DNA of 64,000 nucleotides from Escherichia coli. Lineage in GTDB: Bacteria > Pseudomonadota > Gammaproteobacteria > Enterobacterales > Enterobacteriaceae. Positions within the stretch are counted from its first letter, which is position 1; each line of letters starts with the position of its first letter. Below, piece after piece: positions 1 through 64,000 of the stretch. The notes beneath the pieces are model-generated. The model was not told the origin of the DNA. It saw only the letters and a list, made by a program, of their open reading frames with translations, and did no database searches. A program made the position numbers and the translations under genes. Location of the stretch: assembly GCF_050320075.1 (NCBI RefSeq), contig NZ_CP190018.1. One strand, given 5' to 3'.

Positions 1-510
1 ACTGTCTTGATCACCAGTTTCGATGAGCAATCCCAGCGGCGTAACATTATGGCAGCCGCCTGGTCAATGCCGGTGGAGTTTGAACCGCCACGCGTGGCGA
101 TTGTGGTAGATAAATCGACATGGACCAGGGAGTTGATTGAACGTAATGGTAAGTTTGGCATCGTTATCCCGGGTGTTGCAGCAACTAACTGGACGTGGGC
201 GGTGGGAAGTGTGTCGGGGCGTGATGAAGATAAGTTTAATTGCTATGGTATTCCGGTTGTGAAAGGTCCGGTGCTTGGTTTGCCGCTGGTCGAGGAAAAA
301 TGTCTGGCGTGGATGGAGTGTCGCCTGCTACCTGCAACTTCCGCGCAAGAAAAATACGATACGCTATTTGGCGAAGTGGTATCTGCAGCGGCAGACGCAC
401 GAGTATTTGTCGAAGGCCGCTGGCAGTTTGATGATGACAAACTCAATACGTTGCATCATTTAGGTGCTGGCACGTTTGTTACCAGCGGCAAGCGTGTTAC
501 GGCAGGTTAA
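1..510 (+). CDS. yddH: flavin reductase-like protein; 5' end probably lies outside the window (first in-window Met at 7)
   Basis: Frame is open from base 1; flavin-reductase-like sequence; convergent with pptA as at the K-12 pptA-yddH locus. Confidence 0.6.
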   Translation, partial: TVLITSFDEQSQRRNIMAAAWSMPVEFEPPRVAIVVDKSTWTRELIERNGKFGIVIPGVAATNWTWAVGSVSGRDEDKFNCYGIPVVKGPVLGLPLVEEKCLAWMECRLLPATSAQEKYDTLFGEVVSAAADARVFVEGRWQFDDDKLNTLHHLGAGTFVTSGKRVTAG

Positions 511-513
511 GCA

Positions 514-741
514 TTACATGCTGTAACCGGGTTTCTTTATCAAAGCCTCCATTTGGGGCGCGATTTCGGCATCCCAGATAGCTTGCCAAGATTCTGGTTG
601 AATCTGCTGTAGAGAAATGCTTATCGAGCTATCTTTACTGTTCAGATGGCGAATAATAACGTCGGTAATATCTGCAGCAAGTGCTGCTTTTTGTTGTTCG
701 TCCAGTTCACGCGGAAAACATTTAATGTCTATGTGCGGCAT
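514..741 (-). CDS. pptA: 4-oxalocrotonate tautomerase family protein (75 aa, starts Met-Pro)
   Basis: ORF 514..780 trimmed to internal ATG at 739..741, preceded by AAGGAG Shine-Dalgarno; [11 protein letters not shown]-terminus typical of tautomerases. Confidence 0.85.
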
Positions 742-1046
742 GATTGTGCTCCTTTTGAAAGATGTCAGTAAAATTAACACACGTTGTGAATGTCGTGTGT
801 CCGGTAATGCGTTTTTACGGCAATAATGCCTACTTGAAATTGTACATATTTGTACTACACACTTTTAAATAAAGCGCCAATGAAAACGTTAACTTGCAGA
901 ATATATTCTTCGCCAACATGCCATTAAGAAAACATCAATTTCCCGGCTTGCCAATTTGTTAACGCCCATTATAGTTATTCTTGCCCTCACTAAAAATTTT
1001 CATCCGTAATTACCCCCAATAAAAATCCATTCTGGAGACGCTTAAG

Positions 1047-3023
1047 ATGCAGCTTAATCATATCGTTAAAAGTCTGCTAATAACGGGATTATTCACCACC
1101 AGTTCTTTACCTCTCCTCGCGGCGGAAGCTCCTAAAGACGCCACCGCAGCCACGCAACAAGCAAACAATTTACTCTACAACCAGTTGCCGTTTGCCGATA
1201 ACACTGACTTTACTGATGCCCATAAAGGTTTTATTGCCCCTATCCCTCAAGACGTGATTAAGGGCGAACAAGGGAATGTTATCTGGGATCCACAACATTA
1301 CGCTTTTATCAAAGAAGGCGATAAAGCCCCTGATACGGTGAATCCGAGTTTATGGCGTCAGGCGCAACTGATAAATATCAGCGGGTTATTCGAAGTAACT
1401 GAAGGTGTCTATCAGATTCGCAATCTCGATCTATCAAATATGACCATCATTGAAGGCAAAGAGGGTATTACCGTCGTTGATCCCCTTGTTTCAGCAGAAA
1501 CAGCCAAAGTGGGTATGGATCTCTATTACAAAAATCGCGGCAAAAAACCGGTAGTGGCGGTTATCTATACACACAGTCATGTCGATCACTACGGTGGTGT
1601 TCGTGGCGTAATTGATGAAGCTGACGTTAAATCAGGCAAAGTTAAAATCTATGCGCCAGCCGGATTTTTGGAGGAAGCCGTTTCCGAAAACATCATGGCT
1701 GGCAATGTTATGAGCCGACGAGCCAGTTATATGTATGGCAACTTATTGAAACCTGATGTTAAAGGCCAGGTGGGGGCTGGACTGGGAACGACTACTTCAG
1801 CAGGAACAGTCACGTTGATTGCTCCTACTAACTACATCACCAAAACCGGACAAATAGAAACTATTGACGGGTTGACTTATGATTTCCTGATGGCGCCAGG
1901 TTCTGAAGCGCCTTCTGAAATGCTGTGGTTTATTGAAGAAAAGAAACTGATCGAAACCGCTGAAGATGTCACGCACACCCTTCATAACACCTATTCGCTG
2001 CGTGGGGCTAAAATTCGCCAACCGCTGCCGTGGTCAAAATATATTAATGAAGCTCTCAATTTGTGGGGTGATAAAGCCGAGATTATTCTCGCTCAACATC
2101 ACTGGCCAACCTGGGGCAACGATAACGTGGTCAAACTGCTTAAAAGCCAGCGTGATTTGTATCGTTACATCAATGATCAAACTCTGCGCATGGCTAATCA
2201 AGGGATGACCCGTGATGAAATTGCCGCAAACTTTAAACTGCCCTCTTCACTGGCTAACACCTGGGCGAATCGCGGCTATTACGGTTCGGTAAGTCATGAC
2301 GTGAAAGCAACTTACGTGCTTTATCTCGGCTGGTTTGATGGTAACCCCGCGACGCTTGATGAACTGCCGCCAGAAGAAGGCGCAAAAAAATTCGTCGAGT
2401 ATATGGGCGGTGCTGATGCCATTTTACAGAAAGCCACACAGGATTATGACCAGGGTAATTTCCGCTGGGTTGCCCAAGTTGTTAGTAAGGTGGTGTTTGC
2501 CGATCCAAACAACCAGGCAGCGAGAGATCTGGAAGCTGATGCGCTTGAGCAGTTAGGCTATCAGGCTGAATCTGGGCCGTGGCGTAATTTCTATCTCACT
2601 GGTGCACAGGAATTGCGTAATGGCGTACAAAAATTACCAACACCAAATACTGCCAGCCCAGACACCGTGCGTGCGATGACGCCGGAGATGTTCTTTGATT
2701 ATCTTGCCGTCCATATTAATGGTGAGAAAGCGGCAGATGCCAAAACCGTGTTGAATTTCGATTTTGGTGAAGATGGCGGCACCTATAAAGTGGAGCTTGA
2801 AAATGGTGTTCTCAATCATACCGCTGGTGTAGAGGCTTCGGATGCTGATGCCACTATCACTCTGTCTCGTGATGTATTGAACAAAATTGTACTGAAAGAA
2901 GAGACGCTGAAAGAAGCCACGGCCAAAGGAGATGTCAAAATTACTGGCAATGAGGAAAAACTCAACGAGCTGTTAGGTTATATGGATAATTTTGAATTTT
3001 GGTTCAATATAGTGACACCATAA
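1047..3023 (+). CDS. alkyl/aryl-sulfatase, metallo-beta-lactamase fold (YjcS/BDS1-like), with N-terminal signal peptide
   Basis: 658 aa; signal peptide MQLNHIVKSLLITGLFTTSSLPLLAAEA; HSHVDHYGG metal-binding motif; GGAG Shine-Dalgarno upstream. Confidence 0.8.
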   Translation: MQLNHIVKSLLITGLFTTSSLPLLAAEAPKDATAATQQANNLLYNQLPFADNTDFTDAHKGFIAPIPQDVIKGEQGNVIWDPQHYAFIKEGDKAPDTVNPSLWRQAQLINISGLFEVTEGVYQIRNLDLSNMTIIEGKEGITVVDPLVSAETAKVGMDLYYKNRGKKPVVAVIYTHSHVDHYGGVRGVIDEADVKSGKVKIYAPAGFLEEAVSENIMAGNVMSRRASYMYGNLLKPDVKGQVGAGLGTTTSAGTVTLIAPTNYITKTGQIETIDGLTYDFLMAPGSEAPSEMLWFIEEKKLIETAEDVTHTLHNTYSLRGAKIRQPLPWSKYINEALNLWGDKAEIILAQHHWPTWGNDNVVKLLKSQRDLYRYINDQTLRMANQGMTRDEIAANFKLPSSLANTWANRGYYGSVSHDVKATYVLYLGWFDGNPATLDELPPEEGAKKFVEYMGGADAILQKATQDYDQGNFRWVAQVVSKVVFADPNNQAARDLEADALEQLGYQAESGPWRNFYLTGAQELRNGVQKLPTPNTASPDTVRAMTPEMFFDYLAVHINGEKAADAKTVLNFDFGEDGGTYKVELENGVLNHTAGVEASDADATITLSRDVLNKIVLKEETLKEATAKGDVKITGNEEKLNELLGYMDNFEFWFNIVTP

Positions 3024-3035
3024 ATTTACTGCATA

Positions 3036-3062
3036 CCGGGCAGGTATCCTGCCCTTTTTTGG
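3036..3062 (+). terminator. rho-independent terminator after the sulfatase gene
   Basis: GC hairpin GGGCAGG-TATC-CTGCCC followed by a T run. Confidence 0.5.
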
Positions 3063-3069
3063 TTAAAAA

Positions 3070-4167
3070 ATGGCTGAACGAAGAAAAACTCATCACTCAT
3101 GGAAAACCCGCCGCGATATGGTTATTCGCGGCATGACGATTAGTTTGCCATGGTTTGCTTTTATCAATGTCAGTTTTGCATTGATAATTTTGCTGCGCCG
3201 TGTTCTGTTTAATGACCTTACTCCACCCTGGTTAAATGAAAAAAGCCTTATACATTCTATTGATATATCTGCAACGGGTATTCTGCTGATTTGCAGTGGT
3301 TTACTACTCATCCCTCGGCAAAAAACATTACCTATCCAGGTGCTATTAGTTGCCCTGAGCCTGCTATGGTCATGGTGTAGTTATCACTTTATTGCGTACT
3401 GGACGCTGCAGTTTGCTTATCCACTATGTGTATTATTAATGCTTAGTGGCGTTGTCGCACTTTATTTCCATACCCCATCATTGCTCGCATTTGTCATTCC
3501 CTTATGGTTCACCACTCCAATAGCGAGTCTTATGCTTAATCAACAGATCAATATTCATTTTGCTGTTGTATGGTGTATTTTTTCACTGGCGCTATATGGT
3601 GGGCGACTCATTTTGTTACGTTGGTTTGAAGAAGCATGGGTACAAAACAGTTATAACAACCAGTTAATTAATCGCCTTGATGCATTAGCACATCGTGATC
3701 CTTTAACTGGGATAGCAAACCGACGTGCAATGAACAGTATCTTACACGACGCGATGGATAACGGCGGGTCATTTGCTCTTATTATGCTGGATGTCGATTT
3801 TTTTAAACGTTACAACGACACTTACGGGCATCCTGCTGGGGATCGTTGTCTAATACAAGTTGCCGACGCTCTACAGCGTTCAACTCGCCAGTCGGAGGAT
3901 GTTGTTGTCCGTTATGGTGGCGAAGAGTTTGCCATCATACTTTTTAATGCAACATTGCCGGAAGCAGAGACGGTAGCAGCCAGAGTGAAGCAAGAACTTA
4001 AACTGGCAGCTATCCCACATCAGGCATCTGCTGTTAATGCATTTGTTACGGTTAGTCAGGGGATTACCTGTTCTGCTCCCGCAAAAACGGCTGAACAAAT
4101 TATTTCAGATGCCGACGCTGCGTTATACCGGGCGAAAGAAAGTGGGCGAAATCGATGGGCTTTATAA
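3070..4167 (+). CDS. membrane-anchored diguanylate cyclase (GGDEF domain, GGEEF active-site motif); start codon uncertain
   Basis: Hydrophobic multi-helix N-terminal half; C-terminal GGDEF domain with RYGGEEF and DxLTG-like motifs. Confidence 0.8.
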   Translation: MAERRKTHHSWKTRRDMVIRGMTISLPWFAFINVSFALIILLRRVLFNDLTPPWLNEKSLIHSIDISATGILLICSGLLLIPRQKTLPIQVLLVALSLLWSWCSYHFIAYWTLQFAYPLCVLLMLSGVVALYFHTPSLLAFVIPLWFTTPIASLMLNQQINIHFAVVWCIFSLALYGGRLILLRWFEEAWVQNSYNNQLINRLDALAHRDPLTGIANRRAMNSILHDAMDNGGSFALIMLDVDFFKRYNDTYGHPAGDRCLIQVADALQRSTRQSEDVVVRYGGEEFAIILFNATLPEAETVAARVKQELKLAAIPHQASAVNAFVTVSQGITCSAPAKTAEQIISDADAALYRAKESGRNRWAL

Positions 4168-4240
4168 GCATTAGGGGACTGGACAGATTACGTCTCTCCT
4201 CGCTTAACAAGGGCTGACGGAGGGTAATAATTGTCTATAG

Positions 4241-4792
4241 CTATCTTCTTAGCGATGTCTTTCTGGTATCACATTGGATCGGTGCAATTATTTTTCCTTT
4301 AATACCCATTATGTTAAGAAATTCAGAAACAGCTGTAATCTCATTGTTTTTTTCATTCGTCTTGATCTTCCAAGGAATCTGACTGTGCATTATTGAGAAC
4401 ACACTAATAACGTGAATCGCTCCCTTGCGACGACTCTTGTCATAAGAGTACCGGAGCGTTTTTCCATCAATTGCAATGACGTCTTTATCATCTGAAGAAT
4501 GGCAGTCAAGCATCCAGTTAATAAAGCACTCATAAAATTTTTCAGGACTGATACAGGATACAACTCTGGCAATGGTATCGTGAACAGGAATACCATTATC
4601 AAAATCACCATATTGCTTCAAAAAATCGAGATGTGTTTCCCCAAAATCCTCTATATCTTCCCAGCCTTCTGCACCCGAAATAACGGCACAAATAGTCAAC
4701 AGTAGAATATCCGATAATTTATGTTCCACTTTCCAGGCTTGTCTGTAATCGGGGATAATAGAAATATGTCCCATCAATTTTTTAAGTTCCAT
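4241..4792 (-). pseudogene. H-repeat-associated (ISAs1-family transposase-like) gene remnant, N-terminal ~183 codons only
   Basis: Aligns to the first half of the 378-codon H-rpt frame at 10493..11629, then diverges and stops. Confidence 0.7.
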
Positions 4793-4939
4793 TTTGTTCT
4801 CCTTAATTATGTAAGGAGTATTTGATCATGTATACGCAATAAAAAACAGCTTCAGGTAATGAGGAATATCTCAATTGTTAAACATAAAATGCGAATTGTC
4901 TAGTACAAAAAAGCAGCGTTACGTGATCTTTCCGTGGAT

Positions 4940-5065
4940 CGTCAAATTGTTCGAGAGAAAATACCAACATGATGGATTTTACTGTAAAAGTAATGTCGTA
5001 GTTTAAAAACTCATCATCCGGTAAAGCCTTGTGGGGCGTGGGCTTTCATACTTTTACCCTGATGT
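4940..5065 (-). repeat. H-rpt element upstream-end repeat, copy A
   Basis: About 120 bp closely similar to 11680..11810, each just upstream of an H-rpt reading frame. Confidence 0.6.
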
Positions 5066-5377
5066 CTGCTATACGCCGGACACCCTTTACGTAGCATTCG
5101 GAATTCACCCGTAAATTTATCACGGCGGTATCACGAAACCTCCGGTTCTGATGCCGCTTAGGACTAACGACACGTCAACACAGGTTCGGGTTTATTCATT
5201 TCACTGTATCTCATATAATCTGAGCACTCCCCCTGCGCTCGCTACTATGACTCTTTACCACAGCAACCGGGGTTGTTTGGGATCGGCTTTCAACAGCAGA
5301 TCCCGGTGGCTATTGCAAGTAAGTCTACTTTCCACATCAGTGTTACTGACACAGAAAATAATGAGTTATGATCCTTG

Positions 5378-5863
5378 TCATATTTTTAATATAGCCCCAT
5401 GAGCTATAGGATCAAAACCTTCTAACCATGAGGTGTTTTTATCGAATAATGCATCTGTTATATTTATATCGCCATATCTATCACATAATAAATTAGCGCC
5501 ACATAAGTCAGCACCAGAAAAATTTGAATCTTTAACGTCTGCATTGCAAAAGGTTGAATTAGTTAATATAGCACCCTCAAAGTTTGCACCTATTGACCTT
5601 GAATTACTAAAGTCACTTCCAGTGAAATCTGAGTTATTAAGAATAGCGTTCATCAGAGCCGCATTGCGAAAGACAGCATTTCTAGTTGATGTATGTTGAA
5701 TCATTACATTTCTTAAATGGGAATTTTCAAATTTCGCCCCATCAAGACAATAACCATTGAGGATGGCACGATGTAGATCCATCCCGCTAAAATCATATCC
5801 AGCAAGAGTGGTACTATCTATATCAAGAAATTTATTGGTTATTAAAAACGCGATTCTTATCAT
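5378..5863 (-). CDS. pentapeptide-repeat protein, putative immunity protein for the adjacent Rhs C-terminal toxin
   Basis: 161 aa with tandem A(D/N)LxG/F-type pentapeptide repeats; its start overlaps the Rhs stop by 4 bp (ATGA); AT-rich. Confidence 0.75.
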
Positions 5864-8800
5864 CTATTCCCCCAATCATCTAACTCCGGAAAAATTTGGC
5901 TAAACGGATATAGTGGTGCCGATAATGGACGCGTACCTGGCCGCTCAGGAGGAAGTTTATCACATAACAGACCCGCAACCATCCTGTGATTACCATTAAC
6001 AATCACATTCCCATCCATATCAACCGGTGGTGCTCCACTACCATCTTCCAGCATTTGTACGTAGTGAGCTACTACGGGTACTGAGACTTTTTGTTGTACT
6101 GTCAACAAGGGACTGTTGGCCACAACCATCCTGATGTTTTCAGGTGTCGTAGGTAAACATTTAGTCTTCTCTTGACTAAAGGTATCATCCCACAATTTTG
6201 TTAAACCCATCACTGCCTGTTGTCTGTATTTATCCATGGGGTCAGCAATCAACCAAGATGGACCTGACTGCTCTATGGAATCTTCTCCGGAGAGACCCAA
6301 CGGATCTATCTTAGTAGTTGGATTCAATGGATACTGATACAGGTTCCATGCACCTCTTAGCCCAATGGGATCCTGGGTGATATACCGCCCCTGCAACGGG
6401 TCATAGTACCGGTTGCGGTTATAGTACAGCCCCGACTCCTCATCATACTGCTGCCCCGGCAGACGGTACGGCTGTTGCAGTTGCTGCGCGCTGGTTTCGC
6501 CCAGCAGGTTTCCCCACTCGTCATACTCCCCCTGCCACGCCGTTTCCCCTTCCGGGCTGATGAGCGCCTGCGGCAGCCCCCGGTGGTCGCAGTGGTAAAG
6601 ATGAAGTGTCCTCTCCGGGATGTATTCCGCCTCCATCTGGTTTTTCATCTGTTCCGCCGTCAGCCCGCACTGCTGAAGCCATGCCTCACTCTCCGCACTC
6701 ACCGCACCCGCGCGCAGTTCCCGCTCCAGCCTCCCCAGCATCACCGACAGCTCCGCCGGTAGCGTCACCCCCGTGTCCTCCTGCAACACCTCCGCCAGAC
6801 TCCGGTGCCGCGCCTTCGCCTGTTCACCATTCTCTGTTTCGATTCTGATGAGCGGCGTGAAGCTCCCCGGCTGGTATACCGTCTGGATACGCGTGGTGCC
6901 GGTCTGTACCGTCGTCAGCCTGTCACCGTCCCACCCGTACCAGGTCTCCTCCGGTTTACGCGACAGCGACATCCACCCCGTCAGGTCACGCTCCCGCCGC
7001 CACACCCGTTTCCCCGTCCGGCGGCCCAGCGGGTCATAGAGGTAGCGGCTCTCCACCTGTGGCTCGCCGTGCTGTATCCGCGTGTAGAACACCAGGCGGT
7101 GCTGGCTGTCGTAATGGTAGTGGTGCGTCCGCTCGTCGTGCATCCGTATCACCCCTTCCGGGATACGGTCCGTCTTCTCCGCCAGCCTGCCGTATTCATC
7201 GTAGCGGTAGACATAGTGCGCATCTTCCGTGATGCGGTTATCCGGCCACGCCGTGAAGGTGCTGTCCGGGTGCAGTTCCGGGTCCGGCAGCCGGTTTCCT
7301 GCCGGGTCCGTCGCATACGGGATATCGATATCCAGGTTCGCCGCCGTGGTGTGAACGCCCGTCAGTCTTCCCGTGTCGCTGTAACGGTACTTCCGGCTCT
7401 CCTGCGGGCCGCTGATGCGCACCAGTTGCCCGTTATCGTTCCACGTATACTCACGGTCAAGCTGCGGAAGGTTCAGGTGCCTGCTCCGGAGCTGCCCTGT
7501 GAGGGTGTACGCCGTGGCCTGTTCGTACCCCGCTGTACTGCCCGCCCCGCCGAAGCTGCGGGCCGTCTCACGGTGCAGCCGGTCCCGCGTGTACTCGACC
7601 AGCGGCGTTCCGCCCAGCTTCATCCCCGCAAGATAACCGCTGCCATACGTCAGCCACTCCACCGGCGGCAGACCGTCCGGCTCCTGACGGGTCGCCAGCC
7701 CCTGTTCGCTGTAGACGTGCCTCGTCTCATGCTCCCACAGCATCTCCCCCGTCTCCTGGTTCTCCACCGTCTGCCGTTCGCCCGTCAGGCGGCCTTTATC
7801 GTCATAGCCGTAGTGGACCGCCACACGGTGGCCTTCGCTCAGGTGGCTGATTTCTGTCAGCCAGCCGTGGTCGTCATACTGCCACTGCTCCGCCGGGTCG
7901 CCGTTCACCGTCCGGTGCGTGATGCGCCCGGCGTCATCGTAGTACCACTGCGTGACCTGCCCCTCATCCTCGCTGCGGATGAGCTGCCCTGTGGCGCTGT
8001 ACCGGTAACGCTGTGTCCTGCCGTCAAAGCCGCGCTGCTCCGTCAGCCTGTCCACCGGGTCATACCGGAACGTGGACTGGCTGCCGTTCTCGTTGGTCAG
8101 CACGGTGATGCGCCCGGCGGCGTCATACTCCATGCTGCGCGTCAGTCCGCCCTGCGTGGTGCTGACGGCCTTTCCCCACGCATCATACTGTGTCTCACTC
8201 CGGCTGCCGTTCGGGGCAATGATAGCGGTGAGGTCGCCTGCGGCGCTGTACTCATAACGGGTTTCACGTCCCTGCGCATCCTTCTGACTGACCAGTTGAC
8301 CACGCGGGTTATAACTGCTGTAAGTGCTGATGCCTTCCTCCCGGTGAACCGCCGTCCTCTGACCGTACCGGTCGTATTCATACCGCGTCGTGTACCCTGA
8401 ACAGTCCGTAAATGCCTGAAGCTGACCGTACCGGTTTCGCGTTATTCTCCGCCTCACCCCGGTTCCGTCTTCCACCGCACAGGGCAGGCCACTGCGGGAA
8501 GAATCATAAAACCAGCGCGTAATGTTACCGTTGCGCGAGACCTCTTCCGCCAGCCTGCCCTGACGGTCATATTTCCGGCTGCGGCGCAGCCCGTCCGGGT
8601 ACGTCACTGACGTCAGTTGCAACTGGTTGTTGTAACCATACCGTACCGTCCTGCCGTCCGGCAGTATCACTGAAGTCAGCTTTCCCGACGCCATATGCAG
8701 CCGGTACTCCGTCCGCCGTCCCGCCGCATCCGTCTGCGCCTTCAGCCTCCCCGCCTCATCATACTCGCTGCGGGTGATGCTCCCGTCCCCATACTCCTTC

Positions 8801-10071
8801 TTCACCACCCGCTTCAGGCCGCCCTCGCCCTCCGTGTACAGCACCTCCCGCCGGTTCAGGCTGTCCGTGATGGTCACGCGGTCCTGCCCGTACTCAAAGC
8901 GGTAGTCCAGCCCCTCCGGGTTGACCTGCTCCGTCACCCGACCGGTATCATCATACCGGTAGCGGCTCTCCGGCCTCCCCGCATAATGGTGCGCCACCAT
9001 CCGCCCGGCGTGCTCCGCATCATAAGTAAACCCGCGCACCTGCGTCCCGCTGCGGTCATACACCGCCCGCAGTTCTCCGCTGGCCGTGTACGTGTAGCGC
9101 GCCAGCGGCGCAGTCGGCAGTTCATCCGGGTATGCCGGGTCGTGTGTCAGCCATACCGCCTCCAGCCGGATACCGTTATCGGCACCGTACTCTGTACCGG
9201 TGGGCAGCGTGTCGGGGAAAAACTGAGAAGAGGAAACAGAACGGGGACTGGCCGGAGAAGATAAAGAAGACTCGCGCTGTTTACGGAAGGCTTTCGCCCG
9301 CTGCGCCTGTGTGGTCAGCGCCAGATGAAAACGGCGGCCCGCGCCGTCCGTCACCCCCGTCACCGCGCCCGCCGCTTCCCCCTCTGCCGCCCGGTGGAAG
9401 GCCAGCGTCCGCCCGAAGCCGTCCACCACGCCCGTCAGCACCCGGTATGCGGGCGGCTCCGGCGGCAGCACCTCGTCCGCCTCCGGCACCCGCTCCGGCC
9501 AGCCGAGTATCCACCACGGCCCCTGAAGGCTGTTTGTCGCCAGGTACACATGCGGGCTTAAGCGGAGACTCTCCGGCAGCACCTGCCAGAGCGCGCTTAG
9601 CGGCTGCGAACTGTGCTGCTCCGCCACCCCGCCCCTTGCCAGCCAGAACGACTCGCTGCGGCTGTAGCTTATCTCGCCGGGAAACAGCGGCTCAAAGTGA
9701 ATGCTCCTGCCGCCACTGTCGTTGAGTATCAGTTCCCGCTCATGAACCTGTAAGCGGATATCGAAGGGCGCTTTCCAGCCGGGACCAAACACCCCCACCG
9801 GCGCGGGTGTCCTGGTCCGGTAGCTGCTGTAGGCGCGGGAAAGAATAAACGGCAACGGGCCGGGCAGCGCAAGATCCGTCTCGCCCGGCAGCACCTTCGC
9901 ACCCAGTAGCGGGTTCACCGGGTTACCCTTCTGCTCCTCCACCGGGCTGTTGGGACACACCGAGCAGGCCACTCCCGTCGGCGCACCTATCAGCACCCCC
10001 GCTGAACCCTGCACAATATCCAGTCCCTTGCGGGTCATATCGCCCTGTCGCGCCGCCGGTTTTCCGCTCAT
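5860..10071 (-). CDS. full-length Rhs family protein: PAAR-like N-terminus, YD-repeat core, DPLGL boundary, variable C-terminal toxin domain
   Basis: 1403 aa; conserved Rhs N-terminus [13 protein letters not shown]; many YD/RYxYD repeats; PxxxxDPLGL motif; GC-rich core. Confidence 0.9.
5863..6291 (-). other. Rhs C-terminal variable toxin domain (~143 aa after DPLGL), family not recognised
   Basis: Sequence after the DPLGL motif is unrelated to the conserved core and lower in GC. Confidence 0.6.
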
Positions 10072-10492
10072 GGTTTATTCCTTAAATTATTTATGGTTTT
10101 ATTCTGAGTGCAATCCATACTGATTCATAACCAGTGAATAAGATTTCCCCGAATAATCTATATAAATTAGCGAAGTCCTCTTCACTAATTAACCGTAAAA
10201 TCCCGTACCAATGAAATATAAAAATAACCACCCACACAAATTTATTGCAAATATTATTTATTATTGTATATACATCATTCACTGAACGTTCTCAAACTGC
10301 ATACCTTAGAACCATCAATTAAAGCCACAACAAAAAAAATCGATTACTTTATGTCGCATGACAAATATGAATTACATATTAATCAACCTTAAAAACAATC
10401 ATCTCTTATAATTAACAGCATACCATGAGAAACACAAAATCAATTTACCATGCATACCAGGAGCATAATTAACCTCTCACCGCAGGGCGAAA

Positions 10493-11629
10493 TCATGAAG
10501 GCCCGCAGCCAGCAAGGATTAGAGAAAGGTATTCATTCTTACGTCCTGCCCGCTTTTGCTTGCGTTTAATACCCGCTTTAAAGCTATTCTCTGCGGTCAG
10601 TAAATTCATCGCGATATGTCGACAAACTGCCAGATTTTCTCCCGCTTCTCCACGAACAATCTGGCATTCATCTTCCCGCATCCCCATATCAAGTCGCCAG
10701 TGCAGTTGATTTTCTACCGACCAGTGTGCTCGTGTTGCTTCCAGGAGTTCTTTCGCCGTAAGCGTCACCGAACTTATGTAGTAGCGAAGAATACACTTCT
10801 CTGATTTCACCGCTGTTTCTCCTTCCTGTCTGCTCGCCAGCACTATTCCTATCGTGCTCAGCTCTGACCATTCATAAGCTAAATCACCCAGAGCGGTTAA
10901 ATCATGGCTCACAATGCAGCATCGTGTATCTTCCCGTCCATGCCCTTTTTCCTGCGTGCTGTAACTGTCATACCTCTCACCCAGCCACATTGTCGGCGAG
11001 TACCCGTTATCAAACGCCTCCGCTAATTTTCCCTGATTTCCTTTCAGCGCCAGCAGGTAACCGGCTTTCTTTTTCAGAATTTCACGGGCGATTATATGCT
11101 GGCAACCCATTGCATCCAGCGTGACCAGACACCCTTTTAATTCCAGCAACTGGAGCCGTTCCGGGATCGCCGTTATCTCATTCGATTTTGCCCCTGTTTT
11201 CACCTGCCCCAAAACCAGACGATTTTCTGCGCTAAAAGCACTGACCCTATGGATCACGGCATTACGTTTCGATTTATCGTAAGTACCCCGTAATGACTTA
11301 CCATCAATCGCCACAACAGAGCCTTCAGACAACGTGTGACAGTCCTTCATCTACTGGATAAAAAGGGGCTGTAATTGTTTTGCTGAAATCATTCCCATCA
11401 CTCGGGCAATCGTGTGATGGGAGGGGGTGCCATTTTCAAAATCACCATACAGGCGTAACCATTCCAGATGCTCCTCACCAAAATCAGCAATTTCTTCCCA
11501 TCCTTCAGCGCCACCGATAATGGCGGTGATCGTCAGAAAAAGGATATCCGCCAGGCTGTAACTGGTTTTCCAGGACTGGCGATAATCGTGAATAATTGAA
11601 ATTTGATCCAAAAGGCTTAGTCCGTTCAT
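10493..11629 (-). pseudogene. H-repeat-associated protein (ISAs1-family transposase-like), 378 codons interrupted by an in-frame TAG at 11351..11353
   Basis: ORFs 11351..11629 and 10493..11350 are contiguous in one frame, separated only by TAG; the fragment at 4241..4792 has W at that position. Confidence 0.7.
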
Positions 11630-11679
11630 GGTGTGCTATCCATCAAAAAGAAAGGATAAGATCACACTGAAATAAGATG

Positions 11680-11810
11680 GTCAAATTGATCGAAAAAAAA
11701 GATCAACATGATGGGTTTTACGATAAAAGTAATGTCGCGATTTAAAAATTCATCATTCACCAAAGTCTTGTGGGGCGCGGGCTTTCATGCTTTTTCCCTG
11801 ATACGCTACC
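11680..11810 (-). repeat. H-rpt element upstream-end repeat, copy B
   Basis: Closely similar to 4940..5065. Confidence 0.6.
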
Positions 11811-12040
11811 GCTCTGCCCTGATAACATGATCTGCACGGCGCTATCATATCGACATATTTCTCTACATGCGAAAGGATGTTTTATTTTCGGATTATATTA
11901 AATTGATATTTCATATAAAAAACGAGATTACATAAATCATATAAATAATTGTACCAACTTTAATTACCATTCATAGCAAACAAATGGATGTCCAGTTAAC
12001 TACGCCAGTGATTTATTAACATTAATCTCCGGCATTATTG

Positions 12041-12647
12041 TTAAATAATGGCATTCCTTTTTAGTATTTCTTGTAACGTTGGTATCGGACATACAGCATC
12101 AGCAATCGCACTGATATTCGCGGCATTATCTTGAAACCATTCATGCCCCGGTCCCCATATGCGCATAACGCAGAGATAAGGGTAGCTGATCGCCAAACGC
12201 ATAAGGTTCAGCAGTGAGCTACGAATTCAACCAGATATAAAACGATTTTCGATATTCAATAACATTCTTCTTTAACTGTTCGGGTGCGTCAGGAGCCCAA
12301 CGCTCAGGGTAATCGGCGAAAGTGAATGTTGGATAGACATTAGCAACCAGCCAGACCAATAGCCGTTGAAACTGCTGACGTTCGGCGCGCCCAACCGGTG
12401 GCGCAAGGTCCGGGCGACGATCGAGAACCATCAATGCAATCGCCGCTGTCTCCGTCATAATCTCGTCATTTTCCAGCGCCAGTGTCGGAATCTGACACAA
12501 CGGGTTCAGGGTTTTCAATAACTCGCGTGAGGTTCCCTCGTGGTCAAAACCACTGACATCAACGAACTGATAAGGAATATCAGCCAGTGTTAGCATCAGC
12601 TCACTGATTGTAGAGCCCCATCCGGGTACGCCATACACCTTAATCAT
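12041..12647 (-). pseudogene. yncG: glutathione S-transferase homologue, disrupted by an in-frame TAG (12219..12221) and a downstream frameshift
   Basis: 142-aa N-terminal GST-like ORF ends at TAG; the GST C-terminal remnant CVMRIWGPGHEWFQDNAANISAIADAV continues in another frame to a stop near 12041. Confidence 0.6.
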
Positions 12648-12913
12648 ATGCCCCTCACAATCTTTTAAAGATTAAGTGTAGGACAGTACACAGGTTAACC
12701 AGCAAAAGGATTTGTCATTTTTTCGTCAGTTGTATTATTCCCCTTCAGGATTGTAAGGGGATGTTTTGCATCGTTTATCGATAACGGGTAGGATGCTGCG
12801 CCGATAGTTTTATACCCATAAAGAATAATGGTGATAACTATCATCGCCAGGATGAATAAACATTGTTCATGGCAACTTATATGACTTTTTCATTAAAGCA
12901 ATCAGGGAGAGCA

Positions 12914-14413
12914 ATGAGTAAACACGACACCGACACTTCAGATCAACACGCCGCGAAACGCCGCTGGCTTAATGCCCACGAAGAGGGGTATCACAAAGCG
13001 ATGGGCAATCGCCAGGTACAGATGATCGCCATTGGCGGCGCGATTGGTACGGGTTTGTTTTTAGGCGCGGGAGCCCGACTGCAAATGGCGGGGCCAGCAC
13101 TGGCACTGGTCTATTTGATCTGCGGCCTGTTTTCATTTTTTATTCTGCGTGCATTGGGTGAGCTGGTGTTACACCGCCCTTCCAGTGGCAGTTTTGTCTC
13201 TTATGCCCGTGAGTTTTTAGGAGAGAAAGCCGCTTACGTTGCAGGCTGGATGTACTTCATCAACTGGGCGATGACGGGGATTGTCGATATTACCGCCGTC
13301 GCTCTGTATATGCATTACTGGGGTGCGTTTGGCGGCGTGCCGCAGTGGGTCTTTGCGCTCGCTGCGCTGACCATCGTTGGCACCATGAATATGATCGGTG
13401 TGAAATGGTTTGCCGAGATGGAGTTCTGGTTTGCGCTTATTAAAGTGCTCGCCATTGTTACCTTTTTGGTCGTGGGTACAGTGTTCCTCGGTAGTGGTCA
13501 GCCGCTGGATGGCAACACCACTGGTTTTCATTTAATTACCGATAACGGCGGCTTCTTCCCCCACGGTTTGCTGCCTGCGCTGGTGTTGATTCAGGGCGTA
13601 GTGTTTGCTTTTGCCTCCATTGAAATGGTGGGTACAGCTGCCGGAGAATGTAAAGATCCGCAGACCATGGTGCCTAAAGCCATTAACAGTGTGATTTGGC
13701 GTATTGGCCTGTTTTACGTCGGCTCCGTGGTGTTGCTGGTTATGTTATTGCCGTGGAGCGCATATCAGGCGGGGCAAAGTCCGTTCGTGACGTTTTTCTC
13801 TAAACTGGGTGTGCCATATATCGGCAGCATTATGAACATTGTGGTGCTGACCGCTGCCCTCTCCAGCCTGAACTCAGGTCTGTACTGCACCGGACGTATT
13901 CTGCGCTCAATGGCGATGGGCGGTTCCGCACCGAGTTTTATGGCGAAAATGAGTCGTCAGCATGTGCCGTATGCCGGGATTCTGGCGACACTGGTTGTGT
14001 ATGTCGTCGGCGTATTCCTCAACTATCTGGTGCCGTCGCGCGTATTTGAGATTGTGTTGAACTTCGCGTCGCTGGGAATTATCGCCTCATGGGCGTTTAT
14101 CATCGTGTGCCAGATGCGCCTGCGTAAAGCGATTAAAGAAGGCAAAGCCGCGGATGTCAGTTTTAAACTGCCTGGCGCGCCCTTCACTTCCTGGCTGACA
14201 TTACTGTTTTTGCTGAGCGTCCTGGTGCTGATGGCGTTCGATTACCCGAACGGGACTTATACCATCGCGGCGCTGCCGATTATCGGTATTCTGCTGGTTA
14301 TAGGCTGGTTTGGTGTGCGCAAACGCGTTGCTGAAATTCACAGCACTGCGCCAGTCGTCGAGGAAGATGAAGAACAACAGGAAATTGTGTTTAAGCCTGA
14401 AACGGCGAGTTAA
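12914..14413 (+). CDS. ansP: L-asparagine permease (APC family amino-acid transporter)
   Basis: 499 aa from MSKHDTDTSDQ with GGGAGAG Shine-Dalgarno; polytopic membrane protein. Confidence 0.9.
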   Translation: MSKHDTDTSDQHAAKRRWLNAHEEGYHKAMGNRQVQMIAIGGAIGTGLFLGAGARLQMAGPALALVYLICGLFSFFILRALGELVLHRPSSGSFVSYAREFLGEKAAYVAGWMYFINWAMTGIVDITAVALYMHYWGAFGGVPQWVFALAALTIVGTMNMIGVKWFAEMEFWFALIKVLAIVTFLVVGTVFLGSGQPLDGNTTGFHLITDNGGFFPHGLLPALVLIQGVVFAFASIEMVGTAAGECKDPQTMVPKAINSVIWRIGLFYVGSVVLLVMLLPWSAYQAGQSPFVTFFSKLGVPYIGSIMNIVVLTAALSSLNSGLYCTGRILRSMAMGGSAPSFMAKMSRQHVPYAGILATLVVYVVGVFLNYLVPSRVFEIVLNFASLGIIASWAFIIVCQMRLRKAIKEGKAADVSFKLPGAPFTSWLTLLFLLSVLVLMAFDYPNGTYTIAALPIIGILLVIGWFGVRKRVAEIHSTAPVVEEDEEQQEIVFKPETAS

Positions 14414-14525
14414 TTGCAAAATTGCCCGGCTACGTGCCGGGCAAATTCAAATTACTGACGAAGGTGCCGGATACGGCGTGATAAAAGTCAGGCAAGTCTC
14501 ACCGTTTTCACCCTCGCCATATCTA

Positions 14526-15587
14526 TTACAGCGCAATACGAATCACATCATCCGGCTGGGTTGCTTCCTGCTGTTTAGTGGATTTTTGTTTCACACTGAC
14601 ATACAGCGTTTTACCATCGGCAGACAGCGCCAGGCTGTTCGGATGAGTCGGCGTATCGAACGTTTTCACCACTTTATAGCTTTTCGCGTCAATCACACTG
14701 ACTTTACCTGCCTGACGATGCGTTACGTAGGCTTCATTACGCGCCGGGTTAAACAGCACAGCCAGTGATTCCGGTGCCGCAACCTTCGCCAGAATATTGC
14801 CATTACGGGTATCGACCACTAACACTTCTGCGGCTTTAGAATCGGTGATAAATGCACGCTGCCTGGCGGTATCAAGGCTAATGTTGATAAAGAAGTGCTC
14901 TTTGCCGTCATCCAGCAGCTTTTTACGGCTGAGGATTTTATTGTCGGCGGTGTCGATGGTAATCAATTCGCCGTCAGCGTTAGTGGTGTAAAGACGTTTG
15001 CCTTTGCTATCCAGCGCCAGACCGGTACTCATTTTACCGGTGTTCTGGATGGCGGTTTTCAGTTTGATATTCTCGCCATCAACGACCCAAATCACGCTCT
15101 CTTTACCAATACCACTGATGTAAACGGTGTTCGTGGCATCATCAGCTACCAGCTCACGCGGTTGCAGCGGGCGCACCTCTTCCGTGCGCTTACGATCATC
15201 CAGCACCAGACGGCCTTTCACTTCGCCCGTTTTGGCATCTATCGCCGTGACCGCGCTGTTTACAGTGTTACCAAACCACAACGTCTGAGTCGTGTTATTG
15301 ATGGTGGCACCAAACGGCTTGAGATCGTTATGGATCGCCTGCGTCACTTCCAGAGTAACCGGATCAAGACGATAAACCACGCCGCCTTTATCCAGTTTGC
15401 GGCTTTGCGAAGTGGCGAGCCACAGCGCGTTCTCCTGCTGGCTATAAGCCATTTCGTAGGCACCTTTACCTACCGCTTTACGCAGCATTTCTTCTGCAGC
15501 CTGCGTACTGAATGATGAAGCAACAAGCAATGAACCTAACAGTAATGAACCACGCAGGCGCGATGAAAACAGATGACGTAAATGCAT
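14526..15587 (-). CDS. yncE: periplasmic beta-propeller protein YncE
   Basis: 353 aa with signal peptide; position between ansP and yncD. Confidence 0.85.
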   Translation of the reverse strand: MHLRHLFSSRLRGSLLLGSLLVASSFSTQAAEEMLRKAVGKGAYEMAYSQQENALWLATSQSRKLDKGGVVYRLDPVTLEVTQAIHNDLKPFGATINNTTQTLWFGNTVNSAVTAIDAKTGEVKGRLVLDDRKRTEEVRPLQPRELVADDATNTVYISGIGKESVIWVVDGENIKLKTAIQNTGKMSTGLALDSKGKRLYTTNADGELITIDTADNKILSRKKLLDDGKEHFFINISLDTARQRAFITDSKAAEVLVVDTRNGNILAKVAAPESLAVLFNPARNEAYVTHRQAGKVSVIDAKSYKVVKTFDTPTHPNSLALSADGKTLYVSVKQKSTKQQEATQPDDVIRIAL

Positions 15588-15828
15588 GACGACTCCCTTT
15601 GATGAACCGATATTTTTGCTGCTTCACAATGCTTCGCTAAGCGTAATCATCGTTACGCTCTTGTTATAAATGGGAATGGTAATCATTATTTTCTCAAATG
15701 TGGAGCATTTCTTGCCGTTACGACTACAATTTTCTCAATTACTTAACGTATCGTGCCGTTTCGTTTTCCATATATTTACAATTTTATTACCATGGCGGCG
15801 TTTTCCCATTCTTAACTTGGCTTTTTTC

Positions 15829-17931
15829 ATGAAGATTTTTTCCGTCCGACAGACCGTTTTGCCCGCACTGCTTGTCCTTTCCCCCGTTGTTTTTGCCGCT
15901 GATGAACAGACCATGATTGTCAGTGCCGCACCGCAGGTGGTTTCAGAACTGGATACCCCAGCAGCCGTGAGCGTGGTGGATGGCGAGGAGATGCGCCTGG
16001 CAACACCGCGCATTAACTTGTCCGAATCACTGACCAGCGTGCCTGGTTTGCAGGTACAAAACCGGCAGAACTATGCGCAAGATTTACAGCTGTCGATTCG
16101 CGGATTTGGCTCCCGCTCCACTTACGGAATTCGCGGTATTCGCCTGTATGTGGACGGTATTCCCGCCACCATGCCCGACGGACAAGGGCAAACATCCAAC
16201 ATCGATTTAAGCAGTGTACAAAATGTGGAAGTGCTGCGCGGCCCCTTCTCTGCTCTGTATGGCAACGCGTCTGGCGGTGTAATGAATGTCATCACCCAGA
16301 CCGGACAACAGCCACCAACCATTGAAGCCAGTAGTTACTACGGCAGTTTTGGCAGCTGGCGCTATGGGCTGAAAGCAACAGGCGCAATGGGCGACGGCAC
16401 TCAGCCTGGCGATGTCGATTACACCGTCTCAACCACGCGCTTTACGACCCACGGCTATCGTGATCATAGTGGCGCACAGAAAAATTTAGCCAATGCCAAA
16501 CTGGGCGTACGCATTGATGACGCCAGCAAATTAAGCCTGATTTTCAATAGTGTGGATATCAAAGCAGATGACCCAGGTGGGCTAACCGAAGCAGAATGGA
16601 AGGCGAATCCGCAACAAGCGCCACGCGCTGAACAGTACGACACGCGAAAAACCATCAAGCAAACTCAGGCTGGGTTGCGCTATGAACGTAGCCTGAGCGC
16701 ACAAGATGATATGAGTGTGATGATGTATGCCGGGGAGCGAGAAACGACCCAGTACCAGTCAATCCCGATGGCACCACAACTTAACCCGTCGCATGCGGGC
16801 GGCGTGATTACTCTGCAACGCCATTATCAGGGGATAGACAGCCGCTGGACACACCGTGGCGAGCTGGGCGTTCCGCTCACGTTCACTACCGGCCTGAACT
16901 ACGAAAACATGAGTGAAAATCGCAAAGGCTACAATAACTTCCGCCTGAATAGCGGCGTGCCGGAATACGGGCAAAAAGGTGAGTTGCGCCGTGACGAACG
17001 CAATCTGATGTGGAACGTCGATCCCTATTTGCAGACACAGTGGCAGCTGAGCGAAAAACTGTCGCTGGATGCTGGCGTGCGCTACAGCTCCGTATGGTTT
17101 GATTCCAACGACCATTACGTTACTTCGGGTAACGGCGATGACAGCGGTGATGCCAGTTATCACAAATGGCTACCTGCCGGTTCGTTAAAATATGCAATGA
17201 CCGATGCCTGGAATATCTATCTGGCAGCCGGGCGAGGTTTTGAAACGCCGACGATTAATGAGCTGTCTTATCGTGCTGACGGTCAAAGCGGTATGAACTT
17301 TGGTTTAAAACCATCCACCAACGATACAATTGAGATCGGCAGTAAAACGCGTATTGGTGATGGGCTGCTTAGTCTCGCATTGTTCCAGACCGACACCGAT
17401 GATGAAATTGTAGTCGATAGCAGTAGCGGTGGGCGTACGACTTACAAAAATGCCGGAAAGACCCGTCGTCAAGGCGCTGAGCTGGCATGGGATCAACGTT
17501 TCGCGGGAGATTTTCGTGTAAAAGCGTCCTGGACCTGGCTCGATGCGACCTATCGCAGCAATGTTTGCAATGAACAGGATTGTAACGGTAATCGGATGCC
17601 AGGGATCGCCCGTAATATGGGCTTTGCGTCGATAGGTTATGTACCGGAGGATGGCTGGTATGCAGGTACGGAAGCGCGTTATATGGGCGATATTATGGCA
17701 GATGATGAAAATACGGCCAAAGCGCCGTCTTATACTCTCGTCGGCTTATTCACCGGGTATAAATACAATTACCACAATTTAACTGTGGATTTATTTGGTC
17801 GTGTCGATAATTTATTCGATAAAGAATACGTTGGTTCTGTCATTGTCAATGAGTCAAACGGGCGATATTACGAACCTGCGCCCGGGCGAAATTATGGTGT
17901 CGGCATGAATATTGCATGGCGATTTGAGTAA
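15829..17931 (+). CDS. yncD: TonB-dependent outer-membrane receptor
   Basis: 700 aa from MKIFSVRQ; signal peptide; C-terminal aromatic residue (…AWRFE). Confidence 0.85.
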   Translation: MKIFSVRQTVLPALLVLSPVVFAADEQTMIVSAAPQVVSELDTPAAVSVVDGEEMRLATPRINLSESLTSVPGLQVQNRQNYAQDLQLSIRGFGSRSTYGIRGIRLYVDGIPATMPDGQGQTSNIDLSSVQNVEVLRGPFSALYGNASGGVMNVITQTGQQPPTIEASSYYGSFGSWRYGLKATGAMGDGTQPGDVDYTVSTTRFTTHGYRDHSGAQKNLANAKLGVRIDDASKLSLIFNSVDIKADDPGGLTEAEWKANPQQAPRAEQYDTRKTIKQTQAGLRYERSLSAQDDMSVMMYAGERETTQYQSIPMAPQLNPSHAGGVITLQRHYQGIDSRWTHRGELGVPLTFTTGLNYENMSENRKGYNNFRLNSGVPEYGQKGELRRDERNLMWNVDPYLQTQWQLSEKLSLDAGVRYSSVWFDSNDHYVTSGNGDDSGDASYHKWLPAGSLKYAMTDAWNIYLAAGRGFETPTINELSYRADGQSGMNFGLKPSTNDTIEIGSKTRIGDGLLSLALFQTDTDDEIVVDSSSGGRTTYKNAGKTRRQGAELAWDQRFAGDFRVKASWTWLDATYRSNVCNEQDCNGNRMPGIARNMGFASIGYVPEDGWYAGTEARYMGDIMADDENTAKAPSYTLVGLFTGYKYNYHNLTVDLFGRVDNLFDKEYVGSVIVNESNGRYYEPAPGRNYGVGMNIAWRFE

Positions 17932-17964
17932 TTACCTTGATGCCCGGTATTTGCCGGGCATTTA

Positions 17965-18675
17965 ATTGTGCACAGAAAACCCCCAGCTAGGCTGGGGGTT
18001 CCGGAAAGCTTTCAGCTTTAAGCCAGTTATTAAAACCCCTTTTGATTTGTTAAAACACCTTGCGGTCTGGCAACTGCAAGTGTCAAACAAGAAATCAAAA
18101 GGGGGTCCCAATGGGGAACGAAAAGAGCTTAGCGCACACCCGATGGAACTGTAAATATCACATAGTTTTTGCGCCAAAATACCGAAGACAGGTGTTCTAC
18201 AGAGAGAAGCGTAGAGCAATAGGCAGTATTTTGAGAAAGCTGTGTGAGTGGAAAAGTGTACGGATTCTGGAAGCTGAATGCTGTGCAGATCATATCCATA
18301 TGCTTGTGGAGATCCCGCCCAAAATGAGCGTATCCGGCTTTATGGGATATCTGAAAGGGAAAAGCAGTCTGATGCTTTACGAGCAGTTTGGTGATTTGAA
18401 ATTCAAATACAGGAACAGGGAGTTCTGGTGCAGAGGGTACTACGTCGATACGGTGGGTAAGAACACGGCGAAGATACAGGATTACATAAAGCACCAGCTT
18501 GAAGAGGATAAAATGGGAGAGCAGTTATCGATTCCCTATCCGGGCAGCCCGTTTACGGGCCGTAAGTAACGAAGTTGGATGCAAATGTCAGATCGTGTGC
18601 GCCTGTTAGGGCGCGGCTGGTAAGAGAGCCTTATAGGCGCATTTGAAAAACCTCCGGCTATGCCGGAGGATATTT
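17965..18675 (+). mobile_element. IS200-like insertion sequence (IS200/IS605 family), boundaries approximate
   Basis: Left-end hairpin CCCCCAGCTAGGCTGGGGG just upstream of a 152-aa HUH/Y1 transposase; about 0.7 kb. Confidence 0.6.
18111..18569 (+). CDS. tnpA: IS200 transposase TnpA (Y1 HUH transposase, 152 aa)
   Basis: MGNEKSLAHTRWNCKYHIVFAPKYRR with HxH motif (ADHIHML) and catalytic Tyr region. Confidence 0.85.
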   Translation: MGNEKSLAHTRWNCKYHIVFAPKYRRQVFYREKRRAIGSILRKLCEWKSVRILEAECCADHIHMLVEIPPKMSVSGFMGYLKGKSSLMLYEQFGDLKFKYRNREFWCRGYYVDTVGKNTAKIQDYIKHQLEEDKMGEQLSIPYPGSPFTGRK

Positions 18676-18677
18676 AT

Positions 18678-19343
18678 TTAACGATTGTATTGCTGGTATA
18701 AAATAGCAATATTTTGTTGCATAATTTCAGCAAGACAATGTCTGCATCCCTCTTTGTCTTTTGCTTTTAACGCGGCGAGTAATAGACGATAGTTTTCTAT
18801 ACGTTCCCGTAATTCCGCTGGATTAATCGCTTCATAAAGATAATGTAAACCAGGTCCCATCCTGACCCACAGTTGCTCAATCATCTCACACAGGATGGGC
18901 ATATTTGAACGATGATAAATTGCTAAGCGAAATAGCCTGTTCGCATTAATGATTTGTTCCATGTCGCCCTTTTCTTGCGCCTGCTGTAATTTCTCGAGCA
19001 ATTCCTCGAGTTCCGCCAGGTCTTGCGAGGTGAGGTTTTCAACAGCCAGAGTAACTGCCATTAATTCCAGCTCGTAGCGGATCCGATTGATTTCGTCTAA
19101 TTGACGTTTCCCCACTTCCGGAACTGTAAATGCTTGCGCTGGTGCGACAGAAAGCGCATTCACCGAAACCAGACGTAATAATGCTTCACGCACAGGTGTA
19201 ATACTCATACCTAATTGCTCCGCCAGATTTTTAGTAATCAGGCGTGCGCCAGGTTTTAGTGCGCCAATACTAAGCTGATGTTTCAGGTCATTCTCAACCT
19301 GCAGAGTCAAACTGACATGTTTCATTTTTTCCGTTCCAGGCAT
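18678..19343 (-). CDS. mcbR: GntR/FadR-family transcriptional regulator McbR
   Basis: 221 aa from MPGTEKMKH; AAGGA Shine-Dalgarno; N-terminal GntR helix-turn-helix. Confidence 0.85.
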   Translation of the reverse strand: MPGTEKMKHVSLTLQVENDLKHQLSIGALKPGARLITKNLAEQLGMSITPVREALLRLVSVNALSVAPAQAFTVPEVGKRQLDEINRIRYELELMAVTLAVENLTSQDLAELEELLEKLQQAQEKGDMEQIINANRLFRLAIYHRSNMPILCEMIEQLWVRMGPGLHYLYEAINPAELRERIENYRLLLAALKAKDKEGCRHCLAEIMQQNIAILYQQYNR

Positions 19344-19540
19344 TTTAATTCCTTCGCGTGTTTTCTGTCCAACCCTGCCTGCATGGCAGAAGGAGTTCAC
19401 CTGGGGTATTAAAGTGAATAATCATAAACCACTCACCTTTATTGTTATTAGCAGCAGAACAATGACGTAGTTAGTTAATTAAAGCTGAAAATAAGCTTTT
19501 TGCCTGGATTTTTATGGCGGCTTACGCCGCCGTCGTATCT

Positions 19541-20578
19541 TTAATCATCACCCGCCACGCGGATCACCACTTTGCCGAAGTTTTTACCCTTCAGCAGGCC
19601 GATAAATGTCTGTGGCGCATTCTCTAAACCGTCAGTAATTTCTTCGCGGTAGTGGATTTTATCCTCTTTCACCCATTGCCCCATCTCCTTCTGAAACTCA
19701 TGGATGCGGTGACCATAATCCTGAGCGATAATAAATCCTTGCAAGCGAATACGTTTTTTCAGCACCGTAGCCATCAGCAGAGGTAAACGATCCGGGCCGG
19801 GTGGTAGCTCTGTAGCGTTATAGCTGCTCACTAAGCCGCAGACGGGAATGCGCGCAGATGTATTAAGTAACGGTAGCACCGCATCAAATACTTTACCGCC
19901 CACGTTTTCATAATAGATATCAACGCCTTTTGGGCACGCTTTCGCCAGTTGTTCGGCAAAATCATCCGCGTGATGGTCAAGACAAACATCGAAGCCCTGC
20001 ACCTCAGTAGCATGGCGGCATTTTTCCGCGCCACCGGCCACCCCAACCACTCTACAACCTTTAAGTTTGCCGATTTGACCCACCGTCGCCCCTACTGGTC
20101 CTGTCGCCGCAGCTACCACCAGCGTTTCGCCCTCTTTAGGCTGGCCGATATCCAGTAGGCCCATATAAGCAGTAAAGCCTGGCATCCCCAGCACACCCAG
20201 CGACCACGATGGATTTTGCGGATGATCGCCAAGTTTCACCAAATCATCACCACTGGATATGTCATAGTCCTGCCATCCACTGTAGCCCAGCACCCAGTCG
20301 CCAGGCTGATAATCAGGATGATTCGACTCCACGACACGGCTCACCGTGCCGCCGACCATCACGCCGCCAATATCAACAGGCGGTGAATAAGATGGCTCAT
20401 CGCTCATACGTCCACGCATATACGGGTCCAGGGACAAATAAACTGTGCGCAGTAACACCTGTCCTTCACCCGGTGTGGCGACATCATCTTCTTCAAGACG
20501 GAAATTCTCCGGAACCGGTGCGCCATGCGGACGCGAGGCCAGAACCCAACGGCGGTTACGCTGCTTTTGTTGCCCCAT
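19541..20578 (-). CDS. curA: NADPH-dependent curcumin/dihydrocurcumin reductase (medium-chain dehydrogenase family)
   Basis: 345 aa from MGQQKQRNRR; Rossmann motif AAATGPVGATVGQ. Confidence 0.85.
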   Translation of the reverse strand: MGQQKQRNRRWVLASRPHGAPVPENFRLEEDDVATPGEGQVLLRTVYLSLDPYMRGRMSDEPSYSPPVDIGGVMVGGTVSRVVESNHPDYQPGDWVLGYSGWQDYDISSGDDLVKLGDHPQNPSWSLGVLGMPGFTAYMGLLDIGQPKEGETLVVAAATGPVGATVGQIGKLKGCRVVGVAGGAEKCRHATEVQGFDVCLDHHADDFAEQLAKACPKGVDIYYENVGGKVFDAVLPLLNTSARIPVCGLVSSYNATELPPGPDRLPLLMATVLKKRIRLQGFIIAQDYGHRIHEFQKEMGQWVKEDKIHYREEITDGLENAPQTFIGLLKGKNFGKVVIRVAGDD

Positions 20579-20758
20579 AATGCTCTCCTGTGCTTTTGGC
20601 ATGAATCCATCAATAGTAGCAGGCTCACGGGATTGGTTTTGTTTGCAGCCGTCACATCCCCTCTGCAACACGCAATAATTTCATCGAGGAATCCGTTGCT
20701 TCGGGCTGTTTTCGATAGTATTGATAACATCATCATCATTATTTTATCGAGGCCAGAC

Positions 20759-21277
20759 ATGTCCATCCGTTTTGCCCGCAAAGCGGACTGTGCTGCCATT
20801 GCGGAAATTTATAACCACGCCGTGTTGTATACGGCGGCTATCTGGAATGACCAAACGGTGGATGCAGATAACCGCATTGCCTGGTTCGAAGCGCGGACTT
20901 TAGCAGGTTATCCGGTGCTGGTGAGTGAAGAAGATGGCGTCGTTACAGGATATGCCTCGTTTGGCGACTGGCGTAGTTTCGATGGTTTTCGCCATACCGT
21001 GGAACATTCGGTTTATGTCCATCCCGATCATCAGGGCAAAGGTCTTGGGCGTAAATTGTTAAGCCGATTGATTGATGAAGCGCGGGATTGCGGGAAGCAT
21101 GTCATGGTCGCCGGGATCGAATCGCAAAATCAGGCGTCTTTGCATCTGCACCAGTCGTTGGGATTTGTCGTCACCGCACAAATGCCGCAGGTAGGCACTA
21201 AATTTGGGCGCTGGCTGGATCTGACATTTATGCAGTTGCAACTCGACGAGCGCACTGAACCGGACGCGATTGGATGA
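20759..21277 (+). CDS. mnaT: GNAT-family N-acetyltransferase (L-amino acid N-acyltransferase MnaT)
   Basis: 172 aa from MSIRFARKAD; acetyl-CoA motif QGKGLGRKLL. Confidence 0.85.
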   Translation: MSIRFARKADCAAIAEIYNHAVLYTAAIWNDQTVDADNRIAWFEARTLAGYPVLVSEEDGVVTGYASFGDWRSFDGFRHTVEHSVYVHPDHQGKGLGRKLLSRLIDEARDCGKHVMVAGIESQNQASLHLHQSLGFVVTAQMPQVGTKFGRWLDLTFMQLQLDERTEPDAIG

Positions 21278-21723
21278 ATCAGTCGCTTACCCTTGCTTTT
21301 TTGATTGCCGCCGGAATTGGTCTGGTAGTCCAGAACACGCTGATGGTGCGCATCACCCAGACCTCCTCTACCATTCTCATCGCCATGTTGCTGAACTCTT
21401 TGGTAGGAATTGTGCTGTTCGTTTCTATTTTATGGTTTAAACAAGGCATGGCGGGGTTTGGCGAACTGGTGTCCAGCGTGCGCTGGTGGACACTTATACC
21501 TGGCTTGCTGGGATCGTTTTTTGTCTTCGCCAGTATCAGCGGATATCAGAATGTGGGAGCGGCGACAACTATTGCGGCACTGGTCGCCAGCCAGCTGATT
21601 GGCGGTCTGGTGCTGGATATCTTCCGCAGCCATGGCGTACCACTACGGGCGTTGATCGGCCCAATTTGTGGCGCAATTTTACTTGTGGTTGGTGCCTGGC
21701 TGGTGGCCAGGCGCACATTTTAA
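21274..21723 (+). CDS. ydcZ: inner-membrane protein YdcZ (DMT-like)
   Basis: 149 aa hydrophobic; start overlaps mnaT stop (ATGA). Confidence 0.8.
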   Translation: MNQSLTLAFLIAAGIGLVVQNTLMVRITQTSSTILIAMLLNSLVGIVLFVSILWFKQGMAGFGELVSSVRWWTLIPGLLGSFFVFASISGYQNVGAATTIAALVASQLIGGLVLDIFRSHGVPLRALIGPICGAILLVVGAWLVARRTF

Positions 21724-21957
21724 TCAGAGGATGGTGCCACCTTTGGTTAACTGTTCGTGGCGCGCTTCCATATCTTCTTTATGCTTGCGACCGTGATGGG
21801 CGATCGCTGTGCGCAGACGCTGCTGCTGGGTGTAGCGATCTTCCCGACTTAACTCCGCGTCATCGCTCAGGGCGATTAATAATTCGTTCATATGGGCAAT
21901 GACGCTCTCTTCAATCGCGGCATCCACGCGCGCGATGACTTCATCCAGATGCGACAT
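21724..21957 (-). CDS. ydcY: small uncharacterised protein YdcY
   Basis: 77-aa ORF in the conserved position. Confidence 0.65.
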   Translation of the reverse strand: MSHLDEVIARVDAAIEESVIAHMNELLIALSDDAELSREDRYTQQQRLRTAIAHHGRKHKEDMEARHEQLTKGGTIL

Positions 21958-22042
21958 ACTTTCTCCTTAGCCACTTGTGAAATTTATCGATTCATCCAAA
22001 TGATATAAGTCTGCGTGGTGCCGTCAAGCCAGTGAGTAAGAT

Positions 22043-22216
22043 TTAAAACAGTGAAAACAACAGCGCCACCGGGAAACTCATCGGCCATGTTGCCCCCACC
22101 AGAAAGGCGCTTAAGAAACGGATGCGTTTCTTATCGTGAGAAAGAAACCAGGTGATAAGAAATGCGATTGCTGCCATAACCGCATAAAAAACAAGCATGT
22201 GTTGATAGAGAGACAT
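22043..22216 (-). CDS. ortT: small membrane toxin OrtT (YdcX), 57 aa
   Basis: MSLYQHMLVFYAVMAAIAFLITWFLSHDKK; ORF 22043..22291 trimmed to internal start. Confidence 0.7.
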   Translation of the reverse strand: MSLYQHMLVFYAVMAAIAFLITWFLSHDKKRIRFLSAFLVGATWPMSFPVALLFSLF

Positions 22217-22410
22217 GTACGGGCGTCCAGCCAGATGAATAAAACGCGCGCAAATATGCGTCATTTTTTGACGTGCATCAAGTTTTATCACCAGTTTGAG
22301 AAAAAATCATCAAACAGCAACTTGCCCTTATCCATCTTCAGAATGAGTATTATTGCGGATTTTCTTAACCCGTACTATACACATAGGGGCAATGATAAAA
22401 GGTGGCAAAA

Positions 22411-22506
22411 ATGAATGTTTCCAGTAGAACTGTAGTACTGATAAATGTCTTTGCTGCTGTTGGTTTGTTTACTCTTATCTCTATGAGATTTGGCTGGTTT
22501 ATTTGA
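22411..22506 (+). CDS. yncL: small membrane protein YncL (31 aa)
   Basis: MNVSSRTVVLINVFAAVGLFTLISMRFGWFI preceded by AAGGTGG Shine-Dalgarno; not in the ORF track (too short). Confidence 0.55.
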   Translation: MNVSSRTVVLINVFAAVGLFTLISMRFGWFI

Positions 22507-22602
22507 TGTAGTGATTTTGCACGCAGCACGTACTGTCAGAGAAATCAGTGCTCTGACAGTACGCAAGATCTTCTCATACTCTTACGATCTGCAATATTAT
22601 CC

Positions 22603-24027
22603 TTAATGTTTAACCATGACGTGGCGGACGACGGTGTAATCCTCCAGCCCATAAAGTGACATATCCTTGCCGTAACCAGAAAGTTTCTGCCCACCGTGCG
22701 GCATTTCACTTACCAGCATGAAATGGGTATTGACCCAGGTACAACCATATTGCAGCCGCGCGCTGACGCGATGCGCCCTGCCCACATCTTTCGTCCATAC
22801 CGAGGATGCAAGTCCGTACTGGCTGTCATTCGCCCAGTTCACCACCTGTTCTTCGTTGTCGAAGAGCGTAACACTCACTACCGGACCAAATACCTCTTTT
22901 TGCACGATGGCATCGTCCTGTAATGCGCCAGCCAGCAACGTCGGTGCATAGTAATAGCCATTACCCTTGCGCTTTTCACCACCGGTGATCACTTTGATGT
23001 GCCCTGTCGCTTTCGCCTCTTCTACCGCCTTGCTGACGCGTTCGAGATGCGCCAGCGAGCTTAAAGGTCCAAGCTCCGTAGACTCGTCATCCGGTGCACC
23101 CGATTTTAACGTTGCCACTGCAGCACCGAGTTTTTCCACCAGCGTATCGTAAATACCTTTTTGCGCGTAGATCCGACAAGCCGCAGTACAATCCTGTCCG
23201 GCATTGTAATAGCCAAAAGTACGTACACCTTCGACCACCGCTTCAATATCCGCATCATCAAAAACTATCACTGGCGCTTTGCCTCCAAGTTCCATATGAG
23301 TACGCTTTATGGACGGCGCGGTATGGCTGATGATGTGCTCGCCAGTGGCGATAGAGCCCGTCAGCGACACCATCCGTACTTTGGGATGTCCGGTCAGCGG
23401 ATCTCCCACCGTTTTGCCTCTGCCAAACAGTACGTTAATCACGCCTGCCGGGAAGATATCTTTCGCCAGCTCTGCCAACTTCAACGCGGTCAGCGGGGTA
23501 ATTTCTGATGGTTTAAGCACTACACAGTTCCCTGCCGCCAGCGCCGGAGCCAGTTTCCACGCGGCCATCATCAGCGGATAATTCCACGGTGCGATCGAAG
23601 CCACGACCCCCAACGGATCGCGACGGATCATCGAAGTATGACCTTCAAGATATTCACCTGCCGCCAGACCATTCAGACAGCGCGCCGCACCAGCGAAAAA
23701 GCGAAAAACATCGACAATCGCCGGGATTTCATCATTGAACGCACTATGCAGCGGTTTGCCACAATTACGGGACTCCAGTTCGGCAAAAACCTGACCATTT
23801 TCTTCGATAACATCAGCCAGTTTCAGCAGACATTCCGCACGCACTTTCGGCGTGGTTTGCCCCCATTCGGCAAATGCTGCATCTGCCGCGCGCACAGCAG
23901 CATCGACCTGCTCTGCGGATGCCTCGGCAATCTCCAGTAAAACGTCCCCCGTTGCCGGATTATAGACAGGCTGTTTTTCCCCTTCGCCGCTAACCAGTTC
24001 TCCGTTAATCAGTAACTTATGTTGCAT
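22603..24027 (-). CDS. patD: gamma-aminobutyraldehyde dehydrogenase (aldehyde dehydrogenase family)
   Basis: 474 aa; ALDH motifs including catalytic Cys region GQDCTAA and ELGGKAP. Confidence 0.9.
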
Positions 24028-24048
24028 AGCATATTCCTGTATCAGTGG

Positions 24049-24843
24049 TTATTGACCATTGTCGCCTTCGCGGGTTAGCCACCAGGCCCCCAGGATCGGC
24101 AAGGTTGTTACCAACATAACCAGCAGTGCCACCACGTTGGTTACCGGTACATCACGCGGTCGCCCAAGCTGATTGAGCAACCACAACGGTAACGTTCGTT
24201 CATGACCTGCCGTAAAGGTCGTCACGATGATTTCATCGAACGACAAGGCAAACGCCAGCATTCCTCCTGCCAGTAACGCCGAACTGAGATTCGGCAACAC
24301 TACGTAGCGGAAGGTTTGCCAGCCATTGGCCCCAAGATCCATTGACGCCTCAACCAGACTCCACGAGGTGCGGCGAAAACGGGCGATGACATTGTTAAAC
24401 ACCACAACTACACAAAAAGTCGCATGACCGACCACGATGGTGAAAAATCCCGGCTCCAGATTGATGGTTTTAAAGGCGGTTAACAACGCCAGACCAGTGA
24501 CAATGCCCGGCAGCGCAATGGGCAGCAGCAGTAACAGCGAAATGGCGTTTTTGCCGCAAAAGTCTCGTCGCCACAGCGCGGCAGCGGCCAGCGTCCCTAA
24601 CACCAGCGCCATTAATGTCGCCAGCGCCGCCACTTTAAGTGACAGTGTCACGGCATCAAGAATATCACTACGCTGTGCTGCCACGCTAAACCAGCGCAGC
24701 GTCAGGCCCTGCGGTGGAAAACTAAACGCCGCATCTTCAGTGTTAAACGCATAGGCGGCGATAATCAGGATGGGAAAATGTAGGAAAACCACGCCGCCCC
24801 AGGCCGCCAGTTTGAGGAAAAACGGTGCGCGTTCAGAGTGCAT
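24049..24843 (-). CDS. ydcV: ABC transporter permease
   Basis: 264 aa polytopic; last gene of the ydcSTUV cluster. Confidence 0.85.
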
Positions 24844-25774
24844 CGAACGCTCCCAGACGTTTCACGAACGCCAGGTACAGTGCGATGAGAACAATCGGCA
24901 CCAGGGTGAATGCCGCCGCCATCGGCATATTGCCAATCGCTCCCTGCTGGGAATAAACCATATTGCCGATAAAATATCCTGGAGGGCCAACCAGCTGCGG
25001 AACAATAAAATCGCCCAGTGTGAGTGAAAAGGTAAAGATAGAGCCAGCGGCAATACCAGGGATTGCCAGCGGCAGCACCACATAGCGAAAGGTTTGCCGT
25101 GGACGCGCGCCAAGATCAGCCGACGCCTGCAACAATGACGGCGGCAAACGCTCAAGCGCCGCCTGCACGGGCAGGATCATGAACGGCAGCCAGATATAGA
25201 GAAACACCAGAAAGCGCCCCAGCCCGGAAGTTGACAGCGTATTGCCGCCCACCGCAGGTAATGTAAGGAACGCAGTCAGCAGTGGTTCCAGCCCAAGATG
25301 TTGTAAAAACCACTGAGCCACGCCATCTTTTGCCAGCAATAACGTCCAGGCATAGGCTTTAACAATGTAGCTCGCCCACATCGGCAACATTACCGCAATA
25401 TAAAAAAACGCTTTCATTTTCCCGCTGGTATAGCGCGCCATATACCACGCCATTGGAAAAGCCAGAATGGCGCTGGCGATAGTGACTGCCACAGCCATAG
25501 TCAGCGTGCGGAGAATGATGTCGTAATTCGCCGGATTAAACAGCGCACGGATATTCGCCAGCGTCAGTTCCGGCGTTACCGACATGGTGAAATCGTCAAA
25601 GGTATAAAATCCCTGCCATAACAGTGTCAGCAGCGAGCCGAAATAGACAATGCCAAACCACATTAGCGGGCCAAGCAGCAGTAAAAACAGCCCCAGCCCC
25701 GGATTACGCCAGAAGAAACCGGACACCTTACCCAGACCTGGACGTGAAGGTGATTGCAATACATTCATCGCCAT
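24833..25774 (-). CDS. ydcU: ABC transporter permease
   Basis: 313 aa polytopic; overlaps ydcV start by 11 bp. Confidence 0.85.
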
Positions 25775-26788
25775 TCACCTCTCCTCAACCAGCGGCACCA
25801 TCACATCACGCGACCAGGAAACCATCACCTGTTGTCCGGGCGTGAGCGTGGCAGGCAGTTCTTCGCCTGTCATATTGGCCTGACTCACAAGCAGTTTTTC
25901 ACCGCCGTTCAATTTCAGTTCAAAACGTGTTGCCGCGCCCTGATATTGCACCGCCTGGATCGTGCCATTGGTCTGCAGTTCACCAGGGGTGTTGAGGCGG
26001 ATATGTTCCGGTCGCAGGGCGAAGCTTCCCGTCATGCCACAAAGTTTCTCTGCCATCAGTCCATCAAAAACATTCGATGTACCAACGAACCCGGCAACAA
26101 ACGGCGTGCGCGGGCGCATATAGAGATCGCGCGGGGAATCGACCTGCTCAATGCGTCCATTATTGAAAACCGCCACACGATCGGACATCGATAACGCTTC
26201 GCCCTGATCGTGGGTAACGAAGATAAAAGTGATACCGAGAGACTGTTGCAGTTTTTTCAGTTCCAGCTGCATCTGCTCACGCAATTTGAGATCCAGTGCG
26301 CCGAGCGGTTCATCCAGCAATAACACACGCGGTTCGTTCACCAGTGCTCTGGCGATGGCGACTCGCTGGCGCTGACCACCAGAAAGTTGTGACGGTTTGC
26401 GTTGCTGTACAAACCCCAATGCCACTTTCTCCAGCGCCTCTTGCGCCATCGCATGCCGCTGTTTTTTATTCACGCCTTTGACCATCAGACCATAGGCGAC
26501 GTTGTCAAGAATCGACATATGCGGAAATAGTGCGTAGTCCTGGAAGACAGTATTCACGTCCCGCTCCCACGGTGGCAGATTGCTGGCGGGTTTACCAAAG
26601 ATAGAGATAGCCCCGCCGGAAAGCTGTTCGAAGCCAGCAATCAGGCGCAGGCAGGTGGTTTTGCCGGAGCCGGACGGCCCCAGCATAGAGAAGAACTCAC
26701 CATCTTTTATCGCAATACTGACGCCATCTACTGCGCGCACGTCACCGTACAACCGCGAGACGTTGCCAAACTCCACTGCGTACGTCAT
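25775..26788 (-). CDS. ydcT: ABC transporter ATP-binding protein
   Basis: Walker A GPSGSGKTT, signature LSGGQRQR, Walker B LLLDEP. Confidence 0.9.
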   Translation of the reverse strand: MTYAVEFGNVSRLYGDVRAVDGVSIAIKDGEFFSMLGPSGSGKTTCLRLIAGFEQLSGGAISIFGKPASNLPPWERDVNTVFQDYALFPHMSILDNVAYGLMVKGVNKKQRHAMAQEALEKVALGFVQQRKPSQLSGGQRQRVAIARALVNEPRVLLLDEPLGALDLKLREQMQLELKKLQQSLGITFIFVTHDQGEALSMSDRVAVFNNGRIEQVDSPRDLYMRPRTPFVAGFVGTSNVFDGLMAEKLCGMTGSFALRPEHIRLNTPGELQTNGTIQAVQYQGAATRFELKLNGGEKLLVSQANMTGEELPATLTPGQQVMVSWSRDVMVPLVEER

Positions 26789-26805
26789 AAAACACCCCAG
26801 CGAAG

Positions 26806-27951
26806 TTAGCGACCGCCCATAATGGCAATGTAATCCTGCGTCCAGCGACTGTAGGGAACAAACTTGCCCCCTTCTGCTATAGGTGTTTTCCAGAAGGCGA
26901 TTTTATCGAAATAGTTAAAACCGTTTGTTTCACACCCTTTCTCGCCTAATAACGGACTGGCTTTACACCCTTCCGGCACTACCGGTAACGAGCCAAACCA
27001 GGCCGCCACATCGCCCTGCACTTTTGGCGTTAATGACCAGTTCATCCATTTGTAGGCGCAAACCGGATGTTTCGCTTCACTATGTAGCATGGTGGTGTCA
27101 GCCCAACCGGTAACGCCCTCTTTCGGGAATAGGGTCGCGACAGGCTGGCCTTCGGCTTTCAGGGCGTTGGCCTGATAGGGCCATGCACTGGAAGCAACCA
27201 CACCCTCGTTTTTGAAATCGCTCATTTGCACGGTAGTGTCATGCCAGTAGCGATGGATCAAACTATGTTGATCGCGCAGCACTTTCAGCACCGCCTGGTA
27301 CTGTTCTTCGGTGAGTTGATACGGATCGCTGATGCCCAACTGCGGCTGAGTGGCTTTAACGAACAACGCAGCGTCCGCAATGTAGATAGGGCCATCATAA
27401 GCCTGAACGCGGCCTTTATTGCTCTTGCCGTCCGGCAGATTCTGCTCAACAAAAACCACTTGCCAGCTATCCGGCGGCGTCGGGAAGGTTTTAGTGTTGT
27501 ACATCAACAGGTTCGGACCCCATTGGTAAGGTGTGCCATAAACTTTGCCACTAACGTTAAACCAGTCGCCTTTAACCACGCGCGGATCGAGCGTTTTCCA
27601 GTTGGGAATCAATGCGGTATTAATCGGCTGCACGCGTTTGCCCATAATCAGGCGCAGCGAGGCATCGCCGGATGCCGTAACCAGATCGTAACCCCCTTTG
27701 GTCATCAGACTGACCATTTCATCGGAAGTCGCGGCGGTTTTCACATTCACCGCGCAGCCAGTCTCTTTTTCGAATTGCGTTACCCAGTCGTATTGTTTAT
27801 CAGTTTGTCCGCGTTCGATGTATCCCGGCCAGGCGATAATATCCAGTCGCCCTTCCGGTTTATCTAAATTGGTAGGTGGTTCGGCGGCGTGAGCGGTCAT
27901 TATTGTCATGGTGAGCGCACACAGGCTGCTGCGGGCAAATGTCTTGCTCAT
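26806..27951 (-). CDS. ydcS: periplasmic substrate-binding protein of a polyamine-type ABC transporter
   Basis: 381 aa with signal peptide; PotD/PotF-like. Confidence 0.85.
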   Translation of the reverse strand: MSKTFARSSLCALTMTIMTAHAAEPPTNLDKPEGRLDIIAWPGYIERGQTDKQYDWVTQFEKETGCAVNVKTAATSDEMVSLMTKGGYDLVTASGDASLRLIMGKRVQPINTALIPNWKTLDPRVVKGDWFNVSGKVYGTPYQWGPNLLMYNTKTFPTPPDSWQVVFVEQNLPDGKSNKGRVQAYDGPIYIADAALFVKATQPQLGISDPYQLTEEQYQAVLKVLRDQHSLIHRYWHDTTVQMSDFKNEGVVASSAWPYQANALKAEGQPVATLFPKEGVTGWADTTMLHSEAKHPVCAYKWMNWSLTPKVQGDVAAWFGSLPVVPEGCKASPLLGEKGCETNGFNYFDKIAFWKTPIAEGGKFVPYSRWTQDYIAIMGGR

Positions 27952-28195
27952 AAAGTCTTACTCCTGTCGTAATTAATTGTTCAGCCGCCGTGCCGTAAAA
28001 ATATCTCCTTGTTTAACCATAGACGGCGGCTAGCAGGCACACCTTCGCCCCTGAGAAAATTTAATCAGGTTGTGAGCTACCGCGCATTATGCCGTCTGTA
28101 AGGTTATCTTCTGGAGTATAGACAAGGAGTTAGGAAATATGACTGCTATTCGAAATTCATATTACTTAACCTGAGAGGAATTAAATTAAACGCTA

Positions 28196-29602
28196 TTACA
28201 GTCGTTCTTGAATAAGTTTGCCTAATTGTTTAACCGCCTGTTCTTCGCGCTCGCCCCACTGCCACGCGGTATTAAAACGGAAAAAACGTGACCAGTTTTC
28301 ACCGGTAGAAAACATTTTACCCGGCGCAATACTGATATGATGCGTCAGTGCTGCCAGGCTTAATTCGCCCGCATCTAACGGCGCGGGGAGCTCCAGCCAG
28401 AGAAAATAACCGCTGTCATTATGATGAATTTTCACTTCCGCAGGCAGATAACGCAGCAGTGCCTGCCAGGCACGTTGTTTACGCTCCGCAAGCTGGCGAC
28501 GCAAGCGACGAAGATGGGCGTCGTATCGGCGCGTGGAAAGGTAATCCACCAGAGCAAGCTGCATCGGTGAGCTGGTGGAAAGCGTACTCATCAACTGCAA
28601 GCGTTGAATTTTACGTGCATGTTTTCCGGCGGCGACCCAACCAATACGAAAACCAGGCACCAGACATTTCGAAAACGAAGAGCAATGCAAAACGCCATCG
28701 TGGCGATCCCACGCTTTCGCAGGCAGCGGTTTTTCCCGTCCAAAATAAAGTTCGCTGTACACGTCATCTTCAATCAGCGTTACGTTGTACTGATTGAGCA
28801 ACGCTACCAGCCGCGCTTTTTTCTGCGGCGTTAAGGTAAATCCGAGTGGATTCTGGCTATTAGTCATCAGCCAGCACGCTTTCACCGGATACTCCTGCAA
28901 CGCCAGTTCCAGCGCCTTGAGATCAATCCCTTCTTTAACGTCCGTCGCCACCGATAACGCCTTCAGCCGTAACCGCTCCAGCGCCTGCAACGCGCCGTAG
29001 AAACAAGGATTCTCTACTATCACCCAATCGCCCGGTTCAGTGACCGCTTGTAAACTGAGGTTTAATGCCTCTAACGCCCCGGCGGTAATGACAATTTCAT
29101 CAGGAGAAATAGTGATGCCCTGTAAGGCATAGCGACGAGCAATAGCCTGACGCAGTTCTGCGTTTCCTGGCGGTAAGTTTTCAATCACGCTCATCGCCGT
29201 GGCGGTTTTGCTTACCTGCGCCAGCGAGCGGTTGAGTTGTTGGAGGGGGAAAAGTCGCGGGTCGGGAAAGGCCGAGGCAAACGGAACTACCGACGGATCG
29301 CGACTGGCCTGCAACATATCAAAAATATAGGTGTTGATATCGACTGCTTCATCTCGAGTGACAGGAATGACTGGCGCTTTCGGCATTTTTATTGCCTGTG
29401 GCGCAACGTAATAACCCGACTGCGGTCGCGCGATAATATATCCCTGACTTTCGAGCAACTGATAGGCATGGCTCACGGTCATAAAGCTCATGCCAGAAAG
29501 CGCCACCTGGTCACGCAACGAAGGCAAACGATCGCCAGGTTGCCAGATACCCGACGCAATCTGCTCGCGTAATTGTTCTGCAAGCTGCTGGTATTTTTTC
29601 AT
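28196..29602 (-). CDS. ydcR: MocR/GntR-family regulator with aminotransferase-like domain
   Basis: 468 aa; N-terminal GntR helix-turn-helix plus class-I aminotransferase fold. Confidence 0.85.
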   Translation of the reverse strand: MKKYQQLAEQLREQIASGIWQPGDRLPSLRDQVALSGMSFMTVSHAYQLLESQGYIIARPQSGYYVAPQAIKMPKAPVIPVTRDEAVDINTYIFDMLQASRDPSVVPFASAFPDPRLFPLQQLNRSLAQVSKTATAMSVIENLPPGNAELRQAIARRYALQGITISPDEIVITAGALEALNLSLQAVTEPGDWVIVENPCFYGALQALERLRLKALSVATDVKEGIDLKALELALQEYPVKACWLMTNSQNPLGFTLTPQKKARLVALLNQYNVTLIEDDVYSELYFGREKPLPAKAWDRHDGVLHCSSFSKCLVPGFRIGWVAAGKHARKIQRLQLMSTLSTSSPMQLALVDYLSTRRYDAHLRRLRRQLAERKQRAWQALLRYLPAEVKIHHNDSGYFLWLELPAPLDAGELSLAALTHHISIAPGKMFSTGENWSRFFRFNTAWQWGEREEQAVKQLGKLIQERL

Positions 29603-29680
29603 TATCGAATCGTAATTATGTGCAGATGATTCGGCAGTCTATATCAGTTGTTAAAAATGACAACTTTTCGTTAACTGTAA

Positions 29681-30097
<417 letters not shown>

Positions 30098-30142
30098 AAT
30101 TTCGACTGTCTCTCGCATGTCATTAACCTTTTTAATTGGCGA

Positions 30143-30319
30143 TTAACTCAAACCGAGTTGTTTCAGAATGGCTTTACGCAATGGTTCTTTAATCTCTTCG
30201 CTGGGGTGACGCGGCATGACACTGCGCCTCCCGTGAAACCTGAGTTTTAAATGGTTGCTGCCATTCGCTACATCGACGCCCTGAGATTCGAGCCAACGTC
30301 TGAACTCGCTTTGTTTCAC
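30143..30319 (-). CDS. hicA: HicA mRNA-interferase toxin (58 aa), apparent GTG start
   Basis: Translation (M)KQSEFRRWLESQGVDVANGSNHLKLRFHGRRSVMPRHPSEEIKEPLRKAILKQLGLS; GGGAGG Shine-Dalgarno 4 nt upstream; not in the ORF track (too short). Confidence 0.7.
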   Translation of the reverse strand: MKQSEFRRWLESQGVDVANGSNHLKLRFHGRRSVMPRHPSEEIKEPLRKAILKQLGLS

Positions 30320-30540
30320 ATCGCCTCCCTGCCGCTGAGTATATCAACAAAGTAAACATTAGTGTTTACCTCCGTGTGTAATTTGCTCGAAAATAGCACT
30401 AAATCGCCGCAACGGCAGAATGCAATGCAAAATCAGGAAGGAAGATTCCATAATTTCTTTGCGCTAATTTGCAAAACTGAATAATAACCTCAAGAAACGA
30501 TCGGCATCATAGCGGCAAAAGGTAAGAAAAAGGTGGCAGG

Positions 30541-30771
30541 ATGTTTACGAAGGCGTTATCGGTTGTCTTATTAACGTGTGCGCTGTTCTCAGGACAACTC
30601 ATGGCAGGGCACAAAGGACATGAATTTGTGTGGGTAAAGAATGTGGATCATCAGCTGCGTCATGAAGCGGACAGCGATGAATTGCGTGCTGTGGCGGAAG
30701 AGTCGGCGGAAGGTTTGCGCGAGCATTTTTACTGGCAACAATCGCGCAAACCAGAAGCGGGACAACGTTGA
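30541..30771 (+). CDS. yncJ: small secreted protein YncJ
   Basis: 76 aa with signal peptide. Confidence 0.6.
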   Translation: MFTKALSVVLLTCALFSGQLMAGHKGHEFVWVKNVDHQLRHEADSDELRAVAEESAEGLREHFYWQQSRKPEAGQR

Positions 30772-30862
30772 GTCATTTATTGCCGGATGCGGCGTGACGC
30801 CTTACCCGGCCAACAATATCATGCAGATTCAATAAGTTGTGAGTAACCAGAAAACTGGCATT

Positions 30863-32824
30863 TTACCCTTTTCGCTTCGGCAATGTTTTCAGCAGCTCAT
30901 CCGGACTTACGGAGGCGACAACACTTCCCGGTAACGGCATTTTCAGAATGTGATTTTTAATTTTGCCGATGACGTGCATCTCGCATGGGCGGCAATCAAA
31001 CTTTAGCGTTAATACTTCATCGCCGTTAACCAGTTGCATTGGCGTCGCCTTCCAGCTTTTGATATTGCCTTTCGCCTGTTTCGGGCACAGATTGAAGGCA
31101 AAGCGCAGACAATGCTTAGTGATCATCACCGGGACTTCGCCCTTCTCTTCATGTGCCTCATACGCCGCGTCAATCAGCTGCACACCGTAGCGATGATAAA
31201 ATTCACGCGCTTTCTGGTTGTATACGTTCGCGAGGAAACTCAGATGCGTTTGCGGATAAACCGGCGCAGGATCAGCAACCGGTTTACGGCTGCCCCGCTG
31301 GTAACCGGCAAGACGTGCAGCATCCAGCATGTCGGCGGCTTCACGGCGGAACTGATTTAACAGACTGTTTGGTACAAACAGCGCACCCGGCAAATTAATT
31401 TGCACATCGCGGGCGTAATAGATGGTTTGCCCCAGTTTTGCCAGACCATCCTTTAGATTGTTCATTGCTTTTTCGGCGTTATTGGCTTCGTCGAACTGCC
31501 CGTCCAGCGTATGCGTGATGCTGACACCCTCTTCACTGGTGAGGGTCAGAATCAGTTGTTCCTGCCAGCCGCCCAGTTCAATGTCTACCGCCACCCGACG
31601 TTCGCTGGAGGTTTTTGTCAGTGCCTGCTGCCAGTTATGATCAAGATTACGGTTTAGTGGGTGATGCGGGCGAATTTTGTGCAACTCTGCTGGCATTTCA
31701 TTGGGCCAGACGCGGTACTGATTTTCTCCGGTTTTCTCGACCGTATTGGCACGAAAGCCGACGACTTCACGTTTAATCATCACGTTCAGGCCGTCGCCAT
31801 TTGCCAGTGGTTCGGAAACGGCAACATCGAGATGATCTTTCGCCACTTTCAATACTTCACCCACCGGCAGGCCGATAAATTTCGGCGAATCGAACGCGCC
31901 AATATCGCCTTTACGGGCATTCACAAAATAATCTGTGCTACCACGGTGGAAAGTCTTTTCCGTCGATGGAACAAAGAAATGTTCAGTACGACCTGATGAA
32001 GCACGCGTCAGATCGCCACGTTCTTCAATAATGGCATCCAGCATCTGGCGATAATGGGCGGTGATATTCTTCACGTAGCTCATATCTTTGTAACGCCCTT
32101 CAATCTTGAAGGAGCGTACGCCAGCATCAATCAGCGCGCCGAGGTTGGCAGTCTGATCGTTATCTTTCATCGACAGCAGATGTTTTTCATAGGAAACCAC
32201 CCGCCCCTGATCGTCTTTCAATGTGTATGGCAAACGGCACGCCTGCGAGCAATCGCCACGGTTGGCGCTACGCCCTGTTTGCGCATGAGAAATGTAGCAC
32301 TGACCCGAATAGGCCACGCACAGTGCGCCATGAATAAAGAATTCAATGGTCGCGTCCGTGGCCTGGTGAATCGCGCGGATCTGCTCAAGATTCAGCTCTC
32401 GCGCCAGCACAATCTGCGTGAAGCCAACATCAGAGAGGAACTTCGCTTTTTCTACTGTGCGAATATCGCACTGCGTACTGGCGTGCAGTTCAATCGGCGG
32501 AATATCAAGTTCCAGAATCCCCATATCCTGAACAATCAGCGCATCGACGCCGGTCTGGTAGAAGTCGGTAATCAGCCGTTGCGCAGGTTCCAGCTCATCA
32601 TCATGCAAAATGGTGTTAAGCGTGACGAAAATTTTTGCACCATAACGATGGGCAAACGGCACCAGTTCGGCAATATCTTTCAGGCTATTACTGGCATTAT
32701 GACGGGCACCAAAACCAGGGCCGCCGATATAAACAGCATCGGCACCGTGCAAAATAGCTTCGCGGGCAATGGCGGCATCGCGTGCCGGGCTTAACAGTTC
32801 AAGTCGATGAGAAGATACGGTCAC
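30863..32824 (-). CDS. ydcP: peptidase U32 family protein; start uncertain (track ORF extends to 32866 with GTG)
   Basis: U32 collagenase-like family sequence with conserved C-terminal Cys-rich region. Confidence 0.75.
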   Translation of the reverse strand: MTVSSHRLELLSPARDAAIAREAILHGADAVYIGGPGFGARHNASNSLKDIAELVPFAHRYGAKIFVTLNTILHDDELEPAQRLITDFYQTGVDALIVQDMGILELDIPPIELHASTQCDIRTVEKAKFLSDVGFTQIVLARELNLEQIRAIHQATDATIEFFIHGALCVAYSGQCYISHAQTGRSANRGDCSQACRLPYTLKDDQGRVVSYEKHLLSMKDNDQTANLGALIDAGVRSFKIEGRYKDMSYVKNITAHYRQMLDAIIEERGDLTRASSGRTEHFFVPSTEKTFHRGSTDYFVNARKGDIGAFDSPKFIGLPVGEVLKVAKDHLDVAVSEPLANGDGLNVMIKREVVGFRANTVEKTGENQYRVWPNEMPAELHKIRPHHPLNRNLDHNWQQALTKTSSERRVAVDIELGGWQEQLILTLTSEEGVSITHTLDGQFDEANNAEKAMNNLKDGLAKLGQTIYYARDVQINLPGALFVPNSLLNQFRREAADMLDAARLAGYQRGSRKPVADPAPVYPQTHLSFLANVYNQKAREFYHRYGVQLIDAAYEAHEEKGEVPVMITKHCLRFAFNLCPKQAKGNIKSWKATPMQLVNGDEVLTLKFDCRPCEMHVIGKIKNHILKMPLPGSVVASVSPDELLKTLPKRKG

Positions 32825-32896
32825 ATTCTTATCCAGTAGCTGAAAAATGGCGGCTATTTTAGCCACAAGCGCGACGTTGCGAAATAGTTTTCCCGC

Positions 32897-33433
32897 TTAA
32901 CTGCGCGGGTAATGGATGAGGGAATGAAAATGTACGATTTGCTCCCCACCATTACGATAGACATGCGTAACGTCTGCAGCAAATCGAGCGCCTTTTCCAC
33001 AATTAAGGCTCTGCCATTCACCATCAACGCACAGATCAAGTTGCCCATCAATGACGACAACATGTTCGATTACTCCCTTCTCATGGGGCGTCGATTCGCT
33101 TATTGCACCGGGTGCCATCTGAATCGAGAAGTGTTCAAAGCAGAGTTGTGGATCATAAGGAAACAGCGAAGTGATCACCATCGCCTGCTGTTGCGGATCA
33201 TAAACTGAAGGCGTAGCGGACTGCGGCGGAGAAATAAATGTCGAAAATGGCACATTCAACCCGGTGGCAATTTTCCATAATGTCGCGACCGTCGGGCTGG
33301 ACTCATTACGCTCAATCTGCCCTAACATCGCTTTAGAAACGCCCGTCGCTTCTGCCAGTCGCGAAAGACTCCAGCCATGCTGCTGACGTAGTTGTTTAAG
33401 TGTGGTGGATAAAAAGCGAGCGAGATTTTCCAT
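32897..33433 (-). CDS. ydcN: XRE-family helix-turn-helix regulator with C-terminal cupin domain
   Basis: 178 aa; N-terminal HTH LKQLRQQHGWSLSRLAEATGVSKAMLGQIE. Confidence 0.8.
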   Translation of the reverse strand: MENLARFLSTTLKQLRQQHGWSLSRLAEATGVSKAMLGQIERNESSPTVATLWKIATGLNVPFSTFISPPQSATPSVYDPQQQAMVITSLFPYDPQLCFEHFSIQMAPGAISESTPHEKGVIEHVVVIDGQLDLCVDGEWQSLNCGKGARFAADVTHVYRNGGEQIVHFHSLIHYPRS

Positions 33434-33524
33434 GCGACTCCTCCGGCAAAACGGAAGTTTATCACTTGTGCGTTATAACGGACAAATGCTACGGTACCTG
33501 TACGTTATAACGCACGAGGTGACT

Positions 33525-34697
33525 ATGCGTCTGTTTTCTATTCCTCCGCCCACGCTACTTGCGGGGTTTCTGGCGGTATTAATTGGCTACGCCAGTTCAG
33601 CGGCAATAATCTGGCAAGCAGCGATTGTCGCCGGAGCCACCACTGCACAAATCTCTGGCTGGATGACGGCGCTGGGGCTGGCAATGGGCGTCAGTACGCT
33701 GACTCTGACATTATGGTATCGCGTACCTGTTCTCACTGCATGGTCAACGCCTGGCGCGGCTTTGTTGGTCACCGGATTGCAGGGACTAACACTTAACGAA
33801 GCCATCGGCGTTTTTATTGTCACCAACGCGTTAATAGTCCTCTGCGGCATAACGGGACTCTTTGCTCGTCTGATGCGCATTATTCCGCACTCGCTTGCGG
33901 CGGCAATGCTTGCCGGGATTTTATTACGCTTTGGTTTACAGGCGTTTGCGAGCCTGGATGGTCAATTTACGTTGTGTGGCAGTATGTTGCTGGTATGGCT
34001 GGCAACCAGGGCCGTTGCGCCGCGCTATGCGGTAATTGCCGCGATGATTATTGGGATCGTCATCGTTATCGCGCAGGGTGACGTTGTCACAACTGATGTT
34101 GTCTTTAAACCCGTTCTCCCCACTTATATCACCCCTGATTTTGCGTTTGCTCACAGTCTGAGCGTTGCACTTCCCCTTTTTCTGGTGACGATGGCATCGC
34201 AAAACGCACCGGGTATCGCAGCAATGAAAGCAGCCGGATATTCGGCTCCTGTTTCGCCATTAATTGTATTTACTGGATTGCTGGCACTGTTTTTTTCCCC
34301 TTTCGGCGTTTATTCCGTCGGTATTGCGGCAATCACCGCGGCTATTTGCCAAAGCCCGGAAGCGCATCCGGATAAAGATCAACGTTGGCTGGCCGCTGCC
34401 GTTGCAGGCATTTTCTATTTGCTCGCAGGTCTGTTTGGTAGTGCCATTACCGGGATGATGTCTGCCCTGCCCGTAAGTTGGATCCAGATGCTGGCAGGTC
34501 TGGCGCTGTTGAGTACCATTGGCGGCAGTTTGTATCAGGCGCTGCATAATGAGCGTGAGCGAGACGCGGCGGTGGTGGCATTTCTGGTAACGGCAAGTGG
34601 ATTGACGCTGTTCGGGATTGGTTCTGCGTTTTGGGGATTAATTGCCGGAGGCGTTTGTTACGTGGTGTTGAATTTAATCGCTAACAGAAACCGATAA
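33525..34697 (+). CDS. ydcO: BenE-family inner-membrane transporter
   Basis: About 390 aa from MRLFSIPPP with GAGGTG Shine-Dalgarno; divergent from ydcN. Confidence 0.8.
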   Translation: MRLFSIPPPTLLAGFLAVLIGYASSAAIIWQAAIVAGATTAQISGWMTALGLAMGVSTLTLTLWYRVPVLTAWSTPGAALLVTGLQGLTLNEAIGVFIVTNALIVLCGITGLFARLMRIIPHSLAAAMLAGILLRFGLQAFASLDGQFTLCGSMLLVWLATRAVAPRYAVIAAMIIGIVIVIAQGDVVTTDVVFKPVLPTYITPDFAFAHSLSVALPLFLVTMASQNAPGIAAMKAAGYSAPVSPLIVFTGLLALFFSPFGVYSVGIAAITAAICQSPEAHPDKDQRWLAAAVAGIFYLLAGLFGSAITGMMSALPVSWIQMLAGLALLSTIGGSLYQALHNERERDAAVVAFLVTASGLTLFGIGSAFWGLIAGGVCYVVLNLIANRNR

Positions 34698-34731
34698 TAA
34701 AAAGCGCCATCTAACGATGGCGCGTCTGGAA

Positions 34732-35400
34732 CTACTTTTTGTTAACGTCAAACATGGTGGCACCGGTCGCCATGTCATCAATAACTTGTTTAATATTTTC
34801 GAAAGCCATTGGCGTACTTTCGTTATTCAGGTCTTTACCTTCGCCCTGACGAACGACTTTGATAACCGGTTTATTAGTCGCTGCATCAATCAGCTCACCT
34901 TCAAAATAGAGGCGAGTATCCATGGTACGGTGGCCTGTAGCCATTTGCGTCCCCGCAACCACTAATGCAACAGGAACCACTTCATAGAATTGCAGCCCTT
35001 CTTTGCTGGTATCTACACCGGTAATGGCCCCACGGAAAATCAGACTATGCGGCCCAGCGGTGGTAACCAGTGGTTTACGCTGCGCTATCGCTTCTTTCAT
35101 TTCGGTGTTGGTATAGTTCAAAATTTTATCCAGAACTTTCTGCCCTACCTGGGTAGAAGGTTTCGGTACCGGATAATAAGTGATTGGGTTCCAGACGATG
35201 CTGTCATATTTGCTTTGATCAAAACTCGGGTCTACCCAACGTAAAACAGGTTTACCTGTTGCCGAGGTTGTTTCTTTTAAATCAGAGTAATTGTTTAAAA
35301 AACCAGAATATTTATCTGGCTGGGTGATTTTAGAGGCACAACCAGACAGAGCCAACAAGCCGCATAAAGCTGCAACTTTCGCAAATGATGTGGTACGCAT
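34732..35400 (-). CDS. ydcL: lipoprotein YdcL
   Basis: 222 aa; lipobox LALSGC after the signal peptide. Confidence 0.8.
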   Translation of the reverse strand: MRTTSFAKVAALCGLLALSGCASKITQPDKYSGFLNNYSDLKETTSATGKPVLRWVDPSFDQSKYDSIVWNPITYYPVPKPSTQVGQKVLDKILNYTNTEMKEAIAQRKPLVTTAGPHSLIFRGAITGVDTSKEGLQFYEVVPVALVVAGTQMATGHRTMDTRLYFEGELIDAATNKPVIKVVRQGEGKDLNNESTPMAFENIKQVIDDMATGATMFDVNKK

Positions 35401-35702
35401 GAATAGTTTCCTGAGATGATTATATTACTTTCTAAGTTATAGCAAAAAGCGCCGCTTCGTGTTGTGGCAAAAAAAGTGTTGGTGAAAATAAATTTTTTAG
35501 CCCCTTTTCAGACGACATAGTCAATGTCGAAAAAGGGGCTAAGTCAATCATCAGTAGTTAAATTTCAGTAAGTTAAGCGGCTAAAAAACTTCGACTACTG
35601 TGATTAATTTCACATCCCTTCGATAAAAAATATGCTTACCGAAAAGAAGAACAGTAAACCATCTCAGCGTGGGGAATTTTCACGCGCTTTGTTCTTACCG
35701 GA

Positions 35703-36296
35703 TCATTTTTTACGTGCCAGCATCGTGGCGAAACGCAGTTTAATACGATTACCGTTGGCGTCGGTGCGGTGCAGCTCGCCGACGTCTTCATTGTATTTCA
35801 CCATCTCCCAGCCTTCGTAATATCGACGTAATTCCCCCTCTTTGAAGGCAAACGGGAAGCCGACGGTACATGGATAATCAGCGGTATCCATCGCCGCCAC
35901 AATCAGGTTGTAACCGCCAGGTTTAGTGCAACGTTGCATATTGGCAATCAGCCCTGGGATGGTTTTAGCCTCAAGGAACATCAGCACCACAGTCGAAAGA
36001 ATAAAATCGTACTGTCCATCAAATGTGAGGTTATTCAGATCAACGACCCGGGTGTGTAAATTATCCAGATTTTCAATGGACTTAATGCGCTCGACGTTGG
36101 CGACACTCATGGCATTTTTATCCCATGCGTCAACATCATAACCATTGGCTGCCAGGTAAAGACTGTTACGACCATTGCCACAGCCCAGATCCAGCGTTTT
36201 ACCCGGTTTAACCACTTTCACCGCTTCCAGCACTTCAGAGTGTGTGCGGGTTAATTCATATTTATCAGTAAAATAGTTTTCATCACGAATGATCAT
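35703..36296 (-). CDS. tehB: tellurite methyltransferase (SAM-dependent)
   Basis: 197 aa; SAM-binding motif [15 protein letters not shown]. Confidence 0.9.
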
Positions 36297-37285
36297 TCTT
36301 TGTCCTCTGCTTTCATTAAAACGGCGCGCTCGGTTCTGACTAACAATTTTCCCTGCATCAGAAGCGCAAAAGTACGGATGAGCAGTATTGCAATAATAAA
36401 ATTGGTAAAGATAAACAGCGGCACCGCCAGCGTATGGAAAAATCCATTATCGCTGCCACTCCCCAGATGCAAACCGGTGGTTGCCAGTGCAGATACGCCG
36501 AACGAGAAACTCCAGAATGAAGCATTAAATGGCTGGGAGAGATACCATGGCATCAGACGTAGCATAAACAGCAGTTGCAGCAGTCCATAACCGAAAAGCA
36601 TTTTCGCCAGCGTGTCACCCTCGCCGCCGTTGACGCTCAGCCAGGCACTACAGGCCACCAGTGCAGGAGCGAGCTGAATGCCGAGTGAGGTCCGCAGTGC
36701 CGTGGGTAATTCTCCCGAACTGCGCAGACGCTGCAAGATCACAGGTTCAAGGCTTAGCCATGAGAAAACGCCTGCGCCTAAAAACACCAGACCTGCGTCG
36801 GTGTAGCCCAACGCACCACAGGCCATTGCGCTGATAAAGTTGTTGGCAACTGTCGGCAGATACAGTCCAGGCGTGGTAGCTTCTTCAGGGTGAGATCCGC
36901 GCCATAATCCCGCAGTTTGCCATGCGGCATAAGCCAGTTGCACCACGACACCAAAACTGAACAGGCACACCGCCAGTGGACGAAACCACGGAACAAAACC
37001 AATCGCCACCAGCATCGTCGTTGCCGGAAACAAACTCACAAAACTGCTCAGCACTGGATGGCGAACTTCCGCCAGCACGCTATGCGGAAAGCGTATGAGT
37101 CGGGTAATAAATGCGCTAGTCAATAATCCCCAGATGATCATCGCCAGAATCACTAGCCCATCCCCTAACCAGTGGCTGACCTGCCAAACCTGGCTGGCAT
37201 AGCGCCAGGCAAATCCCATCCCTATCGTCCCCAACACAATACCAAAGTAGCCTGCCGGCAAATTGAGCACTTTATCGCTCTGCAT
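36293..37285 (-). CDS. tehA: tellurite resistance protein TehA (C4-dicarboxylate transporter/TDT family)
   Basis: 330 aa from [14 protein letters not shown]; stop overlaps tehB start by 4 bp. Confidence 0.9.
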
Positions 37286-37408
37286 CTTCTTACTCATTTT
37301 GTTTAATTTATAAAGTACATTTGAAATGCATTTTATGGAATTTTCTCGAGCATAGCCAGAGCCGCAGAATTTGCTACGGTTATAGTAAGTCACCTGTGGG
37401 AAAACGCT

Positions 37409-38389
37409 ATGCGCAAATATCGTCTAAGTGAAGAACAGCGAGCCTTTAGTTATCAGGAAGATGGCACTAAAAAAAGTGTGTTATTACGGCAGATTATCGC
37501 CATTAGCGATTTTAACGATGTGATAGCAGGAACCGCTGGCGGCTGGATCGATCGCGAAACGGTGTTAGCACAGGAAGGAAATTGCTGGATTTACGATCAG
37601 AATGCTATTGCGTTCGGCGGAACGGTGATTTCCGGTAATACGCGTATCACCGGCACCAGCGTTCTTTGGGGAGAGGTTTACGCAACGGATAACGTCTGGA
37701 ACGATAATAGTGAAATCAGCCAGGATGCATATATAAGTGACAGCGTCACCATTCGTGACTCATTAGTTTGTGGTCAATGTAGAATATTTGGTCACGCCTT
37801 AATTGATCAACATTCTATGATCGTCGCCGCACAAGGCTTAACGCCCGACCATCAACTCCTGCTACAAATTTATGATCGCGCAAGGGTTAGCGCCTCGCGT
37901 ATTGTTCACCAGGCACAAATTTATGGCGATGCCGTCGTCCGGTATGCTTTTATTGAACATCGCGCCGAAGTTTTTGATTTTGCCAGCGTTGAAGGTAATG
38001 AAGAGAACAACGTCTGGCTATGCGATTGCGCTAAAGTCTACGGTCACGCGCAGGTGAAAGCTGGCATAGAAGAAGATGCCATTCCGACGATTCATTACAG
38101 TTCGCAGGTGGCGGAATATGCCATTGTGGAAGGTAATTGTGTGTTAAAACATCATGTATTGATTGGCGGAAATGCCGTGGTACGTGGCGGACCGATTCTG
38201 CTCGACGAGCACGTTGTAATACAAGGTGAGAGCCGTATTACAGGTGCGGTGATAATTGAAAAACATGTGGAGTTAACCGACCACGCCGTCGTTGAAGCCT
38301 TTGATGGCGACACGGTTCATGTCCGTGGTCCAAAAGTCATTAACGGCGAGGAGCGCATTACGCGAACGCCGCTGGCAGGGTTATTGTGA
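37409..38389 (+). CDS. ydcK: hexapeptide-repeat (left-handed beta-helix) protein YdcK
   Basis: 326 aa with repeated hexapeptide-like segments. Confidence 0.8.
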
Positions 38390-38920
38390 ATCGATAATAC
38401 GCGCGTATAAGTTCACATCATCATAGGCATCATTCAGGAACTCAGCCTGTTTCAGACAACCTTCAAGGATAAAACCATTGCGCAAGGCGACCTGGTTGCT
38501 TTGCACATTGTCCACCCGACATTTGATCACGAAGCGTCTAAGTTCACCAGACTGGGCGTAATGATGAATCAATGCCTGCAGCGCCTGAGAAATGATCCCC
38601 TGCCCCTGATGAGATTCGTCCAGCCAGTAGCCGATTTCAGCGGTTTTATTCAGTGGTTCAATACGATTAAACGAGATAACGCCGATAAGTTCATCTTCTT
38701 TGAAAATCATGAACATTTTGGCATATCCGCGTTGATGCAACATTACATTGCCCTGCACCGTTTTTCGCGTGTCCTCTTCACTTTGAACAAACTGCGGCCA
38801 GTTTAGCGACTGCTGTAACCAGGTTTTATTTTTACAGATTAACTGATAAAGAGGTGTGACGTGATTTTCTGCAACAGCATGTAATTCAAGTGATTCGCTT
38901 ACTTTTATCGTTTCGGTCAT
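38381..38920 (-). CDS. rimL: ribosomal-protein-L7/L12-serine acetyltransferase (GNAT)
   Basis: 179 aa from [16 protein letters not shown] motif [10 protein letters not shown]. Confidence 0.85.
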
Positions 38921-38982
38921 CTTATCTCCAGTCAATCCATGCAGTTGTTAAAAAAGCCGCCTGGCTGGCGGCTTAGGAAAGT

Positions 38983-39207
38983 TTACACCTCTTTGACGCT
39001 CTCCTGCTGCAGGATTTTGAGCATCTCATCTTTTAACTGTAGCTTTTGTTTTTTCATGCGGACCACTTCCGCATTGTACCCTCGACCGTCGGAACCTTCC
39101 TTTCTGGCAATTTCATGATCAAGTTTATTGTGTTTATCGAACAAGGACATAAAGCGAGGATTTTCGTTTTTCAGACGGGATATTAAATCTCGGTATTCTG
39201 GAAACAT
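38983..39207 (-). CDS. ydcH: small protein YdcH (DUF465)
   Basis: 74 aa; conserved position next to rimL. Confidence 0.7.
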   Translation of the reverse strand: MFPEYRDLISRLKNENPRFMSLFDKHNKLDHEIARKEGSDGRGYNAEVVRMKKQKLQLKDEMLKILQQESVKEV

Positions 39208-39346
39208 ACGCACTCCCTGTTAGTGGCTGACAAGGTGTATCTGAAATACACACTATCAGATTACTCATTTAACTTAGGGAAAAATGCGAGCGGGATCGTG
39301 TTTAACCAGACGGCACCTCCCGAAGAAGGTGCCGAAGAAAAAACGA

Positions 39347-41002
39347 TTAACTCATCACGCGGTCGTCAACATACTGACGTTTATCCGGCGCTGGCGGGAA
39401 ATACTGATACAGCCATGTTTCACTGATAGCGTCGCCCTGACAACGCAGATACATCCGCATATCGACCGGATCAGTGGAGTCCGAAGTCGGATACCAGTCA
39501 AACTGAATACGATAACCATCAATGGGTTCAATATAGAGAATTTCGATTTGCTTCGCTTCCCCACTGGAAAGCGTAATCACCGGCTCAATGCCTTTTGGTG
39601 CGGCAGCTTTCAGATCACCACCAACGAAATCGACGGCAAAACGACGCGCCCATTTTTCGGGATAGTGTTCACCTGGCGCCCAACCTTCCGGGAAACCGCC
39701 CATGCCGGTACGCGTCGCCATAACGCGCGCTAATGGGCAATGAACAGGCGGTTGCGCACTCCAGTACAGACGATACTGGAATGCAAACTCATCACCCGCT
39801 TTTACAGCTTTTTCTGGCTGCCAGAAGCAGACAATGTTATCCAGCGTTTCACCCGTAGTTGGGATTTCCATCAGGCCGATGGTGCCCTTACCCCACTTGT
39901 TACGCGGTTCCACCCACAGACTTGGGCGTTTGTTATACCAGCCCATAATGTCCTGATAATGAGAGAAATCACGATCCAGTTGCAATAAACCAAACCCTTT
40001 CGGGTTGTTGTCGGTGTAAGCATTGAACTGCAATTTTTGCGGATTGTTCAGCGGACGGCAAATCCACTCGCCGTTGCCCCGCCACATGGACAGACGATCA
40101 GAGTCATGGATTTGCGGATGAATGGTGTCGCACATCCGACGTTCATTAGTACCGCAGCTGAACATGCTGGTCATCGGCGCAATGCCCAGCTGTTTAATGT
40201 CTTTGCGCGCATACAGGTGATTTTCCACATCCATAATCACCTGACTTTTCTCACAATGGATAGTGAACTTATAGGCACCAGTAATGCTGGCGCTATCGAG
40301 CAACGCATAAACGGTAAAGGTGGTTGCCCCCGGTTTTACCGTATCAAACCAGAAGGCGGTAAAGTCGGGGAACTCTTCTTTACTGTCGGTGTAAGTGTCG
40401 ATCGCCAGGCCGCGAGCCGATAGACCGTATTGATATGTGTCGTCAACGGCGCGGAAATAACTCGCACCGAGGAATGATACGACATCACGGCGCGCCAGTT
40501 CGGGGGCTTTAAACACGCGAAAACCGGCAAAACCGAGATCGCTTTGCCCTTCTAATTGTTTGGTATCAACACCCGCATCGTTGTATTTGAACAACTCCGG
40601 GCGAAAGTGAATTTCACGCGCCAGATGTGTTGCGGGATCTACAGAAAACATACGAACGCGGCGACGGAATCCCATTCCCATATGGAAGAACTGAGCGTCC
40701 AGTTGACGGTTCTCAACGTTATGCCAGAGCGATTTTTCGGCGTCGTATTGAATACTGTTATAAGCCTGCGGCGTCATTGTCGCCAGAGTGTCAGGTAACG
40801 GACGCGGCGCACCTCGCCACGCTGTTTGCGCTAAGTCGTGCGCCATTGACTGTAGAATGGAGAAGTCAAAACGTTGGGTTTGCCCGTCGGCAATATCAGA
40901 ATCTGCCGCGAATGCCGCCTGAGAAAAAAGAGAAGCAATGCCGCTGGTACCGCACACGGCGGCCATAGCCATTGAACCTTTAATAAATCGTCTACGATCC
41001 AT
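39347..41002 (-). CDS. opgD: osmoregulated periplasmic glucan biosynthesis protein D, with Tat signal peptide
   Basis: 551 aa; twin-arginine signal [15 protein letters not shown]. Confidence 0.9.
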
Positions 41003-41226
41003 ACCTGAAAGTGAGTCCTTCTGGTGTTGTGAATGGTCCCGCGCTGGTCGTTTTCAGCGGCAAGAAAGTGCTTATTTATGACCGCTCACTCTAGACAATA
41101 TTTATTAATAATCCAATTGTTGAACTGAGAGAATATGCATAAATCGGCAATTTTTTTATGTCGATGGGATGAGCCTGATTCGTTTGTAAAATCAGGCAAA
41201 TTTTTGCAAAGGCGGATGGTCAGAGT

Positions 41227-42570
41227 TTAAAGCAAACCACAGCGACGTTTACTGCGTTCTTCCGCTTCCTGATAAAGCTGGAACTCATCCAAAACCGGGC
41301 AGCCCAACGCCTGCTCAAATGCTTCGCGACTGGCATTACCGTGACTGCGTGCCTGCGTTTCATTACCCAGATTTGACTGGAAGATCCCCGCCGCGCTAAC
41401 AGGCAAGAAATCTTCATAGGTAATGGGTTGCGCCACTACCCAACCACGTTCAATTAAGGGCTGTGGATCGTCTCCGGAATGAATCGCCTGACGATGCGCC
41501 TCACCTGAAGGCGTTAGACGGTACCGGAACCATGCCAACCCTTGCTGACGCATTAAAAACTCACTGTCAGGAAAAGTGCGGAAGGTTTCCTGTAAATGCA
41601 TTTGGTGAGTGAGATTATCCTGCCCGGTTCCAGCGTTACGCAGAAGATCATCATACAGTTGTCGCCCTTTCGGCGTTAATGCCACACCACGCTGCTCTAT
41701 TTCACCAAAGCGCGCGGTATGCGTACCCTGTTTCTGCCCTGCAAACAACACCGTCTCTTCCAGTGCTTTAAAGCTGGTCTGGCGTAGTAAAATCGGTACC
41801 TCGCGGCGCGGCGGCCCTTCGATCAGAATTTTGGGTTCAATCCCGCATTCAGGCATCATCGACTGCACCCGGTCAATATCCAGCGTACGTGGCGTCAGGT
41901 GGTTGATATGGCATCCAGGAAAACAGACCACATCAGCAATTAACCGATGTTCGTTGTGCAAGGCGCGATAGGTTTCTTCATCTACCGTTGCTGACTGGTG
42001 CCAACGAAACGTTTCCAGGGCTTCCTGCACAAACTCCTGTGCCTGTGTTTCGTTAAAACCGCCCCGCTGCTCATATTCCTCTAACAGTTGTCGACAACGT
42101 GGGGTGAAGATATCGCGCTGACGCAGAATCTCCGCCGCTTTCTGGCGCAAAATTTCGTTCTCGATAAGCTCAAGGCGGAGTAATGAAGTAAAAACGCGGA
42201 AGGGATTACGCGCCAGAGAAGCATCATCAATGGGCCGAAATGCTGTCGAATGTACCGGCACCCCCGCCTGCGAGAGATCGTAATAGCTCACCGGGTACAT
42301 CCCCATAATGGCAAACATCCGCCGAAGAGTAGCAAGCTCTTGTGCAGTCCCAACACGAATCGCCCCATGACGTTCAACATTCAGTCGCGCCAGCTCGTCT
42401 GCATTTACCATTTTTTCGTGCAGTTGAGGATTGTTTTCCAGCACAGCCAGATTCACATCAGCTACCAGTTCCAGCAGCGTGCCGTACTGCGGAACTTCTT
42501 GCTGGTACATGGCTGACATTGCCTGCGAAAACTGTTCCCGAATCTCATCCGCCGTGATGCTGTTCGCCAT
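41227..42570 (-). CDS. ydcJ: DUF1338-family metalloprotein YdcJ
   Basis: 447 aa. Confidence 0.8.
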   Translation of the reverse strand: MANSITADEIREQFSQAMSAMYQQEVPQYGTLLELVADVNLAVLENNPQLHEKMVNADELARLNVERHGAIRVGTAQELATLRRMFAIMGMYPVSYYDLSQAGVPVHSTAFRPIDDASLARNPFRVFTSLLRLELIENEILRQKAAEILRQRDIFTPRCRQLLEEYEQRGGFNETQAQEFVQEALETFRWHQSATVDEETYRALHNEHRLIADVVCFPGCHINHLTPRTLDIDRVQSMMPECGIEPKILIEGPPRREVPILLRQTSFKALEETVLFAGQKQGTHTARFGEIEQRGVALTPKGRQLYDDLLRNAGTGQDNLTHQMHLQETFRTFPDSEFLMRQQGLAWFRYRLTPSGEAHRQAIHSGDDPQPLIERGWVVAQPITYEDFLPVSAAGIFQSNLGNETQARSHGNASREAFEQALGCPVLDEFQLYQEAEERSKRRCGLL

Positions 42571-42786
42571 AGTGTCTGCCTCCAGTGGTCAGTAATCTGG
42601 AGTGTAGGTAACCGCATTCACTCCGGCGGGAAGAATTTACAAACTGTGATCTCGCCGCGAAAACATCAATATTATCCATTTTGCTGTAACATAATTGCTT
42701 TAATTGTTAATAATATTTTGCAATCAAGTTATCATAATCAAACAACTTCACTTGTCAGCGACACCGCTTCGTTTTTAACATCGCTT

Positions 42787-43710
42787 ATGGAAAAAAATAG
42801 TCTGTTTAGTCAGCGCATCCGTTTGCGCCACCTTCATACATTCGTAGCTGTCGCACAACAAGGAACTTTGGGGCGCGCGGCTGAAACCCTTAATTTGAGT
42901 CAACCTGCGCTCTCTAAAACATTGAATGAACTGGAGCAACTGACGGGCGCTCGCTTGTTTGAGCGTGGTCGTCAGGGGGCGCAACTTACCTTACCCGGCG
43001 AACAATTTTTAACGCATGCAGTCAGAGTTCTTGACGCCATCAACACTGCCGGACAGTCGCTTCATCGTAAAGAAGGTCTTAATAATGATGTCGTCAGGGT
43101 TGGTGCACTACCTACTGCGGCACTGGGGATATTACCTTCGGTTATAGGTCAGTTTCATCAGCAACAAAAAGAAACGACCTTGCAAGTTGCGACAATGAGT
43201 AACCCTATGATTCTGGCGGGTTTGAAAACCGGGGAAATCGATATCGGCATTGGTCGGATGTCAGATCCTGAACTGATGACCGGGCTTAATTACGAACTGC
43301 TGTTTCTTGAATCGCTGAAGCTGGTTGTCCGCCCCAATCATCCGCTACTTCAGGAGAACGTAACGCTAAGCCGGGTGCTGGAATGGCCGGTCGTTGTATC
43401 ACCAGAAGGCACTGCGCCACGCCAGCATTCAGATGCATTAGTGCAGAGCCAGGGATGTAAAATTCCTTCGGGTTGTATCGAAACGCTGTCTGCTTCGCTA
43501 TCTCGTCAACTTACGGTTGAATACGACTACGTGTGGTTTGTCCCTTCTGGCGCGGTAAAAGACGACCTGCGTCATGCCACGCTGGTGGCCCTGCCTGTTC
43601 CGGGACATGGTGCAGGCGAACCGATTGGAATACTGACCCGCGTAGATGCAACGTTCTCTTCTGGTTGCCAGTTGATGATTAACGCTATTCGAAAATCAAT
43701 GCCGTTCTGA
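42787..43710 (+). CDS. ydcI: LysR-family transcriptional regulator
   Basis: 307 aa from MEKNSLFSQRIRLRHLHTF; LysR N-terminal helix-turn-helix. Confidence 0.85.
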   Translation: MEKNSLFSQRIRLRHLHTFVAVAQQGTLGRAAETLNLSQPALSKTLNELEQLTGARLFERGRQGAQLTLPGEQFLTHAVRVLDAINTAGQSLHRKEGLNNDVVRVGALPTAALGILPSVIGQFHQQQKETTLQVATMSNPMILAGLKTGEIDIGIGRMSDPELMTGLNYELLFLESLKLVVRPNHPLLQENVTLSRVLEWPVVVSPEGTAPRQHSDALVQSQGCKIPSGCIETLSASLSRQLTVEYDYVWFVPSGAVKDDLRHATLVALPVPGHGAGEPIGILTRVDATFSSGCQLMINAIRKSMPF

Positions 43711-43748
43711 AAGGTGAAGGGATCTGTCGATCCCTTCCTTGAACATTT

Positions 43749-45389
43749 TCACACCGTAGCGAAACTAACTTGTTCACCCGCTCCGCGAGGTTCTGCCAAC
43801 ACAGAATGTTTGTTCAGACGGAATACGTCCACCGCCTCAGTTAATCGTGCCGCCTGTTCTTCAAGGGACACCGCCGCCGCTGAGGCCTCTTCTACCAGAG
43901 AAGCATTCTGTTGCGTCACCTTATCCATTTCAGAAATCGCCTGGCTAACCTGAGTTATGCCTCTGCTTTGTTCATCCGAGGCAGCGGCGATTTCCTGCAT
44001 GATATGTGTGACACTCGCGACGGCATCAACAATAGTGCTCATGGTTTTCCCTGCCATTGCCACCTCATCCGACCCCAGGTCAATTAACCTGACTGATTCA
44101 CTGATCAAGCCTTCAATCTCTTTCGCCGCCTGAGCGCTGCGGCTTGCGAGTGTCCGTACTTCGCTGGCGACAACGGCAAATCCACGCCCTTGCTCACCCG
44201 CTCGCGCGGCTTCAACGGCAGCATTCAGTGCCAGAATATTCGTCTGGAAAGCAATACTGTTGATGACGGCGGTGATCTCAGAAATTTTCTTCGAACTCGT
44301 GGAGATAGCGCCCATCGTTTTTACTACACCGGAAACCGTCTGCCCGCCATCGCTGGCTTTAATAGAAGCCTCTTGCGCCAGTTTGCTGGCATGATGCGCG
44401 TTATCCGCATTCTGTTTCACCGTCGCAGTAAGTTGCTCCATGCTGGCGGCAGTTTGTTCGATAGCCGCCGCTTGTTCTTCGGTGCGAGATGACAGGTCCG
44501 CATTGCCAGCTGAAATTTCGCTGGTGCCACGATAAATCTCTTCCGCACCCTGTCGAACAGTCCCTACTGTCATCCCCAGTGAATGCTGCATTTGCTGTAA
44601 ATGACGACTTAAGCGACCGATTTCATTACGACCCGCCGGTTCATCATTCATCGTCAGATCGCCACTGGCGATTTTTTCAATCCGTTGTGCGGCATGTTGC
44701 AGTGGACGAATGACGATCCGACGTAGCACTATAAATGTTATCAGCGTCATGACCAGGGCAAGCACAAACGCGCCAATCATGAACATCCCACCCAGGCGGG
44801 TGCGCTGATGGGCCAGTTCCGCCAGTTGGTTGGCTCTGGCGCTACGTATCTTAACGGCTTTGCTCAAAATATCGGTATAAGCATTATCCAGCGGTCGGAT
44901 CTGCTCACTTTCATGATTGATAATCGCTTCAAACATGCCATTTTTGGCATATTTCAACATCGGTTGCATACCCGTGATATAAGCCTGGAAGCGTTGATTT
45001 AATTCAGTGTCGAGGGCTTCATCAGCAGGTGTTTTCACCGACCGATTCTGATAAGCACGATAACCTTGCTGCGACTGTTTAATCTCCGATTCGGCTTGCG
45101 CAATATTTCGCTTCATTGCTTCCATTTCAGCAATACGACTCGCAGCACCAGCCTGAATCATATTGATCCGGGCTGAACGCAAAAAATCTGAACTGTTCGC
45201 TAACCCGGTCCGAATCTCAATCTCCGCAGTAACATCACGCTGATCGCGATCGGCCTGCCAAAGGAAATAGCCGGCCAGGGCTGAACTTAATGCGAATAGA
45301 ACTAAGATACCGCCAAGAATGCAGGCAAATAACGGAACCAGCCTGATGTGATGCAAAAAACCTAATCGCTGTGAGGGAGTTGTATTCAT
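43749..45389 (-). CDS. trg: methyl-accepting chemotaxis protein III (ribose/galactose sensor)
   Basis: 546 aa; two transmembrane segments, HAMP domain, MCP signalling domain with methylation sites. Confidence 0.9.
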
Positions 45390-45764
45390 TACCGTTGTCT
45401 CTCTTCCAGGTTTACTCCTGATAGAAAGTCATCGGCACTTGACGGTAATTTCTTACGACCAAAAACCTCTTTGCGTCACATTTTTACAACAATTATGGCA
45501 GAGAAGAATAATGCCATTGGAATGAAGAGAGTAACGAATGATTAAACTGGCTAAACCGAATGACGAAAAATTCTGGAAAACAGCACGCAATTTCGTGAAG
45601 TGATTATTTTCGTCCCTAAGGAAACCTCATAGGATGCCTGCGGGTGCCTGAGACTTTCTGTTTTCAGGCTAACCGGGAATCAGAAAGACGAAGGCCCCGA
45701 CCGATATTTCTATCAACTGTACTGCACCCATTTTGTTGGACGATGAAATGGAATAGCCCCTAAT

Positions 45765-46286
45765 ATGTCAAAGCCAAAATACCCTTTTGAAAAGCGCCTT
45801 GAAGTCGTGAATCACTACTTCACAACTGATGATGGTTACAGGATCATCTCGGCACGTTTTGGTGTCCCCCGAACCCAGGTCAGGACATGGGTTGCCCTCT
45901 ATGAAAAACATGGAGAAAAAGGTTTAATTCCCAAACCTAAAGGCGTTAGTGCTGATCCAGAGTTGCGTATTAAGGTCGTGAAAGCTGTGATCGAGCAGCA
46001 CATGTCCCTTAATCAGGCTGCTGCTCACTTTATGCTTGCTGGTAGTGGTTCTGTAGCCAGGTGGCTGAAGGTCTATGAAGAGCGCGGAGAAGCTGGTTTA
46101 CGCGCGCTCAAGATTGGCACCAAAAGAAACATTGCAATATCAGTTGATCCAGAAAAAGCGGCATCAGCATTGGAGCTGTCAAAAGACCGACGCATTGAGG
46201 ATCTTGAAAGGCAAGTTCGATTTCTTGAAACGCGGCTTATGTATCTAAAAAAGCTGAAAGCCTTAGCTCATCCCACGAAAAAGTAA
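45765..46286 (+). CDS. insJ: IS150 OrfA (InsJ), helix-turn-helix DNA-binding protein
   Basis: 173 aa MSKPKYPFEKRLEVVNHYF. Confidence 0.85.
   Translation: MSKPKYPFEKRLEVVNHYFTTDDGYRIISARFGVPRTQVRTWVALYEKHGEKGLIPKPKGVSADPELRIKVVKAVIEQHMSLNQAAAHFMLAGSGSVARWLKVYEERGEAGLRALKIGTKRNIAISVDPEKAASALELSKDRRIEDLERQVRFLETRLMYLKKLKALAHPTKK
46277..46283 (+). other. putative programmed -1 ribosomal frameshift site (A AAA AAG) joining orfA to orfB
   Basis: Slippery heptamer at the orfA/orfB overlap, as in IS3-family elements. Confidence 0.5.
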
Positions 46287-47134
46287 AAGTACTCAACGAG
46301 CTAAGGCAGTTTTATCCTCTTGATGAGCTTCTCAGGGCTGCGGAGATACCGCGCAGTACGTTTTATTACCATCTAAAGGCTCTCAGCAAGCCTGACAAGT
46401 ATGCGGACGTTAAAAAGCGTATTGGTGAGATTTATCACGAGAATAGAGGCCGATACGGATACCGTAGGGTAACGCTGTCTCTTCATCGAGAAGGGAAACA
46501 GATTAACCATAAAGCTGTTCAGCGCCTGATGGGAACCCTCTCACTTAAAGCAGCGATTAAGGTCAAGCGATACCGCTCTTACAGAGGAGAGGTAGGGCAA
46601 ACCGCCCCTAATGTTCTCCAAAGAGATTTCAAGGCTACGCGGCCAAACGAGAAGTGGGTTACCGATGTTACTGAATTTGTAGTCAATGGGCGCAAGCTGT
46701 ATTTGTCTCCAGTAATAGATCTCTTCAACAACGAAGTTATTTCTTACAGCCTTTCGGAAAGACCAGTGATGAACATGGTTGAGAATATGCTCGATCAGGC
46801 ATTCAAAAAGCTTAATCCTCACGAGCATCCTGTTCTGCACTCTGACCAGGGATGGCAGTATCGTATGAGAAGATATCAAAATATCCTTAAAGAACATGGT
46901 ATTAAACAAAGCATGTCCAGAAAAGGCAATTGTCTGGATAATGCTGTGGTGGAGTGTTTCTTTGGAACCTTAAAGTCGGAGTGTTTTTATCTTGATGAGT
47001 TCAGTAATATAAGCGAACTGAAGGATGCTGTTACGGAATATATTGAATACTACAACAGCAGAAGAATTAGCCTGAAATTAAAAGGTCTGACTCCAATTGA
47101 ATATCGGAATCAGACCTATATGCCTCGTGTTTAA
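46283..47134 (+). CDS. insK: IS150 OrfB (InsK), DDE transposase catalytic domain, expressed as an OrfAB fusion by frameshift
   Basis: Frame open from about 46268; DDE integrase-like sequence. Confidence 0.75.
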
Positions 47135-47175
47135 CTGTCCAACTTTTTGGGGTCAGTACAAACCGAGGCCAACGA

Positions 47176-47383
<208 letters not shown>

Positions 47384-47454
47384 GGGCAAGCGCGGGGATT
47401 TTCCCCGCGCATCTGACTAGCAGATTCATTTTCTCATGGCACCCCTTTTACACT

Positions 47455-47628
47455 TCAGTTAGTGCATGTTTTTTTCGATGCACTAATAGAACCATCATTA
47501 CAGACAAATTTGCCGCCTGCCGTACAGTGTGAGATCCCCCCTTTCGAACCAGAACAGGGTTTGCGCCCGGCATCGGCATAAAAGGAAACAAGCGTTCCCA
47601 TAAACAAGATAAGTGCCAGTTTTTTCAT
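47455..47628 (-). CDS. ydcA: small secreted cysteine-rich protein YdcA (57 aa)
   Basis: MKKLALILFMGTLVSFYADAGRKPCSGSKGG; GGAGG Shine-Dalgarno; not in the ORF track (too short). Confidence 0.65.
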   Translation of the reverse strand: MKKLALILFMGTLVSFYADAGRKPCSGSKGGISHCTAGGKFVCNDGSISASKKTCTN

Positions 47629-47798
47629 ATAACCTCCATGGTTTATCGAATCTTATGTTCGATTTGAACGTTATACGCTGGTTTATTTTGATACCGTTGA
47701 TGAGATCAAAGATCGGGCGAATTGATTAAAGATAAGCCAGATGGACGTATGGATAAGGATTATGGTTTTATTTGTCATACAAATAAATATAATAGGCG

Positions 47799-47862
47799 CT
47801 TCCGATGTAGACCCGTATTCTTCGCCTGTACCACGGGTCGGTTTTAGTACAGGCGTTTTCTT
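47799..47862 (+). ncRNA. rydC: RydC small RNA (Hfq-dependent, pseudoknot), approximate ends
   Basis: cybB-ydcA intergenic location; CTTCCGATGTAGACCCGTATTC...; hairpin CCTGTAC/GTACAGG with T-run; TATAAT-like -10 box upstream. Confidence 0.55.
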
Positions 47863-47872
47863 TAAATATCCT

Positions 47873-48403
47873 TCAGGAACGTTTACGCGGCATCATGCGT
47901 AGAAGTGTGTTGTCCTTCCAGAAATAGTGGTGTGCCAGTGCAGCCGCAGCGTGCAACCCGATGACAAAATATCCCAGATTCGCCAGCATTTCATGCCACG
48001 ACTTTAAGCTATCAACCCGTTCGAAATTGGCCTCTGATGCATAAGGCATCGTCAAACCAAACGCAAACCACGGGTTGCCTCGGTTATACATCATCACCAA
48101 ACCAATCACTGGCAGCGCAATAAACAGGAGATAAATCACCAAATGTCCCAAATGCGCCAGTCCCGTCATCATCGGTTTTGGCTTAGGTATAATCGGCGGG
48201 GTTGGGTATTTCAGCCTTAACAAAAGACGAACGACCATCAGCACGAGAATTGATATGCCACAGGAAACATGAATCATGTTGATGAGTGGCCGATCGCTAC
48301 GTGGGAAGAACCCCCGAAACTCCATTGCGCAATACGCTGCAATAACCAGCAAAAAGACCAGCCAGTGAATGCTGATTTGTAACCTTGAGTATTTATTTTC
48401 CAT
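47873..48403 (-). CDS. cybB: cytochrome b561
   Basis: 176 aa from MENKYSRLQISIHW; four-helix membrane protein with conserved His residues. Confidence 0.85.
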   Translation of the reverse strand: MENKYSRLQISIHWLVFLLVIAAYCAMEFRGFFPRSDRPLINMIHVSCGISILVLMVVRLLLRLKYPTPPIIPKPKPMMTGLAHLGHLVIYLLFIALPVIGLVMMYNRGNPWFAFGLTMPYASEANFERVDSLKSWHEMLANLGYFVIGLHAAAALAHHYFWKDNTLLRMMPRKRS

Positions 48404-48591
48404 AACATTTCCTGCTTTAACATAATTTTCCGTTAACATAACGGGCTTTTCTTAAAATTTCATTAAATATTGTTCACCCGTTTTCAGTACGTTACGTTTC
48501 ACGGCAAGAATGTAGATTGCCCATCCCGCCATCCTGGTCTAAGCCTGGAAAGGATCAATTTTCATCCGAACGTTCCTGACAGGAGAAGACC

Positions 48592-49593
48592 ATGAGTAAA
48601 GTTGGTATTAACGGTTTTGGTCGTATCGGTCGACTGGTGTTGCGTCGATTACTTGAAGTCAAAAGCAACATAGACATTGTCGCTATTAATGATCTCACTT
48701 CCCCAAAAATTCTCGCCTACCTGCTGAAACATGATTCAAACTATGGACCGTTCCCCTGGAGCGTTGATTTTACGGAAGATTCACTTATCGTTGATGGGAA
48801 AAGTATCGCGGTTTACGCCGAAAAAGAGGCTAAAAATATTCCGTGGAAAGCGAAAGGGGCAGAAATTATTGTCGAATGTACTGGCTTTTATACCTCCGCC
48901 GAGAAATCGCAGGCGCATCTTGATGCTGGTGCGAAGAAGGTGTTGATTTCCGCCCCTGCCGGTGAAATGAAAACTATCGTTTATAACGTCAATGACGACA
49001 CTCTGGATGGCAACGACACCATTGTTTCCGTGGCGTCATGCACCACTAACTGCCTTGCGCCGATGGCCAAAGCCTTGCACGACAGTTTCGGAATAGAAGT
49101 CGGCACGATGACGACCATTCATGCCTATACCGGCACTCAGTCACTGGTGGATGGCCCGCGTGGTAAAGATTTACGTGCTTCACGCGCAGCGGCAGAAAAT
49201 ATCATTCCCCACACTACGGGGGCGGCAAAAGCCATTGGTCTGGTGATCCCAGAACTGAGCGGCAAACTGAAAGGTCATGCGCAACGCGTGCCGGTGAAAA
49301 CAGGTTCCGTCACTGAACTGGTATCGATTCTCGGAAAAAAAGTGACTGCCGAAGAGGTGAATAACGCACTTAAACAAGCAACCACCAATAACGAGTCATT
49401 TGGTTATACCGATGAAGAAATAGTCTCTTCCGATATCATTGGCAGCCATTTCGGTTCGGTGTTTGATGCCACGCAAACCGAAATTACCGCCGTGGGCGAT
49501 TTACAACTGGTGAAAACGGTCGCCTGGTACGATAACGAATATGGCTTCGTCACGCAGCTTATTCGCACCCTCGAAAAATTCGCTAAACTCTGA
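48592..49593 (+). CDS. gapC: glyceraldehyde-3-phosphate dehydrogenase C, intact 333-aa reading frame
   Basis: NAD motif NGFGRIGR; catalytic SCTTNC. Confidence 0.85.
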
Positions 49594-49634
49594 CGCGCAC
49601 AGGCGGAGGAAAAAACCTCCGCCTCTTTCACTCA

Positions 49635-51074
49635 TTAAGACTGTAAATAAACCACCTGGGTCTGCAGATATTCATGCAGGCCATGTTTACCATCTGCGCC
49701 GCCAATACCGGATTTACGCCATCCGGCGTGGAAGCCTTGCATAGCTTCGAAGTTTTCACGGTTGATGTAAGTTTCACCAAACTTCAGCCCTTTAATGGCT
49801 TTCATCGCGACGTTCAGATTTTGGGTATAGATTGATGAGGTCAGGCCGTAATCACTGTCATTCGCCATTGCGATAGCATCTTCCAGCGTGTCAAATGCGA
49901 CCACTGGCAGAACCGGGCCAAAGGTTTCCTCATGCATAATCGACATTTCCTGGCGAACATCCAGCAGCAATGTCGGCGGATAATAATATCCTTTCCCCTC
50001 TACCGCTTTGCCACCCAACGCCACTCTCGCCCCTTCTTCTACTGCGCGCGCCACTTTTTGCTCGACCCTTTCCAGCGCCGCGGCGTTAATCAACGGCCCC
50101 ATCGCAATGTCGTTGCGTTCTGCGGGGTTACCAAATTGAACCGCCTGCAACGCTTCACCCAGCCGATTGACGAACTGATCATAAATGCCTTTCTGTACAT
50201 AAACACGTTCTGCACAGTTACACACTTGCCCACTATTAATGACGCGTGAATCAACGATGGCTTTGACTGCCAGTTCAAGATCGGCATCGTCCATTACGAT
50301 AGCTGGTGCTTTACCCCCCAATTCCAGGCACACTTTGGTGATGTTTTTCGCCGCAGTCGCCATGATCTTTTCACCTGCAGAGACGCTGCCTGTCATACTG
50401 ACCATTGCGACCTTTGGGTTACCCGCCAGTTCTTGCCCAACGGTTTCACCACGCCCCAGAACAAGGTTAAACACGCCGCGCGGAAGGCCTATTTCATCGA
50501 CGATTTTGGCGAATGCAATCGCATTGTTTGGCGTAAATTCACTGGGTTTAATGACAATGGTATTACCAGTCAAAAGAGCGGGAGCCATTTTGCGGGCAAT
50601 GAGGAAGAACGGGAAGTTCCACGGCAGAATGCCGGTAGTCACACCAAGCGCACGTTTAAACAGAAGAATATTTTCTCCTGGACGATCGCTTTGAATAATC
50701 TCGCCCTCGTAACGCCGTGCCCACTCCGCCATGTAATCGATATAGTCCGCAGTAAAAGCCACTTCGACTTCAGCCAGCTGCTGGATCTTGCCCCCTTCTT
50801 CAACAATCAGCGCACTGATTTCACTGGCGCGTTCGCGGATCCCGACGGAGATTTTGCGCAACCAACTGGCGCGTTCAATAGCAGGCAACGCTTCCCATTC
50901 TGGTTGTGCACGTTCTGCTGCATCGATTGCCTTACGGGCATCCTCGGCCTGACCATCGGGAATGCGGGAAATGACAGCCTCTGTAGCAGGGTTTACCACA
51001 TCAATCCATGCGTCTCCACGCCAGGTAACAAACTGTCCATCAATATACATAGGATGTTGAACGGGTACTGACAT
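49635..51074 (-). CDS. aldA: lactaldehyde dehydrogenase
   Basis: 479 aa; ALDH motifs ELGGKAP and QVCNCAERV. Confidence 0.9.
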   Translation of the reverse strand: MSVPVQHPMYIDGQFVTWRGDAWIDVVNPATEAVISRIPDGQAEDARKAIDAAERAQPEWEALPAIERASWLRKISVGIRERASEISALIVEEGGKIQQLAEVEVAFTADYIDYMAEWARRYEGEIIQSDRPGENILLFKRALGVTTGILPWNFPFFLIARKMAPALLTGNTIVIKPSEFTPNNAIAFAKIVDEIGLPRGVFNLVLGRGETVGQELAGNPKVAMVSMTGSVSAGEKIMATAAKNITKVCLELGGKAPAIVMDDADLELAVKAIVDSRVINSGQVCNCAERVYVQKGIYDQFVNRLGEALQAVQFGNPAERNDIAMGPLINAAALERVEQKVARAVEEGARVALGGKAVEGKGYYYPPTLLLDVRQEMSIMHEETFGPVLPVVAFDTLEDAIAMANDSDYGLTSSIYTQNLNVAMKAIKGLKFGETYINRENFEAMQGFHAGWRKSGIGGADGKHGLHEYLQTQVVYLQS

Positions 51075-51270
51075 GAGCGGCTCCTGTGATTTATATGTTT
51101 GTTTTTGGTAAATACATTGTTAATTAACATCAATCATCAGAGAGACGGCATCATGAAAGGACAATTCTGTGAAGGGCTTCATAAAAACAAGTGTAAAAGG
51201 AATAAGAGGCAGAAATAAAAGGCAGGAGTTATGCCCGTTTGCAAACAAGTGGTTCACAAACGGGCAATTT

Positions 51271-52071
51271 TTAACGTAACGAGCGACTTTCCATCGCCTC
51301 GATGAGCACCGCATCGTGTTTCAGCGTTTGCCATGCATGGATGACTTCTGCCGGAAAATCAACGTGAACGATAAAATCTCGCCCGCGGGGACCGTAGCCA
51401 TCGCTATCATCGCGTAAACGCGGCAGCTCGCCAGTGAGTAGTGAGAGATAACGCTCAACCGGCCATAATCCTTGCAACGGATTAACAAAGATTACACTGT
51501 CTGCGTTGTTTCCTAGCTGAGGAACGAATCCGGGATAACTTAACCAGCGAGGTGCATCTGGATTGTCCCCGGTCATACGGCGGAACGTCGCCATCGTGCG
51601 CCGCTGCATGGTGGGGTCCTGAACAACGATAGCCGTATGAACTCGTTCTACGGCCTGATTCAATAGCGCGATGCTAAAGCGTGCGTTTTCACCGCAGTTT
51701 GTTGACTGGTCTTCAATCCAGATTTTTTCATGCGGAATATGCCAGAACTGATGAGCGATATCCGCCAGGATGGTGGCTTCTGCTCTGCCAGTGGTGCGGA
51801 TAGTGTTGTAGTGCGGATGCTGTGCGATAGCGCTATACAAAAAAGTTGTCGAGTGACCGATACCACCACTAATCAGTAGAGGAATTTGCTGATCGCGGGC
51901 AATCTTACATGCCGCATCGATAGTCGGCATAACCGCATTGCCTGCAAGGATCACGCAATCGGCCTGATACGGCATCTCACCGGAGAAATCATCCTGCGCC
52001 AGCCACTGTCCGATAACATTTATGGCATCTATAGTTGCCGTCGAAAGCGTCGGAAACGGGGTAATGTTCAT
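51271..52071 (-). CDS. ydcF: DUF218-domain protein YdcF
   Basis: 266 aa. Confidence 0.8.
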
Positions 52072-52186
52072 GGTTCCTCCTTATCGTTCCCTTAAGAATA
52101 CTGCGTGAGATAATAATGAGAAGCGGAGCACTCTGAAAGGAAGATGATGCTTTTTCTACCTCGCCATCGCGAACCAGACACTGGTT

Positions 52187-52564
52187 TTAGTCATACTGTA
52201 TTTGCGGAGAAACTGTTGATAAAACATCAATAACATCATTTGACGTGGCAATGACATAATGCTCGATCACATTATTTTTATAAATTTCACAACTTTGCAT
52301 AGTAAACCATGCAAAGTAGGCGGAATTCACTACTCTATAGATCCCCGTTTGGTTAATACCGTGAATTCCTGACATTCCTAACAAATCACCTTCGTCAGTA
52401 ACACGAAATGAATGTATCCAGTCAAATGATAACTTAACTTCTGACTTGATCGCCGGACATATGAGGGTAAGTTCAAGCCTGGCATTTTTATAGCTTAAAT
52501 CTGATAGTTCGGCATTTTTAAAAGACAATGAAGTCGGAGTGATATTTATAAAACATTCATCCAT
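52187..52564 (-). CDS. hypothetical small protein (125 aa), AT-rich islet gene C
   Basis: Uninterrupted ORF co-directional with the two genes upstream; no recognisable family. Confidence 0.5.
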   Translation of the reverse strand: MDECFINITPTSLSFKNAELSDLSYKNARLELTLICPAIKSEVKLSFDWIHSFRVTDEGDLLGMSGIHGINQTGIYRVVNSAYFAWFTMQSCEIYKNNVIEHYVIATSNDVIDVLSTVSPQIQYD

Positions 52565-52683
52565 GTTAATACCCCTTCATATATGAGACTGCTCTCGATA
52601 GACGACACATTAACCTTCTGCAAAAACGGTGCGAGTCTGTTTACGTACCATGTATAATCGATGGACATTACTGTGATTTGAAA

Positions 52684-53142
52684 TTACCTTGTCCAGTCAT
52701 CAACCATTTTTTTCAGGGGGAACATCTGCAATACATTCATTAATGCGAAATATAATTCCCCCTGTGGCACCCATATTCTAATCTTCTCATCCCCTAAAAT
52801 GAAAAATTGCAATTGACGTTTGAAACCTAATGTTTTATCTTCAGGTAATTCAGCTTGTATTTTTTTATTGATATCATCAAGGTAGATGTGATGACAATAC
52901 TCATCAAACATACTCATTACTTCCAGACCGTTTACAGATGTCCATCTTTGTTCACTTTCCCAATAAACAAGAACCGGTTTGCGGCAGGTATATCTGCCTA
53001 AAAAGCGCTGAATGTGTTCTTCCTGATTCTCGTAAAATATTGCCTCTGCATTCGAGATTTGCCGACGCATTCGCCAGCGGATTTTTTCTTCATAAAAAGA
53101 CAATTTGTCGCATTTGGTATTACTCAAATTCATTGTCAACAA
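52684..53142 (-). CDS. hypothetical small protein (about 150 aa), AT-rich islet gene B; start uncertain
   Basis: Uninterrupted ORF; overlaps the end of islet gene A. Confidence 0.5.
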   Translation of the reverse strand: MLTMNLSNTKCDKLSFYEEKIRWRMRRQISNAEAIFYENQEEHIQRFLGRYTCRKPVLVYWESEQRWTSVNGLEVMSMFDEYCHHIYLDDINKKIQAELPEDKTLGFKRQLQFFILGDEKIRIWVPQGELYFALMNVLQMFPLKKMVDDWTR

Positions 53143-53512
53143 CTCGCATGGTTTTAAATATAAAATTTAAAAAACCGCCAAACAAATGAAGTGAAATTTC
53201 ATACTTCTTTGCCTTATAAACAATTACCGCATCTTTAATATTACCTGCATTTTGGTTATCTATAAGTTCAGCAATATCCATAACCTGCGATAAATGTTCC
53301 ACTCCCGTAAACTCGAACCTTTTTCGTTCCCTTCCGGCTGTAAATTCATCAACATAAAGTTCTGCCGTCAATATAAAATTATACTCGGTGTGGTGACATT
53401 CCATTCTGGTTTCTACTAAAACACCATCATGCCAGATAATATTGTCTAAATTTTTCATACTATTAATCCAATCCATTACTTTCTGATAAAATTTCCTCTG
53501 GAAGTTTTTCAT
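53120..53512 (-). CDS. hypothetical small protein (130 aa), AT-rich islet gene A
   Basis: Uninterrupted ORF; first gene of the three-gene islet. Confidence 0.5.
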   Translation of the reverse strand: MKNFQRKFYQKVMDWINSMKNLDNIIWHDGVLVETRMECHHTEYNFILTAELYVDEFTAGRERKRFEFTGVEHLSQVMDIAELIDNQNAGNIKDAVIVYKAKKYEISLHLFGGFLNFIFKTMRVVDNEFE

Positions 53513-53685
53513 AGAAAGAGATTAAAGCCTGACCGACGCAATCAAGCTCTATTATTCGCTCATAATACGATCTCATTAAAATATCATGCTTACTCATTGC
53601 AATACGTCCTGTTTACCATGGGCAGAGTATGAATGTAACTTATGTAAAATAGTACCGCCCTTGCTATTTTTCAGAATTCATAAAG

Positions 53686-54755
53686 GCTGAATTTACAATC
53701 CAAGTGCAACAAAAAAAGAAGTACTCATCAACTAGAATATAATTTTGTTTCCACACAAAAACCATTTCCAAATGATGAGTACTTCCTACCGACATCTTAC
53801 AATAAACGAGCGAGAAAAGATAATGATTTTACTCGCACAGGGCAAAAAACAAGCAGAAATTGCCAAAGCACTGGGACGTAGCTCCAGCACCATTTCTCGC
53901 GAGCTGAAACGACACGCTCTAGAAAGCTACAGTGCAACGAACGCACAAAACAGCTATTTGAAGCATCGTCAAAATAGCAAAGCACAGCGCAAATTAGAGC
54001 AGCCTGAATATTTCAATTTGGTGCAAGAAAAGTTTCTGACAGAAAACTGGTCGCCCGAACAAATCAGCGCACGATTAAAATTGGAAAAATCTGAATTATC
54101 CATTAGTTATTCAACCATTTATCGTGGTATTTATTCAGGGTTGTTTGATATAGGCGAACGCAAAGCCAGTCGCAAACTGCGCCACAAAGGCAAAACACGG
54201 CATACAAAAAATCATCATGAAAAACGTGGCAAAATTCAGATATCCAACCATTTGAACGACCGTCCCATTTCGGCGCAAAATCGCAGTCGCTTTGGACATT
54301 GGGAAGCCGATACCGTACTGGGTAAAGCGGGTGGAGCTTGTTTGCTGACGCTGACGGAACGCAAAAGTCGTTTTGAGTTGGTGAAGAAAATTCCTGCCAA
54401 AAAAGCCGAAGCAGTCCAAAAAGCCATGATTGAATTGCTGGATTCACATATATTGCGGTCAATTACGCCAGACCGTGGTAAAGAATTTGCCCAACATCGT
54501 TTGGTAACAGAAGCACTGGGTGTAGAATTTTACTTCCCCGAGCCGCATCAACCGTGGACACGGGGAACGAATGAAAATACAAATGGGTTACTTCGTGAAT
54601 ACTTTCCGAAGCACCAAGACATCAATCAGTGGAGCGAAGTTGATATTCAACAGGTGATCAATAAACTGAATTTACGACCACGTAAATGTTTAGGTTGGAA
54701 AACACCTTATGAAGTTTACTTCAAAAAATCGTTGCACTTGGTTTGACAATTCAAG
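53686..54755 (+). mobile_element. ISApl1 (IS30 family), upstream copy, transposase intact
   Basis: 1070 bp; imperfect terminal inverted repeats TGAATTTACAATCCAAGTGCAAC / TGAATTGTCAAACCAAGTGCAAC (reverse complement). Confidence 0.85.
53823..54746 (+). CDS. tnpA: ISApl1 transposase (IS30 family, DDE); 307 aa from MILLAQGKKQ, alternative upstream starts at 53772/53775 possible
   Basis: HTH region LGRSSSTISRELKR; C-terminal DDE integrase core. Confidence 0.8.
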   Translation: MILLAQGKKQAEIAKALGRSSSTISRELKRHALESYSATNAQNSYLKHRQNSKAQRKLEQPEYFNLVQEKFLTENWSPEQISARLKLEKSELSISYSTIYRGIYSGLFDIGERKASRKLRHKGKTRHTKNHHEKRGKIQISNHLNDRPISAQNRSRFGHWEADTVLGKAGGACLLTLTERKSRFELVKKIPAKKAEAVQKAMIELLDSHILRSITPDRGKEFAQHRLVTEALGVEFYFPEPHQPWTRGTNENTNGLLREYFPKHQDINQWSEVDIQQVINKLNLRPRKCLGWKTPYEVYFKKSLHLV

Positions 54756-54941
54756 ATACAAATTATAAATACTCTCAAGTGTATATTCAGTATGGGATTG
54801 CGCAATGATTGCCTAATAAAATTTCTGAAATATTTCTGTATCGCATAATTTTTTATATCAGATAAATTGTACTGGATTTCTTAAAAAATTGCAGTATAAT
54901 TGCCGCAATTATCCCACCGTTTATTTTTTGAGTAGTTTCTC

Positions 54942-56567
54942 ATGATGCAGCATACTTCTGTGTGGTACCGACGCTCGGTCAGTCCGTTTGTTCTTGTGGC
55001 GAGTGTTGCCGTTTTCTTGACCGCGACCGCCAATCTTACCTTTTTTGATAAAATCAGCCAAACCTATCCCATCGCGGACAATCTCGGCTTTGTGCTGACG
55101 ATCGCTGTCGTGCTCTTTGGCGCGATGCTACTGATCACCACGCTGTTATCATCGTATCGCTATGTGCTAAAGCCTGTGTTGATTTTGCTATTAATCATGG
55201 GCGCGGTGACCAGTTATTTTACTGACACTTATGGCACGGTCTATGATACGACCATGCTCCAAAATGCCCTACAGACCGACCAAGCCGAGACCAAGGATCT
55301 ATTAAACGCAGCGTTTATCATGCGTATCATTGGTTTGGGTGTGCTACCAAGTTTGCTTGTGGCTTTTGTTAAGGTGGATTATCCGACTTGGGGCAAGGGT
55401 TTGATGCGCCGATTGGGCTTGATCGTGGCAAGTCTTGCGCTGATTTTACTGCCTGTGGTGGCGTTCAGCAGTCATTATGCCAGTTTCTTTCGCGTGCATA
55501 AGCCGCTGCGTAGCTATGTCAATCCGATCATGCCAATCTACTCGGTGGGTAAGCTTGCCAGTATTGAGTATAAAAAAGCCAGTGCGCCAAAAGATACCAT
55601 TTATCACGCCAAAGACGCGGTACAAGCAACCAAGCCTGATATGCGTAAGCCACGCCTAGTGGTGTTCGTCGTCGGTGAGACGGCACGCGCCGATCATGTC
55701 AGCTTCAATGGCTATGAGCGCGATACTTTCCCACAGCTTGCCAAGATCGATGGCGTGACCAATTTTAGCAATGTCACATCGTGCGGCACATCGACGGCGT
55801 ATTCTGTGCCGTGTATGTTCAGCTATCTGGGCGCGGATGAGTATGATGTCGATACCGCCAAATACCAAGAAAATGTGCTGGATACGCTGGATCGCTTGGG
55901 CGTAAGTATCTTGTGGCGTGATAATAATTCGGACTCAAAAGGCGTGATGGATAAGCTGCCAAAAGCGCAATTTGCCGATTATAAATCCGCGACCAACAAC
56001 GCCATCTGCAACACCAATCCTTATAACGAATGCCGCGATGTCGGTATGCTCGTTGGCTTAGATGACTTTGTCGCTGCCAATAACGGCAAAGATATGCTGA
56101 TCATGCTGCACCAAATGGGCAATCACGGGCCTGCGTATTTTAAGCGATATGATGAAAAGTTTGCCAAATTCACGCCAGTGTGTGAAGGTAATGAGCTTGC
56201 CAAGTGCGAACATCAGTCCTTGATCAATGCTTATGACAATGCCTTGCTTGCCACCGATGATTTCATCGCTCAAAGTATCCAGTGGCTGCAGACGCACAGC
56301 AATGCCTATGATGTCTCAATGCTGTATGTCAGCGATCATGGCGAAAGTCTGGGTGAGAACGGTGTCTATCTACATGGTATGCCAAATGCCTTTGCACCAA
56401 AAGAACAGCGCAGTGTGCCTGCATTTTTCTGGACGGATAAGCAAACTGGCATCACGCCAATGGCAACCGATACCGTCCTGACCCATGACGCGATCACGCC
56501 GACATTATTAAAGCTGTTTGATGTCACCGCGGACAAAGTCAAAGACCGCACCGCATTCATCCGCTGA
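54942..56567 (+). CDS. mcr-1: phosphoethanolamine--lipid A transferase MCR-1 (mobile colistin resistance)
   Basis: 541 aa; MMQHTSVWYRRSVSPFVLVAS N-terminus, five-helix membrane domain, sulfatase-like catalytic domain with the nucleophile Thr in the CGTSTAYS motif. Confidence 0.95.
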   Translation: MMQHTSVWYRRSVSPFVLVASVAVFLTATANLTFFDKISQTYPIADNLGFVLTIAVVLFGAMLLITTLLSSYRYVLKPVLILLLIMGAVTSYFTDTYGTVYDTTMLQNALQTDQAETKDLLNAAFIMRIIGLGVLPSLLVAFVKVDYPTWGKGLMRRLGLIVASLALILLPVVAFSSHYASFFRVHKPLRSYVNPIMPIYSVGKLASIEYKKASAPKDTIYHAKDAVQATKPDMRKPRLVVFVVGETARADHVSFNGYERDTFPQLAKIDGVTNFSNVTSCGTSTAYSVPCMFSYLGADEYDVDTAKYQENVLDTLDRLGVSILWRDNNSDSKGVMDKLPKAQFADYKSATNNAICNTNPYNECRDVGMLVGLDDFVAANNGKDMLIMLHQMGNHGPAYFKRYDEKFAKFTPVCEGNELAKCEHQSLINAYDNALLATDDFIAQSIQWLQTHSNAYDVSMLYVSDHGESLGENGVYLHGMPNAFAPKEQRSVPAFFWTDKQTGITPMATDTVLTHDAITPTLLKLFDVTADKVKDRTAFIR

Positions 56568-56614
56568 TTTCTCCCTGTATTTTTTCCAAACCCACCGCAC
56601 ACTCCATTCGTATT

Positions 56615-57361
56615 ATGGGCGGTGGGGTGGGGTTTGTTATGCCGTATTTATCAAATAAACGCCTACTTGCTGAGATGAGTATCGCTCTTGTCATGGCGAT
56701 CGTTGCCACGCTGACCCTTGAGCACAGTCAGATTGATCTGATGGTCGCTGATTGGTTTTATCTGGGTATGGGGCATTGGATGGTTGCCAAGCAAGCTTTT
56801 TTGCCAGATTTGCTACTGTATTCTGGACTAAAAAAGCTGCTGATGGCGATGCTGATCTACTTGCTGGTTGCGACCATTTGCCGTGCTTATCATGAGAAAA
56901 AGGGCAATGCTATCACTGCCAAGTGGCTTGTCCCAGTGACAAAATTTCGCGTGCGTGAGCTTGCGTATCTGGTGCTGACTTTGATCCTAGTGCCGACAGT
57001 TGTCGCGTCATTGAAGGCATATACTCATGTGGTCTGCCCTGTGCATTTGACGATTTTTGATGGTACGCTGCCGTATTTGCCGATGCTTGATAGTATGCGT
57101 AACACCATTCCTGATAAGTGCTTTCCTGCGGCGCATGCCAGTAGCGGATTTGCGCTGTTTGCCTTTGCGTTTGCGCCAAGTTTGCGCCGCCGTCGTGGTG
57201 CGATCATCATCGTGGTGATGGCATTGGGCTGGGCGATGGGCTGCTATAAGATGATTATTGGCGATCATTTTTTGAGCCATACGGTGGTGTCGATGATGCT
57301 TGCGTGGGCGATGTCGGCAGGGCTTGCGTGGGTGTTTTTTAAGAAGGGTGAACAAGTTTAA
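56615..57361 (+). CDS. pap2: PAP2-family membrane phosphatase (start may be 56639)
   Basis: 248-aa hydrophobic protein directly downstream of mcr-1, as in the mcr-1 cassette. Confidence 0.8.
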   Translation: MGGGVGFVMPYLSNKRLLAEMSIALVMAIVATLTLEHSQIDLMVADWFYLGMGHWMVAKQAFLPDLLLYSGLKKLLMAMLIYLLVATICRAYHEKKGNAITAKWLVPVTKFRVRELAYLVLTLILVPTVVASLKAYTHVVCPVHLTIFDGTLPYLPMLDSMRNTIPDKCFPAAHASSGFALFAFAFAPSLRRRRGAIIIVVMALGWAMGCYKMIIGDHFLSHTVVSMMLAWAMSAGLAWVFFKKGEQV

Positions 57362-57364
57362 TCG

Positions 57365-58434
57365 GCTGAATTTACAATCCAAGTGCAACAAAAAAAGAAG
57401 TACTCATCAACTAGAATATAATTTTGTTTCCACACAAAAACCACTTCCAAATGATGAGTACTTCCTACCGACATCTTACAATAAACGAGCGAGAAAAGAT
57501 AATGATTTTACTCGCACAGGGCAAAAAATAAGCAGAAATTGCCAAAGCACTGGGACGTAGCTCCAGCACCATTTCTCGCGAGCTGAAACGACACGCTCTA
57601 GAAAGCTACAGTGCAACGAACGCACAAAACAGCTATTTGAAGCATCGTCAAAATAGCAAAGCACAGCGCAAATTAGAGCAGCCTGAATATTTCAATTTGG
57701 TGCAAGAAAAGTTTCTGACAGAAAACTGGTCGCCCGAACAAATCAGCGCACGATTAAAATTGGAAAAATCTGAATTATCCATTAGTTATTCAACCATTTA
57801 TCGTGGTATTTATTCAGGGTTGTTTGATATAGGCGAACGCAAAGCCAGTCGCAAACTGCGCCACAAAGGCAAAACACGGCATACAAAAAATCATCATGAA
57901 AAACGTGGCAAAATTCAGATATCCAACCATTTGAACGACCGTCCCATTTCGGCGCAAAATCGCAGTCGCTTTGGACATTGGGAAGCCGATACCGTACTGG
58001 GTAAAGCGGGTGGAGCTTGTTTGCTGACGCTGACGGAACGCAAAAGTCGTTTTGAGTTGGTGAAGAAAATTCCTGCCAAAAAAGCCGAAGCAGTCCAAAA
58101 AGCCATGATTGAATTGCTGGATTCACATATATTGCGGTCAATTACGCCAGACCGTGGTAAAGAATTTGCCCAACATCGTTTGGTAACAGAAGCACTGGGT
58201 GTAGAATTTTACTTCCCCGAGCCGCATCAACCGTGGACACGGGGAACGAATGAAAATACAAATGGGTTACTTCGTGAATACTTTCCGAAGCACCAAGACA
58301 TCAATCAGTGGAGCGAAGTTGATATTCAACAGGTGATCAATAAACTGAATTTACGACCACGTAAATGTTTAGGTTGGAAAACACCTTATGAAGTTTACTT
58401 CAAAAAATCGTTGCACTTGGTTTGACAATTCAAG
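57365..58434 (+). mobile_element. ISApl1, downstream copy, transposase inactivated
   Basis: Co-linear with the upstream copy at a fixed offset of 3679 bp; at least two substitutions seen, including the nonsense change. Confidence 0.85.
57502..58425 (+). pseudogene. tnpA: ISApl1 transposase pseudogene, codon 10 CAA->TAA (57529..57531)
   Basis: GGCAAAAAATAAGCAGAAATT here versus GGCAAAAAACAAGCAGAAATT in the upstream copy; remainder of the frame matches copy 1. Confidence 0.8.
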
Positions 58435-58436
58435 AG

Positions 58437-58470
58437 AAAAAACCCGGCGCTAAATGCTTACCGGGTTTTA
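58437..58470 (-). terminator. rho-independent terminator of hrpA
   Basis: Hairpin CCCGG...CCGGG with flanking A and T tracts just downstream of the hrpA stop. Confidence 0.55.
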
Positions 58471-58493
58471 GATTTATCAGGCAAATAGCAGTG

Positions 58494-61400
58494 TTAACCG
58501 CTAATCTGCTCCATCGCCTGCAAAATACGCTTATCTGAAATCGGATAAGGCGTACCAAGTTGTTGAGCGAAGTAACTAACGCGCAACTCTTCTATCATCC
58601 AACGGATCTCTTTCACGTCTTCATCCTCACGACGTGCGGGCGGCAGTTTGTTGATCCATTGCTGCCACGCCTGCTGGACATTTTCGACTTTCAGCATCTG
58701 AGCACGGTCGCGATGTGGGTCAACCGCCAGTTTTTCCAGCCGTTTTTCAATCGCCTGCAAATAACGCAGCGTGTCGCCCAACCGTTTGAAGCCGTTACTA
58801 GTGACAAAACCGCGATATACCAACCCGCCCATCTGCGCTTTAATGTCAGAAAGCCCCAGCGCCATGGTCATATCCACCCGCCCTTTCAGACGTTTATTGA
58901 TATTGAACACCGCAGTAAGGATTTGCTCGACCTGCTTCGCAATATCCACCACCGTGTCGTTCAGTTCAGCGCGGACTTTTTCATGCAGCGCAGCAAAACC
59001 TTCTTCCGTCCAGACCGGGCCACCATTGGCGTCGATCAGTTGATCCACACCGCAGGAGATACAGTCGTCGATCAGCTCCAGCACTTTGCCATACGGGTTA
59101 AAGTACAGCCCCAGCTTGGCTTTGTTTGGCAACTTCTCATGCAAATATTTGATTGGCGAGGGAATATTCAGCAGCAGTAGACGGCGAAGACCGTTCCACA
59201 TTGCCTGCTTTTGTTCCAGCGGATTATCAAACAGTTTGATCGCCACGCTGTCGCGTTCATCCACTAGCGCTGGCCACGCCTTCACTTTATAGTTGCCACG
59301 CTTCTGTTCGTAGCTTTCCGGCAGCTGACCAAAACTCCAGATATGTAAGCCGCTCTGCTCGATACCGTCATCCGCCACCGCAGACAGCGTTTCCTGCACT
59401 TTGCCTTTCAGCGCATCTTTCAGATCTTGTAGAGAGCGCCCTTCTTTTAGCTTCTTGTTTTTGTCATCCACCACACGGAAGGTGATTTTCAGGTGATCGG
59501 GCACCTGATCCCAGTGCCAGTCTTCGCGGTCAACGGTGACGCCAGTCATCCGCCGTAGCTCTCGTTCAAGGCTGTCGAGCAACGGCAATTCCAGCGGTGT
59601 GACGCGGCCTAAAAAAGCTTCGGCGTAGTTTGGCGCGGGCACAAAATTACGCCGTACCGGTTTCGGCAACGATTTAATCAGAGCAATCACCAGTTCGCGG
59701 CGCAGACCGGGGATCTGCCACTCAAATCCGCTCTCCTCCACCTGGTTAAGTAACGGCAGCGGGATATGTACCGTCACGCCGTCCGCATCCGCCCCTGGCT
59801 CAAACTGATAACTCAAACGCAGCTTGAGATTGCCCTGATGCCAGAAGTTCGGGTAATCCAGCTTGCTGATCTTTTCCGCCCCTTCTTTGATCAACATGCT
59901 CTTTTCAAAGTTGAGCAAATCAGGCGTTTCGCGGCTGACTTTTTTCCACCAGCTGTCGAAGTGACGTGCGGAGATCACATCGTGGCTGATGCGCTGGTCG
60001 TAAAACTCAAACAGCGTTTCGTCATCCACCAGAATATCGCGGCGACGTGTTTTGTGTTCCAGTTCTTCCACTTCGGCCCGTAGTTTCAGGTTTTCACGGA
60101 AGAATGCGTGACGCGTCTGCCAGTCACCTTCCACCAGCGCGTGGCGAATAAAGAGTTCACGACATAACGCCGGATCGATCTGGCTGTAGTTGACCTTGCG
60201 CGCGGCAACAATCGGCAAGCCATAAACAGTGACTTTTTCCGTTGCCATCACCGCGCCCTGCGCCCGTTCCCAGTGCGGTTCGCTGTAGGTGCGTTTAATC
60301 AAATGCTGAGCAACTGGCTCCACCCATTCTGGATCGATGCGTGCCGCAATGCGCCCCCACAGGCGGCTGGTTTCTACCAGTTCCGCCACCATTACCCATT
60401 TCGGCGGCTTTTTAAATAAGCCGGAACCGGGGAAAATGGAGAAACGCGCGTTACGTGCGCCGGTATATTCTTGTTTATCGGCATCTTTCATGCCGATATG
60501 GGAAAGCAAACCGGTCAGTAAGGCGATGTGAATTTCGCGATACTCCGCCGGTTCGCTGTTAACCGGAATGCCAAGTTCTTTTACCACCTGGCGCAACTGG
60601 GTGTAGATATCCTGCCATTCGCGCACGCGCAGATAGTTGAGATAATCGGTACGACACAGGCGACGGAAAGCGTTGGAAGAAAGCGCCTTTTGCTGCTCGC
60701 CAAGATAATTCCACAGATTTACAAACGCGAGGAAGTCGGATTCTTTGTCGTGGAAGCGACGATGTTTTTCGTCCGATGCCTGCTGTTTGTCCATCGGTCG
60801 TTCGCGCGGATCCTGGATGGAGAGCGCGGACGTGATAATCATCGCCTCACGCACGCAGCCATGTTTTTGCGCTTCCAGCACCATACGCGCCAGACGAGGA
60901 TCGACAGGCAATTGCGAAAGCTGGCGACCGAGCGGCGTCAGTTTATAGGCGCTGGCCTGTTCATCAGTGGTGATCGCGCCCAGCTCTTCGAGCAGACGCA
61001 CGCCATCCTGGATATTACGTTTATCCGGTGCTTCGACAAATGGGAACGCGGCGATATCGCCCAACCCCAGCGCGGTCATCTGTAAAATAACCGAGGCCAG
61101 GTTGGTACGCAGAATCTCCGGATCGGTAAACTCCGGGCGCGAGAGGAAATCGTCTTCGGAATAGAGACGAATACAGATCCCTTCGGACACACGACCACAG
61201 CGGCCTTTACGCTGGTTGGCAGACGCCTGCGAAATGGGCTCAATCGGCAAACGCTGCACTTTGGTGCGATAGCTGTAGCGGCTGATACGCGCCGTACCTG
61301 GGTCGATAACGTATTTAATCCCCGGTACGGTCAGCGACGTTTCCGCGACGTTGGTCGCCAGCACAATGCGCCGTCCACTGTGCGACTGGAACACGCGGTT

Positions 61401-62396
61401 CTGTTCGCTGTTCGAAAGCCGCGCATAAAGCGGCAAGATTTCGGTATGGCGTAAGTTCAGCTTGTTCAGCGCATCGGCGGTATCGCGAATTTCCCGCTCA
61501 CCGCTCATAAAGATCAGAATGTCGCCGGGACTTTCCTGGCTCAGTTCGTCTACGGCGTCAAAAATCGCCTGCAACTGATCGCGCTCGGTGTCATCGGCTT
61601 CTTCAACAATCGGGCGATAGCGCACTTCCACCGGATAGGTCCGACCGGAGACTTCGATAATCGGCGCATTATTAAAGTGGCGCGAAAAGCGTTCCGGGTC
61701 GATAGTCGCGGAAGTGATAATGATTTTTAGGTCAGGACGCCGCGGTAGCAACTCTTTCAAATAGCCGAGCAGAAAATCGATATTCAGGCTGCGTTCGTGC
61801 GCTTCGTCAATAATGATAGTGTCGTACTGCATCAGCAGGCGGTCTTGCTGGATCTCCGCCAGCAGGATACCGTCGGTCATCAGCTTGACCATCGTGTTAT
61901 CACTTACGTGATCGCTGAAACGCACTTTGTAACCGATGCAACCGCCCGGCTCCGTTTTCAGCTCTTCCGCAATACGGTTCGCCACCGTTCGTGCCGCCAG
62001 GCGACGCGGCTGGGTATGGCCGATCAGCCCTTTAATCCCGCGCCCCAGTTCCATACAGATTTTCGGTAGCTGAGTCGTCTTACCGGAACCGGTTTCCCCG
62101 GCGACGATCACCACCTGGTGATCACGAATCGCTTCGAGAATGTCCTTCTTTTTCTGACTAACTGGCAAATTGTCGGGATAAGTGATTTCCGGTCGTGCCG
62201 CTTCACGCAGCAGGACTTTCCCTGCCGCCTGGTCAATCTCTTTCGCCATCTCCTGGAAAATGGCCTGTTGTGCATCAGGATTTTTAACCTTCTTCACACC
62301 GTGCAGACGGCGTAAAAAACGCTGTCTGTCGCGCAGCATCAGCGAATCCAGCCGCTGCTGCAAGGCAGTAAAGGTCAATTTTTGTTGTTCTGTCAT
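58494..62396 (-). CDS. hrpA: ATP-dependent RNA helicase HrpA (DEAH-box)
   Basis: 1300 aa; Walker A GETGSGKTTQ, DEAH motif (IIIDEAHERS), helicase C-terminal and HA2 regions. Confidence 0.9.
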   Translation of the reverse strand: MTEQQKLTFTALQQRLDSLMLRDRQRFLRRLHGVKKVKNPDAQQAIFQEMAKEIDQAAGKVLLREAARPEITYPDNLPVSQKKKDILEAIRDHQVVIVAGETGSGKTTQLPKICMELGRGIKGLIGHTQPRRLAARTVANRIAEELKTEPGGCIGYKVRFSDHVSDNTMVKLMTDGILLAEIQQDRLLMQYDTIIIDEAHERSLNIDFLLGYLKELLPRRPDLKIIITSATIDPERFSRHFNNAPIIEVSGRTYPVEVRYRPIVEEADDTERDQLQAIFDAVDELSQESPGDILIFMSGEREIRDTADALNKLNLRHTEILPLYARLSNSEQNRVFQSHSGRRIVLATNVAETSLTVPGIKYVIDPGTARISRYSYRTKVQRLPIEPISQASANQRKGRCGRVSEGICIRLYSEDDFLSRPEFTDPEILRTNLASVILQMTALGLGDIAAFPFVEAPDKRNIQDGVRLLEELGAITTDEQASAYKLTPLGRQLSQLPVDPRLARMVLEAQKHGCVREAMIITSALSIQDPRERPMDKQQASDEKHRRFHDKESDFLAFVNLWNYLGEQQKALSSNAFRRLCRTDYLNYLRVREWQDIYTQLRQVVKELGIPVNSEPAEYREIHIALLTGLLSHIGMKDADKQEYTGARNARFSIFPGSGLFKKPPKWVMVAELVETSRLWGRIAARIDPEWVEPVAQHLIKRTYSEPHWERAQGAVMATEKVTVYGLPIVAARKVNYSQIDPALCRELFIRHALVEGDWQTRHAFFRENLKLRAEVEELEHKTRRRDILVDDETLFEFYDQRISHDVISARHFDSWWKKVSRETPDLLNFEKSMLIKEGAEKISKLDYPNFWHQGNLKLRLSYQFEPGADADGVTVHIPLPLLNQVEESGFEWQIPGLRRELVIALIKSLPKPVRRNFVPAPNYAEAFLGRVTPLELPLLDSLERELRRMTGVTVDREDWHWDQVPDHLKITFRVVDDKNKKLKEGRSLQDLKDALKGKVQETLSAVADDGIEQSGLHIWSFGQLPESYEQKRGNYKVKAWPALVDERDSVAIKLFDNPLEQKQAMWNGLRRLLLLNIPSPIKYLHEKLPNKAKLGLYFNPYGKVLELIDDCISCGVDQLIDANGGPVWTEEGFAALHEKVRAELNDTVVDIAKQVEQILTAVFNINKRLKGRVDMTMALGLSDIKAQMGGLVYRGFVTSNGFKRLGDTLRYLQAIEKRLEKLAVDPHRDRAQMLKVENVQQAWQQWINKLPPARREDEDVKEIRWMIEELRVSYFAQQLGTPYPISDKRILQAMEQISG

Positions 62397-62587
62397 AACG
62401 TTAGTGGGCAGTAGTCTGCCTGATTAATTTTCTTTTAAATGATAGATATAGAGTACCACATCGCGGCTTTCTATGCGTTGTTCAATAAATTCGAACATAG
62501 GCTTCGATTTATTGCGCTATCTCTGTGGCAGGATTGTGAATAAAGTGTCAGCAAGCAACGGGGCATCGCCCATTCAAACATCTATAA

Positions 62588-63202
<615 letters not shown>

Positions 63203-63315
63203 CCGGACACGATCTTGATGTGGACTGTAGATATTCAGTCCACATCTCAATCCGCTTACCTGTTTTCTATCGCTTTGTGCTCTTCCTTAAGCACAATCTG
63301 CGAGCGCCTGACTCG

Positions 63316-64000
63316 TTATTCTCGCGAAATACCATCCAACGTAGACAACACTTCCTCAGAAAGATGCAATTTTTCAGCAGCCATATTCTCCCGTAAATGC
63401 GCAACAGAAGATGTCCCTGGGATCAGCAAAATATTCGGTGAACGTTGTAACAGCCACGCCAGCGCCACCTGCATTGGTGTTGCGCCCAGGCTCGCTGCTA
63501 CATCCGAAAGTGTGGAGGATTGCAGCGGCGTAAAGCCCCCAAGCGGGAAGAACGGCACGTAAGCAATGCCAACGCGGGCCAAATCATCAATCATTGCGTC
63601 ATCAGCACGATGAGCAATGTTGTATTCGTTCTGCACACAGACGATTTCGGTAATCTTACGCGCCTCTGCGACCTGCGTCGGTGTGACGTTGCTCAGGCCA
63701 ATATGTTTTACCAGGCCTTGTTGTTGCATCTCTGCCAGCACGGTCAGGCTGGCTTCAATCGATCCTTCCGCCGGGCCATGACCATCCCCCATCATGACGC
63801 GCAGGTTAACCACATCCAGTACGTCCAGGCCGAGATTACGTAGATTATCGTGTACCGCTTTTTGCAGCTCTGCCGGAGAAAATGCGGGCAACCAGGAAGC
63901 ATCCTCACCACGTCGTGCACCAATTTTAGTGACAATTGTCAGGTCGTCAGAGTAAGGATGTAGCGCTTCGCGGATAATCTGATTGGTGACGTGCGGACCA
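63316..64000 (-). CDS. ydbC: aldo-keto reductase; N-terminal end lies beyond the window edge
   Basis: Frame open to base 64000; AKR-like sequence; adjacent to azoR. Confidence 0.7.
   Translation of the reverse strand, partial: GPHVTNQIIREALHPYSDDLTIVTKIGARRGEDASWLPAFSPAELQKAVHDNLRNLGLDVLDVVNLRVMMGDGHGPAEGSIEASLTVLAEMQQQGLVKHIGLSNVTPTQVAEARKITEIVCVQNEYNIAHRADDAMIDDLARVGIAYVPFFPLGGFTPLQSSTLSDVAASLGATPMQVALAWLLQRSPNILLIPGTSSVAHLRENMAAEKLHLSEEVLSTLDGISRE

Follow-up and report, generated by a model that had tools for sequence, protein, structure and literature searches.

An intact gapC in an mcr-1-carrying Escherichia coli strain very likely encodes a second functional glyceraldehyde-3-phosphate dehydrogenase

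The gap family of Escherichia coli comprises gapA, epd (also known as gapB, erythrose-4-phosphate dehydrogenase) and gapC; gapA resembles the eukaryotic genes, and gapC is of the typical bacterial kind. A first-pass annotation of the window analysed here (the whole 64,000-nucleotide stretch of contig NZ_CP190018.1) described an intact gapC and named the K-12 gene a frameshifted pseudogene. This locus raises three questions: whether the reading frame is truly whole, whether it encodes a working glyceraldehyde-3-phosphate dehydrogenase (GAPDH), and whether an intact gapC sets this strain apart from the rest of the species.

Both the list of open reading frames and the raw sequence give gapC as 333 codons plus a TGA stop, beginning with ATG, on the plus strand at 48592..49593, with an AGGAG Shine-Dalgarno sequence at 48581-48585, 6 nt upstream of the start. 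To its left lies the divergent cybB (47873..48403, minus strand; Pfam match to cytochrome b561), and to its right the convergent aldA (49635..51074, minus strand), so that the coordinates, length and neighbours of the first-pass description all hold. The order cybB-gapC-aldA recurs in K-12, CFSAN061763 and strain 144, identifying the gene by position as the E. coli gapC orthologue, and its near-identity to other E. coli gapC copies identifies it by sequence. A chance reading frame was ruled out by strong homology and by the presence of the exact protein (WP_000048646.1) on at least 1000 contigs. Base composition gave no sign of a recent foreign origin of gapC (GC 0.48 in the gene, 0.49 in the whole window). 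From the reading frame, its Pfam and TIGR01534 matches (below) and its identity to WP_000048646.1, we annotate the product as a type I NAD-dependent GAPDH.

The corresponding K-12 locus (gapC_1/gapC_2, b1416/b1417) is a syntenic orthologue, identical at 98.0% of nucleotides over 1.2 kb, but RefSeq annotates the MG1655 gene as a pseudogene ("frameshifted; internal stop"). Our alignment with MG1655 gapC found 17 differences over 1,002 nt, two of them disabling. Codon 39 (48706..48708, plus strand) reads AAA (Lys) here and is a TAA stop in K-12, and a run of seven A residues across codons 248-250 (49335..49341, plus strand), in frame here, has lost one A in K-12, causing a frameshift. Of the remaining 15 differences, two are missense (R18G and I29V) and 13 synonymous. 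The earlier statement that K-12 gapC is frameshifted was thus accurate but incomplete, as annotation and alignment both add a nonsense codon; the K-12 copy is disabled, not intact.

The encoded protein has the complete architecture of a GAPDH. Pfam recovered both the N-terminal (Gp_dh_N, PF00044; E = 8.6e-36) and C-terminal (Gp_dh_C, PF02800; E = 6.5e-58) domains, with scores far above the gathering thresholds. The NCBIfam GAPDH-I model TIGR01534 matched residues 3-325 of 333 at 446.7 bits (cut-off 367.2); it is the only NCBIfam model whose curated cut-off the protein passes, and it places GapC in the type I family over essentially its full length. The dinucleotide-binding GxGxxG motif of the Rossmann fold is present as GFGRIG at codons 8-13 (48613..48630, plus strand), aligned with GapA and contained in an NAD-binding motif that spans residues 5-14, and it is accompanied by an acidic residue, Asp34 (48691-48693, plus strand), within INDL. 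From general knowledge of GAPDHs, we take Asp34 to be the residue that binds the adenosine ribose of NAD, and an acidic residue at this position (Asp32 in B. stearothermophilus numbering) presumably favours NAD. The catalytic pair consists of Cys150 (TGC, 49039..49041, plus strand), within SCTTNC at residues 149-154, and His177 (CAT, 49120..49122, plus strand), about 27 residues further on in TIHAYT; Thr180, Arg195/198, Arg232 and Asn315 are also present. The NAD-binding and catalytic Cys motifs that had been reported from the sequence are therefore all in place, and careful alignment with GapA revealed no loss of catalytic residues.

Other members of the superfamily were considered as possible identities. 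GapC is 47% identical to the housekeeping GAPDH, GapA (b1779), and has the same fold, catalytic Cys and His, phosphate-binding Arg and NAD-binding motif, but its 301.9 bits fall short of the 662 that the GapA-type model PRK15425 requires. With Epd (GapB) it has the superfamily and domain architecture in common, but the two Epd models gave 279.8 bits (PRK13535; cut-off 539) and 276.5 bits (cut-off 530.55). The model for ArsJ-associated glyceraldehyde-3-phosphate (G3P) dehydrogenases gave 307.3 bits (cut-off 450), and the neighbours of the gene are cybB and aldA, with no arsJ. All three identities were rejected, since they fail the curated NCBIfam cut-offs. In a sequence search of the PDB, the scores of GapC with other bacterial GAPDHs (about 400-480 bits) exceeded those with every eukaryotic-type enzyme listed, in agreement with gapC being the typical bacterial copy.

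The PDB search also returned an enzyme designated EcGAPDH1, reportedly crystallised by Zhang et al. (2020/2021), which is identical to the window protein at 332 of 333 positions, the sole difference being I29V. The matching entries (7C5F, 7C5G, 7C5H, 7C5P, 7C7K and others) include Cys150 and His177 mutants. EcGAPDH1 catalyses the NAD-linked GAPDH reaction with a G3P Km of 0.73 mM, assayed at pH 10 and 50 °C, conditions far from physiological (PMC8615399). Its C150A mutant is inactive, H177A and C150S lower activity about 8,000-fold and 38,000-fold, respectively, and its crystals contain NAD/NADH, G3P, the thioacyl intermediate and 1,3-bisphosphoglycerate (PMC8615399). The source strain of the crystallised construct was not found in PMC8615399.

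Among known forms of GapC, RefSeq WP_000048646.1 is identical to the window protein and comes from the same cybB-aldA locus, whereas the O157:H7 allele in our sample differs from it at I29V and N132K; UniProt lists GapC of O157:H7 as P58072 (cited in PMC10614358). Codon 29 (48676) lies in the beta-strand preceding Asp34; it encodes Ile here and Val in all 15 intact alleles sampled from other lineages as well as in the PDB protein, and only strains 144 and CFSAN061763 in the sample have the Ile29 allele in common with the window. Judged by sequence, I29V is a conservative, lineage-marking polymorphism.

Because GAPDH chemistry was measured one conservative residue away, we infer activity for the Ile29 variant, and on this analysis the window gapC very likely encodes a functional enzyme. 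In that enzyme, the Cys150 thiolate, activated by His177, would attack C1 of G3P, hydride transfer to NAD+ would yield a thioacyl enzyme, and inorganic phosphate would then free 1,3-bisphosphoglycerate. The suggestion that this strain may retain a functional third GAPDH consequently stands, with one point of wording: the near-identity to EcGAPDH1 and the low ratio of amino-acid-changing to synonymous polymorphism (below) support a functional additional GAPDH, but GapC is the third member of the gap family and only the second true GAPDH.

Expression of gapC may be tied to slow growth or to life outside the host, to judge from published work. The 188-nt divergent intergenic region between cybB and gapC (48404..48591) holds a putative gapC promoter and the AGGAG ribosome-binding site. 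A consensus promoter scan gave a single sigma-70 match (48397-48426), no better than expected by chance. Seven SNPs distinguish the region from K-12, and every variant is shared with other sampled lineages; we accordingly rejected the idea of an unusual promoter region here, as these SNPs are ordinary polymorphism. In K-12, a ChIP-seq peak of sigma-S RNA polymerase lies in the gapC/cybB intergenic region (PMC4447067). Transcripts of gapC-1/gapC-2 rose in slow-growing PTS-minus strains, which are K-12 derivatives, and fell upon inactivation of rpoS (PMC2759082). Preferential expression of gapC in fresh water is attributed to Espinosa-Urgel and Kolter (1998) in PMC2949598 and PMC1796617. Taken together, these observations suggest that gapC would be transcribed from the cybB-gapC intergenic region and that GapC may act as a sigma-S-dependent isoenzyme of slow growth and life outside the host, supplementing the housekeeping GapA.

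At the other end of the gene, between the convergent gapC and aldA, RNA folding identified a G+C-rich hairpin, AGGCGGAGG-AAAAAA-CCTCCGCCT, followed by a CTTTCAC tail (49601..49631). Its 9-bp stem (49601-49624) folds with -18.1 kcal/mol on the plus strand and -22.6 kcal/mol on the minus strand, and the hairpin is identical in K-12. A consensus terminator scan did not report it, owing to its short T tract. From its sequence and position, it is probably a bidirectional terminator serving both genes.

We then placed the allele among complete RefSeq genomes of E. coli. The gapC locus was found in 5417 of 5426. At least 80% of a 1.2-kb query was matched by 5408 of the 5426, and identity to it reached 95% or more in 5,330 of the 5,417. 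The 1.2-kb region is 100% identical in CFSAN061763 and the gene is identical in strain 144; both copies are annotated as intact WP_000048646.1. For a closer view, we took 40 evenly spaced matches of the genome search as a spread sample and fetched 19 of them: 16 carried an intact gapC, two (MG1655 and PK6, the latter from a healthy pig) the K-12 lesions, and one a gene truncated beside IS1A. Strain 144, a twentieth genome from outside the spread sample, has an intact gene. Across all 40 rows, seven showed a 1-nt deletion, as judged by alignment length, and one was truncated, making about 20% disrupted. Exact-match searches gave similar figures: a K-12 67-mer containing the TAA codon occurred in 1152 of 5426 genomes, and a K-12 82-mer containing the shortened A run in 1035 of 5426. 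We conclude that an intact gapC, carried by about 80% of these 5,426 genomes, is the majority state.

Among the matches listed, most carriers of the K-12 lesions were natural isolates, with humans, swine, a dog and river water as their sources. As the lesions are present in some 19-21% of genomes and most listed carriers are natural isolates, they predate laboratory domestication. This slightly corrects a literature summary (PMC2949598), which implies that K-12 lost gapC through domestication. The fuller proposition, that loss is a natural polymorphism and not a product of domestication, with one sublineage of about 20% of genomes having exactly both K-12 lesions in common and strong purifying selection maintaining the gene in the other 80%, and that it implies a niche-dependent role for GapC, we regard as evenly balanced between true and false. 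Were it true, that role might lie, for example, in sigma-S-dependent or out-of-host carbon metabolism and be dispensable for some host-adapted lineages, and the present strain would be a mere carrier of the selected, functional state.

Two of the fetched genomes show other changes at this locus. In SCPM-O-B-7615 (NZ_CP144926.1, 2653..4830), the one with the truncated gene, gapC was lost independently: an IS1A copy sits at a deletion of the 3' four-fifths of the gene and the 3' end of aldA. In strain 2014EL-1346-6, aldA is annotated as frameshifted and gapC is intact.

That gapC can be intact is already known, having been published in 1998, and our finding is in this respect correct but ordinary. 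Later papers trace the description of gapC to Hidalgo, Limon and Aguilar in 1996 (cited in PMC10614358) and its intact form in natural and environmental isolates to Espinosa-Urgel and Kolter in 1998 (via PMC2949598). The gene also serves as a qPCR marker for the species; among culture-positive urine samples, 98.8% were positive for it (PMC10614358).

Intact alleles are under strong purifying selection. Mean pS was 0.081 and mean pN 0.0034 (pN/pS 0.042) over the 15 intact alleles with distinct nucleotide sequences, and 69 polymorphic codons varied only synonymously, against 13 with amino-acid changes. Such constraint argues that the GapC protein is used wherever the gene is intact.

These data bear on three other explanations of the intact reading frame. 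One is that the frame is an artefact of sequencing or assembly, in which a miscounted A run hides a true K-12-type pseudogene; one K-12 lesion, the six- versus seven-A difference, does lie at a classic site of sequencing error. However, a miscount would leave the nonsense codon, and codon 39 is AAA; a 1,201-bp region is also 100% identical to that of the independently sequenced CFSAN061763, the gene is identical to that of strain 144, the exact protein recurs on the 1000 or more contigs noted above, and 15 further differences from K-12 place the allele in another lineage. We consider an artefact exceedingly improbable. It is also highly improbable that this GAPDH-fold protein has another main job, whether as an Epd-like erythrose-4-phosphate dehydrogenase or as an ArsJ-coupled GAPDH that detoxifies arsenate. 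The resemblance to Epd (PRK13535) and to ArsJ-associated enzymes stays far below the respective cut-offs, whereas the general GAPDH-I model is passed; cybB and aldA, not arsJ, adjoin the gene; and the near-identical EcGAPDH1 uses G3P and NAD, and its crystals contain G3P, the thioacyl intermediate and 1,3-bisphosphoglycerate.

A more substantial objection is that the frame is intact but silent or physiologically irrelevant, a cryptic gene drifting towards the decay seen in K-12. Indeed, gapC appears dispensable, because about 20% of genomes carry a pseudogene with no obvious penalty, and most of these are natural isolates, whose sources include humans, pigs and river water; an independent IS1-associated truncation has occurred in SCPM-O-B-7615, and our scan found no clear sigma-70 promoter. 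Against this, the pN/pS value over 15 distinct intact alleles indicates sustained selection at the protein level, even K-12 shows sigma-S RNA polymerase at the promoter region and transcription from it, and fresh-water expression has been reported, according to PMC2949598. On balance we think a silent gene unlikely and favour a gapC that is expressed and used.

Several other features of the window deserve mention, and one of them is more noteworthy than gapC itself. About 4 kb downstream of gapC, the chromosome carries a complete Tn6330 (ISApl1-mcr-1.1-pap2-ISApl1; 53686..58434), a 4,749-bp insertion relative to the closest relative, strain 144. The colistin-resistance gene mcr-1 (54942..56567) encodes a protein identical to MCR-1.1 (WP_049589868.1; 1302.7 bits with the MCR-1 family model), and pap2, which ends at 57361, encodes a PAP2 identical to the reference. 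Of the two ISApl1 transposases, the upstream one is intact and the downstream one is interrupted by the nonsense codon Q27* (C to T at 57529). Three small hypothetical genes adjoin the element on one side and hrpA on the other; a 2-bp AG target-site duplication (53684-85 and 58435-36) borders it, and all 5,426 complete RefSeq E. coli genomes lack its insertion junction. The three small genes (125, 152 and 130 aa; 52187..53512, minus strand) lie between ydcF and hrpA and gave no Pfam match. They are annotated as hypothetical proteins in strain 144 and are missing in K-12, where hrpA directly follows ydcF.

On the other side of gapC, the sRNA RydC, a known feature, adjoins cybB downstream (47799..47862, plus strand; Rfam RF00505, 92.5 bits). 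Beyond it, a copy of IS150 (IS3 family; about 45700..47200, coding sequence about 45765..47134) lies inside the hokB/sokB type I toxin-antitoxin locus. It separates the sok/hok-leader region, represented by a sok-like Rfam match at 45642..45794, from the hokB coding sequence (about 47234..47383), and probably cuts hokB off from its promoter. In all, 497 complete genomes have this configuration; CFSAN061763 and K-12 are without the insertion sequence.

The explanation that best accounts for these data as a whole, and in which we have high confidence, is that this strain carries a wild-type gapC encoding a competent, NAD-dependent phosphorylating GAPDH, which may act as a sigma-S isoenzyme, and that it represents an ancestral majority state from which K-12 departs by natural loss. 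K-12 would belong to a natural sublineage, about one-fifth of complete genomes, in which a nonsense mutation and a homopolymer frameshift disabled the gene, and the intact gene would be the ancestral as well as the majority state of the species. These findings caution against the use of K-12 as a reference for the species: metabolic models and knockout designs based on K-12 assume that GapA is the single GAPDH, yet most wild E. coli, including the present mcr-1 strain, encode a second, catalytically competent one. An intact natural gapC allele is the right material for testing the role of GapC, a second GAPDH that could buffer perturbation of gapA or aid survival outside the host.

Follow-up and report, generated by a model that had tools for sequence, protein, structure and literature searches.

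The AT-rich islet between ydcF and hrpA described here is likely a small, heterogeneous orphan-immunity ("polyimmunity") locus of E. coli. For its gene products, the evidence speaks for an immunity role of A, C and D and does not establish one for B. Loci of this type are already known; the protein families found in this one are uncatalogued. Each islet protein would bind and block the toxic domain at the C-terminus of a competitor's polymorphic toxin, and the delivery routes represented among relatives would be CdiA (type V secretion), Rhs/YD-repeat proteins and a presumably maf-like Neisseria cassette. Because no toxin is encoded with the islet genes, a carrier would be shielded from the contact-delivered toxins of other bacteria and not from its own. 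By analogy, the toxins met would most likely be nucleases, at least in the case of C.

The islet and the alleles of the ydcF-hrpA spacer

The window, that is, the whole stretch of E. coli DNA analyzed (64,000 nucleotides), contains the following features at and beside the islet:

52072..52141, no strand: ydcF-proximal border of the slot, a conserved block of 70 bp found in nearly all E. coli
52142..53685, no strand: the islet, a variable AT-rich segment standing in place of 144 bp of the K-12-type ydcF-hrpA spacer
52187..52564, minus strand: gene A, 125 aa, predicted orphan immunity protein of a CdiI-type family
52684..53133, minus strand: gene B, 149 aa, Escherichia-restricted, placed in the locus by operon position only
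53120..53458, minus strand: gene C, 112 aa, mostly-beta protein with a modelled Imm50/PIM7 immunity fold
53493..53597, minus strand: remnant of gene D, about 35 N-terminal codons
about 53686..58435, plus strand: Tn6330 (ISApl1-mcr-1-pap2-ISApl1), outside the islet, its ends good to a few bases
53686-54756: first ISApl1 of Tn6330
54942-56567: mcr-1, in Tn6330
56615-57361: pap2, in Tn6330
57365-58435: second ISApl1 of Tn6330

The ORF listing bears out the three co-directional ORFs reported in a first-pass annotation of this DNA, all on the minus strand. As open frames, B and C span 52684-53142 and 53120-53512; the starts in the RefSeq annotation of the identical sequence, at 53133 and 53458, shorten the two proteins to 149 and 112 aa. 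The count of three genes given in that annotation holds for A, B and C and misses the truncated fourth gene, D. From the hrpA side to ydcF the gene order is D'-C-B-A, with a gap of 4 nt between D and C (as seen in the O157:H7-type allele), an overlap of 14 nt between C and B and a gap of 119 nt between B and A, and the islet genes are probably co-transcribed. On the low-coordinate side lie ydcF (51271-52071), aldA and gapC, and on the high-coordinate side ISApl1, mcr-1, pap2 and the second ISApl1, followed by hrpA (58494-62396). The AT-richness noted earlier is marked, as 52142-53685 has a GC content of 35.9% compared to 49.1% for the 64-kb window and is the lowest-GC stretch in it; local GC runs at 0.33-0.38 over the segment and at about 0.5 in the flanks. 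Only 0.3% of 1,544-bp windows have an equally low GC content, and every one of them overlaps the islet.

The products of A, B, C and D have neither a signal peptide nor a transmembrane or hydrophobic segment; overall they are small, acidic to near-neutral (pI 4.7 for A and 5.2 for C) and cytoplasmic. The earlier remark that the proteins carry no signal peptide or placeable motif thus stands, there being no match in the standard family libraries. Scans of all four against Pfam, NCBIfam, PADLOC and PHROGs returned nothing significant, with no PADLOC match at E <= 1 for any of them and only marginal PHROGs matches, to families whose function is not known. Literature searches on the RefSeq accessions of the islet and on hrpA/ydcF/mcr-1 found no papers.

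Megablast comparison to 5,426 complete E. coli genomes established which alleles occupy the spacer. The islet is at least 80% covered in 584 of the genomes, about one in nine, and in nearly all of the others the match is limited to the first ~70 nt beside ydcF. An intact gene D, as in the four-gene allele of O157:H7-type strains, is encoded in 335 of the 584. The core of the K-12-type spacer, 144 bp, is found in 4,625 of the 5,426 genomes, K-12 included, such that about 85% of genomes are without the islet. In K-12-derived ER2683 and in E2348/69 the ydcF-hrpA spacer is 271-273 bp long and gene-free, and in alignment the 1,544-bp islet stands in place of 144 bp that are bounded by the 70-bp block conserved beside ydcF and by the hrpA terminator. 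The hrpA-side end of the 144-bp spacer seemed, as an impression, partly similar to the end of the islet. In a third allele, present in 186 genomes, the slot holds on the opposite strand a gene for a 164-aa SUKH/SMI1-KNR4 protein (Pfam) together with a 103-aa ORF, and scraps of A and B are retained. SUKH is a classical immunity superfamily. A D::A fusion and frameshifted B genes were also found, and in one further locus (L016) only C and a fragment of A are retained. The segment is accessory DNA, as the first-pass annotation had supposed from the adjacency of hrpA and ydcF in K-12, and the comparison of this interval across E. coli genomes that it had called for places the islet outside the conserved core DNA of K-12. 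No integrase, recombinase, tRNA-like att site or flanking direct repeat was found bordering the islet.

The coding status of the genes was assessed by comparing three diverged alleles, those of the window, of strain 132 (L002) and of Escherichia sp. MOD1-EC7003. All three carry A, B and C in intact form, with dN/dS values of 0.19-0.60, and most substitutions fall at third codon positions in eight of the nine comparisons, the exception being C between the window and strain 132, where there are only 14 substitutions. Given dN/dS below 1 and the third-position excess, the genes are coding and under moderate purifying selection. The flanking core genes have several-fold lower values, 0.07 for ydcF and 0.11 for aldA. 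In the islet, dS runs from 0.06 to 0.25 and mostly exceeds the values for aldA (0.024) and ydcF (0.099), which suggests that the islet alleles are old or have been exchanged by recombination. A scan of the islet for promoters and terminators gave no better than the shuffled expectation, and in Rfam nothing scored above the gathering threshold, the weak matches lying in the ISApl1 end.

Tn6330, previously noted at the edge of the islet, abuts it at 53686. The transposon separates the islet from the hrpA terminator precisely at their junction, just before the terminator hairpin, and breaks no ORF. In strain CFSAN061763 the three-gene islet is 100% identical and free of the transposon, which defines the empty site of Tn6330. 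The transposon is a later insertion unrelated to the islet. No functional connection between the islet and mcr-1 was found, and their adjacency appears incidental; that the AT-rich target attracted Tn6330 is a guess. In its present position the transposon cuts the islet genes off from any read-through transcription from hrpA.

Protein A and its predicted partner toxin

The evidence for immunity is most direct for A, for which 55 clusters of relatives were found. Outside Escherichia, relatives about 45% identical are encoded in Erwinia, Pantoea, Duffyella, Cedecea, Citrobacter, Edaphovirga and Ewingella, and the motifs FDWxHSFRVTDEGDLL and DVIDVLSS are near-invariant in the family. In Duffyella gerundensis (at three places, L007-L009) and in L022/L023, contigs whose setting is metagenomic and enterobacterial, the A homologue starts 7 bp after a gene for a full-length CdiA with TPS, Fil_haemagg and PT-VENN domains. 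The Duffyella and L022/L023 CdiA proteins share 77% identity, confined to their last 129 residues. In Cedecea neteri and L024 the A homologue lies within arrays of orphan cdiA-CT/cdiI modules, where its neighbors include CdiI_3, CdiA_C_tRNase and similar genes, and a frameshifted remnant of the same toxin tip precedes it in the Cedecea array.

By tblastn the same tip was also found, at 30-40% identity, closing a cassette ORF of 150 aa in N. gonorrhoeae and forming the C-terminus of an Enterococcus raffinosus YD-repeat protein that is 1,099 aa long. The N. gonorrhoeae cassette looked maf-like, which is how we take it. An A-like ORF follows the cassette ORF after 3 nt and the YD-repeat protein after 12 nt, and the two downstream ORFs score 17 and 24 bits, respectively, with the A-family HMM, to which control ORFs, B and C gave scores below zero or unreported. 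A toxin tip of about 100 residues is thus predicted, from sequence comparison, to be common to three delivery settings, in three phyla by our count: CdiA, the Neisseria cassette and a Gram-positive YD-repeat protein. A Pfam scan assigned the tip to no family, and sequence and profile searches of the PDB with it returned nothing.

These homologues of A lie directly 3' of a toxin C-terminal domain and in the same direction, as CdiI-type immunity genes do, and tip and downstream gene move together across delivery modules. Since the tip shifts between delivery systems with the same small gene behind it, and the copy of A in the window has no toxin upstream, A is predicted from the context of its homologues to be an orphan immunity protein of a CdiI-type family. 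Neither the tip nor any other toxin remnant was found in the islet or the window by tblastn with the cognate C-terminal region or by a search for Pfam toxin domains, and a DNA-level search of the 5,426 E. coli genomes did not detect the cognate tip of A. The only matches were to Rhs proteins, which were rejected as the cognate toxin, since they share just the linker GGWGPEDEE and both their tip and the gene behind it are different. The Pantoea homologue of A is solitary, in a variable region with no adjoining toxin; its neighbors have OLD-TOPRIM and UvrD domains and BrxC/TerB domains, and we take them, from these Pfam domains, to be Gabija-like and BREX-like, respectively.

Proteins C, D and B

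Relatives of C were found in Escherichia and in one other enterobacterial assembly (L017, 40% identity), in which a D homologue again precedes the C homologue, the pair lying just downstream of hrpA; a scan of species-representative genomes with the C-family alignment added one Escherichia locus only. The prediction of structures with Foldseek searches, which had been proposed for each protein, was informative for C and failed for B. From an alignment of nine sequences, AlphaFold gave a model of C with eight strands and one helix (pLDDT 77.5, pTM 0.70). In a Foldseek search of AFDB50 the second-ranked match was an "Immunity protein 50 of polymorphic toxin system" (E = 1e-8, TM 0.79, 32% identity), and further entries named Imm50 were among the matches. 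The solved structures resembling C include PIM7 (8owu chain E), at sequence identities of 11-13%. In 8owu, PIM7 was crystallized with the toxin PT7, reported to be a DNase whose active site the immunity protein occludes (bioRxiv 10.1101/2021.10.19.465003). Imm50 has been described as "mostly beta", with Tox-HHH and Ntox24 as partners (PMC3482391), and its place in Salmonella SPI-6 is behind Rhs-HNH-EHHH DNase effectors (PMC10469887).

The modelled C is mostly beta like the members of Imm50, and like Imm50 (PF15594) and PIM7 it is cytoplasmic, acidic and of similar size. C differs from them in its 11-13% identity to the solved structures, in matching no Pfam family even at E <= 10 and in that no PT7-type, HNH or Tox-HHH toxin was found beside any of its relatives. 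Because not one of the nine C-family members is hit by the Imm50 HMM of Pfam, we name C Imm50/PIM7-like in fold and not a member of Imm50. No Tox-HHH, HNH-EHHH or Ntox24 gene lies beside the relatives of C, all of those recovered being in the toxin-free slot downstream of hrpA. The model nevertheless gives C a predicted immunity-protein fold of the Imm50/PIM7 kind.

Gene D is intact (141 aa) in the O157:H7-type allele, in which the order is hrpA > D - C - B - A > ydcF, and a deletion of about 300 bp has left only its N-terminal codons in the allele of the window. An exhaustive phmmer search with D found 31 representatives, mostly of 170-190 aa. One relative lies in a low-GC metagenomic contig (L013-L015) within a long co-directional array of small genes, among them a Deam_C fragment of 58 aa with DUF6911, an HExxH-type toxin fragment and DKNYY and DUF6708 proteins. 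Another, in Neisseria zalophi, shares its array with Rhs/YD-shell fragments and an Imm15 gene and has a weak paralogue two genes away. These arrays of toxin fragments and immunity genes point to a tie between the D family and immunity. As the D-C pair also follows hrpA in L017, which is of another genus, its position is likely old.

For B, relatives were found in Escherichia and Shigella clusters only, at 82% identity or more and in some cases frameshifted. Searches of plasmids and phages with B by tblastn gave no match, an HMM search of all fetched loci recovered the Escherichia copies only, and hhalign found no relation to the A and C families. The AlphaFold model of B was unusable, with a pLDDT of 39; sequence and profile searches of the PDB with the A, B and C families returned nothing. 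The one link between B and immunity is its position in the operon, overlapped by C and between C and A, and an immunity role for B is not established.

Alternative readings and relation to known loci

The islet could instead be the decaying remains of an ancient polymorphic-toxin locus on the downstream side of hrpA, in which the resident toxin was lost and the remaining genes drift without function and are deleted lineage by lineage. The ~300 bp deletion of D in the window allele, the D::A fusion and frameshifted B variants, and the reduction of L016 to C and an A fragment would all be expected of such a relic, as would a spacer of 144 bp, with an hrpA-side end seemingly part-similar to that of the islet, in about 85% of E. 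coli. The dN/dS values of 0.2-0.6, compared to 0.07-0.11 in ydcF and aldA, and the old position of D-C after hrpA in another genus fit as well. However, three alleles that differ by dS values of 0.06-0.25 all retain A, B and C intact, with dN/dS clearly below 1 and the third-position excess in eight of nine comparisons, and the islet is kept in 584 genomes, including those of the O157:H7 lineage. The same slot also holds another immunity gene, SUKH, in 186 genomes, suggesting ongoing turnover rather than simple loss. We thus regard a functionless relic as unlikely, although the truncated D, the variants and the relaxed constraint speak to some extent in its favor. The truncated D, the B frameshifts, the many genomes without the locus and the raised dN/dS are compatible with partial decay.

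The first-pass annotation had likened the islet to orphan immunity-gene arrays or to small defense or toxin-antitoxin cassettes. The first half of that comparison is upheld by the toxin context of A, the fold of C and the array context of the D remnant; for the second, PADLOC, Pfam and NCBIfam gave no match and there is no toxin-like partner. An anti-phage system or toxin-antitoxin cassette of novel small proteins would agree with compact, AT-rich, accessory and overlapping genes, and the A homologue of Pantoea adjoins Gabija-like and BrxC/TerB-domain genes. Yet PHROGs too is without a significant match, no islet protein has an enzymatic or DNA-binding motif, the consistent partner of the A family is the tip of a secreted toxin and not an intracellular toxin, and C finds its best structural matches among immunity proteins, making this reading highly improbable. 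It also seems very unlikely that B, and possibly a D-C-B unit, is unrelated to toxin immunity (a regulatory or stress protein, for example) and merely shares the slot with an orphan cdiI. B lacks both homologues outside Escherichia and a fold assignment, and the 119 nt between A and B, set against the fusion or overlap of D, C and B, leave room for two units of different origin. But C, which overlaps B, has the predicted immunity fold, the D family is found in immunity arrays, and published polyimmunity loci mix unrelated families in the same way (PMC3482391). The orphan-immunity reading is accordingly the one we favor for the islet.

Polyimmunity loci have been defined as tandem immunity genes in the same orientation, with small gaps, no toxin cassettes and strain-variable content, and with a recombinase alongside "in several cases" (PMC3482391). 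The islet genes are likewise in tandem and in one orientation with small gaps, no toxin genes or cassettes interrupt them, and their content varies within the species (4,625 genomes with the spacer, 584 with the islet and 186 with SUKH, in addition to the fusion and deletion variants). An adjoining recombinase, which is not obligatory, is absent. Like these loci and the acquired interbacterial defense (AID) clusters of gut Bacteroidales (bioRxiv 10.1101/471110), the islet consists of tandem, unrelated small genes for putative immunity proteins, is free of toxins, varies between strains and is predicted to protect against foreign toxins; by analogy, the AID clusters may serve as its functional model. 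Unlike them, the islet has only 3-4 genes compared to as many as ~19, is without adjoining recombinase or mobile machinery in a fixed slot between two core genes, and encodes families of which A, B and D are in no library and C is matched at the level of fold only.

The closest enterobacterial precedent is the putative T6SS/CDI orphan-immunity islet of S. Typhi (PMC7400221), which is similarly chromosomal, mixes orphan immunities of CDI type and T6SS/Rhs type, has cognate toxins missing from the genome and was found by the context of homologues. It differs in having 14 genes compared to the 3-4 here, in its families and in its location, and the alternative SUKH allele is a feature of the E. 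coli slot. Orphan cdiA-CT/cdiI modules (Poole et al. 2011, PMC3150448) are also similar, in that the A family supplies the first gene after CdiA and occurs, in Cedecea and L024, within orphan arrays that follow cdi loci. Those modules, however, keep a cdiA-CT fragment before each cdiI and lie beside a cdi locus, and the islet has neither.

A bolder reading, possible but doubtful in our estimation, is that the ydcF-hrpA spacer is a dedicated "immunity slot" of Escherichia with a three-allele polymorphism (empty, D-C-B-A and SUKH), which would provide an acquired interbacterial defense against toxins not encoded by E. coli itself. New families absent from current catalogues would then be represented by A, B, D and the toxin tip of A, and B would be the founder of an Escherichia-restricted immunity family.

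The concept of orphan immunity itself is already established, and orphan immunity genes decide survival in contact-dependent warfare in the gut. The islet likely represents a compact E. coli example, one that is carried by O157:H7 and by a strain with mcr-1. It points to an uncatalogued toxin/immunity pair, the A family with its tip, and to candidate immunity families in B and D. Of these, the pair of A and its toxin tip and the unexplained protein B are the most useful leads.

Age and divergence of the islet

Among the proteins of the probable orphan-immunity islet between ydcF and hrpA, cluster P0054 is a D::A fusion. In it the first ~70 residues of D run into the last ~40 of A, which implies that some strain has undergone a deletion taking out C and B. 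A D-C pair was also found downstream of hrpA in another enterobacterial assembly:

L017 (54% GC, run SRR11408873), 8001-9538: region downstream of hrpA with the D-C pair

The next gene there codes for a 217-aa protein; it is unrelated to B, and its N-terminus resembles a signal peptide. Given this arrangement, the position of D-C downstream of hrpA is older than E. coli.

Between the islet of the window (52142-53685) and the diverged alleles of strain 132 and Escherichia sp. MOD1-EC7003, dS is 0.06-0.25. As the islet values mostly exceed those of the flanking genes in the same strain pair (aldA, 0.024; ydcF, 0.099), there is a hint that the islet alleles are older, or that they were imported through recombination.

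Tn6330 and other features of the window

Window 53676-53690 and 58425-58440: Tn6330 junctions, target AGAATTCATAAAG|AAAAAACC
Window 45718-47160: 1,443-bp insertion between trg and hokB, by comparison with strain CFSAN061763
Window 48592-49593: gapC, intact 333-aa ORF

The target of Tn6330 is similar to the ISApl1 terminal inverted repeat (TGAATTTAC / GACAATTCA), and this similarity accounts for a spurious 17-nt BLAST overlap at the junctions. The insertion between trg and hokB codes for 173-aa and 201-aa ORFs, as is typical of an IS3-family element; its size and InsJ-like 173-aa ORF are consistent with IS150. The gapC ORF is also intact in several other strains, and is annotated in a K-12 derivative as a frameshifted pseudogene.

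The toxin tip partnered with the A family and its linker

Putative toxin tips with an A-family partner were located at four loci:

L007 (Duffyella gerundensis CdiA locus), 7662-7994
L022 (metagenomic enterobacterial contig), 5661-5993
L029 (N. gonorrhoeae), 2845-3297
L030 (Enterococcus raffinosus), C-terminus of 28-3327

The tip ends in the pattern ...DGR.v.vR..S..G.PTLEI....KIRY; no Pfam family matched it, nor did any PDB entry by sequence. In Enterobacterales its carrier is CdiA; in N. gonorrhoeae it belongs to a cassette ORF, and in Enterococcus raffinosus to a YD-repeat protein. The N. gonorrhoeae records NZ_CP119142.1 and NZ_CP119140.1 are labelled as plasmids in PLSDB, and their size (2.17 Mb each) suggests that they are chromosomes. 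The E. raffinosus records (~1 Mb) are megaplasmid-sized. Tip matches labelled "plasmid" should not be taken to show plasmid carriage.

A ~100-nt stretch (L022 5600-5699) is matched at ~74% DNA identity in about 100 E. coli genomes, mostly within annotated Rhs proteins. In the one case examined, the Rhs C-terminus of E. coli CFSAN061769, the stretch codes for a pre-toxin linker (...NVGKDLTDEEK..GG..G.PGGWGPEDEE...), also present in the CdiA proteins bearing the A-partner tip, and is followed by a different toxin tip. This points to a linker module common to type V and Rhs toxins.

What the first reader, a model, noticed from the sequence alone, without database searches (positions are those of the whole stretch)
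53466..53597. Possible 44-codon ORF upstream of, and overlapping, islet gene A
On the minus strand an ATG near 53597 opens a frame reading MSKHDILMRSYYERIIELDCVGQALISFYEKLPEEILSESNGLD that overlaps the annotated start of the 130-aa islet ORF in a different frame. It could be a small leader or partner peptide, or the real start of gene A may differ from the one called.
Basis: seen in the sequence. Interest (0 to 1): 0.25.

Follow-up and report, generated by a model that had tools for sequence, protein, structure and literature searches.

The report
Deletion remnant of orphan immunity gene
The 44-codon frame is what remains of a 141-codon gene (a predicted immunity protein against an Rhs toxin) after an internal in-frame deletion, so it is an ordinary pseudogene fragment rather than a leader or partner peptide; the neighbouring gene A really starts 54 bases further downstream and does not overlap it.

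Summary
The ORF exists exactly as described (53463-53597, minus strand, 44 codons plus stop). It is not a dedicated small gene. O157:H7 and other E. coli have an intact 141-aa gene at the same place, between hrpA and ydcF. The window allele keeps that gene's Shine-Dalgarno, ATG, first 35 codons and the stop/TAATAGnATG junction to gene A, but has lost a net 291 nt (97 codons, in frame). RefSeq/PGAP already marks the identical sequence as an incomplete pseudogene and starts gene A at ATG 53458 (112 aa). The 130-aa call and the 'overlap' are therefore a longest-ORF artefact created by the deletion.

The parent is an uncharacterised all-alpha, HEAT-like protein. Distant relatives (35-47% identity) sit directly downstream of Rhs toxins carrying one particular C-terminal toxin tip in five loci, which is the canonical immunity position. 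The hrpA-ydcF islet therefore reads as a decaying orphan-immunity islet. About 335 of 5,426 complete E. coli genomes have the intact gene and about 250-265 have this deletion.

There is no Rfam hit, no significant RNA structure and no conservation as a short frame. A residual role as a translational-coupling leader for gene A cannot be excluded. A Tn6330-type mcr-1 transposon lies 88 bp upstream.

The parts
53463..53597 (-). 44-codon ORF plus TAA stop: internal-deletion remnant of a 141-aa (family 127-192 aa) HEAT-like predicted Rhs-immunity gene
53493..53597 (-). Codons 1-35, homologous to the N-terminus of the parent (helices 1-2 and the first residues of helix 3 of about 8). PGAP pseudogene feature 'missing C-terminus' in identical genomes
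53466..53492 (-). Nine tail codons (ILSESNGLD) spanning the deletion scar. ATTTTATCA equals parent codons 43-45; the rest is only patchily similar to the parent 3' end. Net loss relative to O157 is 291 nt (97 codons)
53607..53610 (-). AGGA Shine-Dalgarno 9 nt upstream of the ATG, conserved with the intact alleles
53598..53685 (-). 88-nt upstream region retained between the transposon insertion point and the ATG. No convincing sigma-70 consensus on this strand
53120..53458 (-). Gene A, 112 aa, true start ATG 53458, 4 nt after the remnant's stop (TAA TAGT ATG). The 18-codon extension back to 53512 is an artefact
52684..53133 (-). Gene B, 149 aa, start overlaps the end of gene A by 14 nt (tight operon)
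52187..52564 (-). Gene C, 125 aa, last islet gene before ydcF
53686..58434 (+). Tn6330-type composite transposon (ISApl1 53686-54755, mcr-1 54942-56567, pap2 56615-57361, ISApl1 57365-58434) with 2-bp duplication AG at 53684-53685 and 58435-58436, inserted between the hrpA terminator and the islet

Best explanation
The 44-codon ORF is a pseudogene remnant. An ancestral islet between hrpA and ydcF carried a gene for a small all-alpha (HEAT-like) protein of 127-141 aa, followed 4 nt later by gene A. In the lineage of this window the gene lost a net 291 nt (97 codons) from its interior. What remains is its ribosome-binding site, ATG and 35 N-terminal codons, joined in frame to nine tail codons, with the stop in its original position 4 nt before gene A's ATG. 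The product would contain only 2 of about 8 helices and cannot form the parental domain, so it is most likely non-functional. It may still be translated because all initiation signals survive. The deletion also brought an out-of-frame ATG (53512) inside the old 5' region into frame with gene A with no stop between them. This creates the spurious 130-aa 'gene A' and the apparent overlap.

The parent family is inferred to be an immunity protein against one type of Rhs C-terminal toxin, and the E. coli islet an orphan-immunity islet without its toxin that is decaying in several lineages.

Shown: the ORF, the homology, the deletion, the population counts, the gene A start, and the Rhs adjacency of relatives. 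Inferred: loss of function, immunity function, and possible residual translation.
For: - **Same locus, intact gene:** O157:H7 L002 and L003 have a 141-aa CDS where the window has the remnant. Alignments show shared upstream region, SD, ATG, 35 codons and the TAATAGnATG junction, with about 290 nt missing in the window.
- **Existing annotation:** PGAP annotates the identical sequence as 'incomplete; missing C-terminus'.
- **No short-gene family:** the 44-aa query finds only hits of 55 aa or less, all fragments of this gene.
- **Population:** 335 genomes have the full gene at 99% identity or more, and 251 match only nt 1-109 at 86%. 261+4 genomes have the window allele.
- **Other decay forms of the same gene:** 83-aa frameshifts, a 130-aa form from a 1-nt insertion, and fusions to gene C.
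- **Structure:** the AF2 model of the parent has pLDDT 89.5 and 8 helices over residues 3-124. The remnant keeps residues 1-35.
- **Parent family next to Rhs toxins:** 31 relatives among 1.84 billion representatives. In L018 a member 47% identical (E 6e-33) starts 16 nt after a 1405-aa Rhs protein, and a second copy ends the orphan array. In L019, L020, L024 and L025 members follow ORFs ending in the same DPLGL...toxin tip, with RHS repeats/core present in L024 and L025.
- **Published rule:** the cognate RhsI is encoded immediately downstream of the Rhs-CT after DPxGL (PMC3150448).
- **Alternative cargo:** the same hrpA-ydcF site carries an SMI1/KNR4 family protein in other genomes.
Against: - No expression data exist, so 'non-functional' is an inference.
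- The deletion is in frame and preserves the stop-to-start junction with gene A. That could reflect selection, although the chance expectation is already 1 in 3.
- dN/dS of the 35 retained codons versus O157 is 0.28 on only 14 substitutions, which does not show relaxed constraint.
- No intact ancestor carrying the window-specific N-terminal substitutions (K3, M8, Y11, Y12, L18, C20) was found. The scar cannot be resolved to single events.
- The immunity function of the family rests on gene position in five metagenomic/genomic loci, not on experiment. The E. coli forms lack the C-terminal ~50 residues of the wider family.
Confidence: 0.85

Rival explanations
1. Exapted leader: the remnant has the deletion origin described above, but it is retained because its translation delivers ribosomes to the weak start of gene A 4 nt downstream (termination-reinitiation coupling). 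On this view the in-frame nature of the deletion was selected.
For: The SD, ATG and original stop position are preserved and the deletion is a multiple of 3. Gene A has only a weak SD-like GGA (read). The parent-gene A pair with a tight junction is conserved across alleles, and the pair recurs in another genus. About 250-265 genomes keep the allele unchanged.
Against: In-frame has a prior of 1/3. The carriers are 99% or more identical over the whole 1.6 kb, so persistence says nothing about selection. Other lineages carry out-of-frame decay forms of the same gene. In L021 the pair is separated by 67 nt, so tight coupling is not universal. The gene A start is not sequestered in significant mRNA structure (z -0.84).
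Confidence: 0.1
2. A bona fide small protein (partner or regulatory peptide) acting with gene A.
For: An intact ORF with a good SD, adjacent to gene A.
Against: There is no family of short proteins: every relative is a fragment or a gene of 127 aa or more. The peptide retains 2 of about 8 helices of a globular repeat domain. PGAP calls it a pseudogene. No hits in Pfam, NCBIfam, PADLOC or PHROGs.
Confidence: 0.03
3. The region is really the 5' end of a longer gene A (130 aa from ATG 53512) and the short frame is incidental.
For: An uninterrupted ORF runs from 53512 to 53120.
Against: The 18-codon extension is an out-of-frame reading of the parent's conserved 5' block and exists only in the deletion allele. 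O157 and L007 have different, unrelated extensions. PGAP consistently aa. The cross-genus homolog aligns only from residue 5.
Confidence: 0.02

Closest known systems
Orphan immunity genes and orphan toxin/immunity arrays of Rhs and CDI systems (Poole et al. 2011, PMC3150448; Koskiniemi et al. 2014, PMC3967940; orphan immunity in Serratia Rhs systems, PMC10539506; putative T6SS immunity islet in S. Typhi, PMC7400221)
   Same: Relatives of the parent gene occupy the position immediately downstream of an Rhs C-terminal toxin after the DPxGL motif, and also occur at the end of an orphan array. The E. coli islet carries small, AT-rich, unannotated genes without a toxin, at a variable site that elsewhere carries an SMI1/KNR4 gene.
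   Different: In the window there is no Rhs gene or toxin tip nearby. The gene is not merely orphaned but internally deleted. Neither the toxin tip nor the immunity family is in Pfam or NCBIfam, and no protection has been shown experimentally.
PGAP/RefSeq pseudogene annotation of the identical sequence (e.g. CA897_RS24360 in NZ_CP042899.1)
   Same: Same 105 nt (window 53493-53597) annotated 'hypothetical protein; incomplete; partial in the middle of a contig; missing C-terminus'.
   Different: PGAP gives no parent identity, no deletion anatomy and no functional inference.
Upstream leader ORFs and translationally coupled first cistrons (own knowledge: e.g. trpL-type attenuation leaders; termination-reinitiation coupling in operons)
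   Same: A short translated-looking ORF ends 4 nt before the start of the next gene.
   Different: There is no conservation as a short ORF, no regulatory codon run, no terminator/antiterminator structure and no Rfam hit. Its origin is demonstrably a deletion.

Membership tests
Leader peptide / regulatory upstream ORF | Short ORF conserved as a short ORF at homologous loci | tested here: not met
   At homologous loci the frame is the 5' end of a 127-192-aa gene. Short versions are fragments or frameshifts.
Leader peptide / regulatory upstream ORF | Regulatory RNA structure (attenuator or start-site sequestration) linked to the ORF | tested here: not met
   Fold z-scores are -0.84 and +0.71 and there is no Rfam match at E<=1. 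The only terminator-like hit (53551-53523) has 4 GC of 13 pairs and lies in sequence shared with the parent.
HEAT-like predicted Rhs-immunity family (parent; uncharacterised) | Sequence homology to family members | tested here: met
   Residues 1-35 are 83% identical to E. coli members (E 3e-9) and align to the family N-terminus.
HEAT-like predicted Rhs-immunity family (parent; uncharacterised) | Complete helical-repeat domain (about 8 helices, about 125 residues) | tested here: not met
   Only helices 1-2 and the first residues of helix 3 are retained, and 97 codons are missing. It is therefore a fragment, not a functional member.
HEAT-like predicted Rhs-immunity family (parent; uncharacterised) | Encoded immediately downstream of a cognate Rhs C-terminal toxin | tested here: not met
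   Met for distant members in L018, L019, L020, L024 and L025. Not met in the window or any E. coli hrpA-ydcF islet, which lack a toxin: these are orphan copies.
HEAT-like predicted Rhs-immunity family (parent; uncharacterised) | Neutralises the cognate toxin | not testable with these tools
   Requires co-expression or competition assays.
Pseudogene by internal deletion | Intact ortholog at the syntenic position in related genomes, with flanks collinear | tested here: met
   aldA-ydcF-C-B-A-[141 aa]-hrpA in O157 and others. 335 genomes have the intact gene.
Tn6330 (ISApl1-mcr-1-pap2-ISApl1) - neighbouring element, not the finding | Two directly oriented ISApl1 copies flanking mcr-1 and pap2, with a 2-bp target duplication | tested here: met
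   1070-bp copies differing at 2 positions. MCR-1 scores 1302.7 bits against a cutoff of 1100, with PAP2_near_MCR1 and an IS30 transposase also matched. PGAP names the element ISApl1. AG duplication read; the empty site is seen.

The most novel reading that the evidence does not exclude
The remnant is not inert. Its in-frame architecture has been kept because translation of the 44 codons is what loads ribosomes onto the weakly initiating gene A (and through it gene B), so a dead immunity gene has been recycled into a coupling leader for the surviving orphan immunity genes.
Probability: 0.1. Interest if true: 0.3.

Novelty: already known. Interest (0 to 1): 0.1.

Why it matters
For the finding itself, very little: it resolves an apparent overlapping-gene puzzle as a pseudogene scar plus a mis-called start, both already handled correctly by RefSeq annotation.

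The context is modestly useful in three ways:
- It identifies an uncharacterised Rhs toxin-tip/immunity family pair.
- It shows that the hrpA-ydcF junction of E. coli is a hotspot holding a decaying orphan-immunity islet.
- It shows that in this strain a chromosomal Tn6330 mcr-1 transposon landed 88 bp upstream of that islet.

Tried and rejected
- **Family libraries:** Pfam, NCBIfam, PADLOC and PHROGs scans of the remnant, parent and islet genes A-C gave nothing meaningful.
- **Solved structures:** a PDB sequence-profile search found nothing.
- **RNA:** an Rfam scan and RNA folding for leader-type structures were negative.
- **Promoter:** the scan found no sigma-70 consensus upstream of the ORF on its strand.
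- **Selection:** dN/dS on 35 codons is too few sites to discriminate.
- **Paralogy:** gene A and gene C show no similarity to each other.
- **Literature:** no papers mention DUF2262. The EHEC T6SS in-silico paper does not mention this locus.
- **Same insertion elsewhere:** no complete E. coli genome in the collection carries the same Tn6330 junction.
- **Deletion scar:** attempts to resolve it into discrete events were inconclusive. A clean 21-nt gap (parent codons 36-42) is visible, but the rest aligns only patchily.
- **Other contexts:** some distant family members (L013/L014, L016/L017, L022, L023) lie in contexts without a recognisable toxin.

Full report
**Observation.** An AGGA Shine-Dalgarno lies 9 nt before the ATG (53607-53610, read). 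The longest-ORF version of the next gene ('gene A', 53120..53512, 130 aa) overlaps it by 50 nt in another frame. ORFs of this size are common here: about 30 of 44 aa or more in 5 kb. The ORF alone is therefore not evidence of a gene.

**Setting.** The window is an E. coli chromosome with the order trg ... gap, aldA, ydcF, a three-gene islet plus this ORF, then hrpA and azoR. Genomes with 100% identical islet sequence are annotated by PGAP with gene A as a 112-aa CDS starting at the ATG equivalent to window 53458.

**What it is.**
- A distant-mode search showed that in O157:H7 and some other strains the same 286 bp matches as two pieces spread over 577 bp.
- Those genomes have an intact 141-aa CDS (WP_000086434.1) exactly here, ending 4 nt before gene A.
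- Alignments show collinear upstream sequence, SD, ATG and 35 codons (86.7% nt identity). A scar follows, and then the conserved TAATAG(C/T)ATGAAAAAT junction.
- The O157 gene is 426 nt and the window ORF 135 nt, a net loss of 291 nt, or 97 codons, in frame.
- A clean 21-nt gap (parent codons 36-42) is followed by ATTTTATCA (parent codons 43-45). Almost everything up to the stop is then lost, and the last six codons align only patchily.
- The 44-aa peptide used as a query finds only proteins of 55 aa or less, all fragments or frameshift forms of this gene.

**Gene A start.**
- The ATG at 53512 lies inside the parent's conserved 5' block in another frame. Only the deletion places it in frame with gene A without an intervening stop.
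- In O157 and L007 the longest gene A ORFs have different, unrelated extensions (MVTYLRIVNS..., MFVNESF...). Conservation begins at MKN(L/V)(D/E)NIIWHDG.
- A 40%-identical homolog from another genus aligns from residue 5.
- Gene A therefore starts at 53458 and does not overlap the remnant.

**Population picture.**
- Of 5,426 complete E. coli genomes, 5,418 have the hrpA/ydcF flanks. Most, K-12 included, have nothing between them.
- 803 genomes carry some part of the islet.
- 335 have the full 141-aa gene at 99% identity or more, mainly O157:H7/O55:H7. 251 match only its first 109 nt at 86%, which is the window allele. One search counts 265 genomes at 95% identity or more to the window's version.
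- Fuller versions from draft genomes and read assemblies have a fifth gene (285 aa, DUF7021 + DUF2262) between hrpA and the parent gene.
- Other decay products exist: 130-aa forms from a 1-nt insertion, 83-aa frameshifts, and fusions of the parent's 5' half to the 3' end of gene C.
- Some genomes carry instead an SMI1/KNR4-family gene plus a remnant of gene C.
- The site is therefore a variable hotspot holding a decaying islet.

**What the parent is.**
- It has no Pfam, NCBIfam, PADLOC or PHROGs family.
- An exhaustive phmmer search of 1.84 billion representatives found 31 relatives, mostly 170-192 aa at 35-44% identity.
- With that alignment, AlphaFold2 gives a confident model (pLDDT 89.5, pTM 0.82): eight helices over residues 3-124 and a disordered tail.
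- Genomic context is more informative. In L018 a 192-aa member (47% identical over 108 aa, E 6e-33) starts 16 nt after a 1405-aa Rhs protein. It is followed by orphan Rhs-CT-like fragments and small genes, with a second family copy at the end of the array.
- In L019 and L020 the upstream ORF ends with the same tip, DPLGLYNAAKCASIKSRIENLEKEIWNKRYPDLANNPGNLPY....
- In L024 and L025 an ORF with RHS repeats and the RHS core ends with a diverged version of the same tip, about 80 nt before a 39%-identical member.
- Poole et al. showed that Rhs-CT toxins following DPxGL are neutralised by the RhsI encoded immediately downstream, and that orphan modules accumulate (PMC3150448).
- I therefore infer that the family is the cognate immunity for this uncharacterised toxin tip, and that the E. 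coli copies are orphan immunity genes.
- In L021 (another enterobacterium) a 127-aa member and a gene A homolog sit together just downstream of hrpA. The pair is therefore older than E. coli.

**How the remnant most likely 'works'.** It most likely does nothing. It retains 2 of about 8 helices and cannot form the repeat domain. It probably can still be translated, because the SD and ATG are intact and the whole interval between the hrpA terminator and the ATG is retained. No convincing sigma-70 promoter was found on its strand, however. Because the deletion is in frame, ribosomes would terminate at the original stop 4 nt before gene A's ATG. A residual translational-coupling role is therefore possible but unsupported:
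- the in-frame outcome has a 1/3 prior;
- carriers are near-clonal at this locus;
- other lineages carry out-of-frame decay forms;
- there is no significant mRNA structure around gene A's start (z -0.84), none in the 5' region (z +0.71), and no Rfam hit.

dN/dS for the 35 codons is 0.28 on 14 substitutions. The other islet genes give 0.27-0.6 and ydcF 0.07, so this is uninformative.

**An unexplained detail.** The retained 5' block (53636-53486) is only 78-88% identical to either L007 or O157. The rest of the islet is 96-100% identical to L007. No intact gene with the window-specific N-terminal residues was found. This suggests a mosaic origin from an unsampled allele, or accelerated change after inactivation.

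**Verdict.** This is an ordinary pseudogene remnant already flagged in RefSeq, so interest is low.

Noticed in passing
window 53686-58434 (duplications at 53684-53685 and 58435-58436): Chromosomal Tn6330-type composite transposon: ISApl1, mcr-1 (MCR-1 family, 1302.7 bits), pap2 (PAP2_near_MCR1) and a second ISApl1, with a 2-bp AG target duplication. It is inserted just after the hrpA terminator T-tract and 88 bp upstream of the remnant's ATG. No complete E. coli genome in the collection has this junction.
   Followed up: yes
window 57529 (and 57444): The right-hand ISApl1 copy differs from the left at two positions. One is CAA>TAA, a nonsense mutation early in the transposase, which explains why its ORF is listed as only 262 aa from an internal TTG.
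   Followed up: partly
window 53670-53699 (+): Promoter-like TTCAGA-18-TACAAT spanning the chromosomal flank and the ISApl1 left inverted repeat, reading into the transposase gene. It is a possible hybrid promoter but only a consensus match.
   Followed up: no
L018 1-3532 and 8001-8564; L019 1-1057; L020 2-1031; L024 1-2995; L025 1-1888: An apparently undescribed Rhs toxin tip (after DPLGL: ...KC.SI..RIENLEKEIW.KRYPDLANNPG.LPY...GHEIL...NGCDNPPPP... with a hydrophobic C-terminus). It is recurrently followed by a HEAT-like protein of about 180-192 aa. Neither partner is in Pfam or NCBIfam.
   Followed up: partly
L004/L007/L010 about 2005-2874: Fuller islet versions carry a 285-aa DUF7021 + DUF2262 protein (weak DUF6985 hit) between hrpA and the parent gene. 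It is absent from all 5,426 complete E. coli genomes searched, none of which covers 80% or more of the 5-gene form.
   Followed up: partly
L012 511-1575: At the same hrpA-ydcF site some E. coli carry an SMI1/KNR4 family gene plus a 99-aa hypothetical on the opposite strand, and a C-terminal remnant of islet gene C. The hotspot therefore exchanges immunity-type cargo.
   Followed up: partly
L021 8001-8796: In another enterobacterial genome a 127-aa family member and a 114-aa gene A homolog (40% identity, E 1e-21) lie together directly downstream of hrpA. The two genes therefore travel as a pair across genera.
   Followed up: partly
window 53486-53636: The retained 5' block of the remnant is 78-88% identical to both L007 and O157, while the rest of the islet is 96-100% identical to L007. 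This points to a mosaic origin or accelerated divergence and remains unexplained.
   Followed up: partly
proteins P0021, P0023: Some assemblies encode fusions of the parent's first ~85-90 residues to the C-terminus of islet gene C, implying larger deletions that remove genes A and B.
   Followed up: no
window 53120-53133: Gene B's ATG overlaps the end of gene A by 14 nt. The O157 allele of gene B is 6 codons shorter, with a different C-terminus.
   Followed up: no

Follow-up and report, generated by a model that had tools for sequence, protein, structure and literature searches.

The window analysed (the whole stretch of 64,000 nucleotides) almost certainly carries one copy of Tn6330 (ISApl1-mcr-1.1-pap2-ISApl1, 4749 bp) that has transposed into an intergenic site of the E. 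coli chromosome, with duplication of the dinucleotide AG. With less assurance, the balance of the evidence also favours the view that this copy belongs to a distinct and rare lineage of Tn6330, one that has lost its downstream transposase (Q27*) yet still transposes as a unit; the same 4749-bp variant occupies two unrelated sites in chromosomes, and a separate 2-bp duplication accompanies each.

The unit showed two direct repeats of 1070 bp each (53686-54755 and 57365-58434), in the same orientation and with the same order of IRL and IRR, and between them a passenger of exactly 2609 bp (1070 + 2609 + 1070 = 4749 bp). Its parts and immediate borders are as follows.

53684..53685, no strand: target-site duplication AG, left copy (flank sequence; the joined flanks match chromosomes)
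53686..54755, plus strand: upstream ISApl1, 1070 bp (IRL 53688-53710, IRR 54731-54753; 'TTTCCAA' marker at IS position 80)
53772..54746, plus strand: intact ISApl1 transposase gene, 324 aa, HTH_38 + rve (NF033563, Pfam)
54756..57364, plus strand: mcr-1/pap2 passenger, 2609 bp (AT at the start, CG at the end)
54942..56567, plus strand: mcr-1.1, phosphoethanolamine-lipid A transferase, 541 aa (identity to MCR-1.1 genes; NF000465)
56639..57361, plus strand: pap2, PAP2-family membrane phosphatase, 240 aa as annotated (NF028536; the ORF from 56615 has 248 aa)
57365..58434, plus strand: downstream ISApl1, 1070 bp (IRL 57367-57389, IRR 58410-58432; 'CTTCCAA' marker at IS position 80)
57451..58425, plus strand: downstream transposase pseudogene (C>T at 57529; codon 27 = TAA, 57529-57531, in HTH_38)
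58435..58436, no strand: target-site duplication AG, right copy (flank sequence)
58437..58470, minus strand: terminator-like hairpin 3' of hrpA (AAAACCCGG...CCGGGUUUUUU), intact (sequence and fold)

The terminal inverted repeats TGAATTTACAATCCAAGTGCAAC / TGAATTGTCAAACCAAGTGCAAC were found at the four IS ends only, with a chance expectation of 0. At the outer borders AG stands on either side (left ...CATAAAG/IS, right IS/AGAAAAAAC, the slash marking the junction). The inner junctions read ...CAAG/ATAC and ...AATCG/GCTG; in other words, the first dinucleotide of the passenger is AT and the last is CG. These upstream and downstream dinucleotides, regarded as ancestral, and a passenger of 2609 bp have been published for Tn6330 (PMC5821093). 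Three plasmid copies of Tn6330 cut at identical boundaries showed 2-bp duplications of their own (GA, TG and GC). An earlier interpretation of this DNA, the sequence-only reading, had described two direct 1070-bp IS30-family repeats, an inter-IS segment of 2609 bp and AG on both sides, all of which was confirmed base for base; the 541-aa ORF (54942-56567) and the PAP2 ORF (56615/56639-57361) that it listed are both present. The repeats are indeed direct and 1070 bp long, but they are not identical: two bases differ, at IS position 80 (T upstream, C downstream) and at IS position 165 (C upstream, T downstream). The T/C difference at position 80 is a published marker of the upstream and downstream copies in Tn6330 (PMC6349718). 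In a scan of the element for promoter and terminator consensus sequences the counts did not exceed those of shuffled sequences and were not informative.

The identification of the repeats as ISApl1 rests on several concordant features: their length, the inverted repeats at both ends, the match of the upstream transposase to the NCBIfam model NF033563 (IS30 family transposase; 309 bits, cutoff 80), its Pfam domains HTH_38 (residues 5-48) and rve (174-261), and the annotation of identical copies. In a plasmid Tn6330 copy with an identical left IS, this gene has the coordinates of WP_012478345.1, and PGAP labels identical IS copies 'IS30-like element ISApl1 family transposase'. The whole unit was identical at 4748 of 4749 positions to the plasmid Tn6330 copies of pHNSHP24-3 (NZ_CP104791.1) and pEC2-4 (NZ_CP016184.1), both annotated as ISApl1 / MCR-1.1 / PAP2 / ISApl1, and 100% identical to the chromosomal Tn6330 of E. 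coli YZLc1-3. The name Tn6330, proposed from the letters alone, is thereby upheld. At least 80% of the unit was present in 332 plasmid records.

The 541-aa protein had been recognised as MCR-1, and rightly so. Its gene is identical in DNA to genes annotated MCR-1.1 (WP_049589868.1; AMRFinder 100%). The protein scored 1302.7 bits with the MCR-1 model NF000465 (cutoff 1100), with the MCR-2 and MCR-6 models below their own cutoffs, and aligned end to end with MCR-1 chains of the PDB; its matches there include the full-length entry 9nww and the entries for the catalytic domain. All six of the residues E246, T285, H395, D465, H466 and H478 were found at the expected positions; we take Thr285 to be the catalytic nucleophile and the other five to be zinc or substrate ligands of MCR-1. 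The second passenger protein scored 547.6 bits with NF028536 (PAP2_near_MCR1; cutoff 475), and pap2 in identical copies is annotated WP_039003037.1. MCR-1.1 would act in the inner membrane as a zinc-dependent transferase which moves phosphoethanolamine from phosphatidylethanolamine to a lipid A phosphate. The modified lipid A would make the outer membrane less negative and weaken the binding of polymyxins. Given the identity to characterised copies, one expects colistin resistance in the strain, conferred by a chromosomal mcr-1.1 that is inherited stably; mcr-1 expression and the MIC are likewise inferred from the sequence. With mcr-1 in single copy, a colistin MIC of roughly 4-8 mg/L would be expected.

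It had also been stated that the Tn6330 was complete. This holds for both insertion sequences and all four inverted repeats, but the transposase gene is intact in one ISApl1 copy only. In the downstream copy a C>T substitution at window position 57529 (Tn position 3844) creates a TAA at codon 27 (Q27*), inside HTH_38, and what remains open is at most a 262-aa ORF that starts with a TTG (57637). In NZ_CP123240.1 and NZ_CP190349.1 this allele carries the PGAP label 'internal stop'. Since Tn6330 is defined by its structure, the Q27* copy is still Tn6330, in a degenerate variant. The unit retains all four inverted repeats and an intact upstream transposase gene.

The Q27* allele is rare. It was present in none of 435 ISApl1-bearing plasmid records, in two of 330 E. 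coli records and in two of 5,426 complete E. coli genomes. The two genomes are those of YZLc1-3 (NZ_CP123240.1) and EC17CM2 (NZ_CP190349.1), chicken isolates from China, in which the transposon is identical to the window copy at 4749 and 4748 of 4749 positions, respectively. In both it is flanked by CT on either side and lies within an ICE-like island with integrase, TraF and ArdA genes. A third record, CP077680.1, showed the same C>T in both of its IS copies while retaining the position-80 marker. It was brought up by a search with the 262-aa truncated transposase product, which proved to be an unspecific handle for Q27*, as other lesions (indels, IS insertion) give the same gene call. The presence of the substitution in both IS copies of CP077680.1 suggests a position that may mutate recurrently or undergo short-patch conversion, and the argument for identity by descent is somewhat weakened by this. 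The literature searched for strain YZLc1-3, for ISApl1 transposases with nonsense mutations or truncations, and for mcr-1 within ICEs or genomic islands offered nothing of relevance.

The explanation for these observations may lie in transposition of the mutated element. An identical Q27* transposon at a second site with a 2-bp duplication of its own implies that the variant moved after the mutation had arisen. Among the complete genomes there was no wild-type Tn6330 at the ICE site, all ICE-site copies in them carrying Q27*, and as no wild-type counterpart is known for either site, the order of events, with the mutation before both insertions, is a matter of parsimony. To judge from these copies, the half-disabled variant has evidently still moved. 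Presumably either the upstream ISApl1 copy or some other ISApl1 of the cell supplied the transposase, although this, like the direction of movement between the hrpA-side and ICE-like sites, is inferred.

It might be argued instead that one dead transposase stops Tn6330, which would make the window copy a fixed, immobile relic, and that Q27* arose at the two sites by recurrent independent mutation. Loss of ISApl1 function is a documented route to stabilisation of mcr-1 (PMC5821093; PMC7056805), the mutated second IS copy of CP077680.1 is compatible with a mutable position, and He et al. (PMC6349718) saw transposition of intact Tn6330 only. However, He et al. removed entire IS copies or inverted repeats and not a single transposase ORF, whereas the window copy retains all four inverted repeats and an intact upstream transposase. 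Moreover, the window transposon agrees with that of YZLc1-3 along its full length, and the allele is absent from 328 of the 330 E. coli records as well as from all of the plasmid records. Because of this rarity an independent origin at two sites is unparsimonious, and we regard the relic explanation as rather improbable. A second objection, that Q27* is a sequencing or consensus error in an ordinary Tn6330 with two intact transposase genes, is considerably less likely still. The change is a single substitution beside an A6 homopolymer (GGGCAAAAAA[C>T]AAGC), where a long-read consensus can go wrong, but homopolymer errors are typically indels, and the same substitution occurs in three independent assemblies (NZ_CP123240.1, NZ_CP190349.1 and CP077680.1) in which the transposon is otherwise identical or nearly so.

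The preferred reading, a genuine insertion of Tn6330 into the chromosome, is borne out by the surroundings of the element. When the flanks were joined with a single AG, the resulting 1400 nt matched many E. coli chromosomes at 100%. The AG on both sides together with this perfect empty site, which contains a single AG, demonstrates that the unit truly transposed and duplicated 2 bp of its target. The window is collinear with the E. coli chromosome NZ_CP042899.1 at 99.98% except for an IS150 and the Tn6330 insertion. Thus the sequence-only reading was right in its claim of a chromosomal copy brought in by ISApl1 transposition with a 2-bp duplication. That a plasmid Tn6330 was wrongly joined to the chromosome contig at repeated copies of ISApl1 is the least credible alternative and hardly deserves weight. 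ISApl1 is often multi-copy, a genome having it in as many as 41 places, and short-read assembly can go astray at repeats of about 1 kb. But both junctions lie exactly at the IS ends with the chromosomal AG on each side, the sequence without the unit and one AG is 100% identical to that of uninterrupted chromosomes, a chimeric join does not produce a 2-bp duplication, and the site agrees with the known target preference of ISApl1.

The chromosomal order is narI...trg-hokB-cybB-gapC-aldA-ydcF-[3 small ORFs]-hrpA-azoR-pdxI. The neighbours named from the letters (ydcF, aldA, hrpA and azoR) are therefore found in their chromosomal context, but the genes immediately to the left of the insertion are three accessory ORFs and not ydcF. 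These ORFs, for which NCBIfam and PADLOC searches gave no match, form a small accessory islet between ydcF and the insertion. On the other side, hrpA (ORF 58494-62396, minus strand; stop codon 58494-58496) is followed by its terminator, and the transposon lies just past it, at the 3' edge of the U-tract of the hairpin and 58 nt beyond the hrpA stop codon. No annotated gene is interrupted. The target TTCATAA[AG]AAAAAAC has AT-rich flanks and a less AT-rich duplicated dinucleotide. The same preference was seen in 27 experimental ISApl1 insertions (PMC6349718), and the hrpA-side target agrees with it. The IS30 family is described in the literature as transposing by a copy-out/paste-in route via an IR-IR junction with a 2-bp spacer. 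Transposition of this kind by ISApl1 into the AT-rich intergenic site between the three-ORF islet and the hrpA terminator would have duplicated the AG. For wild-type Tn6330 the reported frequency of transposition is ~1e-6 per cell.

The same insertion was not found elsewhere. With the transposon plus 500-bp flanks as a query, none of the complete E. coli genomes covered more than 83%, i.e. the transposon alone, and the hrpA-side insertion was not seen in any of the 5,426. An exact look-up of the HrpA protein gave 35 contigs, a small sample (24/8822 index blocks), none of which has the transposon beside hrpA, and a literature search on Tn6330 with hrpA found nothing relevant.

As chromosomal mcr-1 is inherited without the cost and instability of a plasmid, the strain should retain this last-resort resistance even when unselected. 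The two-ended Tn6330 with its intact upstream transposase means, on the other hand, that mcr-1 could hop back onto plasmids. A chromosomal Tn6330 near hrpA is thus worth flagging in surveillance, though the scientific addition is small: what is new is the insertion site and a second location for the rare variant with one dead transposase, which hints at how Tn6330 decays while remaining mobile. If the proposed history of this variant is true, it would be evidence from nature that mcr-1 can be moved by a single transposase gene whose product acts on the distal IRR. Decay by nonsense mutation, first in one IS and later in both (the state of CP077680.1), would be a route to mcr-1 stabilisation unlike the deletion route described, and the ICE-like island of poultry E. 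coli may be a reservoir for hops of the variant within chromosomes.

The element, its mechanism and its occurrence in chromosomes are already established; the hrpA-side insertion site is unreported. Compared with plasmid Tn6330 (pHNSHP24-3, pEC2-4; Snesrud et al. 2016/2018), the window copy has the same length, passenger, AT/CG dinucleotides, 2-bp duplication, MCR-1.1 and T/C marker, but it differs in the C>T that gives Q27* and in its chromosomal location beside hrpA. With the chromosomal copies of YZLc1-3 and EC17CM2 it shares the Q27* variant and its 'internal stop', whereas those copies lie in other surroundings, the integrase/TraF/ArdA island, with a CT duplication. In community E. coli sampled in Vietnam, Yamaguchi et al. 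2020 (PMC7056805) described chromosomal Tn6330 'at various positions', and several of their genomes (AP0218xx and AP0279xx records) were among the best matches. Both cases show a complete, two-ended chromosomal Tn6330; the insertion sites differ, and target duplications were reported there as not found, while the duplication and the empty site of the window are unambiguous. With IS30-family composite transposons and the (IS30)2 / IR-IR junction pathway the window copy has in common a transposase of the HTH_38 + DDE (rve) type, a 2-bp duplication and AT-rich targets. It departs from them in that one of its two transposase genes is inactive, and the mechanism proposed for it is carried over from that literature.

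The unit at 53686-58434 is bounded and built like a composite transposon. A repeat search of the window returned one family of direct repeats with a start-to-start spacing of 3679 bp, which pairwise alignment and direct comparison placed as two 1070-bp units at 53686-54755 and 57365-58434, with exactly 2609 bp between them. Terminal inverted repeats of the ISApl1 type (TGAATTTACAATCCAAGTGCAAC; the version on the other strand is the same with three mismatches) were found only at the four IS ends, where none would be expected in the window by chance. The left outer flank runs from TTCATAAAG into GCTGAATTT and the right outer flank from CAATTCAAG into AGAAAAAACC, and an AG dinucleotide abuts both ends of the 4749-bp unit. 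Three plasmid copies, cut at the same positions and carrying their own 2-bp duplications (GA, TG and GC), independently confirm these boundaries. The inner junctions of the passenger segment retain the ancestral AT and CG dinucleotides, which together with a 2609-bp segment figure in the description of Tn6330 by Snesrud et al. (PMC5821093). The sequence-only reading had proposed a directly repeated IS30-family pair of 1070 bp, a 2609-bp segment between them and AG on both sides, and all of this holds.

The unit is nearly identical (99.9-100% among the matches listed) to hundreds of records annotated as two "IS30-like element ISApl1 family transposase" genes, "MCR-1.1" and "PAP2 family protein". 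It differs from the plasmids pHNSHP24-3 (NZ_CP104791.1) and pEC2-4 (NZ_CP016184.1) at one base of 4749, and mcr-1 is therefore identical to genes typed as mcr-1.1 at 100%. Profile models agreed: MCR-1 family NF000465 scored 1302.7 bits (cutoff 1100), while the MCR-2 and MCR-6 models stayed under their own cutoffs; PAP2_near_MCR1 scored 547.6 bits (cutoff 475) and the IS30-family transposase model 309 bits (cutoff 80). Solved MCR-1 structures align with the protein over its full length, and E246, T285, H395, D465, H466 and H478, the residues named in the MCR-1 structure papers, are all present. The earlier recognition of MCR-1, the ISApl1 repeats and the PAP2 gene is thus confirmed, and by its sequence the unit is an instance of the known element Tn6330. 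Identity with characterised copies and published work suggest that mcr-1 would be expressed and that its product would transfer phosphoethanolamine from phosphatidylethanolamine to lipid A, lowering polymyxin binding.

An empty-site query was made by joining the 700 nt of left flank up to and including the first AG to the 700 nt of right flank that follow the second. These 1400 nt matched many E. coli chromosomes, for example NZ_CP042899.1, over their full length at 100%, so that an existing uninterrupted allele is restored once the 4749-bp unit and one AG are taken out. The restored allele and the 2-bp duplication signature argue against recombination or mis-assembly as the origin of the unit. 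As first proposed for ISApl1, the unit is, on the evidence of these flanks, an arrival by transposition with a 2-bp target duplication; identity and the literature suggest that it would have used the IS30-type copy-out/paste-in pathway via an IR-IR junction. The target, TTCATAA[AG]AAAAAAC, has AT-rich flanks around a less AT-rich duplicated pair, the same pattern as in 27 experimental Tn6330 insertions (He et al., PMC6349718). A terminator-like hairpin downstream of hrpA is left intact; the transposon entered at the 3' edge of its U-tract, 58 nt past the stop codon. No annotated gene is interrupted, because the reference annotation has a short pseudogene fragment on one side of the insertion point and hrpA on the other.

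The E. coli CFSAN061763 chromosome matches the whole window in three blocks (99.98-100%), interrupted only by a 1443-bp IS150 and by Tn6330. The annotated order in CFSAN061763 is narI...RHS...ansP...ydcS-V...tehAB...trg, followed by hokB, cybB, gapC, aldA, ydcF, three hypothetical genes, hrpA, azoR and pdxI. Two features of this region are:

45718-47160, IS150 between trg and hokB, ends TGTACTG...CAGTACA, 3-bp duplication AAC
52187-53512, three small AT-rich minus-strand ORFs left of the insertion, between ydcF and hrpA (52187-52564, 52684-53142 and 53120-53512)

The chromosomal location claimed earlier is supported by this collinearity, but ydcF is not the immediate left neighbour, since the three ORFs lie there. 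This stretch is an accessory islet; the joined-flank query, which has its left half inside it, was matched over at least 80% of its length by only 586 of 5418 genomes. The ORFs had no NCBIfam, PADLOC or recorded Pfam matches, and our guess is that they resemble orphan immunity-type genes. Several other E. coli chromosomes have the IS150 at this site, annotated as "IS3-like element IS150 family transposase", and the closest reference chromosome lacks it. Annotation transferred from the 99.98%-identical reference (L005) also places an RHS core protein gene and a downstream pentapeptide-repeat gene between two degraded ISAs1 transposase pseudogenes (~4240-11630), an IS200C copy (~18110-18570) and a pseudogenised yncG in the window.

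Alignment and direct comparison showed that the two ISApl1 copies differ at two positions. At IS position 80 the upstream copy has T and the downstream copy C, as in the plasmid references; He et al. (PMC6349718) described this difference as a TTTCCAA/CTTCCAA marker. At IS position 165 (window 57529) the upstream copy has C and the downstream copy T, changing CAA (Gln27) to TAA in the downstream transposase gene (Q27*), and this T is the sole base separating the transposon from the plasmid references. Gln27 lies within the N-terminal HTH_38 domain (residues 5-48), and the longest ORF left, of 262 aa with a TTG start, lacks that domain. In IS30 the N-terminal HTH is required for IR recognition, so that loss of function is expected for the downstream gene. 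The Tn6330 interpretation stands, corrected in one respect: the downstream transposase gene is a pseudogene. The upstream transposase gene and all four IRs are intact, so this copy may still be able to move, with a single functional transposase gene.

Exact matches to an 81-nt probe with the mutation at its centre came from 2 of 330 complete-genome records of E. coli and from none of 435 plasmid records. Both genomes are chicken isolates from China, YZLc1-3 (Yangzhou; NZ_CP123240.1) and EC17CM2 (Zhejiang; NZ_CP190349.1), in which PGAP flags the downstream transposase with an "internal stop". Their transposons match ours at 4749/4749 and 4748/4749 positions, and are flanked by CT on each side within a chromosomal island with integrase, TraF and ArdA. 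The island, seen at 880-14081 of L006 (NZ_CP123240.1) and in L007, is ICE-like (integrase/TraF/PilI/ArdA/DUF1281). A traF-like gene was probably truncated by the insertion, as the annotated TraF start next to the island copies falls within the end of the IS.

Two unrelated sites thus hold the variant, with a separate 2-bp duplication at each. Parsimony favours a mutation that arose first and a transposition that followed it, with transposase that would have been supplied by the upstream copy or by a further ISApl1 in the same cell. Wild-type Tn6330 was found at neither site among E. coli complete genomes, so the movement may have run in either direction. CP077680.1 (L012 5729-10477) has the same island insertion as YZLc1-3 with Q27* in both ISApl1 copies; this transposon would not be expected to make transposase of its own. 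It keeps the T/C marker, 85 bp from the stop position, despite the double stop, which points to gene conversion over a short patch or to a C>T change that occurred more than once. Since conversion or a second hit can occur at this position, identity by descent of Q27* across the sites is likely, not proven.

Many public ISApl1 copies (L008-L011, L014, L016, L017) carry the same 262-aa truncated transposase call through other lesions, including indels of ~7-11 bp near the 5' end. A DDE_Tnp_1 element interrupts one copy (L010) at IS position 234 and apparently also another (L017), of which only the 3' 837 bp are present. Decay of the ISApl1 transposase seems frequent. In two ENA metagenome contigs a beta-lactamase gene is flanked by ISApl1 copies.

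Insertion on the hrpA side was found in none of 5,426 complete E. coli genomes, and we found no paper on this site, the Q27* allele or strains YZLc1-3 and EC17CM2 in a literature search of incomplete coverage. A chromosomal Tn6330 copy is relevant for surveillance, and the Q27* variant offers a modest lead on how the element decays yet stays mobile. Chromosomal two-ended Tn6330 is common among the best database matches and has been documented "at various positions" (PMC7056805); set against these, the new points are minor, namely the hrpA-side site and a second location for the Q27* variant.

What the first reader, a model, noticed from the sequence alone, without database searches (positions are those of the whole stretch)
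57502..57531. Downstream ISApl1 copy carries a premature TAA in the transposase
Codon 10 of the transposase is CAA in the upstream copy (53850..53852) and TAA in the downstream copy (57529..57531); a second substitution lies upstream of the ORF. The downstream copy therefore cannot make full-length transposase. Transposition could still be supplied in trans by the upstream copy, but the element looks to be on a path toward immobilisation, consistent with the reported tendency of mcr-1 cassettes to lose ISApl1 function after insertion.
Basis: seen in the sequence. Interest (0 to 1): 0.6.

Follow-up and report, generated by a model that had tools for sequence, protein, structure and literature searches.

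The report
Tn6330 with one dead ISApl1 copy
The colistin-resistance transposon Tn6330 sits in an E. coli chromosome with a real stop codon that kills the transposase gene of its downstream ISApl1 copy, yet the same mutant transposon lies at a second insertion site in other strains, so it was probably still able to move.

Summary
The two 1070-bp ISApl1 copies (53686..54755 and 57365..58434) differ at only two bases. One is C→T at 57529, which turns CAA into TAA. This is codon 10 in the 307-aa numbering used in the literature and codon 27 in RefSeq's 324-aa ORF. It lies in the middle of the HTH_38 DNA-binding domain, and no plausible restart follows it.

The change is not a sequencing error. The identical 4749-bp Tn6330 occurs in two RefSeq chicken E. 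coli genomes, where PGAP flags an "internal stop", and the same allele occurs in GenBank CP077680.1.

The second substitution (position 80, T upstream and C downstream) is not private. It is the known marker that separates the two copies in every Tn6330 sampled. C is the ancestral base.

In those other genomes the mutant transposon sits at a different site (traF of an I-complex backbone, target site duplication (TSD) CT) from the one here (hrpA–ydcF intergenic, TSD AG). Empty sites were found for both. The transposon therefore most likely transposed as a unit after the mutation arose, using transposase supplied in trans, as Tn5 does with IS50L.

"Heading for immobilisation" is only partly supported. 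This is an ordinary, rare allele (about 1% of Tn6330) of a known element.

The parts
53684..53685 (.). Left copy of the 2-bp target site duplication (AG)
   Evidence: The empty site in NZ_AP021935.1 has a single AG.
53686..54755 (+). Upstream ISApl1 (1070 bp), intact. It carries the derived T at IS position 80 (53765).
   Evidence: It is 100% identical to the upstream copies of 6 other Tn6330.
53772..54746 (+). Intact ISApl1 transposase gene (324 aa, identical to WP_012478345.1). HTH_38 covers residues 5-48 and rve covers residues 174-261. CAA codon 27 is at 53850..53852.
54756..57364 (+). The 2609-bp mcr-1.1–pap2 segment, bounded by the ancestral inner dinucleotides AT (54756-57) and CG (57363-64). 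mcr-1 is at 54942..56567 and pap2 at 56639..57361.
   Evidence: PMC5821093.
57365..58434 (+). Downstream ISApl1 (1070 bp). Both terminal inverted repeats are identical to those of the upstream copy. It has the ancestral C at IS position 80 (57444) and the private T at IS position 165 (57529).
57451..58425 (+). Transposase pseudogene of the downstream copy. PGAP calls the identical sequence 'internal stop' in NZ_CP123240.1 and NZ_CP190349.1.
57529..57531 (+). Premature TAA. It is Q27* in the 324-aa numbering and Q10* in the 307-aa numbering, and lies in the middle of HTH_38.
58435..58436 (.). Right copy of the 2-bp target site duplication (AG)
58437..58468 (-). hrpA intrinsic terminator hairpin plus U-tract, directly abutting the insertion. 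It is context only and is not disrupted.
   Evidence: The hrpA ORF is at 58494..62396 on the minus strand.

Best explanation
This is a canonical Tn6330 (ISApl1–mcr-1.1–pap2–ISApl1, 4749 bp, 53686..58434). It inserted by transposition into the hrpA–ydcF intergenic region of an E. coli chromosome and made a 2-bp AG duplication.

Its only difference from the canonical transposon is one C→T change in the downstream ISApl1. That change creates an ochre stop at codon 27 of 324, inside the N-terminal HTH_38 domain that binds the IS ends, so it is a null allele. The inverted repeats of that copy are untouched, so the copy is now a non-autonomous IS that can still serve as the right-hand end of the transposon.

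Transposase from the intact upstream copy (inferred), or from another ISApl1 in the cell, acts on the outer IRL and IRR and moves the whole unit. This is the asymmetric arrangement known from Tn5 (IS50L ochre, IS50R active).

Shown here: the mutation, its position in the domain, the intact ends, the TSDs and empty sites, and the same allele at two sites. Inferred: that the move happened after the mutation, and that the upstream copy supplied the enzyme.
For: - There are two differences only between the copies, and the stop is in frame.
- HTH_38 covers residues 5-48, so the stop lies inside the domain.
- No SD-preceded restart exists. The next in-frame start is TTG at codon 63.
- The window's Tn6330 differs from the canonical one (PE15) only at 57529.
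- The identical 4749 bp occurs in NZ_CP123240.1, and with one mismatch in NZ_CP190349.1. Identity stops exactly at the IS ends and the flanks are unrelated.
- TSDs are CT there and AG here.
- Both empty sites exist in other genomes. The hrpA site is in NZ_AP021935.1. The traF site matches 600/600 in NZ_CP135671.1 and NZ_CP178690.1 and 99.7% in many I-complex plasmids.
- Published work shows that a kan-disrupted ISApl1 is rescued for circle formation by ISApl1 supplied from a second plasmid, and that the HTH domain binds IRL and IRR (PMC10916398).
- Published work shows that both ISApl1 copies are needed in cis as ends, and that Tn6330 makes 2-bp TSDs in AT-rich DNA (PMC6349718).
- Independent natural support: a frameshifted 1059-bp ISApl1 derivative is found, identical, at two different TSD-flanked sites.
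Against: - Common ancestry of the two insertions rests on a single shared base, because the rest of the transposon is canonical.
- The allele could have been copied between two co-resident Tn6330 by recombination rather than carried by transposition. CP077680.1, with the stop in both copies, hints that such conversion happens.
- The source of the transposase is not known. Only 64 kb of the genome is visible, and mcr-1 strains often carry further ISApl1 copies (median 2, up to 41 places per genome).
- No transposition assay or read-level data are available.
Confidence: 0.75

Rival explanations
1. The mutant allele reached the second site by homologous recombination or gene conversion between two Tn6330 copies in one cell, not by transposition of the mutant element. 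In that case nothing shows that the mutant transposon is still mobile, and the reader's 'decaying element' view holds.
For: In CP077680.1 both ISApl1 copies carry T165 while keeping their T80/C80 marker. This is what a short conversion tract would give. AP023312.1 has the same 7-bp deletion in both copies.
Against: This route needs two events, an independent canonical insertion at the second site and then a conversion, where transposition needs one. The both-copy cases may be assembly or polishing artefacts of a 1-kb repeat. No genome with two Tn6330 loci of this lineage was seen.
Confidence: 0.12
2. The same CAA→TAA change arose independently in the downstream copy at each site, either by chance or under selection for lower transposase dosage.
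For: Inactivating lesions of ISApl1 are not rare. Deletions of 11 bp, 7 bp and 37 bp and IS insertions were all seen in passing.
Against: The gene offers 156 different one-step nonsense substitutions in 129 codons. The same one in the same copy twice is therefore unlikely, even under selection. The allele is in only 2 of about 186 complete Tn6330 records.
Confidence: 0.04
3. The T at 57529 is a sequencing or assembly error and the downstream copy is intact.
For: The base lies next to an A6 run inside a 1070-bp repeat, where polishing can misassign variants.
Against: The same base appears in the same copy in three other assemblies from different laboratories. It is a substitution, not a homopolymer indel, and it is not in a Dam or Dcm motif. 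The upstream copy, in an identical context, reads C.
Confidence: 0.03
4. The downstream copy still makes an active N-terminally truncated transposase by reinitiation after the stop.
For: An open frame of 262 codons follows from TTG at 57637. It keeps the HTH_32-like region (residues 63-118) and the rve/DDE core. From memory, and not verified here, IS30 work attributed binding of the IS ends mainly to a second HTH.
Against: There is no Shine-Dalgarno sequence before that TTG, which lies 105 nt after the stop, and no ATG occurs before codon 219. The product would lack HTH_38 entirely. The purified ISApl1 HTH domain is what binds IRL and IRR (PMC10916398).
Confidence: 0.03

Closest known systems
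Tn6330 (ISApl1–mcr-1–pap2–ISApl1), as described by Snesrud et al. 2016/2018 and He et al. 2019
   Same: It has the 4749-bp structure and direct 1070-bp ISApl1 copies. It has the inner AT and CG dinucleotides, a 2-bp TSD and an AT-rich target. It has the T80 (upstream) and C80 (downstream) marker. It is identical to the canonical sequence except for one base (PMC5821093, PMC6349718).
   Different: One base, 57529 C→T, makes the downstream transposase gene a pseudogene. About 1% of complete Tn6330 in RefSeq E. coli carry this change. I found no paper that describes it.
Tn5 (IS50L carries an ochre mutation and IS50R supplies the transposase) and Tn10 (IS10-Left is weak and IS10-Right active). This is textbook knowledge and was not tested here.
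   Same: It is a composite transposon in which one flanking IS has lost transposase function through a nonsense mutation but keeps usable ends. The other copy supplies the enzyme and the whole unit still moves.
   Different: The IS family and mechanism differ: IS30 family with copy-out–paste-in, against IS4 family with cut-and-paste. In Tn5 the mutation is fixed and also creates the promoter of the resistance gene. Here the allele is rare, lies downstream of mcr-1/pap2, and creates no promoter-like site.
Single-ended and ISApl1-less mcr-1 cassettes (the 'demise' of Tn6330)
   Same: Both are ways in which a flanking ISApl1 loses function after mcr-1 has been delivered.
   Different: Those cassettes arise by deletion of about 1070 bp that removes the IS and its ends, which immobilises mcr-1 (PMC5821093). 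Here the ends are intact and only the coding capacity is lost, so mobility is retained as long as a helper transposase is present.
Non-autonomous IS derivatives mobilised in trans
   Same: The downstream copy has intact inverted repeats and a dead transposase gene. A comparable natural ISApl1 derivative, with an 11-bp frameshifting deletion, was found at several TSD-flanked sites.
   Different: It is full length, with a point mutation rather than an internal deletion, and it acts as one end of a composite.

Membership tests
Tn6330 | Two directly repeated full-length ISApl1 copies flanking a segment of about 2609 bp that carries mcr-1 and pap2 | tested here: met
   The copies are 1070 bp each, with 2609 bp between them. 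mcr-1.1 and pap2 are identical to those of NZ_CP123240.1.
Tn6330 | Conserved ancestral inner dinucleotides: AT after the upstream IS and CG before the downstream IS | tested here: met
   AT is at 54756-57 and CG at 57363-64. The criterion comes from PMC5821093.
Tn6330 | A 2-bp target site duplication at the outer ends, with a matching empty site | tested here: met
   AG/AG. The empty site with a single AG is in NZ_AP021935.1.
Tn6330 | Marker at IS position 80: upstream TTTCCAA, downstream CTTCCAA | tested here: met
   One search shows it in 6 of 6 other Tn6330 as well. It is mentioned in PMC6349718.
ISApl1 / IS30 family (downstream copy as an autonomous IS) | An intact DDE transposase ORF with an N-terminal HTH and an rve core | tested here: not met
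   TAA at codon 27, inside HTH_38. The upstream copy meets this feature.
ISApl1 / IS30 family | Terminal inverted repeats intact | tested here: met
   The two copies differ only at positions 80 and 165, so both ends are identical to those of the functional copy.
Asymmetric composite transposon of the Tn5 type | One IS is null through a nonsense mutation and the other is intact | tested here: met
Asymmetric composite transposon of the Tn5 type | The composite still transposes as a unit after the mutation | tested here: inconclusive
   The same allele lies at two TSD-flanked sites with verified empty sites, which argues strongly for it. Allele transfer by recombination is not excluded, and no assay was run.
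Asymmetric composite transposon of the Tn5 type | The inactivating mutation also creates a promoter for the cargo gene | tested here: not met
   The mutation lies downstream of mcr-1/pap2. The consensus scan finds the same promoter-like sites in both copies and no new one at 57529.

The most novel reading that the evidence does not exclude
Point inactivation followed by gene conversion between the two ISApl1 copies may be a second, so far undescribed route by which Tn6330 becomes fixed, alongside the known deletion of ISApl1. On this reading the window shows step one: one dead copy, with the transposon still mobile and spreading. CP077680.1 shows step two: the stop in both copies at the traF site, with the T80/C80 marker retained. 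AP023312.1, with the same 7-bp deletion in both copies, would be an independent example.
Probability: 0.2. Interest if true: 0.45.

Novelty: new member of a known kind. Interest (0 to 1): 0.3.

Why it matters
The practical question for mcr-1 is whether a given chromosomal copy can still move. A stop codon in one ISApl1 could be read as 'disabled'. The evidence here says the opposite. As long as the ends are intact and one transposase source exists, the cassette stays mobile, and this very allele has been found at two sites in poultry-associated and other E. coli. Surveillance pipelines that score Tn6330 'intactness' from gene annotation (pseudogene flags) would misjudge its mobility. Beyond that, this is a rare allele of a very well-known element. 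It works in the way textbook composite transposons do.

Tried and rejected
- I scanned JGI metagenome contigs for the 50-mer carrying the T and found 0 hits.
- I searched PLSDB plasmids. None of the 435 ISApl1-bearing records carries the T.
- The window's own insertion junction is absent from RefSeq complete E. coli genomes, so the source strain could not be identified.
- Literature searches for the allele, the strains and the accessions found nothing relevant. The EC17CM2 paper does not discuss ISApl1. One search was badly framed and useless.
- The IS30 HTH1/HTH2 papers are not in the library, so that point rests on memory only.
- A look-up of the 262-aa post-stop ORF is not specific to this allele. 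It returns any ISApl1 with a damaged 5' region or a mis-called start. It did, by luck, find CP077680.1.
- AP023312.1 is not in the annotated collections.
- The promoter and terminator consensus scan was uninformative. Counts were no higher than in shuffled sequence, and it missed the hrpA terminator because of its loop length.
- I did not determine whether the window strain and YZLc1-3 belong to one lineage, because no tool can target a single record.
- I considered and rejected a start codon downstream of the stop, a sequencing error and independent recurrence (see the rival explanations).

Full report
**What is there**

53686..54755 and 57365..58434 are two direct 1070-bp copies of ISApl1, and they differ at two positions only.
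- IS position 80: 53765 T against 57444 C.
- IS position 165: 53850 C against 57529 T.

The second change converts CAA to TAA in the transposase frame. Between the copies lie 2609 bp with mcr-1 (54942..56567) and pap2. This segment is bounded by the inner dinucleotides AT and CG that Snesrud et al. describe as ancestral for Tn6330 (PMC5821093). The outer ends are flanked by AG/AG. The whole unit, 53686..58434, is 4749 bp.

**Where it is**

The right flank is hrpA (58494..62396, minus strand). The left flank is ydcF–aldA. Window 990..50989 is 99.976% identical, without gaps, to E. coli WP2-W18-ESBL-10. In that strain the two flanks are contiguous with a single AG. The insertion is therefore a genuine transposition into an intergenic, AT-rich spot, directly after the hrpA terminator hairpin. 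No record in RefSeq's complete E. coli genomes has this junction.

**Which codon, and does the stop matter**

RefSeq annotates the ISApl1 transposase as 324 aa starting at the ATG that corresponds to 53772 (WP_012478345.1). The experimental literature uses a 307-aa numbering that starts at the ATG at 53823. Its catalytic D163/D217/E251 are D180/D234/E268 of the long form (PMC10916398).

Pfam places a complete HTH_38 domain at residues 5-48 of the long form and rve at residues 174-261. This supports the upstream start and puts the stop in the middle of the DNA-binding domain.

After the stop, the first in-frame start codon is a TTG at codon 63 with no Shine-Dalgarno sequence. The first ATG is at codon 219. 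The purified HTH domain of this protein is what binds IRL and IRR (PMC10916398). The downstream gene is therefore a null allele.

**Is it an error**

A 61-mer centred on the T matches exactly in two of the 330 ISApl1-bearing RefSeq E. coli records. These are YZLc1-3 (chicken, Yangzhou) and EC17CM2 (chicken meat, Zhejiang). In both, PGAP marks the downstream ISApl1 transposase as a pseudogene with an 'internal stop'. A third assembly, GenBank CP077680.1, also has the T.

None of 435 PLSDB plasmids with ISApl1 has it, and it is absent from JGI metagenome contigs. The upstream copy in the same sequence context reads C. A sequencing artefact is very unlikely.

**The second substitution**

This is not a mutation of the downstream copy.
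- ISApl1 in Moraxella pluranimalium, Actinobacillus indolicus and A. porcinus has C at position 80, so C is ancestral.
- In six other Tn6330 (plasmids and chromosomes from China, Argentina, Ecuador and Singapore), the upstream copy always has T and the downstream copy always has C.
- He et al. 2019 already mention this difference: upstream TTTCCAA, downstream CTTCCAA (PMC6349718).

It lies 7 nt before the long-form ATG. The window's transposon differs from the canonical one (for example strain PE15) by the single base at 57529.

**The key result**

In YZLc1-3 the 4749-bp transposon is 100% identical to the window's. EC17CM2 has one mismatch, in mcr-1. Identity ends exactly at the IS termini and the flanks are unrelated. 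There the element sits in the 5' end of traF, on an I-complex conjugative backbone integrated in the chromosome, and is flanked by CT/CT.

I rebuilt the empty site (300 nt + CT + 300 nt). It matches 600/600 in two other chromosomes and 99.7% in many plasmids of 83-105 kb.

So the same mutant transposon occupies two bona fide insertion sites, each with its own 2-bp duplication. The most economical reading is that Tn6330 transposed as a unit at least once after the stop codon arose.

This fits what is known.
- Both ISApl1 copies are needed in cis as ends (PMC6349718).
- A transposase-disrupted ISApl1 can be rescued in trans (PMC10916398).

It is the arrangement of Tn5, where IS50L carries an ochre codon and IS50R supplies the enzyme (textbook knowledge). 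Whether the helper here was the upstream copy or another ISApl1 in the cell cannot be told from 64 kb.

**Alternatives**

- The shared evidence for common descent is a single base. Independent recurrence is improbable, because there are 156 possible one-step nonsense changes and the allele is in 2 of about 186 complete Tn6330 records.
- Transfer of the allele between two co-resident Tn6330 by recombination cannot be excluded, and I give it about 12%.
- CP077680.1 carries the transposon at the traF site with the stop in both copies, while each copy keeps its T80/C80 marker. This is either a short gene conversion or an assembly artefact.
- The published decay route of Tn6330 is different. It is deletion of the ISApl1 copies (PMC5821093).

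**Supporting observation from elsewhere**

A 1059-bp ISApl1 with an 11-bp frameshifting deletion is found, base-identical, at two different TSD-flanked sites. It is also found as a pair around a beta-lactamase gene in metagenome scaffolds. This shows that ISApl1 copies with dead transposase genes do get moved in nature.

**Verdict**

The element is the well-known Tn6330 carrying a rare null allele in one flanking IS, and the data argue that it stayed mobile rather than becoming immobilised. It is a new example of a known kind (an asymmetric composite transposon). It is of modest interest, mainly as a caution for judging mcr-1 mobility from annotation.

Noticed in passing
L018 5729..6798 and 9408..10477 (same record as L019); GenBank CP077680.1: Tn6330 sits at the same traF site (TSD CT) as in YZLc1-3 and EC17CM2, but both ISApl1 copies carry the TAA. 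The upstream copy keeps T80 and the downstream copy keeps C80. This is either gene conversion of the stop into the upstream copy, which would make a fully dead transposon, or an assembly artefact.
   Followed up: partly
L015 2065..3126 and 5736..6798 (plasmid AP023312.1, 230.5 kb): This Tn6330 has the same 7-bp deletion (IS positions 252-258, a frameshift) in both ISApl1 copies, with the T80/C80 marker retained. The upstream copy also lacks one A of an A6 run, which may be a long-read error.
   Followed up: partly
L014 5740..6798; L017 5740..6798; L020 and L021 5740..6798 and 7783..8841: A 1059-bp ISApl1 derivative has an 11-bp frameshifting deletion (positions 190-200). It is base-identical at two different TSD-flanked sites (AG/AG and TG/TG) and also occurs as a pair flanking a beta-lactamase gene. 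This looks like a non-autonomous ISApl1 moved in trans.
   Followed up: partly
L010 4366..5435 (910 G>A); L011 4366..5435 (102 T>G); upstream copies in L008-L013: In six Tn6330 sampled without regard to mutations, two downstream copies carry private missense changes, while all six upstream copies are identical to the window's. The sample is too small to show relaxed constraint on the downstream copy.
   Followed up: no
L016 4530..4766 and 5962..6798; L023 454..1290: The downstream ISApl1 is interrupted at about position 234 by another IS (DDE_Tnp_1 family). This is a further way in which that copy gets disabled.
   Followed up: no
L005 443..1475 (Moraxella pluranimalium CCUG 54913); L006 1937..2347 (Actinobacillus indolicus): The Moraxella ISApl1 copy lacks IS positions 209-245 (37 bp, a frameshift). 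A. indolicus has an element of about 411 bp made of ISApl1 positions 1-227 joined to 880-1070, a miniature derivative that keeps both ends.
   Followed up: no
L013 687..9114 (E. coli 99COLEC chromosome, in fliQ): A tandem ISApl1–mcr-1–pap2–ISApl1–mcr-1–pap2–ISApl1 array carries the position-80 bases T, C, C.
   Followed up: no
window 58437..58468 (minus strand): The transposon inserted immediately after the U-tract of the hrpA intrinsic terminator hairpin (AAAACCCGG...CCGGGUUUUUU). No gene is disrupted.
   Followed up: partly
window 51801..51807; window about 45765..47134, 18111..18569 and 5860..11629: ydcF is intact here, whereas the closest relatives (for example WP2-W18-ESBL-10) have an IS3-family insertion at this point. 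By collinearity with that strain, the window also holds an IS150 copy, an IS200C copy and an RHS core with ISAs1 remnants.
   Followed up: no
window 53670..53699 and 57349..57378: Both ISApl1 copies have a promoter-like site with its -10 (TACAAT) inside IRL and its -35 in the flanking DNA (TTCAGA or TGAACA). The scan as a whole was not above the shuffled background.
   Followed up: no

What the first reader, a model, noticed from the sequence alone, without database searches (positions are those of the whole stretch)
58435..58470. Tn6330 inserted 2 bp from the hrpA terminator hairpin
The right-hand AG duplication is immediately followed by the A-tract and stem of the hrpA rho-independent terminator. 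The insertion spared the hairpin but replaced the sequence beyond it, and ISApl1 read-out could now run antisense into hrpA.
Basis: inference. Interest (0 to 1): 0.3.

Follow-up and report, generated by a model that had tools for sequence, protein, structure and literature searches.

The report
Tn6330 inserted beside hrpA terminator
A standard copy of the colistin-resistance transposon Tn6330 (ISApl1-mcr-1-pap2-ISApl1) has jumped cleanly into the A/T-rich stretch just past the transcription terminator of the E. coli hrpA gene, leaving gene and terminator intact; this is an ordinary insertion at a typical ISApl1 target.

Summary
Tn6330 occupies window 53686..58434 (4,749 bp). It has two 1,070-bp ISApl1 copies, the 2,609-bp mcr-1/pap2 cassette with its AT and CG inner dinucleotides, and a 2-bp AG duplication at 53684-85 and 58435-36. 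The right-hand AG is followed directly by six A's and a GC-cored hairpin (58439..58469). On the minus strand this lies 25 nt after the hrpA stop codon and is followed by UUUUUUCU.

The hairpin and A-tract are present in 5,414 of 5,426 complete E. coli genomes. An orthologous hairpin with a U-tract follows hrpA in other Escherichia species and in some Citrobacter and Superficieibacter.

- Nothing was "replaced". Joining the two flanks with one AG gives a sequence 100% identical over 1,000 bp to many E. coli chromosomes, so this is a simple insertion.
- The hrpA terminator keeps its hairpin and the first 8 nt after the stem.
- No outward promoter forms at the right junction. Weak read-through from mcr-1 or the transposase gene cannot be excluded, because the antisense face of the hairpin scores below a classical terminator threshold in this lineage.

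The position follows from ISApl1's target preference (T-rich left, A-run right), shown by 21 comparison sites. Interest is low.

The parts
53684..53685 (.). Left copy of the 2-bp target-site duplication (AG)
   Evidence: Sequence. The empty site contains a single AG.
53686..54755 (+). Upstream ISApl1 (1,070 bp). Transposase CDS 53772..54746. The left inverted repeat starts GCTGAATTTACAATCC.
   Evidence: IS30-family transposase at 3.4e-92. RefSeq annotation of identical copies.
54756..57364 (+). 2,609-bp mcr-1/pap2 cassette with inner AT (54756-57) and CG (57363-64) dinucleotides. mcr-1 is 54942..56567; the pap2 ORF is 56615..57361.
   Evidence: MCR-1 family 1302.7 bits against a cut-off of 1100, and PAP2_near_MCR1 547 bits. 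AT/CG fingerprints as described in PMC5821093.
57365..58434 (+). Downstream ISApl1 (1,070 bp). Transposase CDS 57451..58425. Its stop codon lies inside the right inverted repeat.
58422..58427 (+). Outward-facing TTGACA (-35-like) in the right inverted repeat. It forms the IS-circle junction promoter with TACAAT of the left repeat at 17-bp spacing, but has no -10 partner in this flank.
   Evidence: Sequence. No promoter-like site at this junction. The junction-promoter concept is in PMC5821093.
58435..58436 (.). Right copy of the target-site duplication (AG)
58437..58442 (-). A6 tract on the plus strand, which is the U6 tract of the hrpA terminator on the minus strand. It also forms the A-rich right half of the ISApl1 target.
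58439..58469 (-). Terminator hairpin (GC core 58443-47 paired with 58461-65, with an inner 2-bp stem and a 5-nt loop)
   Evidence: Fold at -15.6 kcal/mol, z = -4.0. Present in 5,414 of 5,426 E. coli genomes. Orthologous hairpins in other species.
58466..58477 (+). Plus-strand tail TTTTAGATTTAT, an interrupted U-tract that makes the hairpin a weak terminator for transcripts leaving ISApl1
   Evidence: d = -12 here, +17 in K-12, which has TTTTTTCTTTAT
58494..62396 (-). hrpA (ATP-dependent RNA helicase, 1,300 aa), intact
   Evidence: NCBIfam HrpA equivalog at 2623 bits.
52187..53683 (-). Ancestral sequence beyond the terminator, now displaced by 4,751 bp: a small islet of three uncharacterised ORFs (52187..52564, 52684..53142, 53120..53512) between ydcF and hrpA
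   Evidence: No Pfam or NCBIfam match.

Best explanation
This is an ordinary transposition of the composite transposon Tn6330 into the chromosome of an E. coli lineage that carries a small islet between ydcF and hrpA.

**Mechanism.** The ISApl1 transposase cut the target around an AG dinucleotide and duplicated it. The site was used because it fits the ISApl1 (IS30-family) target profile: AT-rich DNA with a T-rich left half and an A-run at +3..+6 on the side of the right inverted repeat. Here that A-run is the A6/U6 tract of the hrpA intrinsic terminator.

**Consequences.** The insertion point is 8 nt past the GC stem on the hrpA strand. Because the AG is duplicated, the hairpin and the first 8 nt after it (UUUUUUCU) are unchanged. 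hrpA termination should therefore be essentially unaffected, and the event is expected to be near-neutral for hrpA. The terminator should also shield the downstream ISApl1 from hrpA transcription.

**Shown versus inferred.**
- Shown: element identity, boundaries, duplication, exact empty site, hairpin conservation and the target profile.
- Inferred: terminator function, since no transcript 3' ends were available, and the absence of any expression effect.
For: **Element identity and boundaries.**
- All components were identified by family models.
- The inner AT/CG fingerprints match the published Tn6330 description (PMC5821093).

**Clean insertion.**
- The empty site is 100% identical over 1,000 bp in many chromosomes, and about 586 genomes carry at least 80% of it.
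- It is annotated in strain CFSAN061763.

**Hairpin as terminator.**
- The hairpin folds well on both strands.
- It is present in 5,414 of 5,426 E. coli genomes and is identical in K-12.
- Orthologous hairpins with a U-tract follow hrpA in E. albertii, E. whittamii, cryptic Escherichia, two Citrobacter and two Superficieibacter. They include one compensatory A-U to G-C change and a variable loop.
- The terminator discriminant for the hrpA strand is +21.0 in the empty site and +15.7 with Tn6330.

**Target preference.**
- In 21 other ISApl1/Tn6330 sites flanked by duplications, AT content is 95-100% at -3, +3, +4 and +5, with A in 16-18 of 21 at +3..+6. The window has AAAA there.
- Published data agree: 2-bp duplications, AT-rich targets, T upstream and A downstream (PMC6349718, PMC9927407).
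Against: - The simple terminator scan did not report this hairpin. Its apical region of 11-13 nt exceeds the scan's loop limit of 3-8 nt.
- No experimental 3'-end record for hrpA was found in two Term-seq supplements.
- The left half of the target fits the ISApl1 profile only partly: C at -5 and A at -4 are minority bases.
- An expression effect on hrpA or on the islet genes cannot be excluded without RNA data.
Confidence: 0.85

Rival explanations
1. One reading: transcription leaving the right end of ISApl1 now runs antisense into the 3' end of hrpA and affects its expression.
For: - mcr-1, pap2 and the downstream transposase gene all read towards hrpA, and no terminator-like site was found between 57300 and the junction.
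- The plus-strand face of the hairpin has an interrupted U-tract (UUUUAGAUUUAU) and scores d = -12, so it may leak.
- The transposase stop codon lies only 13 nt before the hairpin.
Against: - No outward promoter forms at the junction. The TTGACA in the right repeat has no -10 partner (sequence).
- IS30-family transposase promoters are weak except in the circular junction form (PMC5821093).
- A stable hairpin (-15.2 kcal/mol) followed by four U's still stands in the way.
- Untranslated antisense RNA in E. coli is usually cut short by Rho. This is established knowledge and was not tested here.
- No transcript data exist.
Confidence: 0.12
2. The junction arose by deletion or recombination that replaced the DNA next to the terminator, not by simple insertion.
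For: The AT-rich left flank looks unlike the K-12 hrpA-ydcF spacer, which could suggest replacement.
Against: - Matching AG duplications flank the element.
- The flanks, joined with one AG, match many natural chromosomes at 100% over 1,000 bp.
- The left flank is a pre-existing islet with ydcF and aldA beyond it.
Confidence: 0.01
3. ISApl1 specifically recognises terminator hairpins, by structure or by a paused or bent DNA state, rather than merely an A-run. Terminator-adjacent insertion would then be a targeting rule.
For: - Two of 21 independent comparison sites show the same geometry of right repeat, duplication, A-run and GC hairpin. These are L003 at the yfgI terminator and L099 at a tRNA-Met operon terminator.
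- Two more are doubtful cases.
- Against random positions (1.6%), P = 0.046 on the strict count and 0.0003 on the loose count.
Against: - Against the proper background, A5+ runs in the same window of which 5.9% abut such a hairpin, the strict count is not enriched (P = 0.35) and the loose count only marginally so (P = 0.03).
- Seventeen of the 21 sites have no hairpin at all.
- The sample is small and the hairpin criterion is my own.
Confidence: 0.08

Closest known systems
Tn6330 (ISApl1-mcr-1-pap2-ISApl1) chromosomal insertions in E. coli
   Same: Same length (4,749 bp) and about 99.9% identity to other copies. It has the AT/CG inner dinucleotides, a 2-bp duplication and an AT-rich target.
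   Different: This insertion site, downstream of hrpA, was not found in any of 5,426 complete RefSeq E. coli genomes. It is absent from the 2017 Tn6330 site table of PMC5821093 and from any searchable paper.
Tn6330 at the yfgI terminator in strain 2018-11-1BCC (NZ_AP027902.1; locus L003)
   Same: Identical local geometry: right inverted repeat, AG duplication, A-run, then a GC hairpin flanked by T's.
   Different: There the transposon sits between the co-directional gene (yfgI) and its terminator hairpin, so it separates gene from terminator. Here hrpA converges on the IS end and keeps its terminator.
Canonical intrinsic (Rho-independent) terminators, including two-faced A-tract/hairpin/U-tract terminators
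   Same: GC-cored hairpin, U6 tract, 25 nt after a stop codon, with an A-tract on the 5' side.
   Different: - The apical part is longer than typical: a 2-nt interior loop, a 2-bp inner stem and a 5-nt loop.
- In this lineage the antisense U-tract is interrupted, so it is probably effective in one direction only, unlike the K-12 allele.
IS30-family junction and hybrid promoters (-35 in the right end, -10 in the left end)
   Same: ISApl1 has TTGACA 7 bp from its right end and TACAAT in its left repeat. These would be spaced 17 bp apart in a circle junction with a 2-bp spacer (sequence).
   Different: At this right junction no -10 is available, so no hybrid outward promoter is formed.

Membership tests
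Tn6330 composite transposon | Two directly repeated, complete 1,070-bp ISApl1 copies | tested here: met
   53686..54755 and 57365..58434, with 2 differences between them. Both repeat ends were found exactly twice.
Tn6330 composite transposon | 2,609-bp mcr-1/pap2 segment with conserved AT (upstream) and CG (downstream) inner dinucleotides | tested here: met
   54756..57364 is 2,609 bp, begins with AT and ends with CG. The criterion comes from PMC5821093.
Tn6330 composite transposon | Encodes MCR-1 and the associated PAP2 protein | tested here: met
   NF000465 at 1302.7 bits (cut-off 1100) and NF028536 at 547.4 bits (cut-off 475).
Tn6330 composite transposon | 2-bp target-site duplication confirmed against an empty site | tested here: met
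   AG on both sides. The empty site carries a single AG and is 100% identical over 1,000 bp.
Intrinsic (Rho-independent) terminator of hrpA | Stable GC-rich stem-loop immediately followed by a U-tract on the gene's strand | tested here: met
   -15.6 kcal/mol, z = -4.0, followed by UUUUUUCU. Discriminant +15.7 to +21. The simple scan missed it because of its loop-size limit.
Intrinsic (Rho-independent) terminator of hrpA | Located just downstream of the stop codon and conserved at the orthologous position | tested here: met
   - It begins 25 nt after the TAA stop codon.
- It is present in 5,414 of 5,426 E. coli genomes.
- Orthologous hairpins occur in 10 other lineages, with one compensatory change.
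- It is not conserved in most other enterobacterial genera, which carry REP-like or different hairpins.
Intrinsic (Rho-independent) terminator of hrpA | Mapped transcript 3' end in the U-tract | not testable with these tools
   Two Term-seq supplements contain no hrpA entry in the held text.
Bidirectional terminator | Adequate U-tract on both faces of the hairpin | tested here: not met
   The plus-strand tail UUUUAGAUUUAU gives T-score 3.5 and d = -12. The K-12 allele would pass at d = +17.
IS-created outward (hybrid) promoter | -35 in the IS end plus a -10-like hexamer in the flank at 16-18 bp | tested here: not met
   TTGACA lies at 58422-27. The flank hexamers CCGGCG, CGGCGC and GGCGCT do not resemble a -10, and no promoter-like site was reported.
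ISApl1/IS30-family target site | AT-rich target, T-rich on the left-repeat side and A-rich on the right-repeat side, with a less AT-rich duplicated dinucleotide | tested here: met
   - The window has A at +1..+6, where comparators show A in 16-18 of 21 at +3..+6.
- It has T at -7, -6 and -3.
- The left half fits imperfectly at -5 and -4.

The most novel reading that the evidence does not exclude
ISApl1, and perhaps IS30-family elements generally, are funnelled to the far side of intrinsic terminators more often than A-run preference alone predicts. Terminator flanks would then act as safe harbours that protect both host genes and the IS from read-in transcription.
Probability: 0.08. Interest if true: 0.35.

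Novelty: new member of a known kind. Interest (0 to 1): 0.1.

Why it matters
There is little here beyond bookkeeping.

- It documents one more chromosomal landing site of the mcr-1 transposon. The copy is intact and still bounded by both ISApl1 copies, so it is presumably still mobile.
- The insertion is cleanly reversible in principle and probably harmless to the neighbouring hrpA gene.
- The analysis corrects the idea that flanking DNA was replaced.
- It shows that the position next to the terminator follows from the known A/T-run target preference of ISApl1 and needs no special mechanism.

Tried and rejected
- **Simple promoter and terminator scan.** It found no terminator at the hairpin, which is explained by the scan's loop limit. 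It also found no outward promoter at the right junction.
- **Literature.** No paper links ISApl1, mcr-1 and hrpA. The Tn6330 site table in PMC5821093 lists no chromosomal AG site.
- **Term-seq supplements of PMC7815308 and PMC12207403.** Neither holds an hrpA or b1413 entry in the held text, so there is no experimental 3' end.
- **Rfam scan of 52000..59500.** Nothing matched at the hairpin. The only hits were sub-threshold ones to the long imperfect inverted repeat in the ISApl1 leader.
- **Pfam and NCBIfam on the three islet ORFs.** No family matched.
- **My first idea that the spared hairpin is a good two-way terminator blocking IS read-out.** I weakened this after one search showed the plus-strand face scoring below threshold in this lineage.
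- **Hairpin-specific targeting by ISApl1.** I tested it on 21 comparison sites against random and A-run-matched backgrounds. It is not supported beyond the A-run preference.
- **Replacement or deletion of the flank.** Rejected.

Full report
**What is at the coordinates**

The window around the finding reads ...GGTTTGACAATTCAAG|AG|AAAAAACCCGGCGCTAAATGCTTACCGGGTTTTAGATTTATCAGGCAAATAGCAGTGTTAACCG....

- Repeat analysis and exact-pattern searches give two directly repeated ISApl1 copies, at 53686..54755 and 57365..58434. Each is 1,070 bp, and they differ at two positions.
- Between them lies a 2,609-bp segment that begins with AT and ends with CG. These are the ancestral fingerprints described for Tn6330 (PMC5821093).
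- Family models identify an IS30-family transposase, MCR-1 (1302.7 bits against a cut-off of 1100), the MCR-1-associated PAP2 protein, and a full-length HrpA helicase on the minus strand at 58494..62396.
- The element is 4,749 bp and about 99.9% identical to Tn6330 copies in other E. coli chromosomes and plasmids.
- AG flanks it on both sides, at 53684-85 and 58435-36.

**Is it a clean insertion?**

I removed 53686..58436 and joined the flanks. The resulting 1,000-bp sequence is 100% identical to many E. coli chromosomes, and about 586 of 5,418 genomes carry at least 80% of it.

In strain CFSAN061763 the annotated gene order is aldA, ydcF, three hypothetical genes plus a gene fragment, then hrpA. 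The sequence at the site reads ...TTCATAAAGAAAAAACCCGG..., with a single AG.

So nothing was deleted or replaced. The AT-rich DNA to the left of Tn6330 is a pre-existing ~1.4-kb islet that K-12 lacks. No genome in the 5,426-genome collection has this same insertion.

**The hairpin**

- On the hrpA strand the RNA would read ...UAA, 24 nt, then AAAACCCGGUAAGCAUUUAGCGCCGGGUUUU-UU-CU, then the IS end.
- It folds at -15.6 kcal/mol (z = -4.0). The complementary strand folds at -15.2 kcal/mol (z = -3.5).
- The A-tract and hairpin are present in 5,414 of 5,426 E. coli genomes, and the hairpin is identical in K-12.
- A scan of one genome per species returned 80 enterobacterial hrpA loci.
- An orthologous hairpin with a U-tract follows hrpA in Escherichia sp. 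E1V33, a divergent E. coli, E. albertii, Escherichia sp. MOD1, E. whittamii, two Citrobacter and two Superficieibacter. Their energies range from -13.5 to -21 kcal/mol. The loop and inner stem vary, and one Citrobacter shows a compensatory A-U to G-C change.
- Most other genera instead carry REP-like or unrelated hairpins after hrpA.
- No Rfam family matches the hairpin.
- The simple terminator scan missed it because its loop limit is 3-8 nt.
- No mapped 3' end for hrpA was found in two Term-seq supplements.

I therefore accept "hrpA intrinsic terminator" as well supported by sequence and comparison, but it has not been shown experimentally.

**Effect on the terminator**

The insertion point is 8 nt past the GC stem. 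Because the AG (CU on the hrpA strand) is duplicated, the hairpin and the first 8 nt after it are unchanged. Only the bases beyond differ: CUUGAAUU where the empty site has UUAUGAAU.

A d'Aubenton-Carafa-type discriminant, computed with modern energy parameters and so meaningful only as a relative measure, gives these values:

| Strand and context | d score |
|---|---|
| hrpA strand, empty site | +21.0 |
| hrpA strand, with Tn6330 | +15.7 |
| hrpA strand, K-12 | +18.2 |
| Opposite (plus) strand, this lineage | -12 |
| Opposite (plus) strand, K-12 | +17 |

I expect no meaningful change in hrpA termination. This is an inference.

**Read-out from ISApl1**

- mcr-1, pap2 and the downstream transposase gene (57451..58425) all point towards hrpA, and no terminator-like site lies between them and the junction.
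- The right inverted repeat carries a perfect TTGACA at 58422-27 that faces outward. Together with TACAAT in the left repeat it would form a 17-bp-spaced promoter in the circular or dimer junction. This fits the published statement that joining the IS ends creates a strong promoter.
- In this flank the positions 16-18 bp downstream read CCGGCG, CGGCGC and GGCGCT. No hybrid promoter exists, and the scan reports none.
- Any read-out is therefore read-through. It meets the hairpin followed by UUUUAGAUUUAU, which scores below threshold in this lineage (d = -12; K-12, with UUUUUUCUUUAU, scores +17).
- Some antisense RNA entering the hrpA 3' end is thus possible, but it is likely to be weak. It cannot be assessed without transcript data.

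**Why this site?**

I collected 21 other chromosomal ISApl1 or Tn6330 insertions that have 2-bp duplications.

- Their aligned targets are T-rich at -7..-3 and A-rich at +3..+6 on the right-repeat side. AT content is 95-100% at -3, +3, +4 and +5, and the duplicated dinucleotide itself is less AT-rich.
- This matches published profiles (PMC6349718; PMC9927407).
- The window has A at +1..+6, which is the terminator's A6 tract, and T at -7, -6 and -3. It fits imperfectly at -5 and -4.

Two comparators show the same "right repeat, duplication, A-run, GC hairpin" geometry: L003, next to the yfgI terminator and also with an AG duplication, and L099, next to a tRNA-Met operon terminator.

- Such hairpins abut 1.6% of random positions but 5.9% of A5+ runs in the window.
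- Against the A-run background the strict count (2 of 21) is not enriched (P = 0.35). A looser count (4 of 21) is only marginally enriched (P = 0.03).
- The terminator adjacency is therefore explained by the known A-run preference and does not require recognition of the hairpin.

**Verdict**

The terminator was indeed spared. "Replaced the sequence beyond it" is wrong. Antisense read-out is untested and probably minor.
- This is a canonical Tn6330 at a previously unlisted chromosomal site, behaving as ISApl1 is known to behave.
- Novelty: a new member of a known kind. Interest: low.

Noticed in passing
window 52187..53685 (also L001 5002..6500): A ~1.4-kb AT-rich islet of three uncharacterised minus-strand ORFs (125, 152 and 130 aa) lies between ydcF and the hrpA terminator. 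They have no Pfam or NCBIfam match. About 586 of 5,418 E. coli genomes carry the islet, and K-12 lacks it.
   Followed up: partly
window 53663..53685 joined to 58437..58442; alignment A1 columns 42-65: About 20 nt just beyond the terminator (TTTATGAATTCTGAAAAA on the hrpA strand) is conserved from Escherichia to Citrobacter. After it the sequences diverge completely between lineages, as if variable islets begin at that point. Tn6330 splits this block. Its function is unknown.
   Followed up: no
window 53670..53699 and 57349..57378: At both ISApl1 left ends the flanking DNA supplies a -35-like hexamer 18 bp upstream of the TACAAT in the left repeat (TTCAGA from the chromosome, TGAACA from the pap2 end). 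The insertion creates the chromosomal one, which is absent from the empty site. These are pattern matches only, at 9 of 12 positions and at about the chance rate.
   Followed up: partly
window 53718..53785 and 57397..57464: A long imperfect inverted repeat (31-nt arms, 74% complementary) in the ISApl1 leader spans the transposase start codon (ATG at 53772 and 57451). It gives sub-threshold Rfam hits. It could sequester the start codon in transcripts reading in from outside, as described for other IS elements.
   Followed up: no
L003 412..5159 (NZ_AP027902.1, strain 2018-11-1BCC): An independent Tn6330 copy, also with an AG duplication, sits between the yfgI stop codon and its terminator hairpin (AAAAAACCCTCTGTAGTAACAGAGGGTTTT). 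There the gene is separated from its terminator.
   Followed up: partly
L002 5100..5160 (K-12 hrpA-ydcF spacer, strand opposite to hrpA): The K-12-specific spacer contains AGGAGG, 6 nt, then ATG and a 9-codon ORF (MSLTATPQA) on the strand opposite to hrpA. It is absent from the window's lineage. I saw it only by eye.
   Followed up: no
E. coli genome collection: ISApl1 occurs in 233 of 5,426 complete E. coli genomes, at 923 places of which 630 are chromosomal. One genome has up to 41 copies.
   Followed up: no
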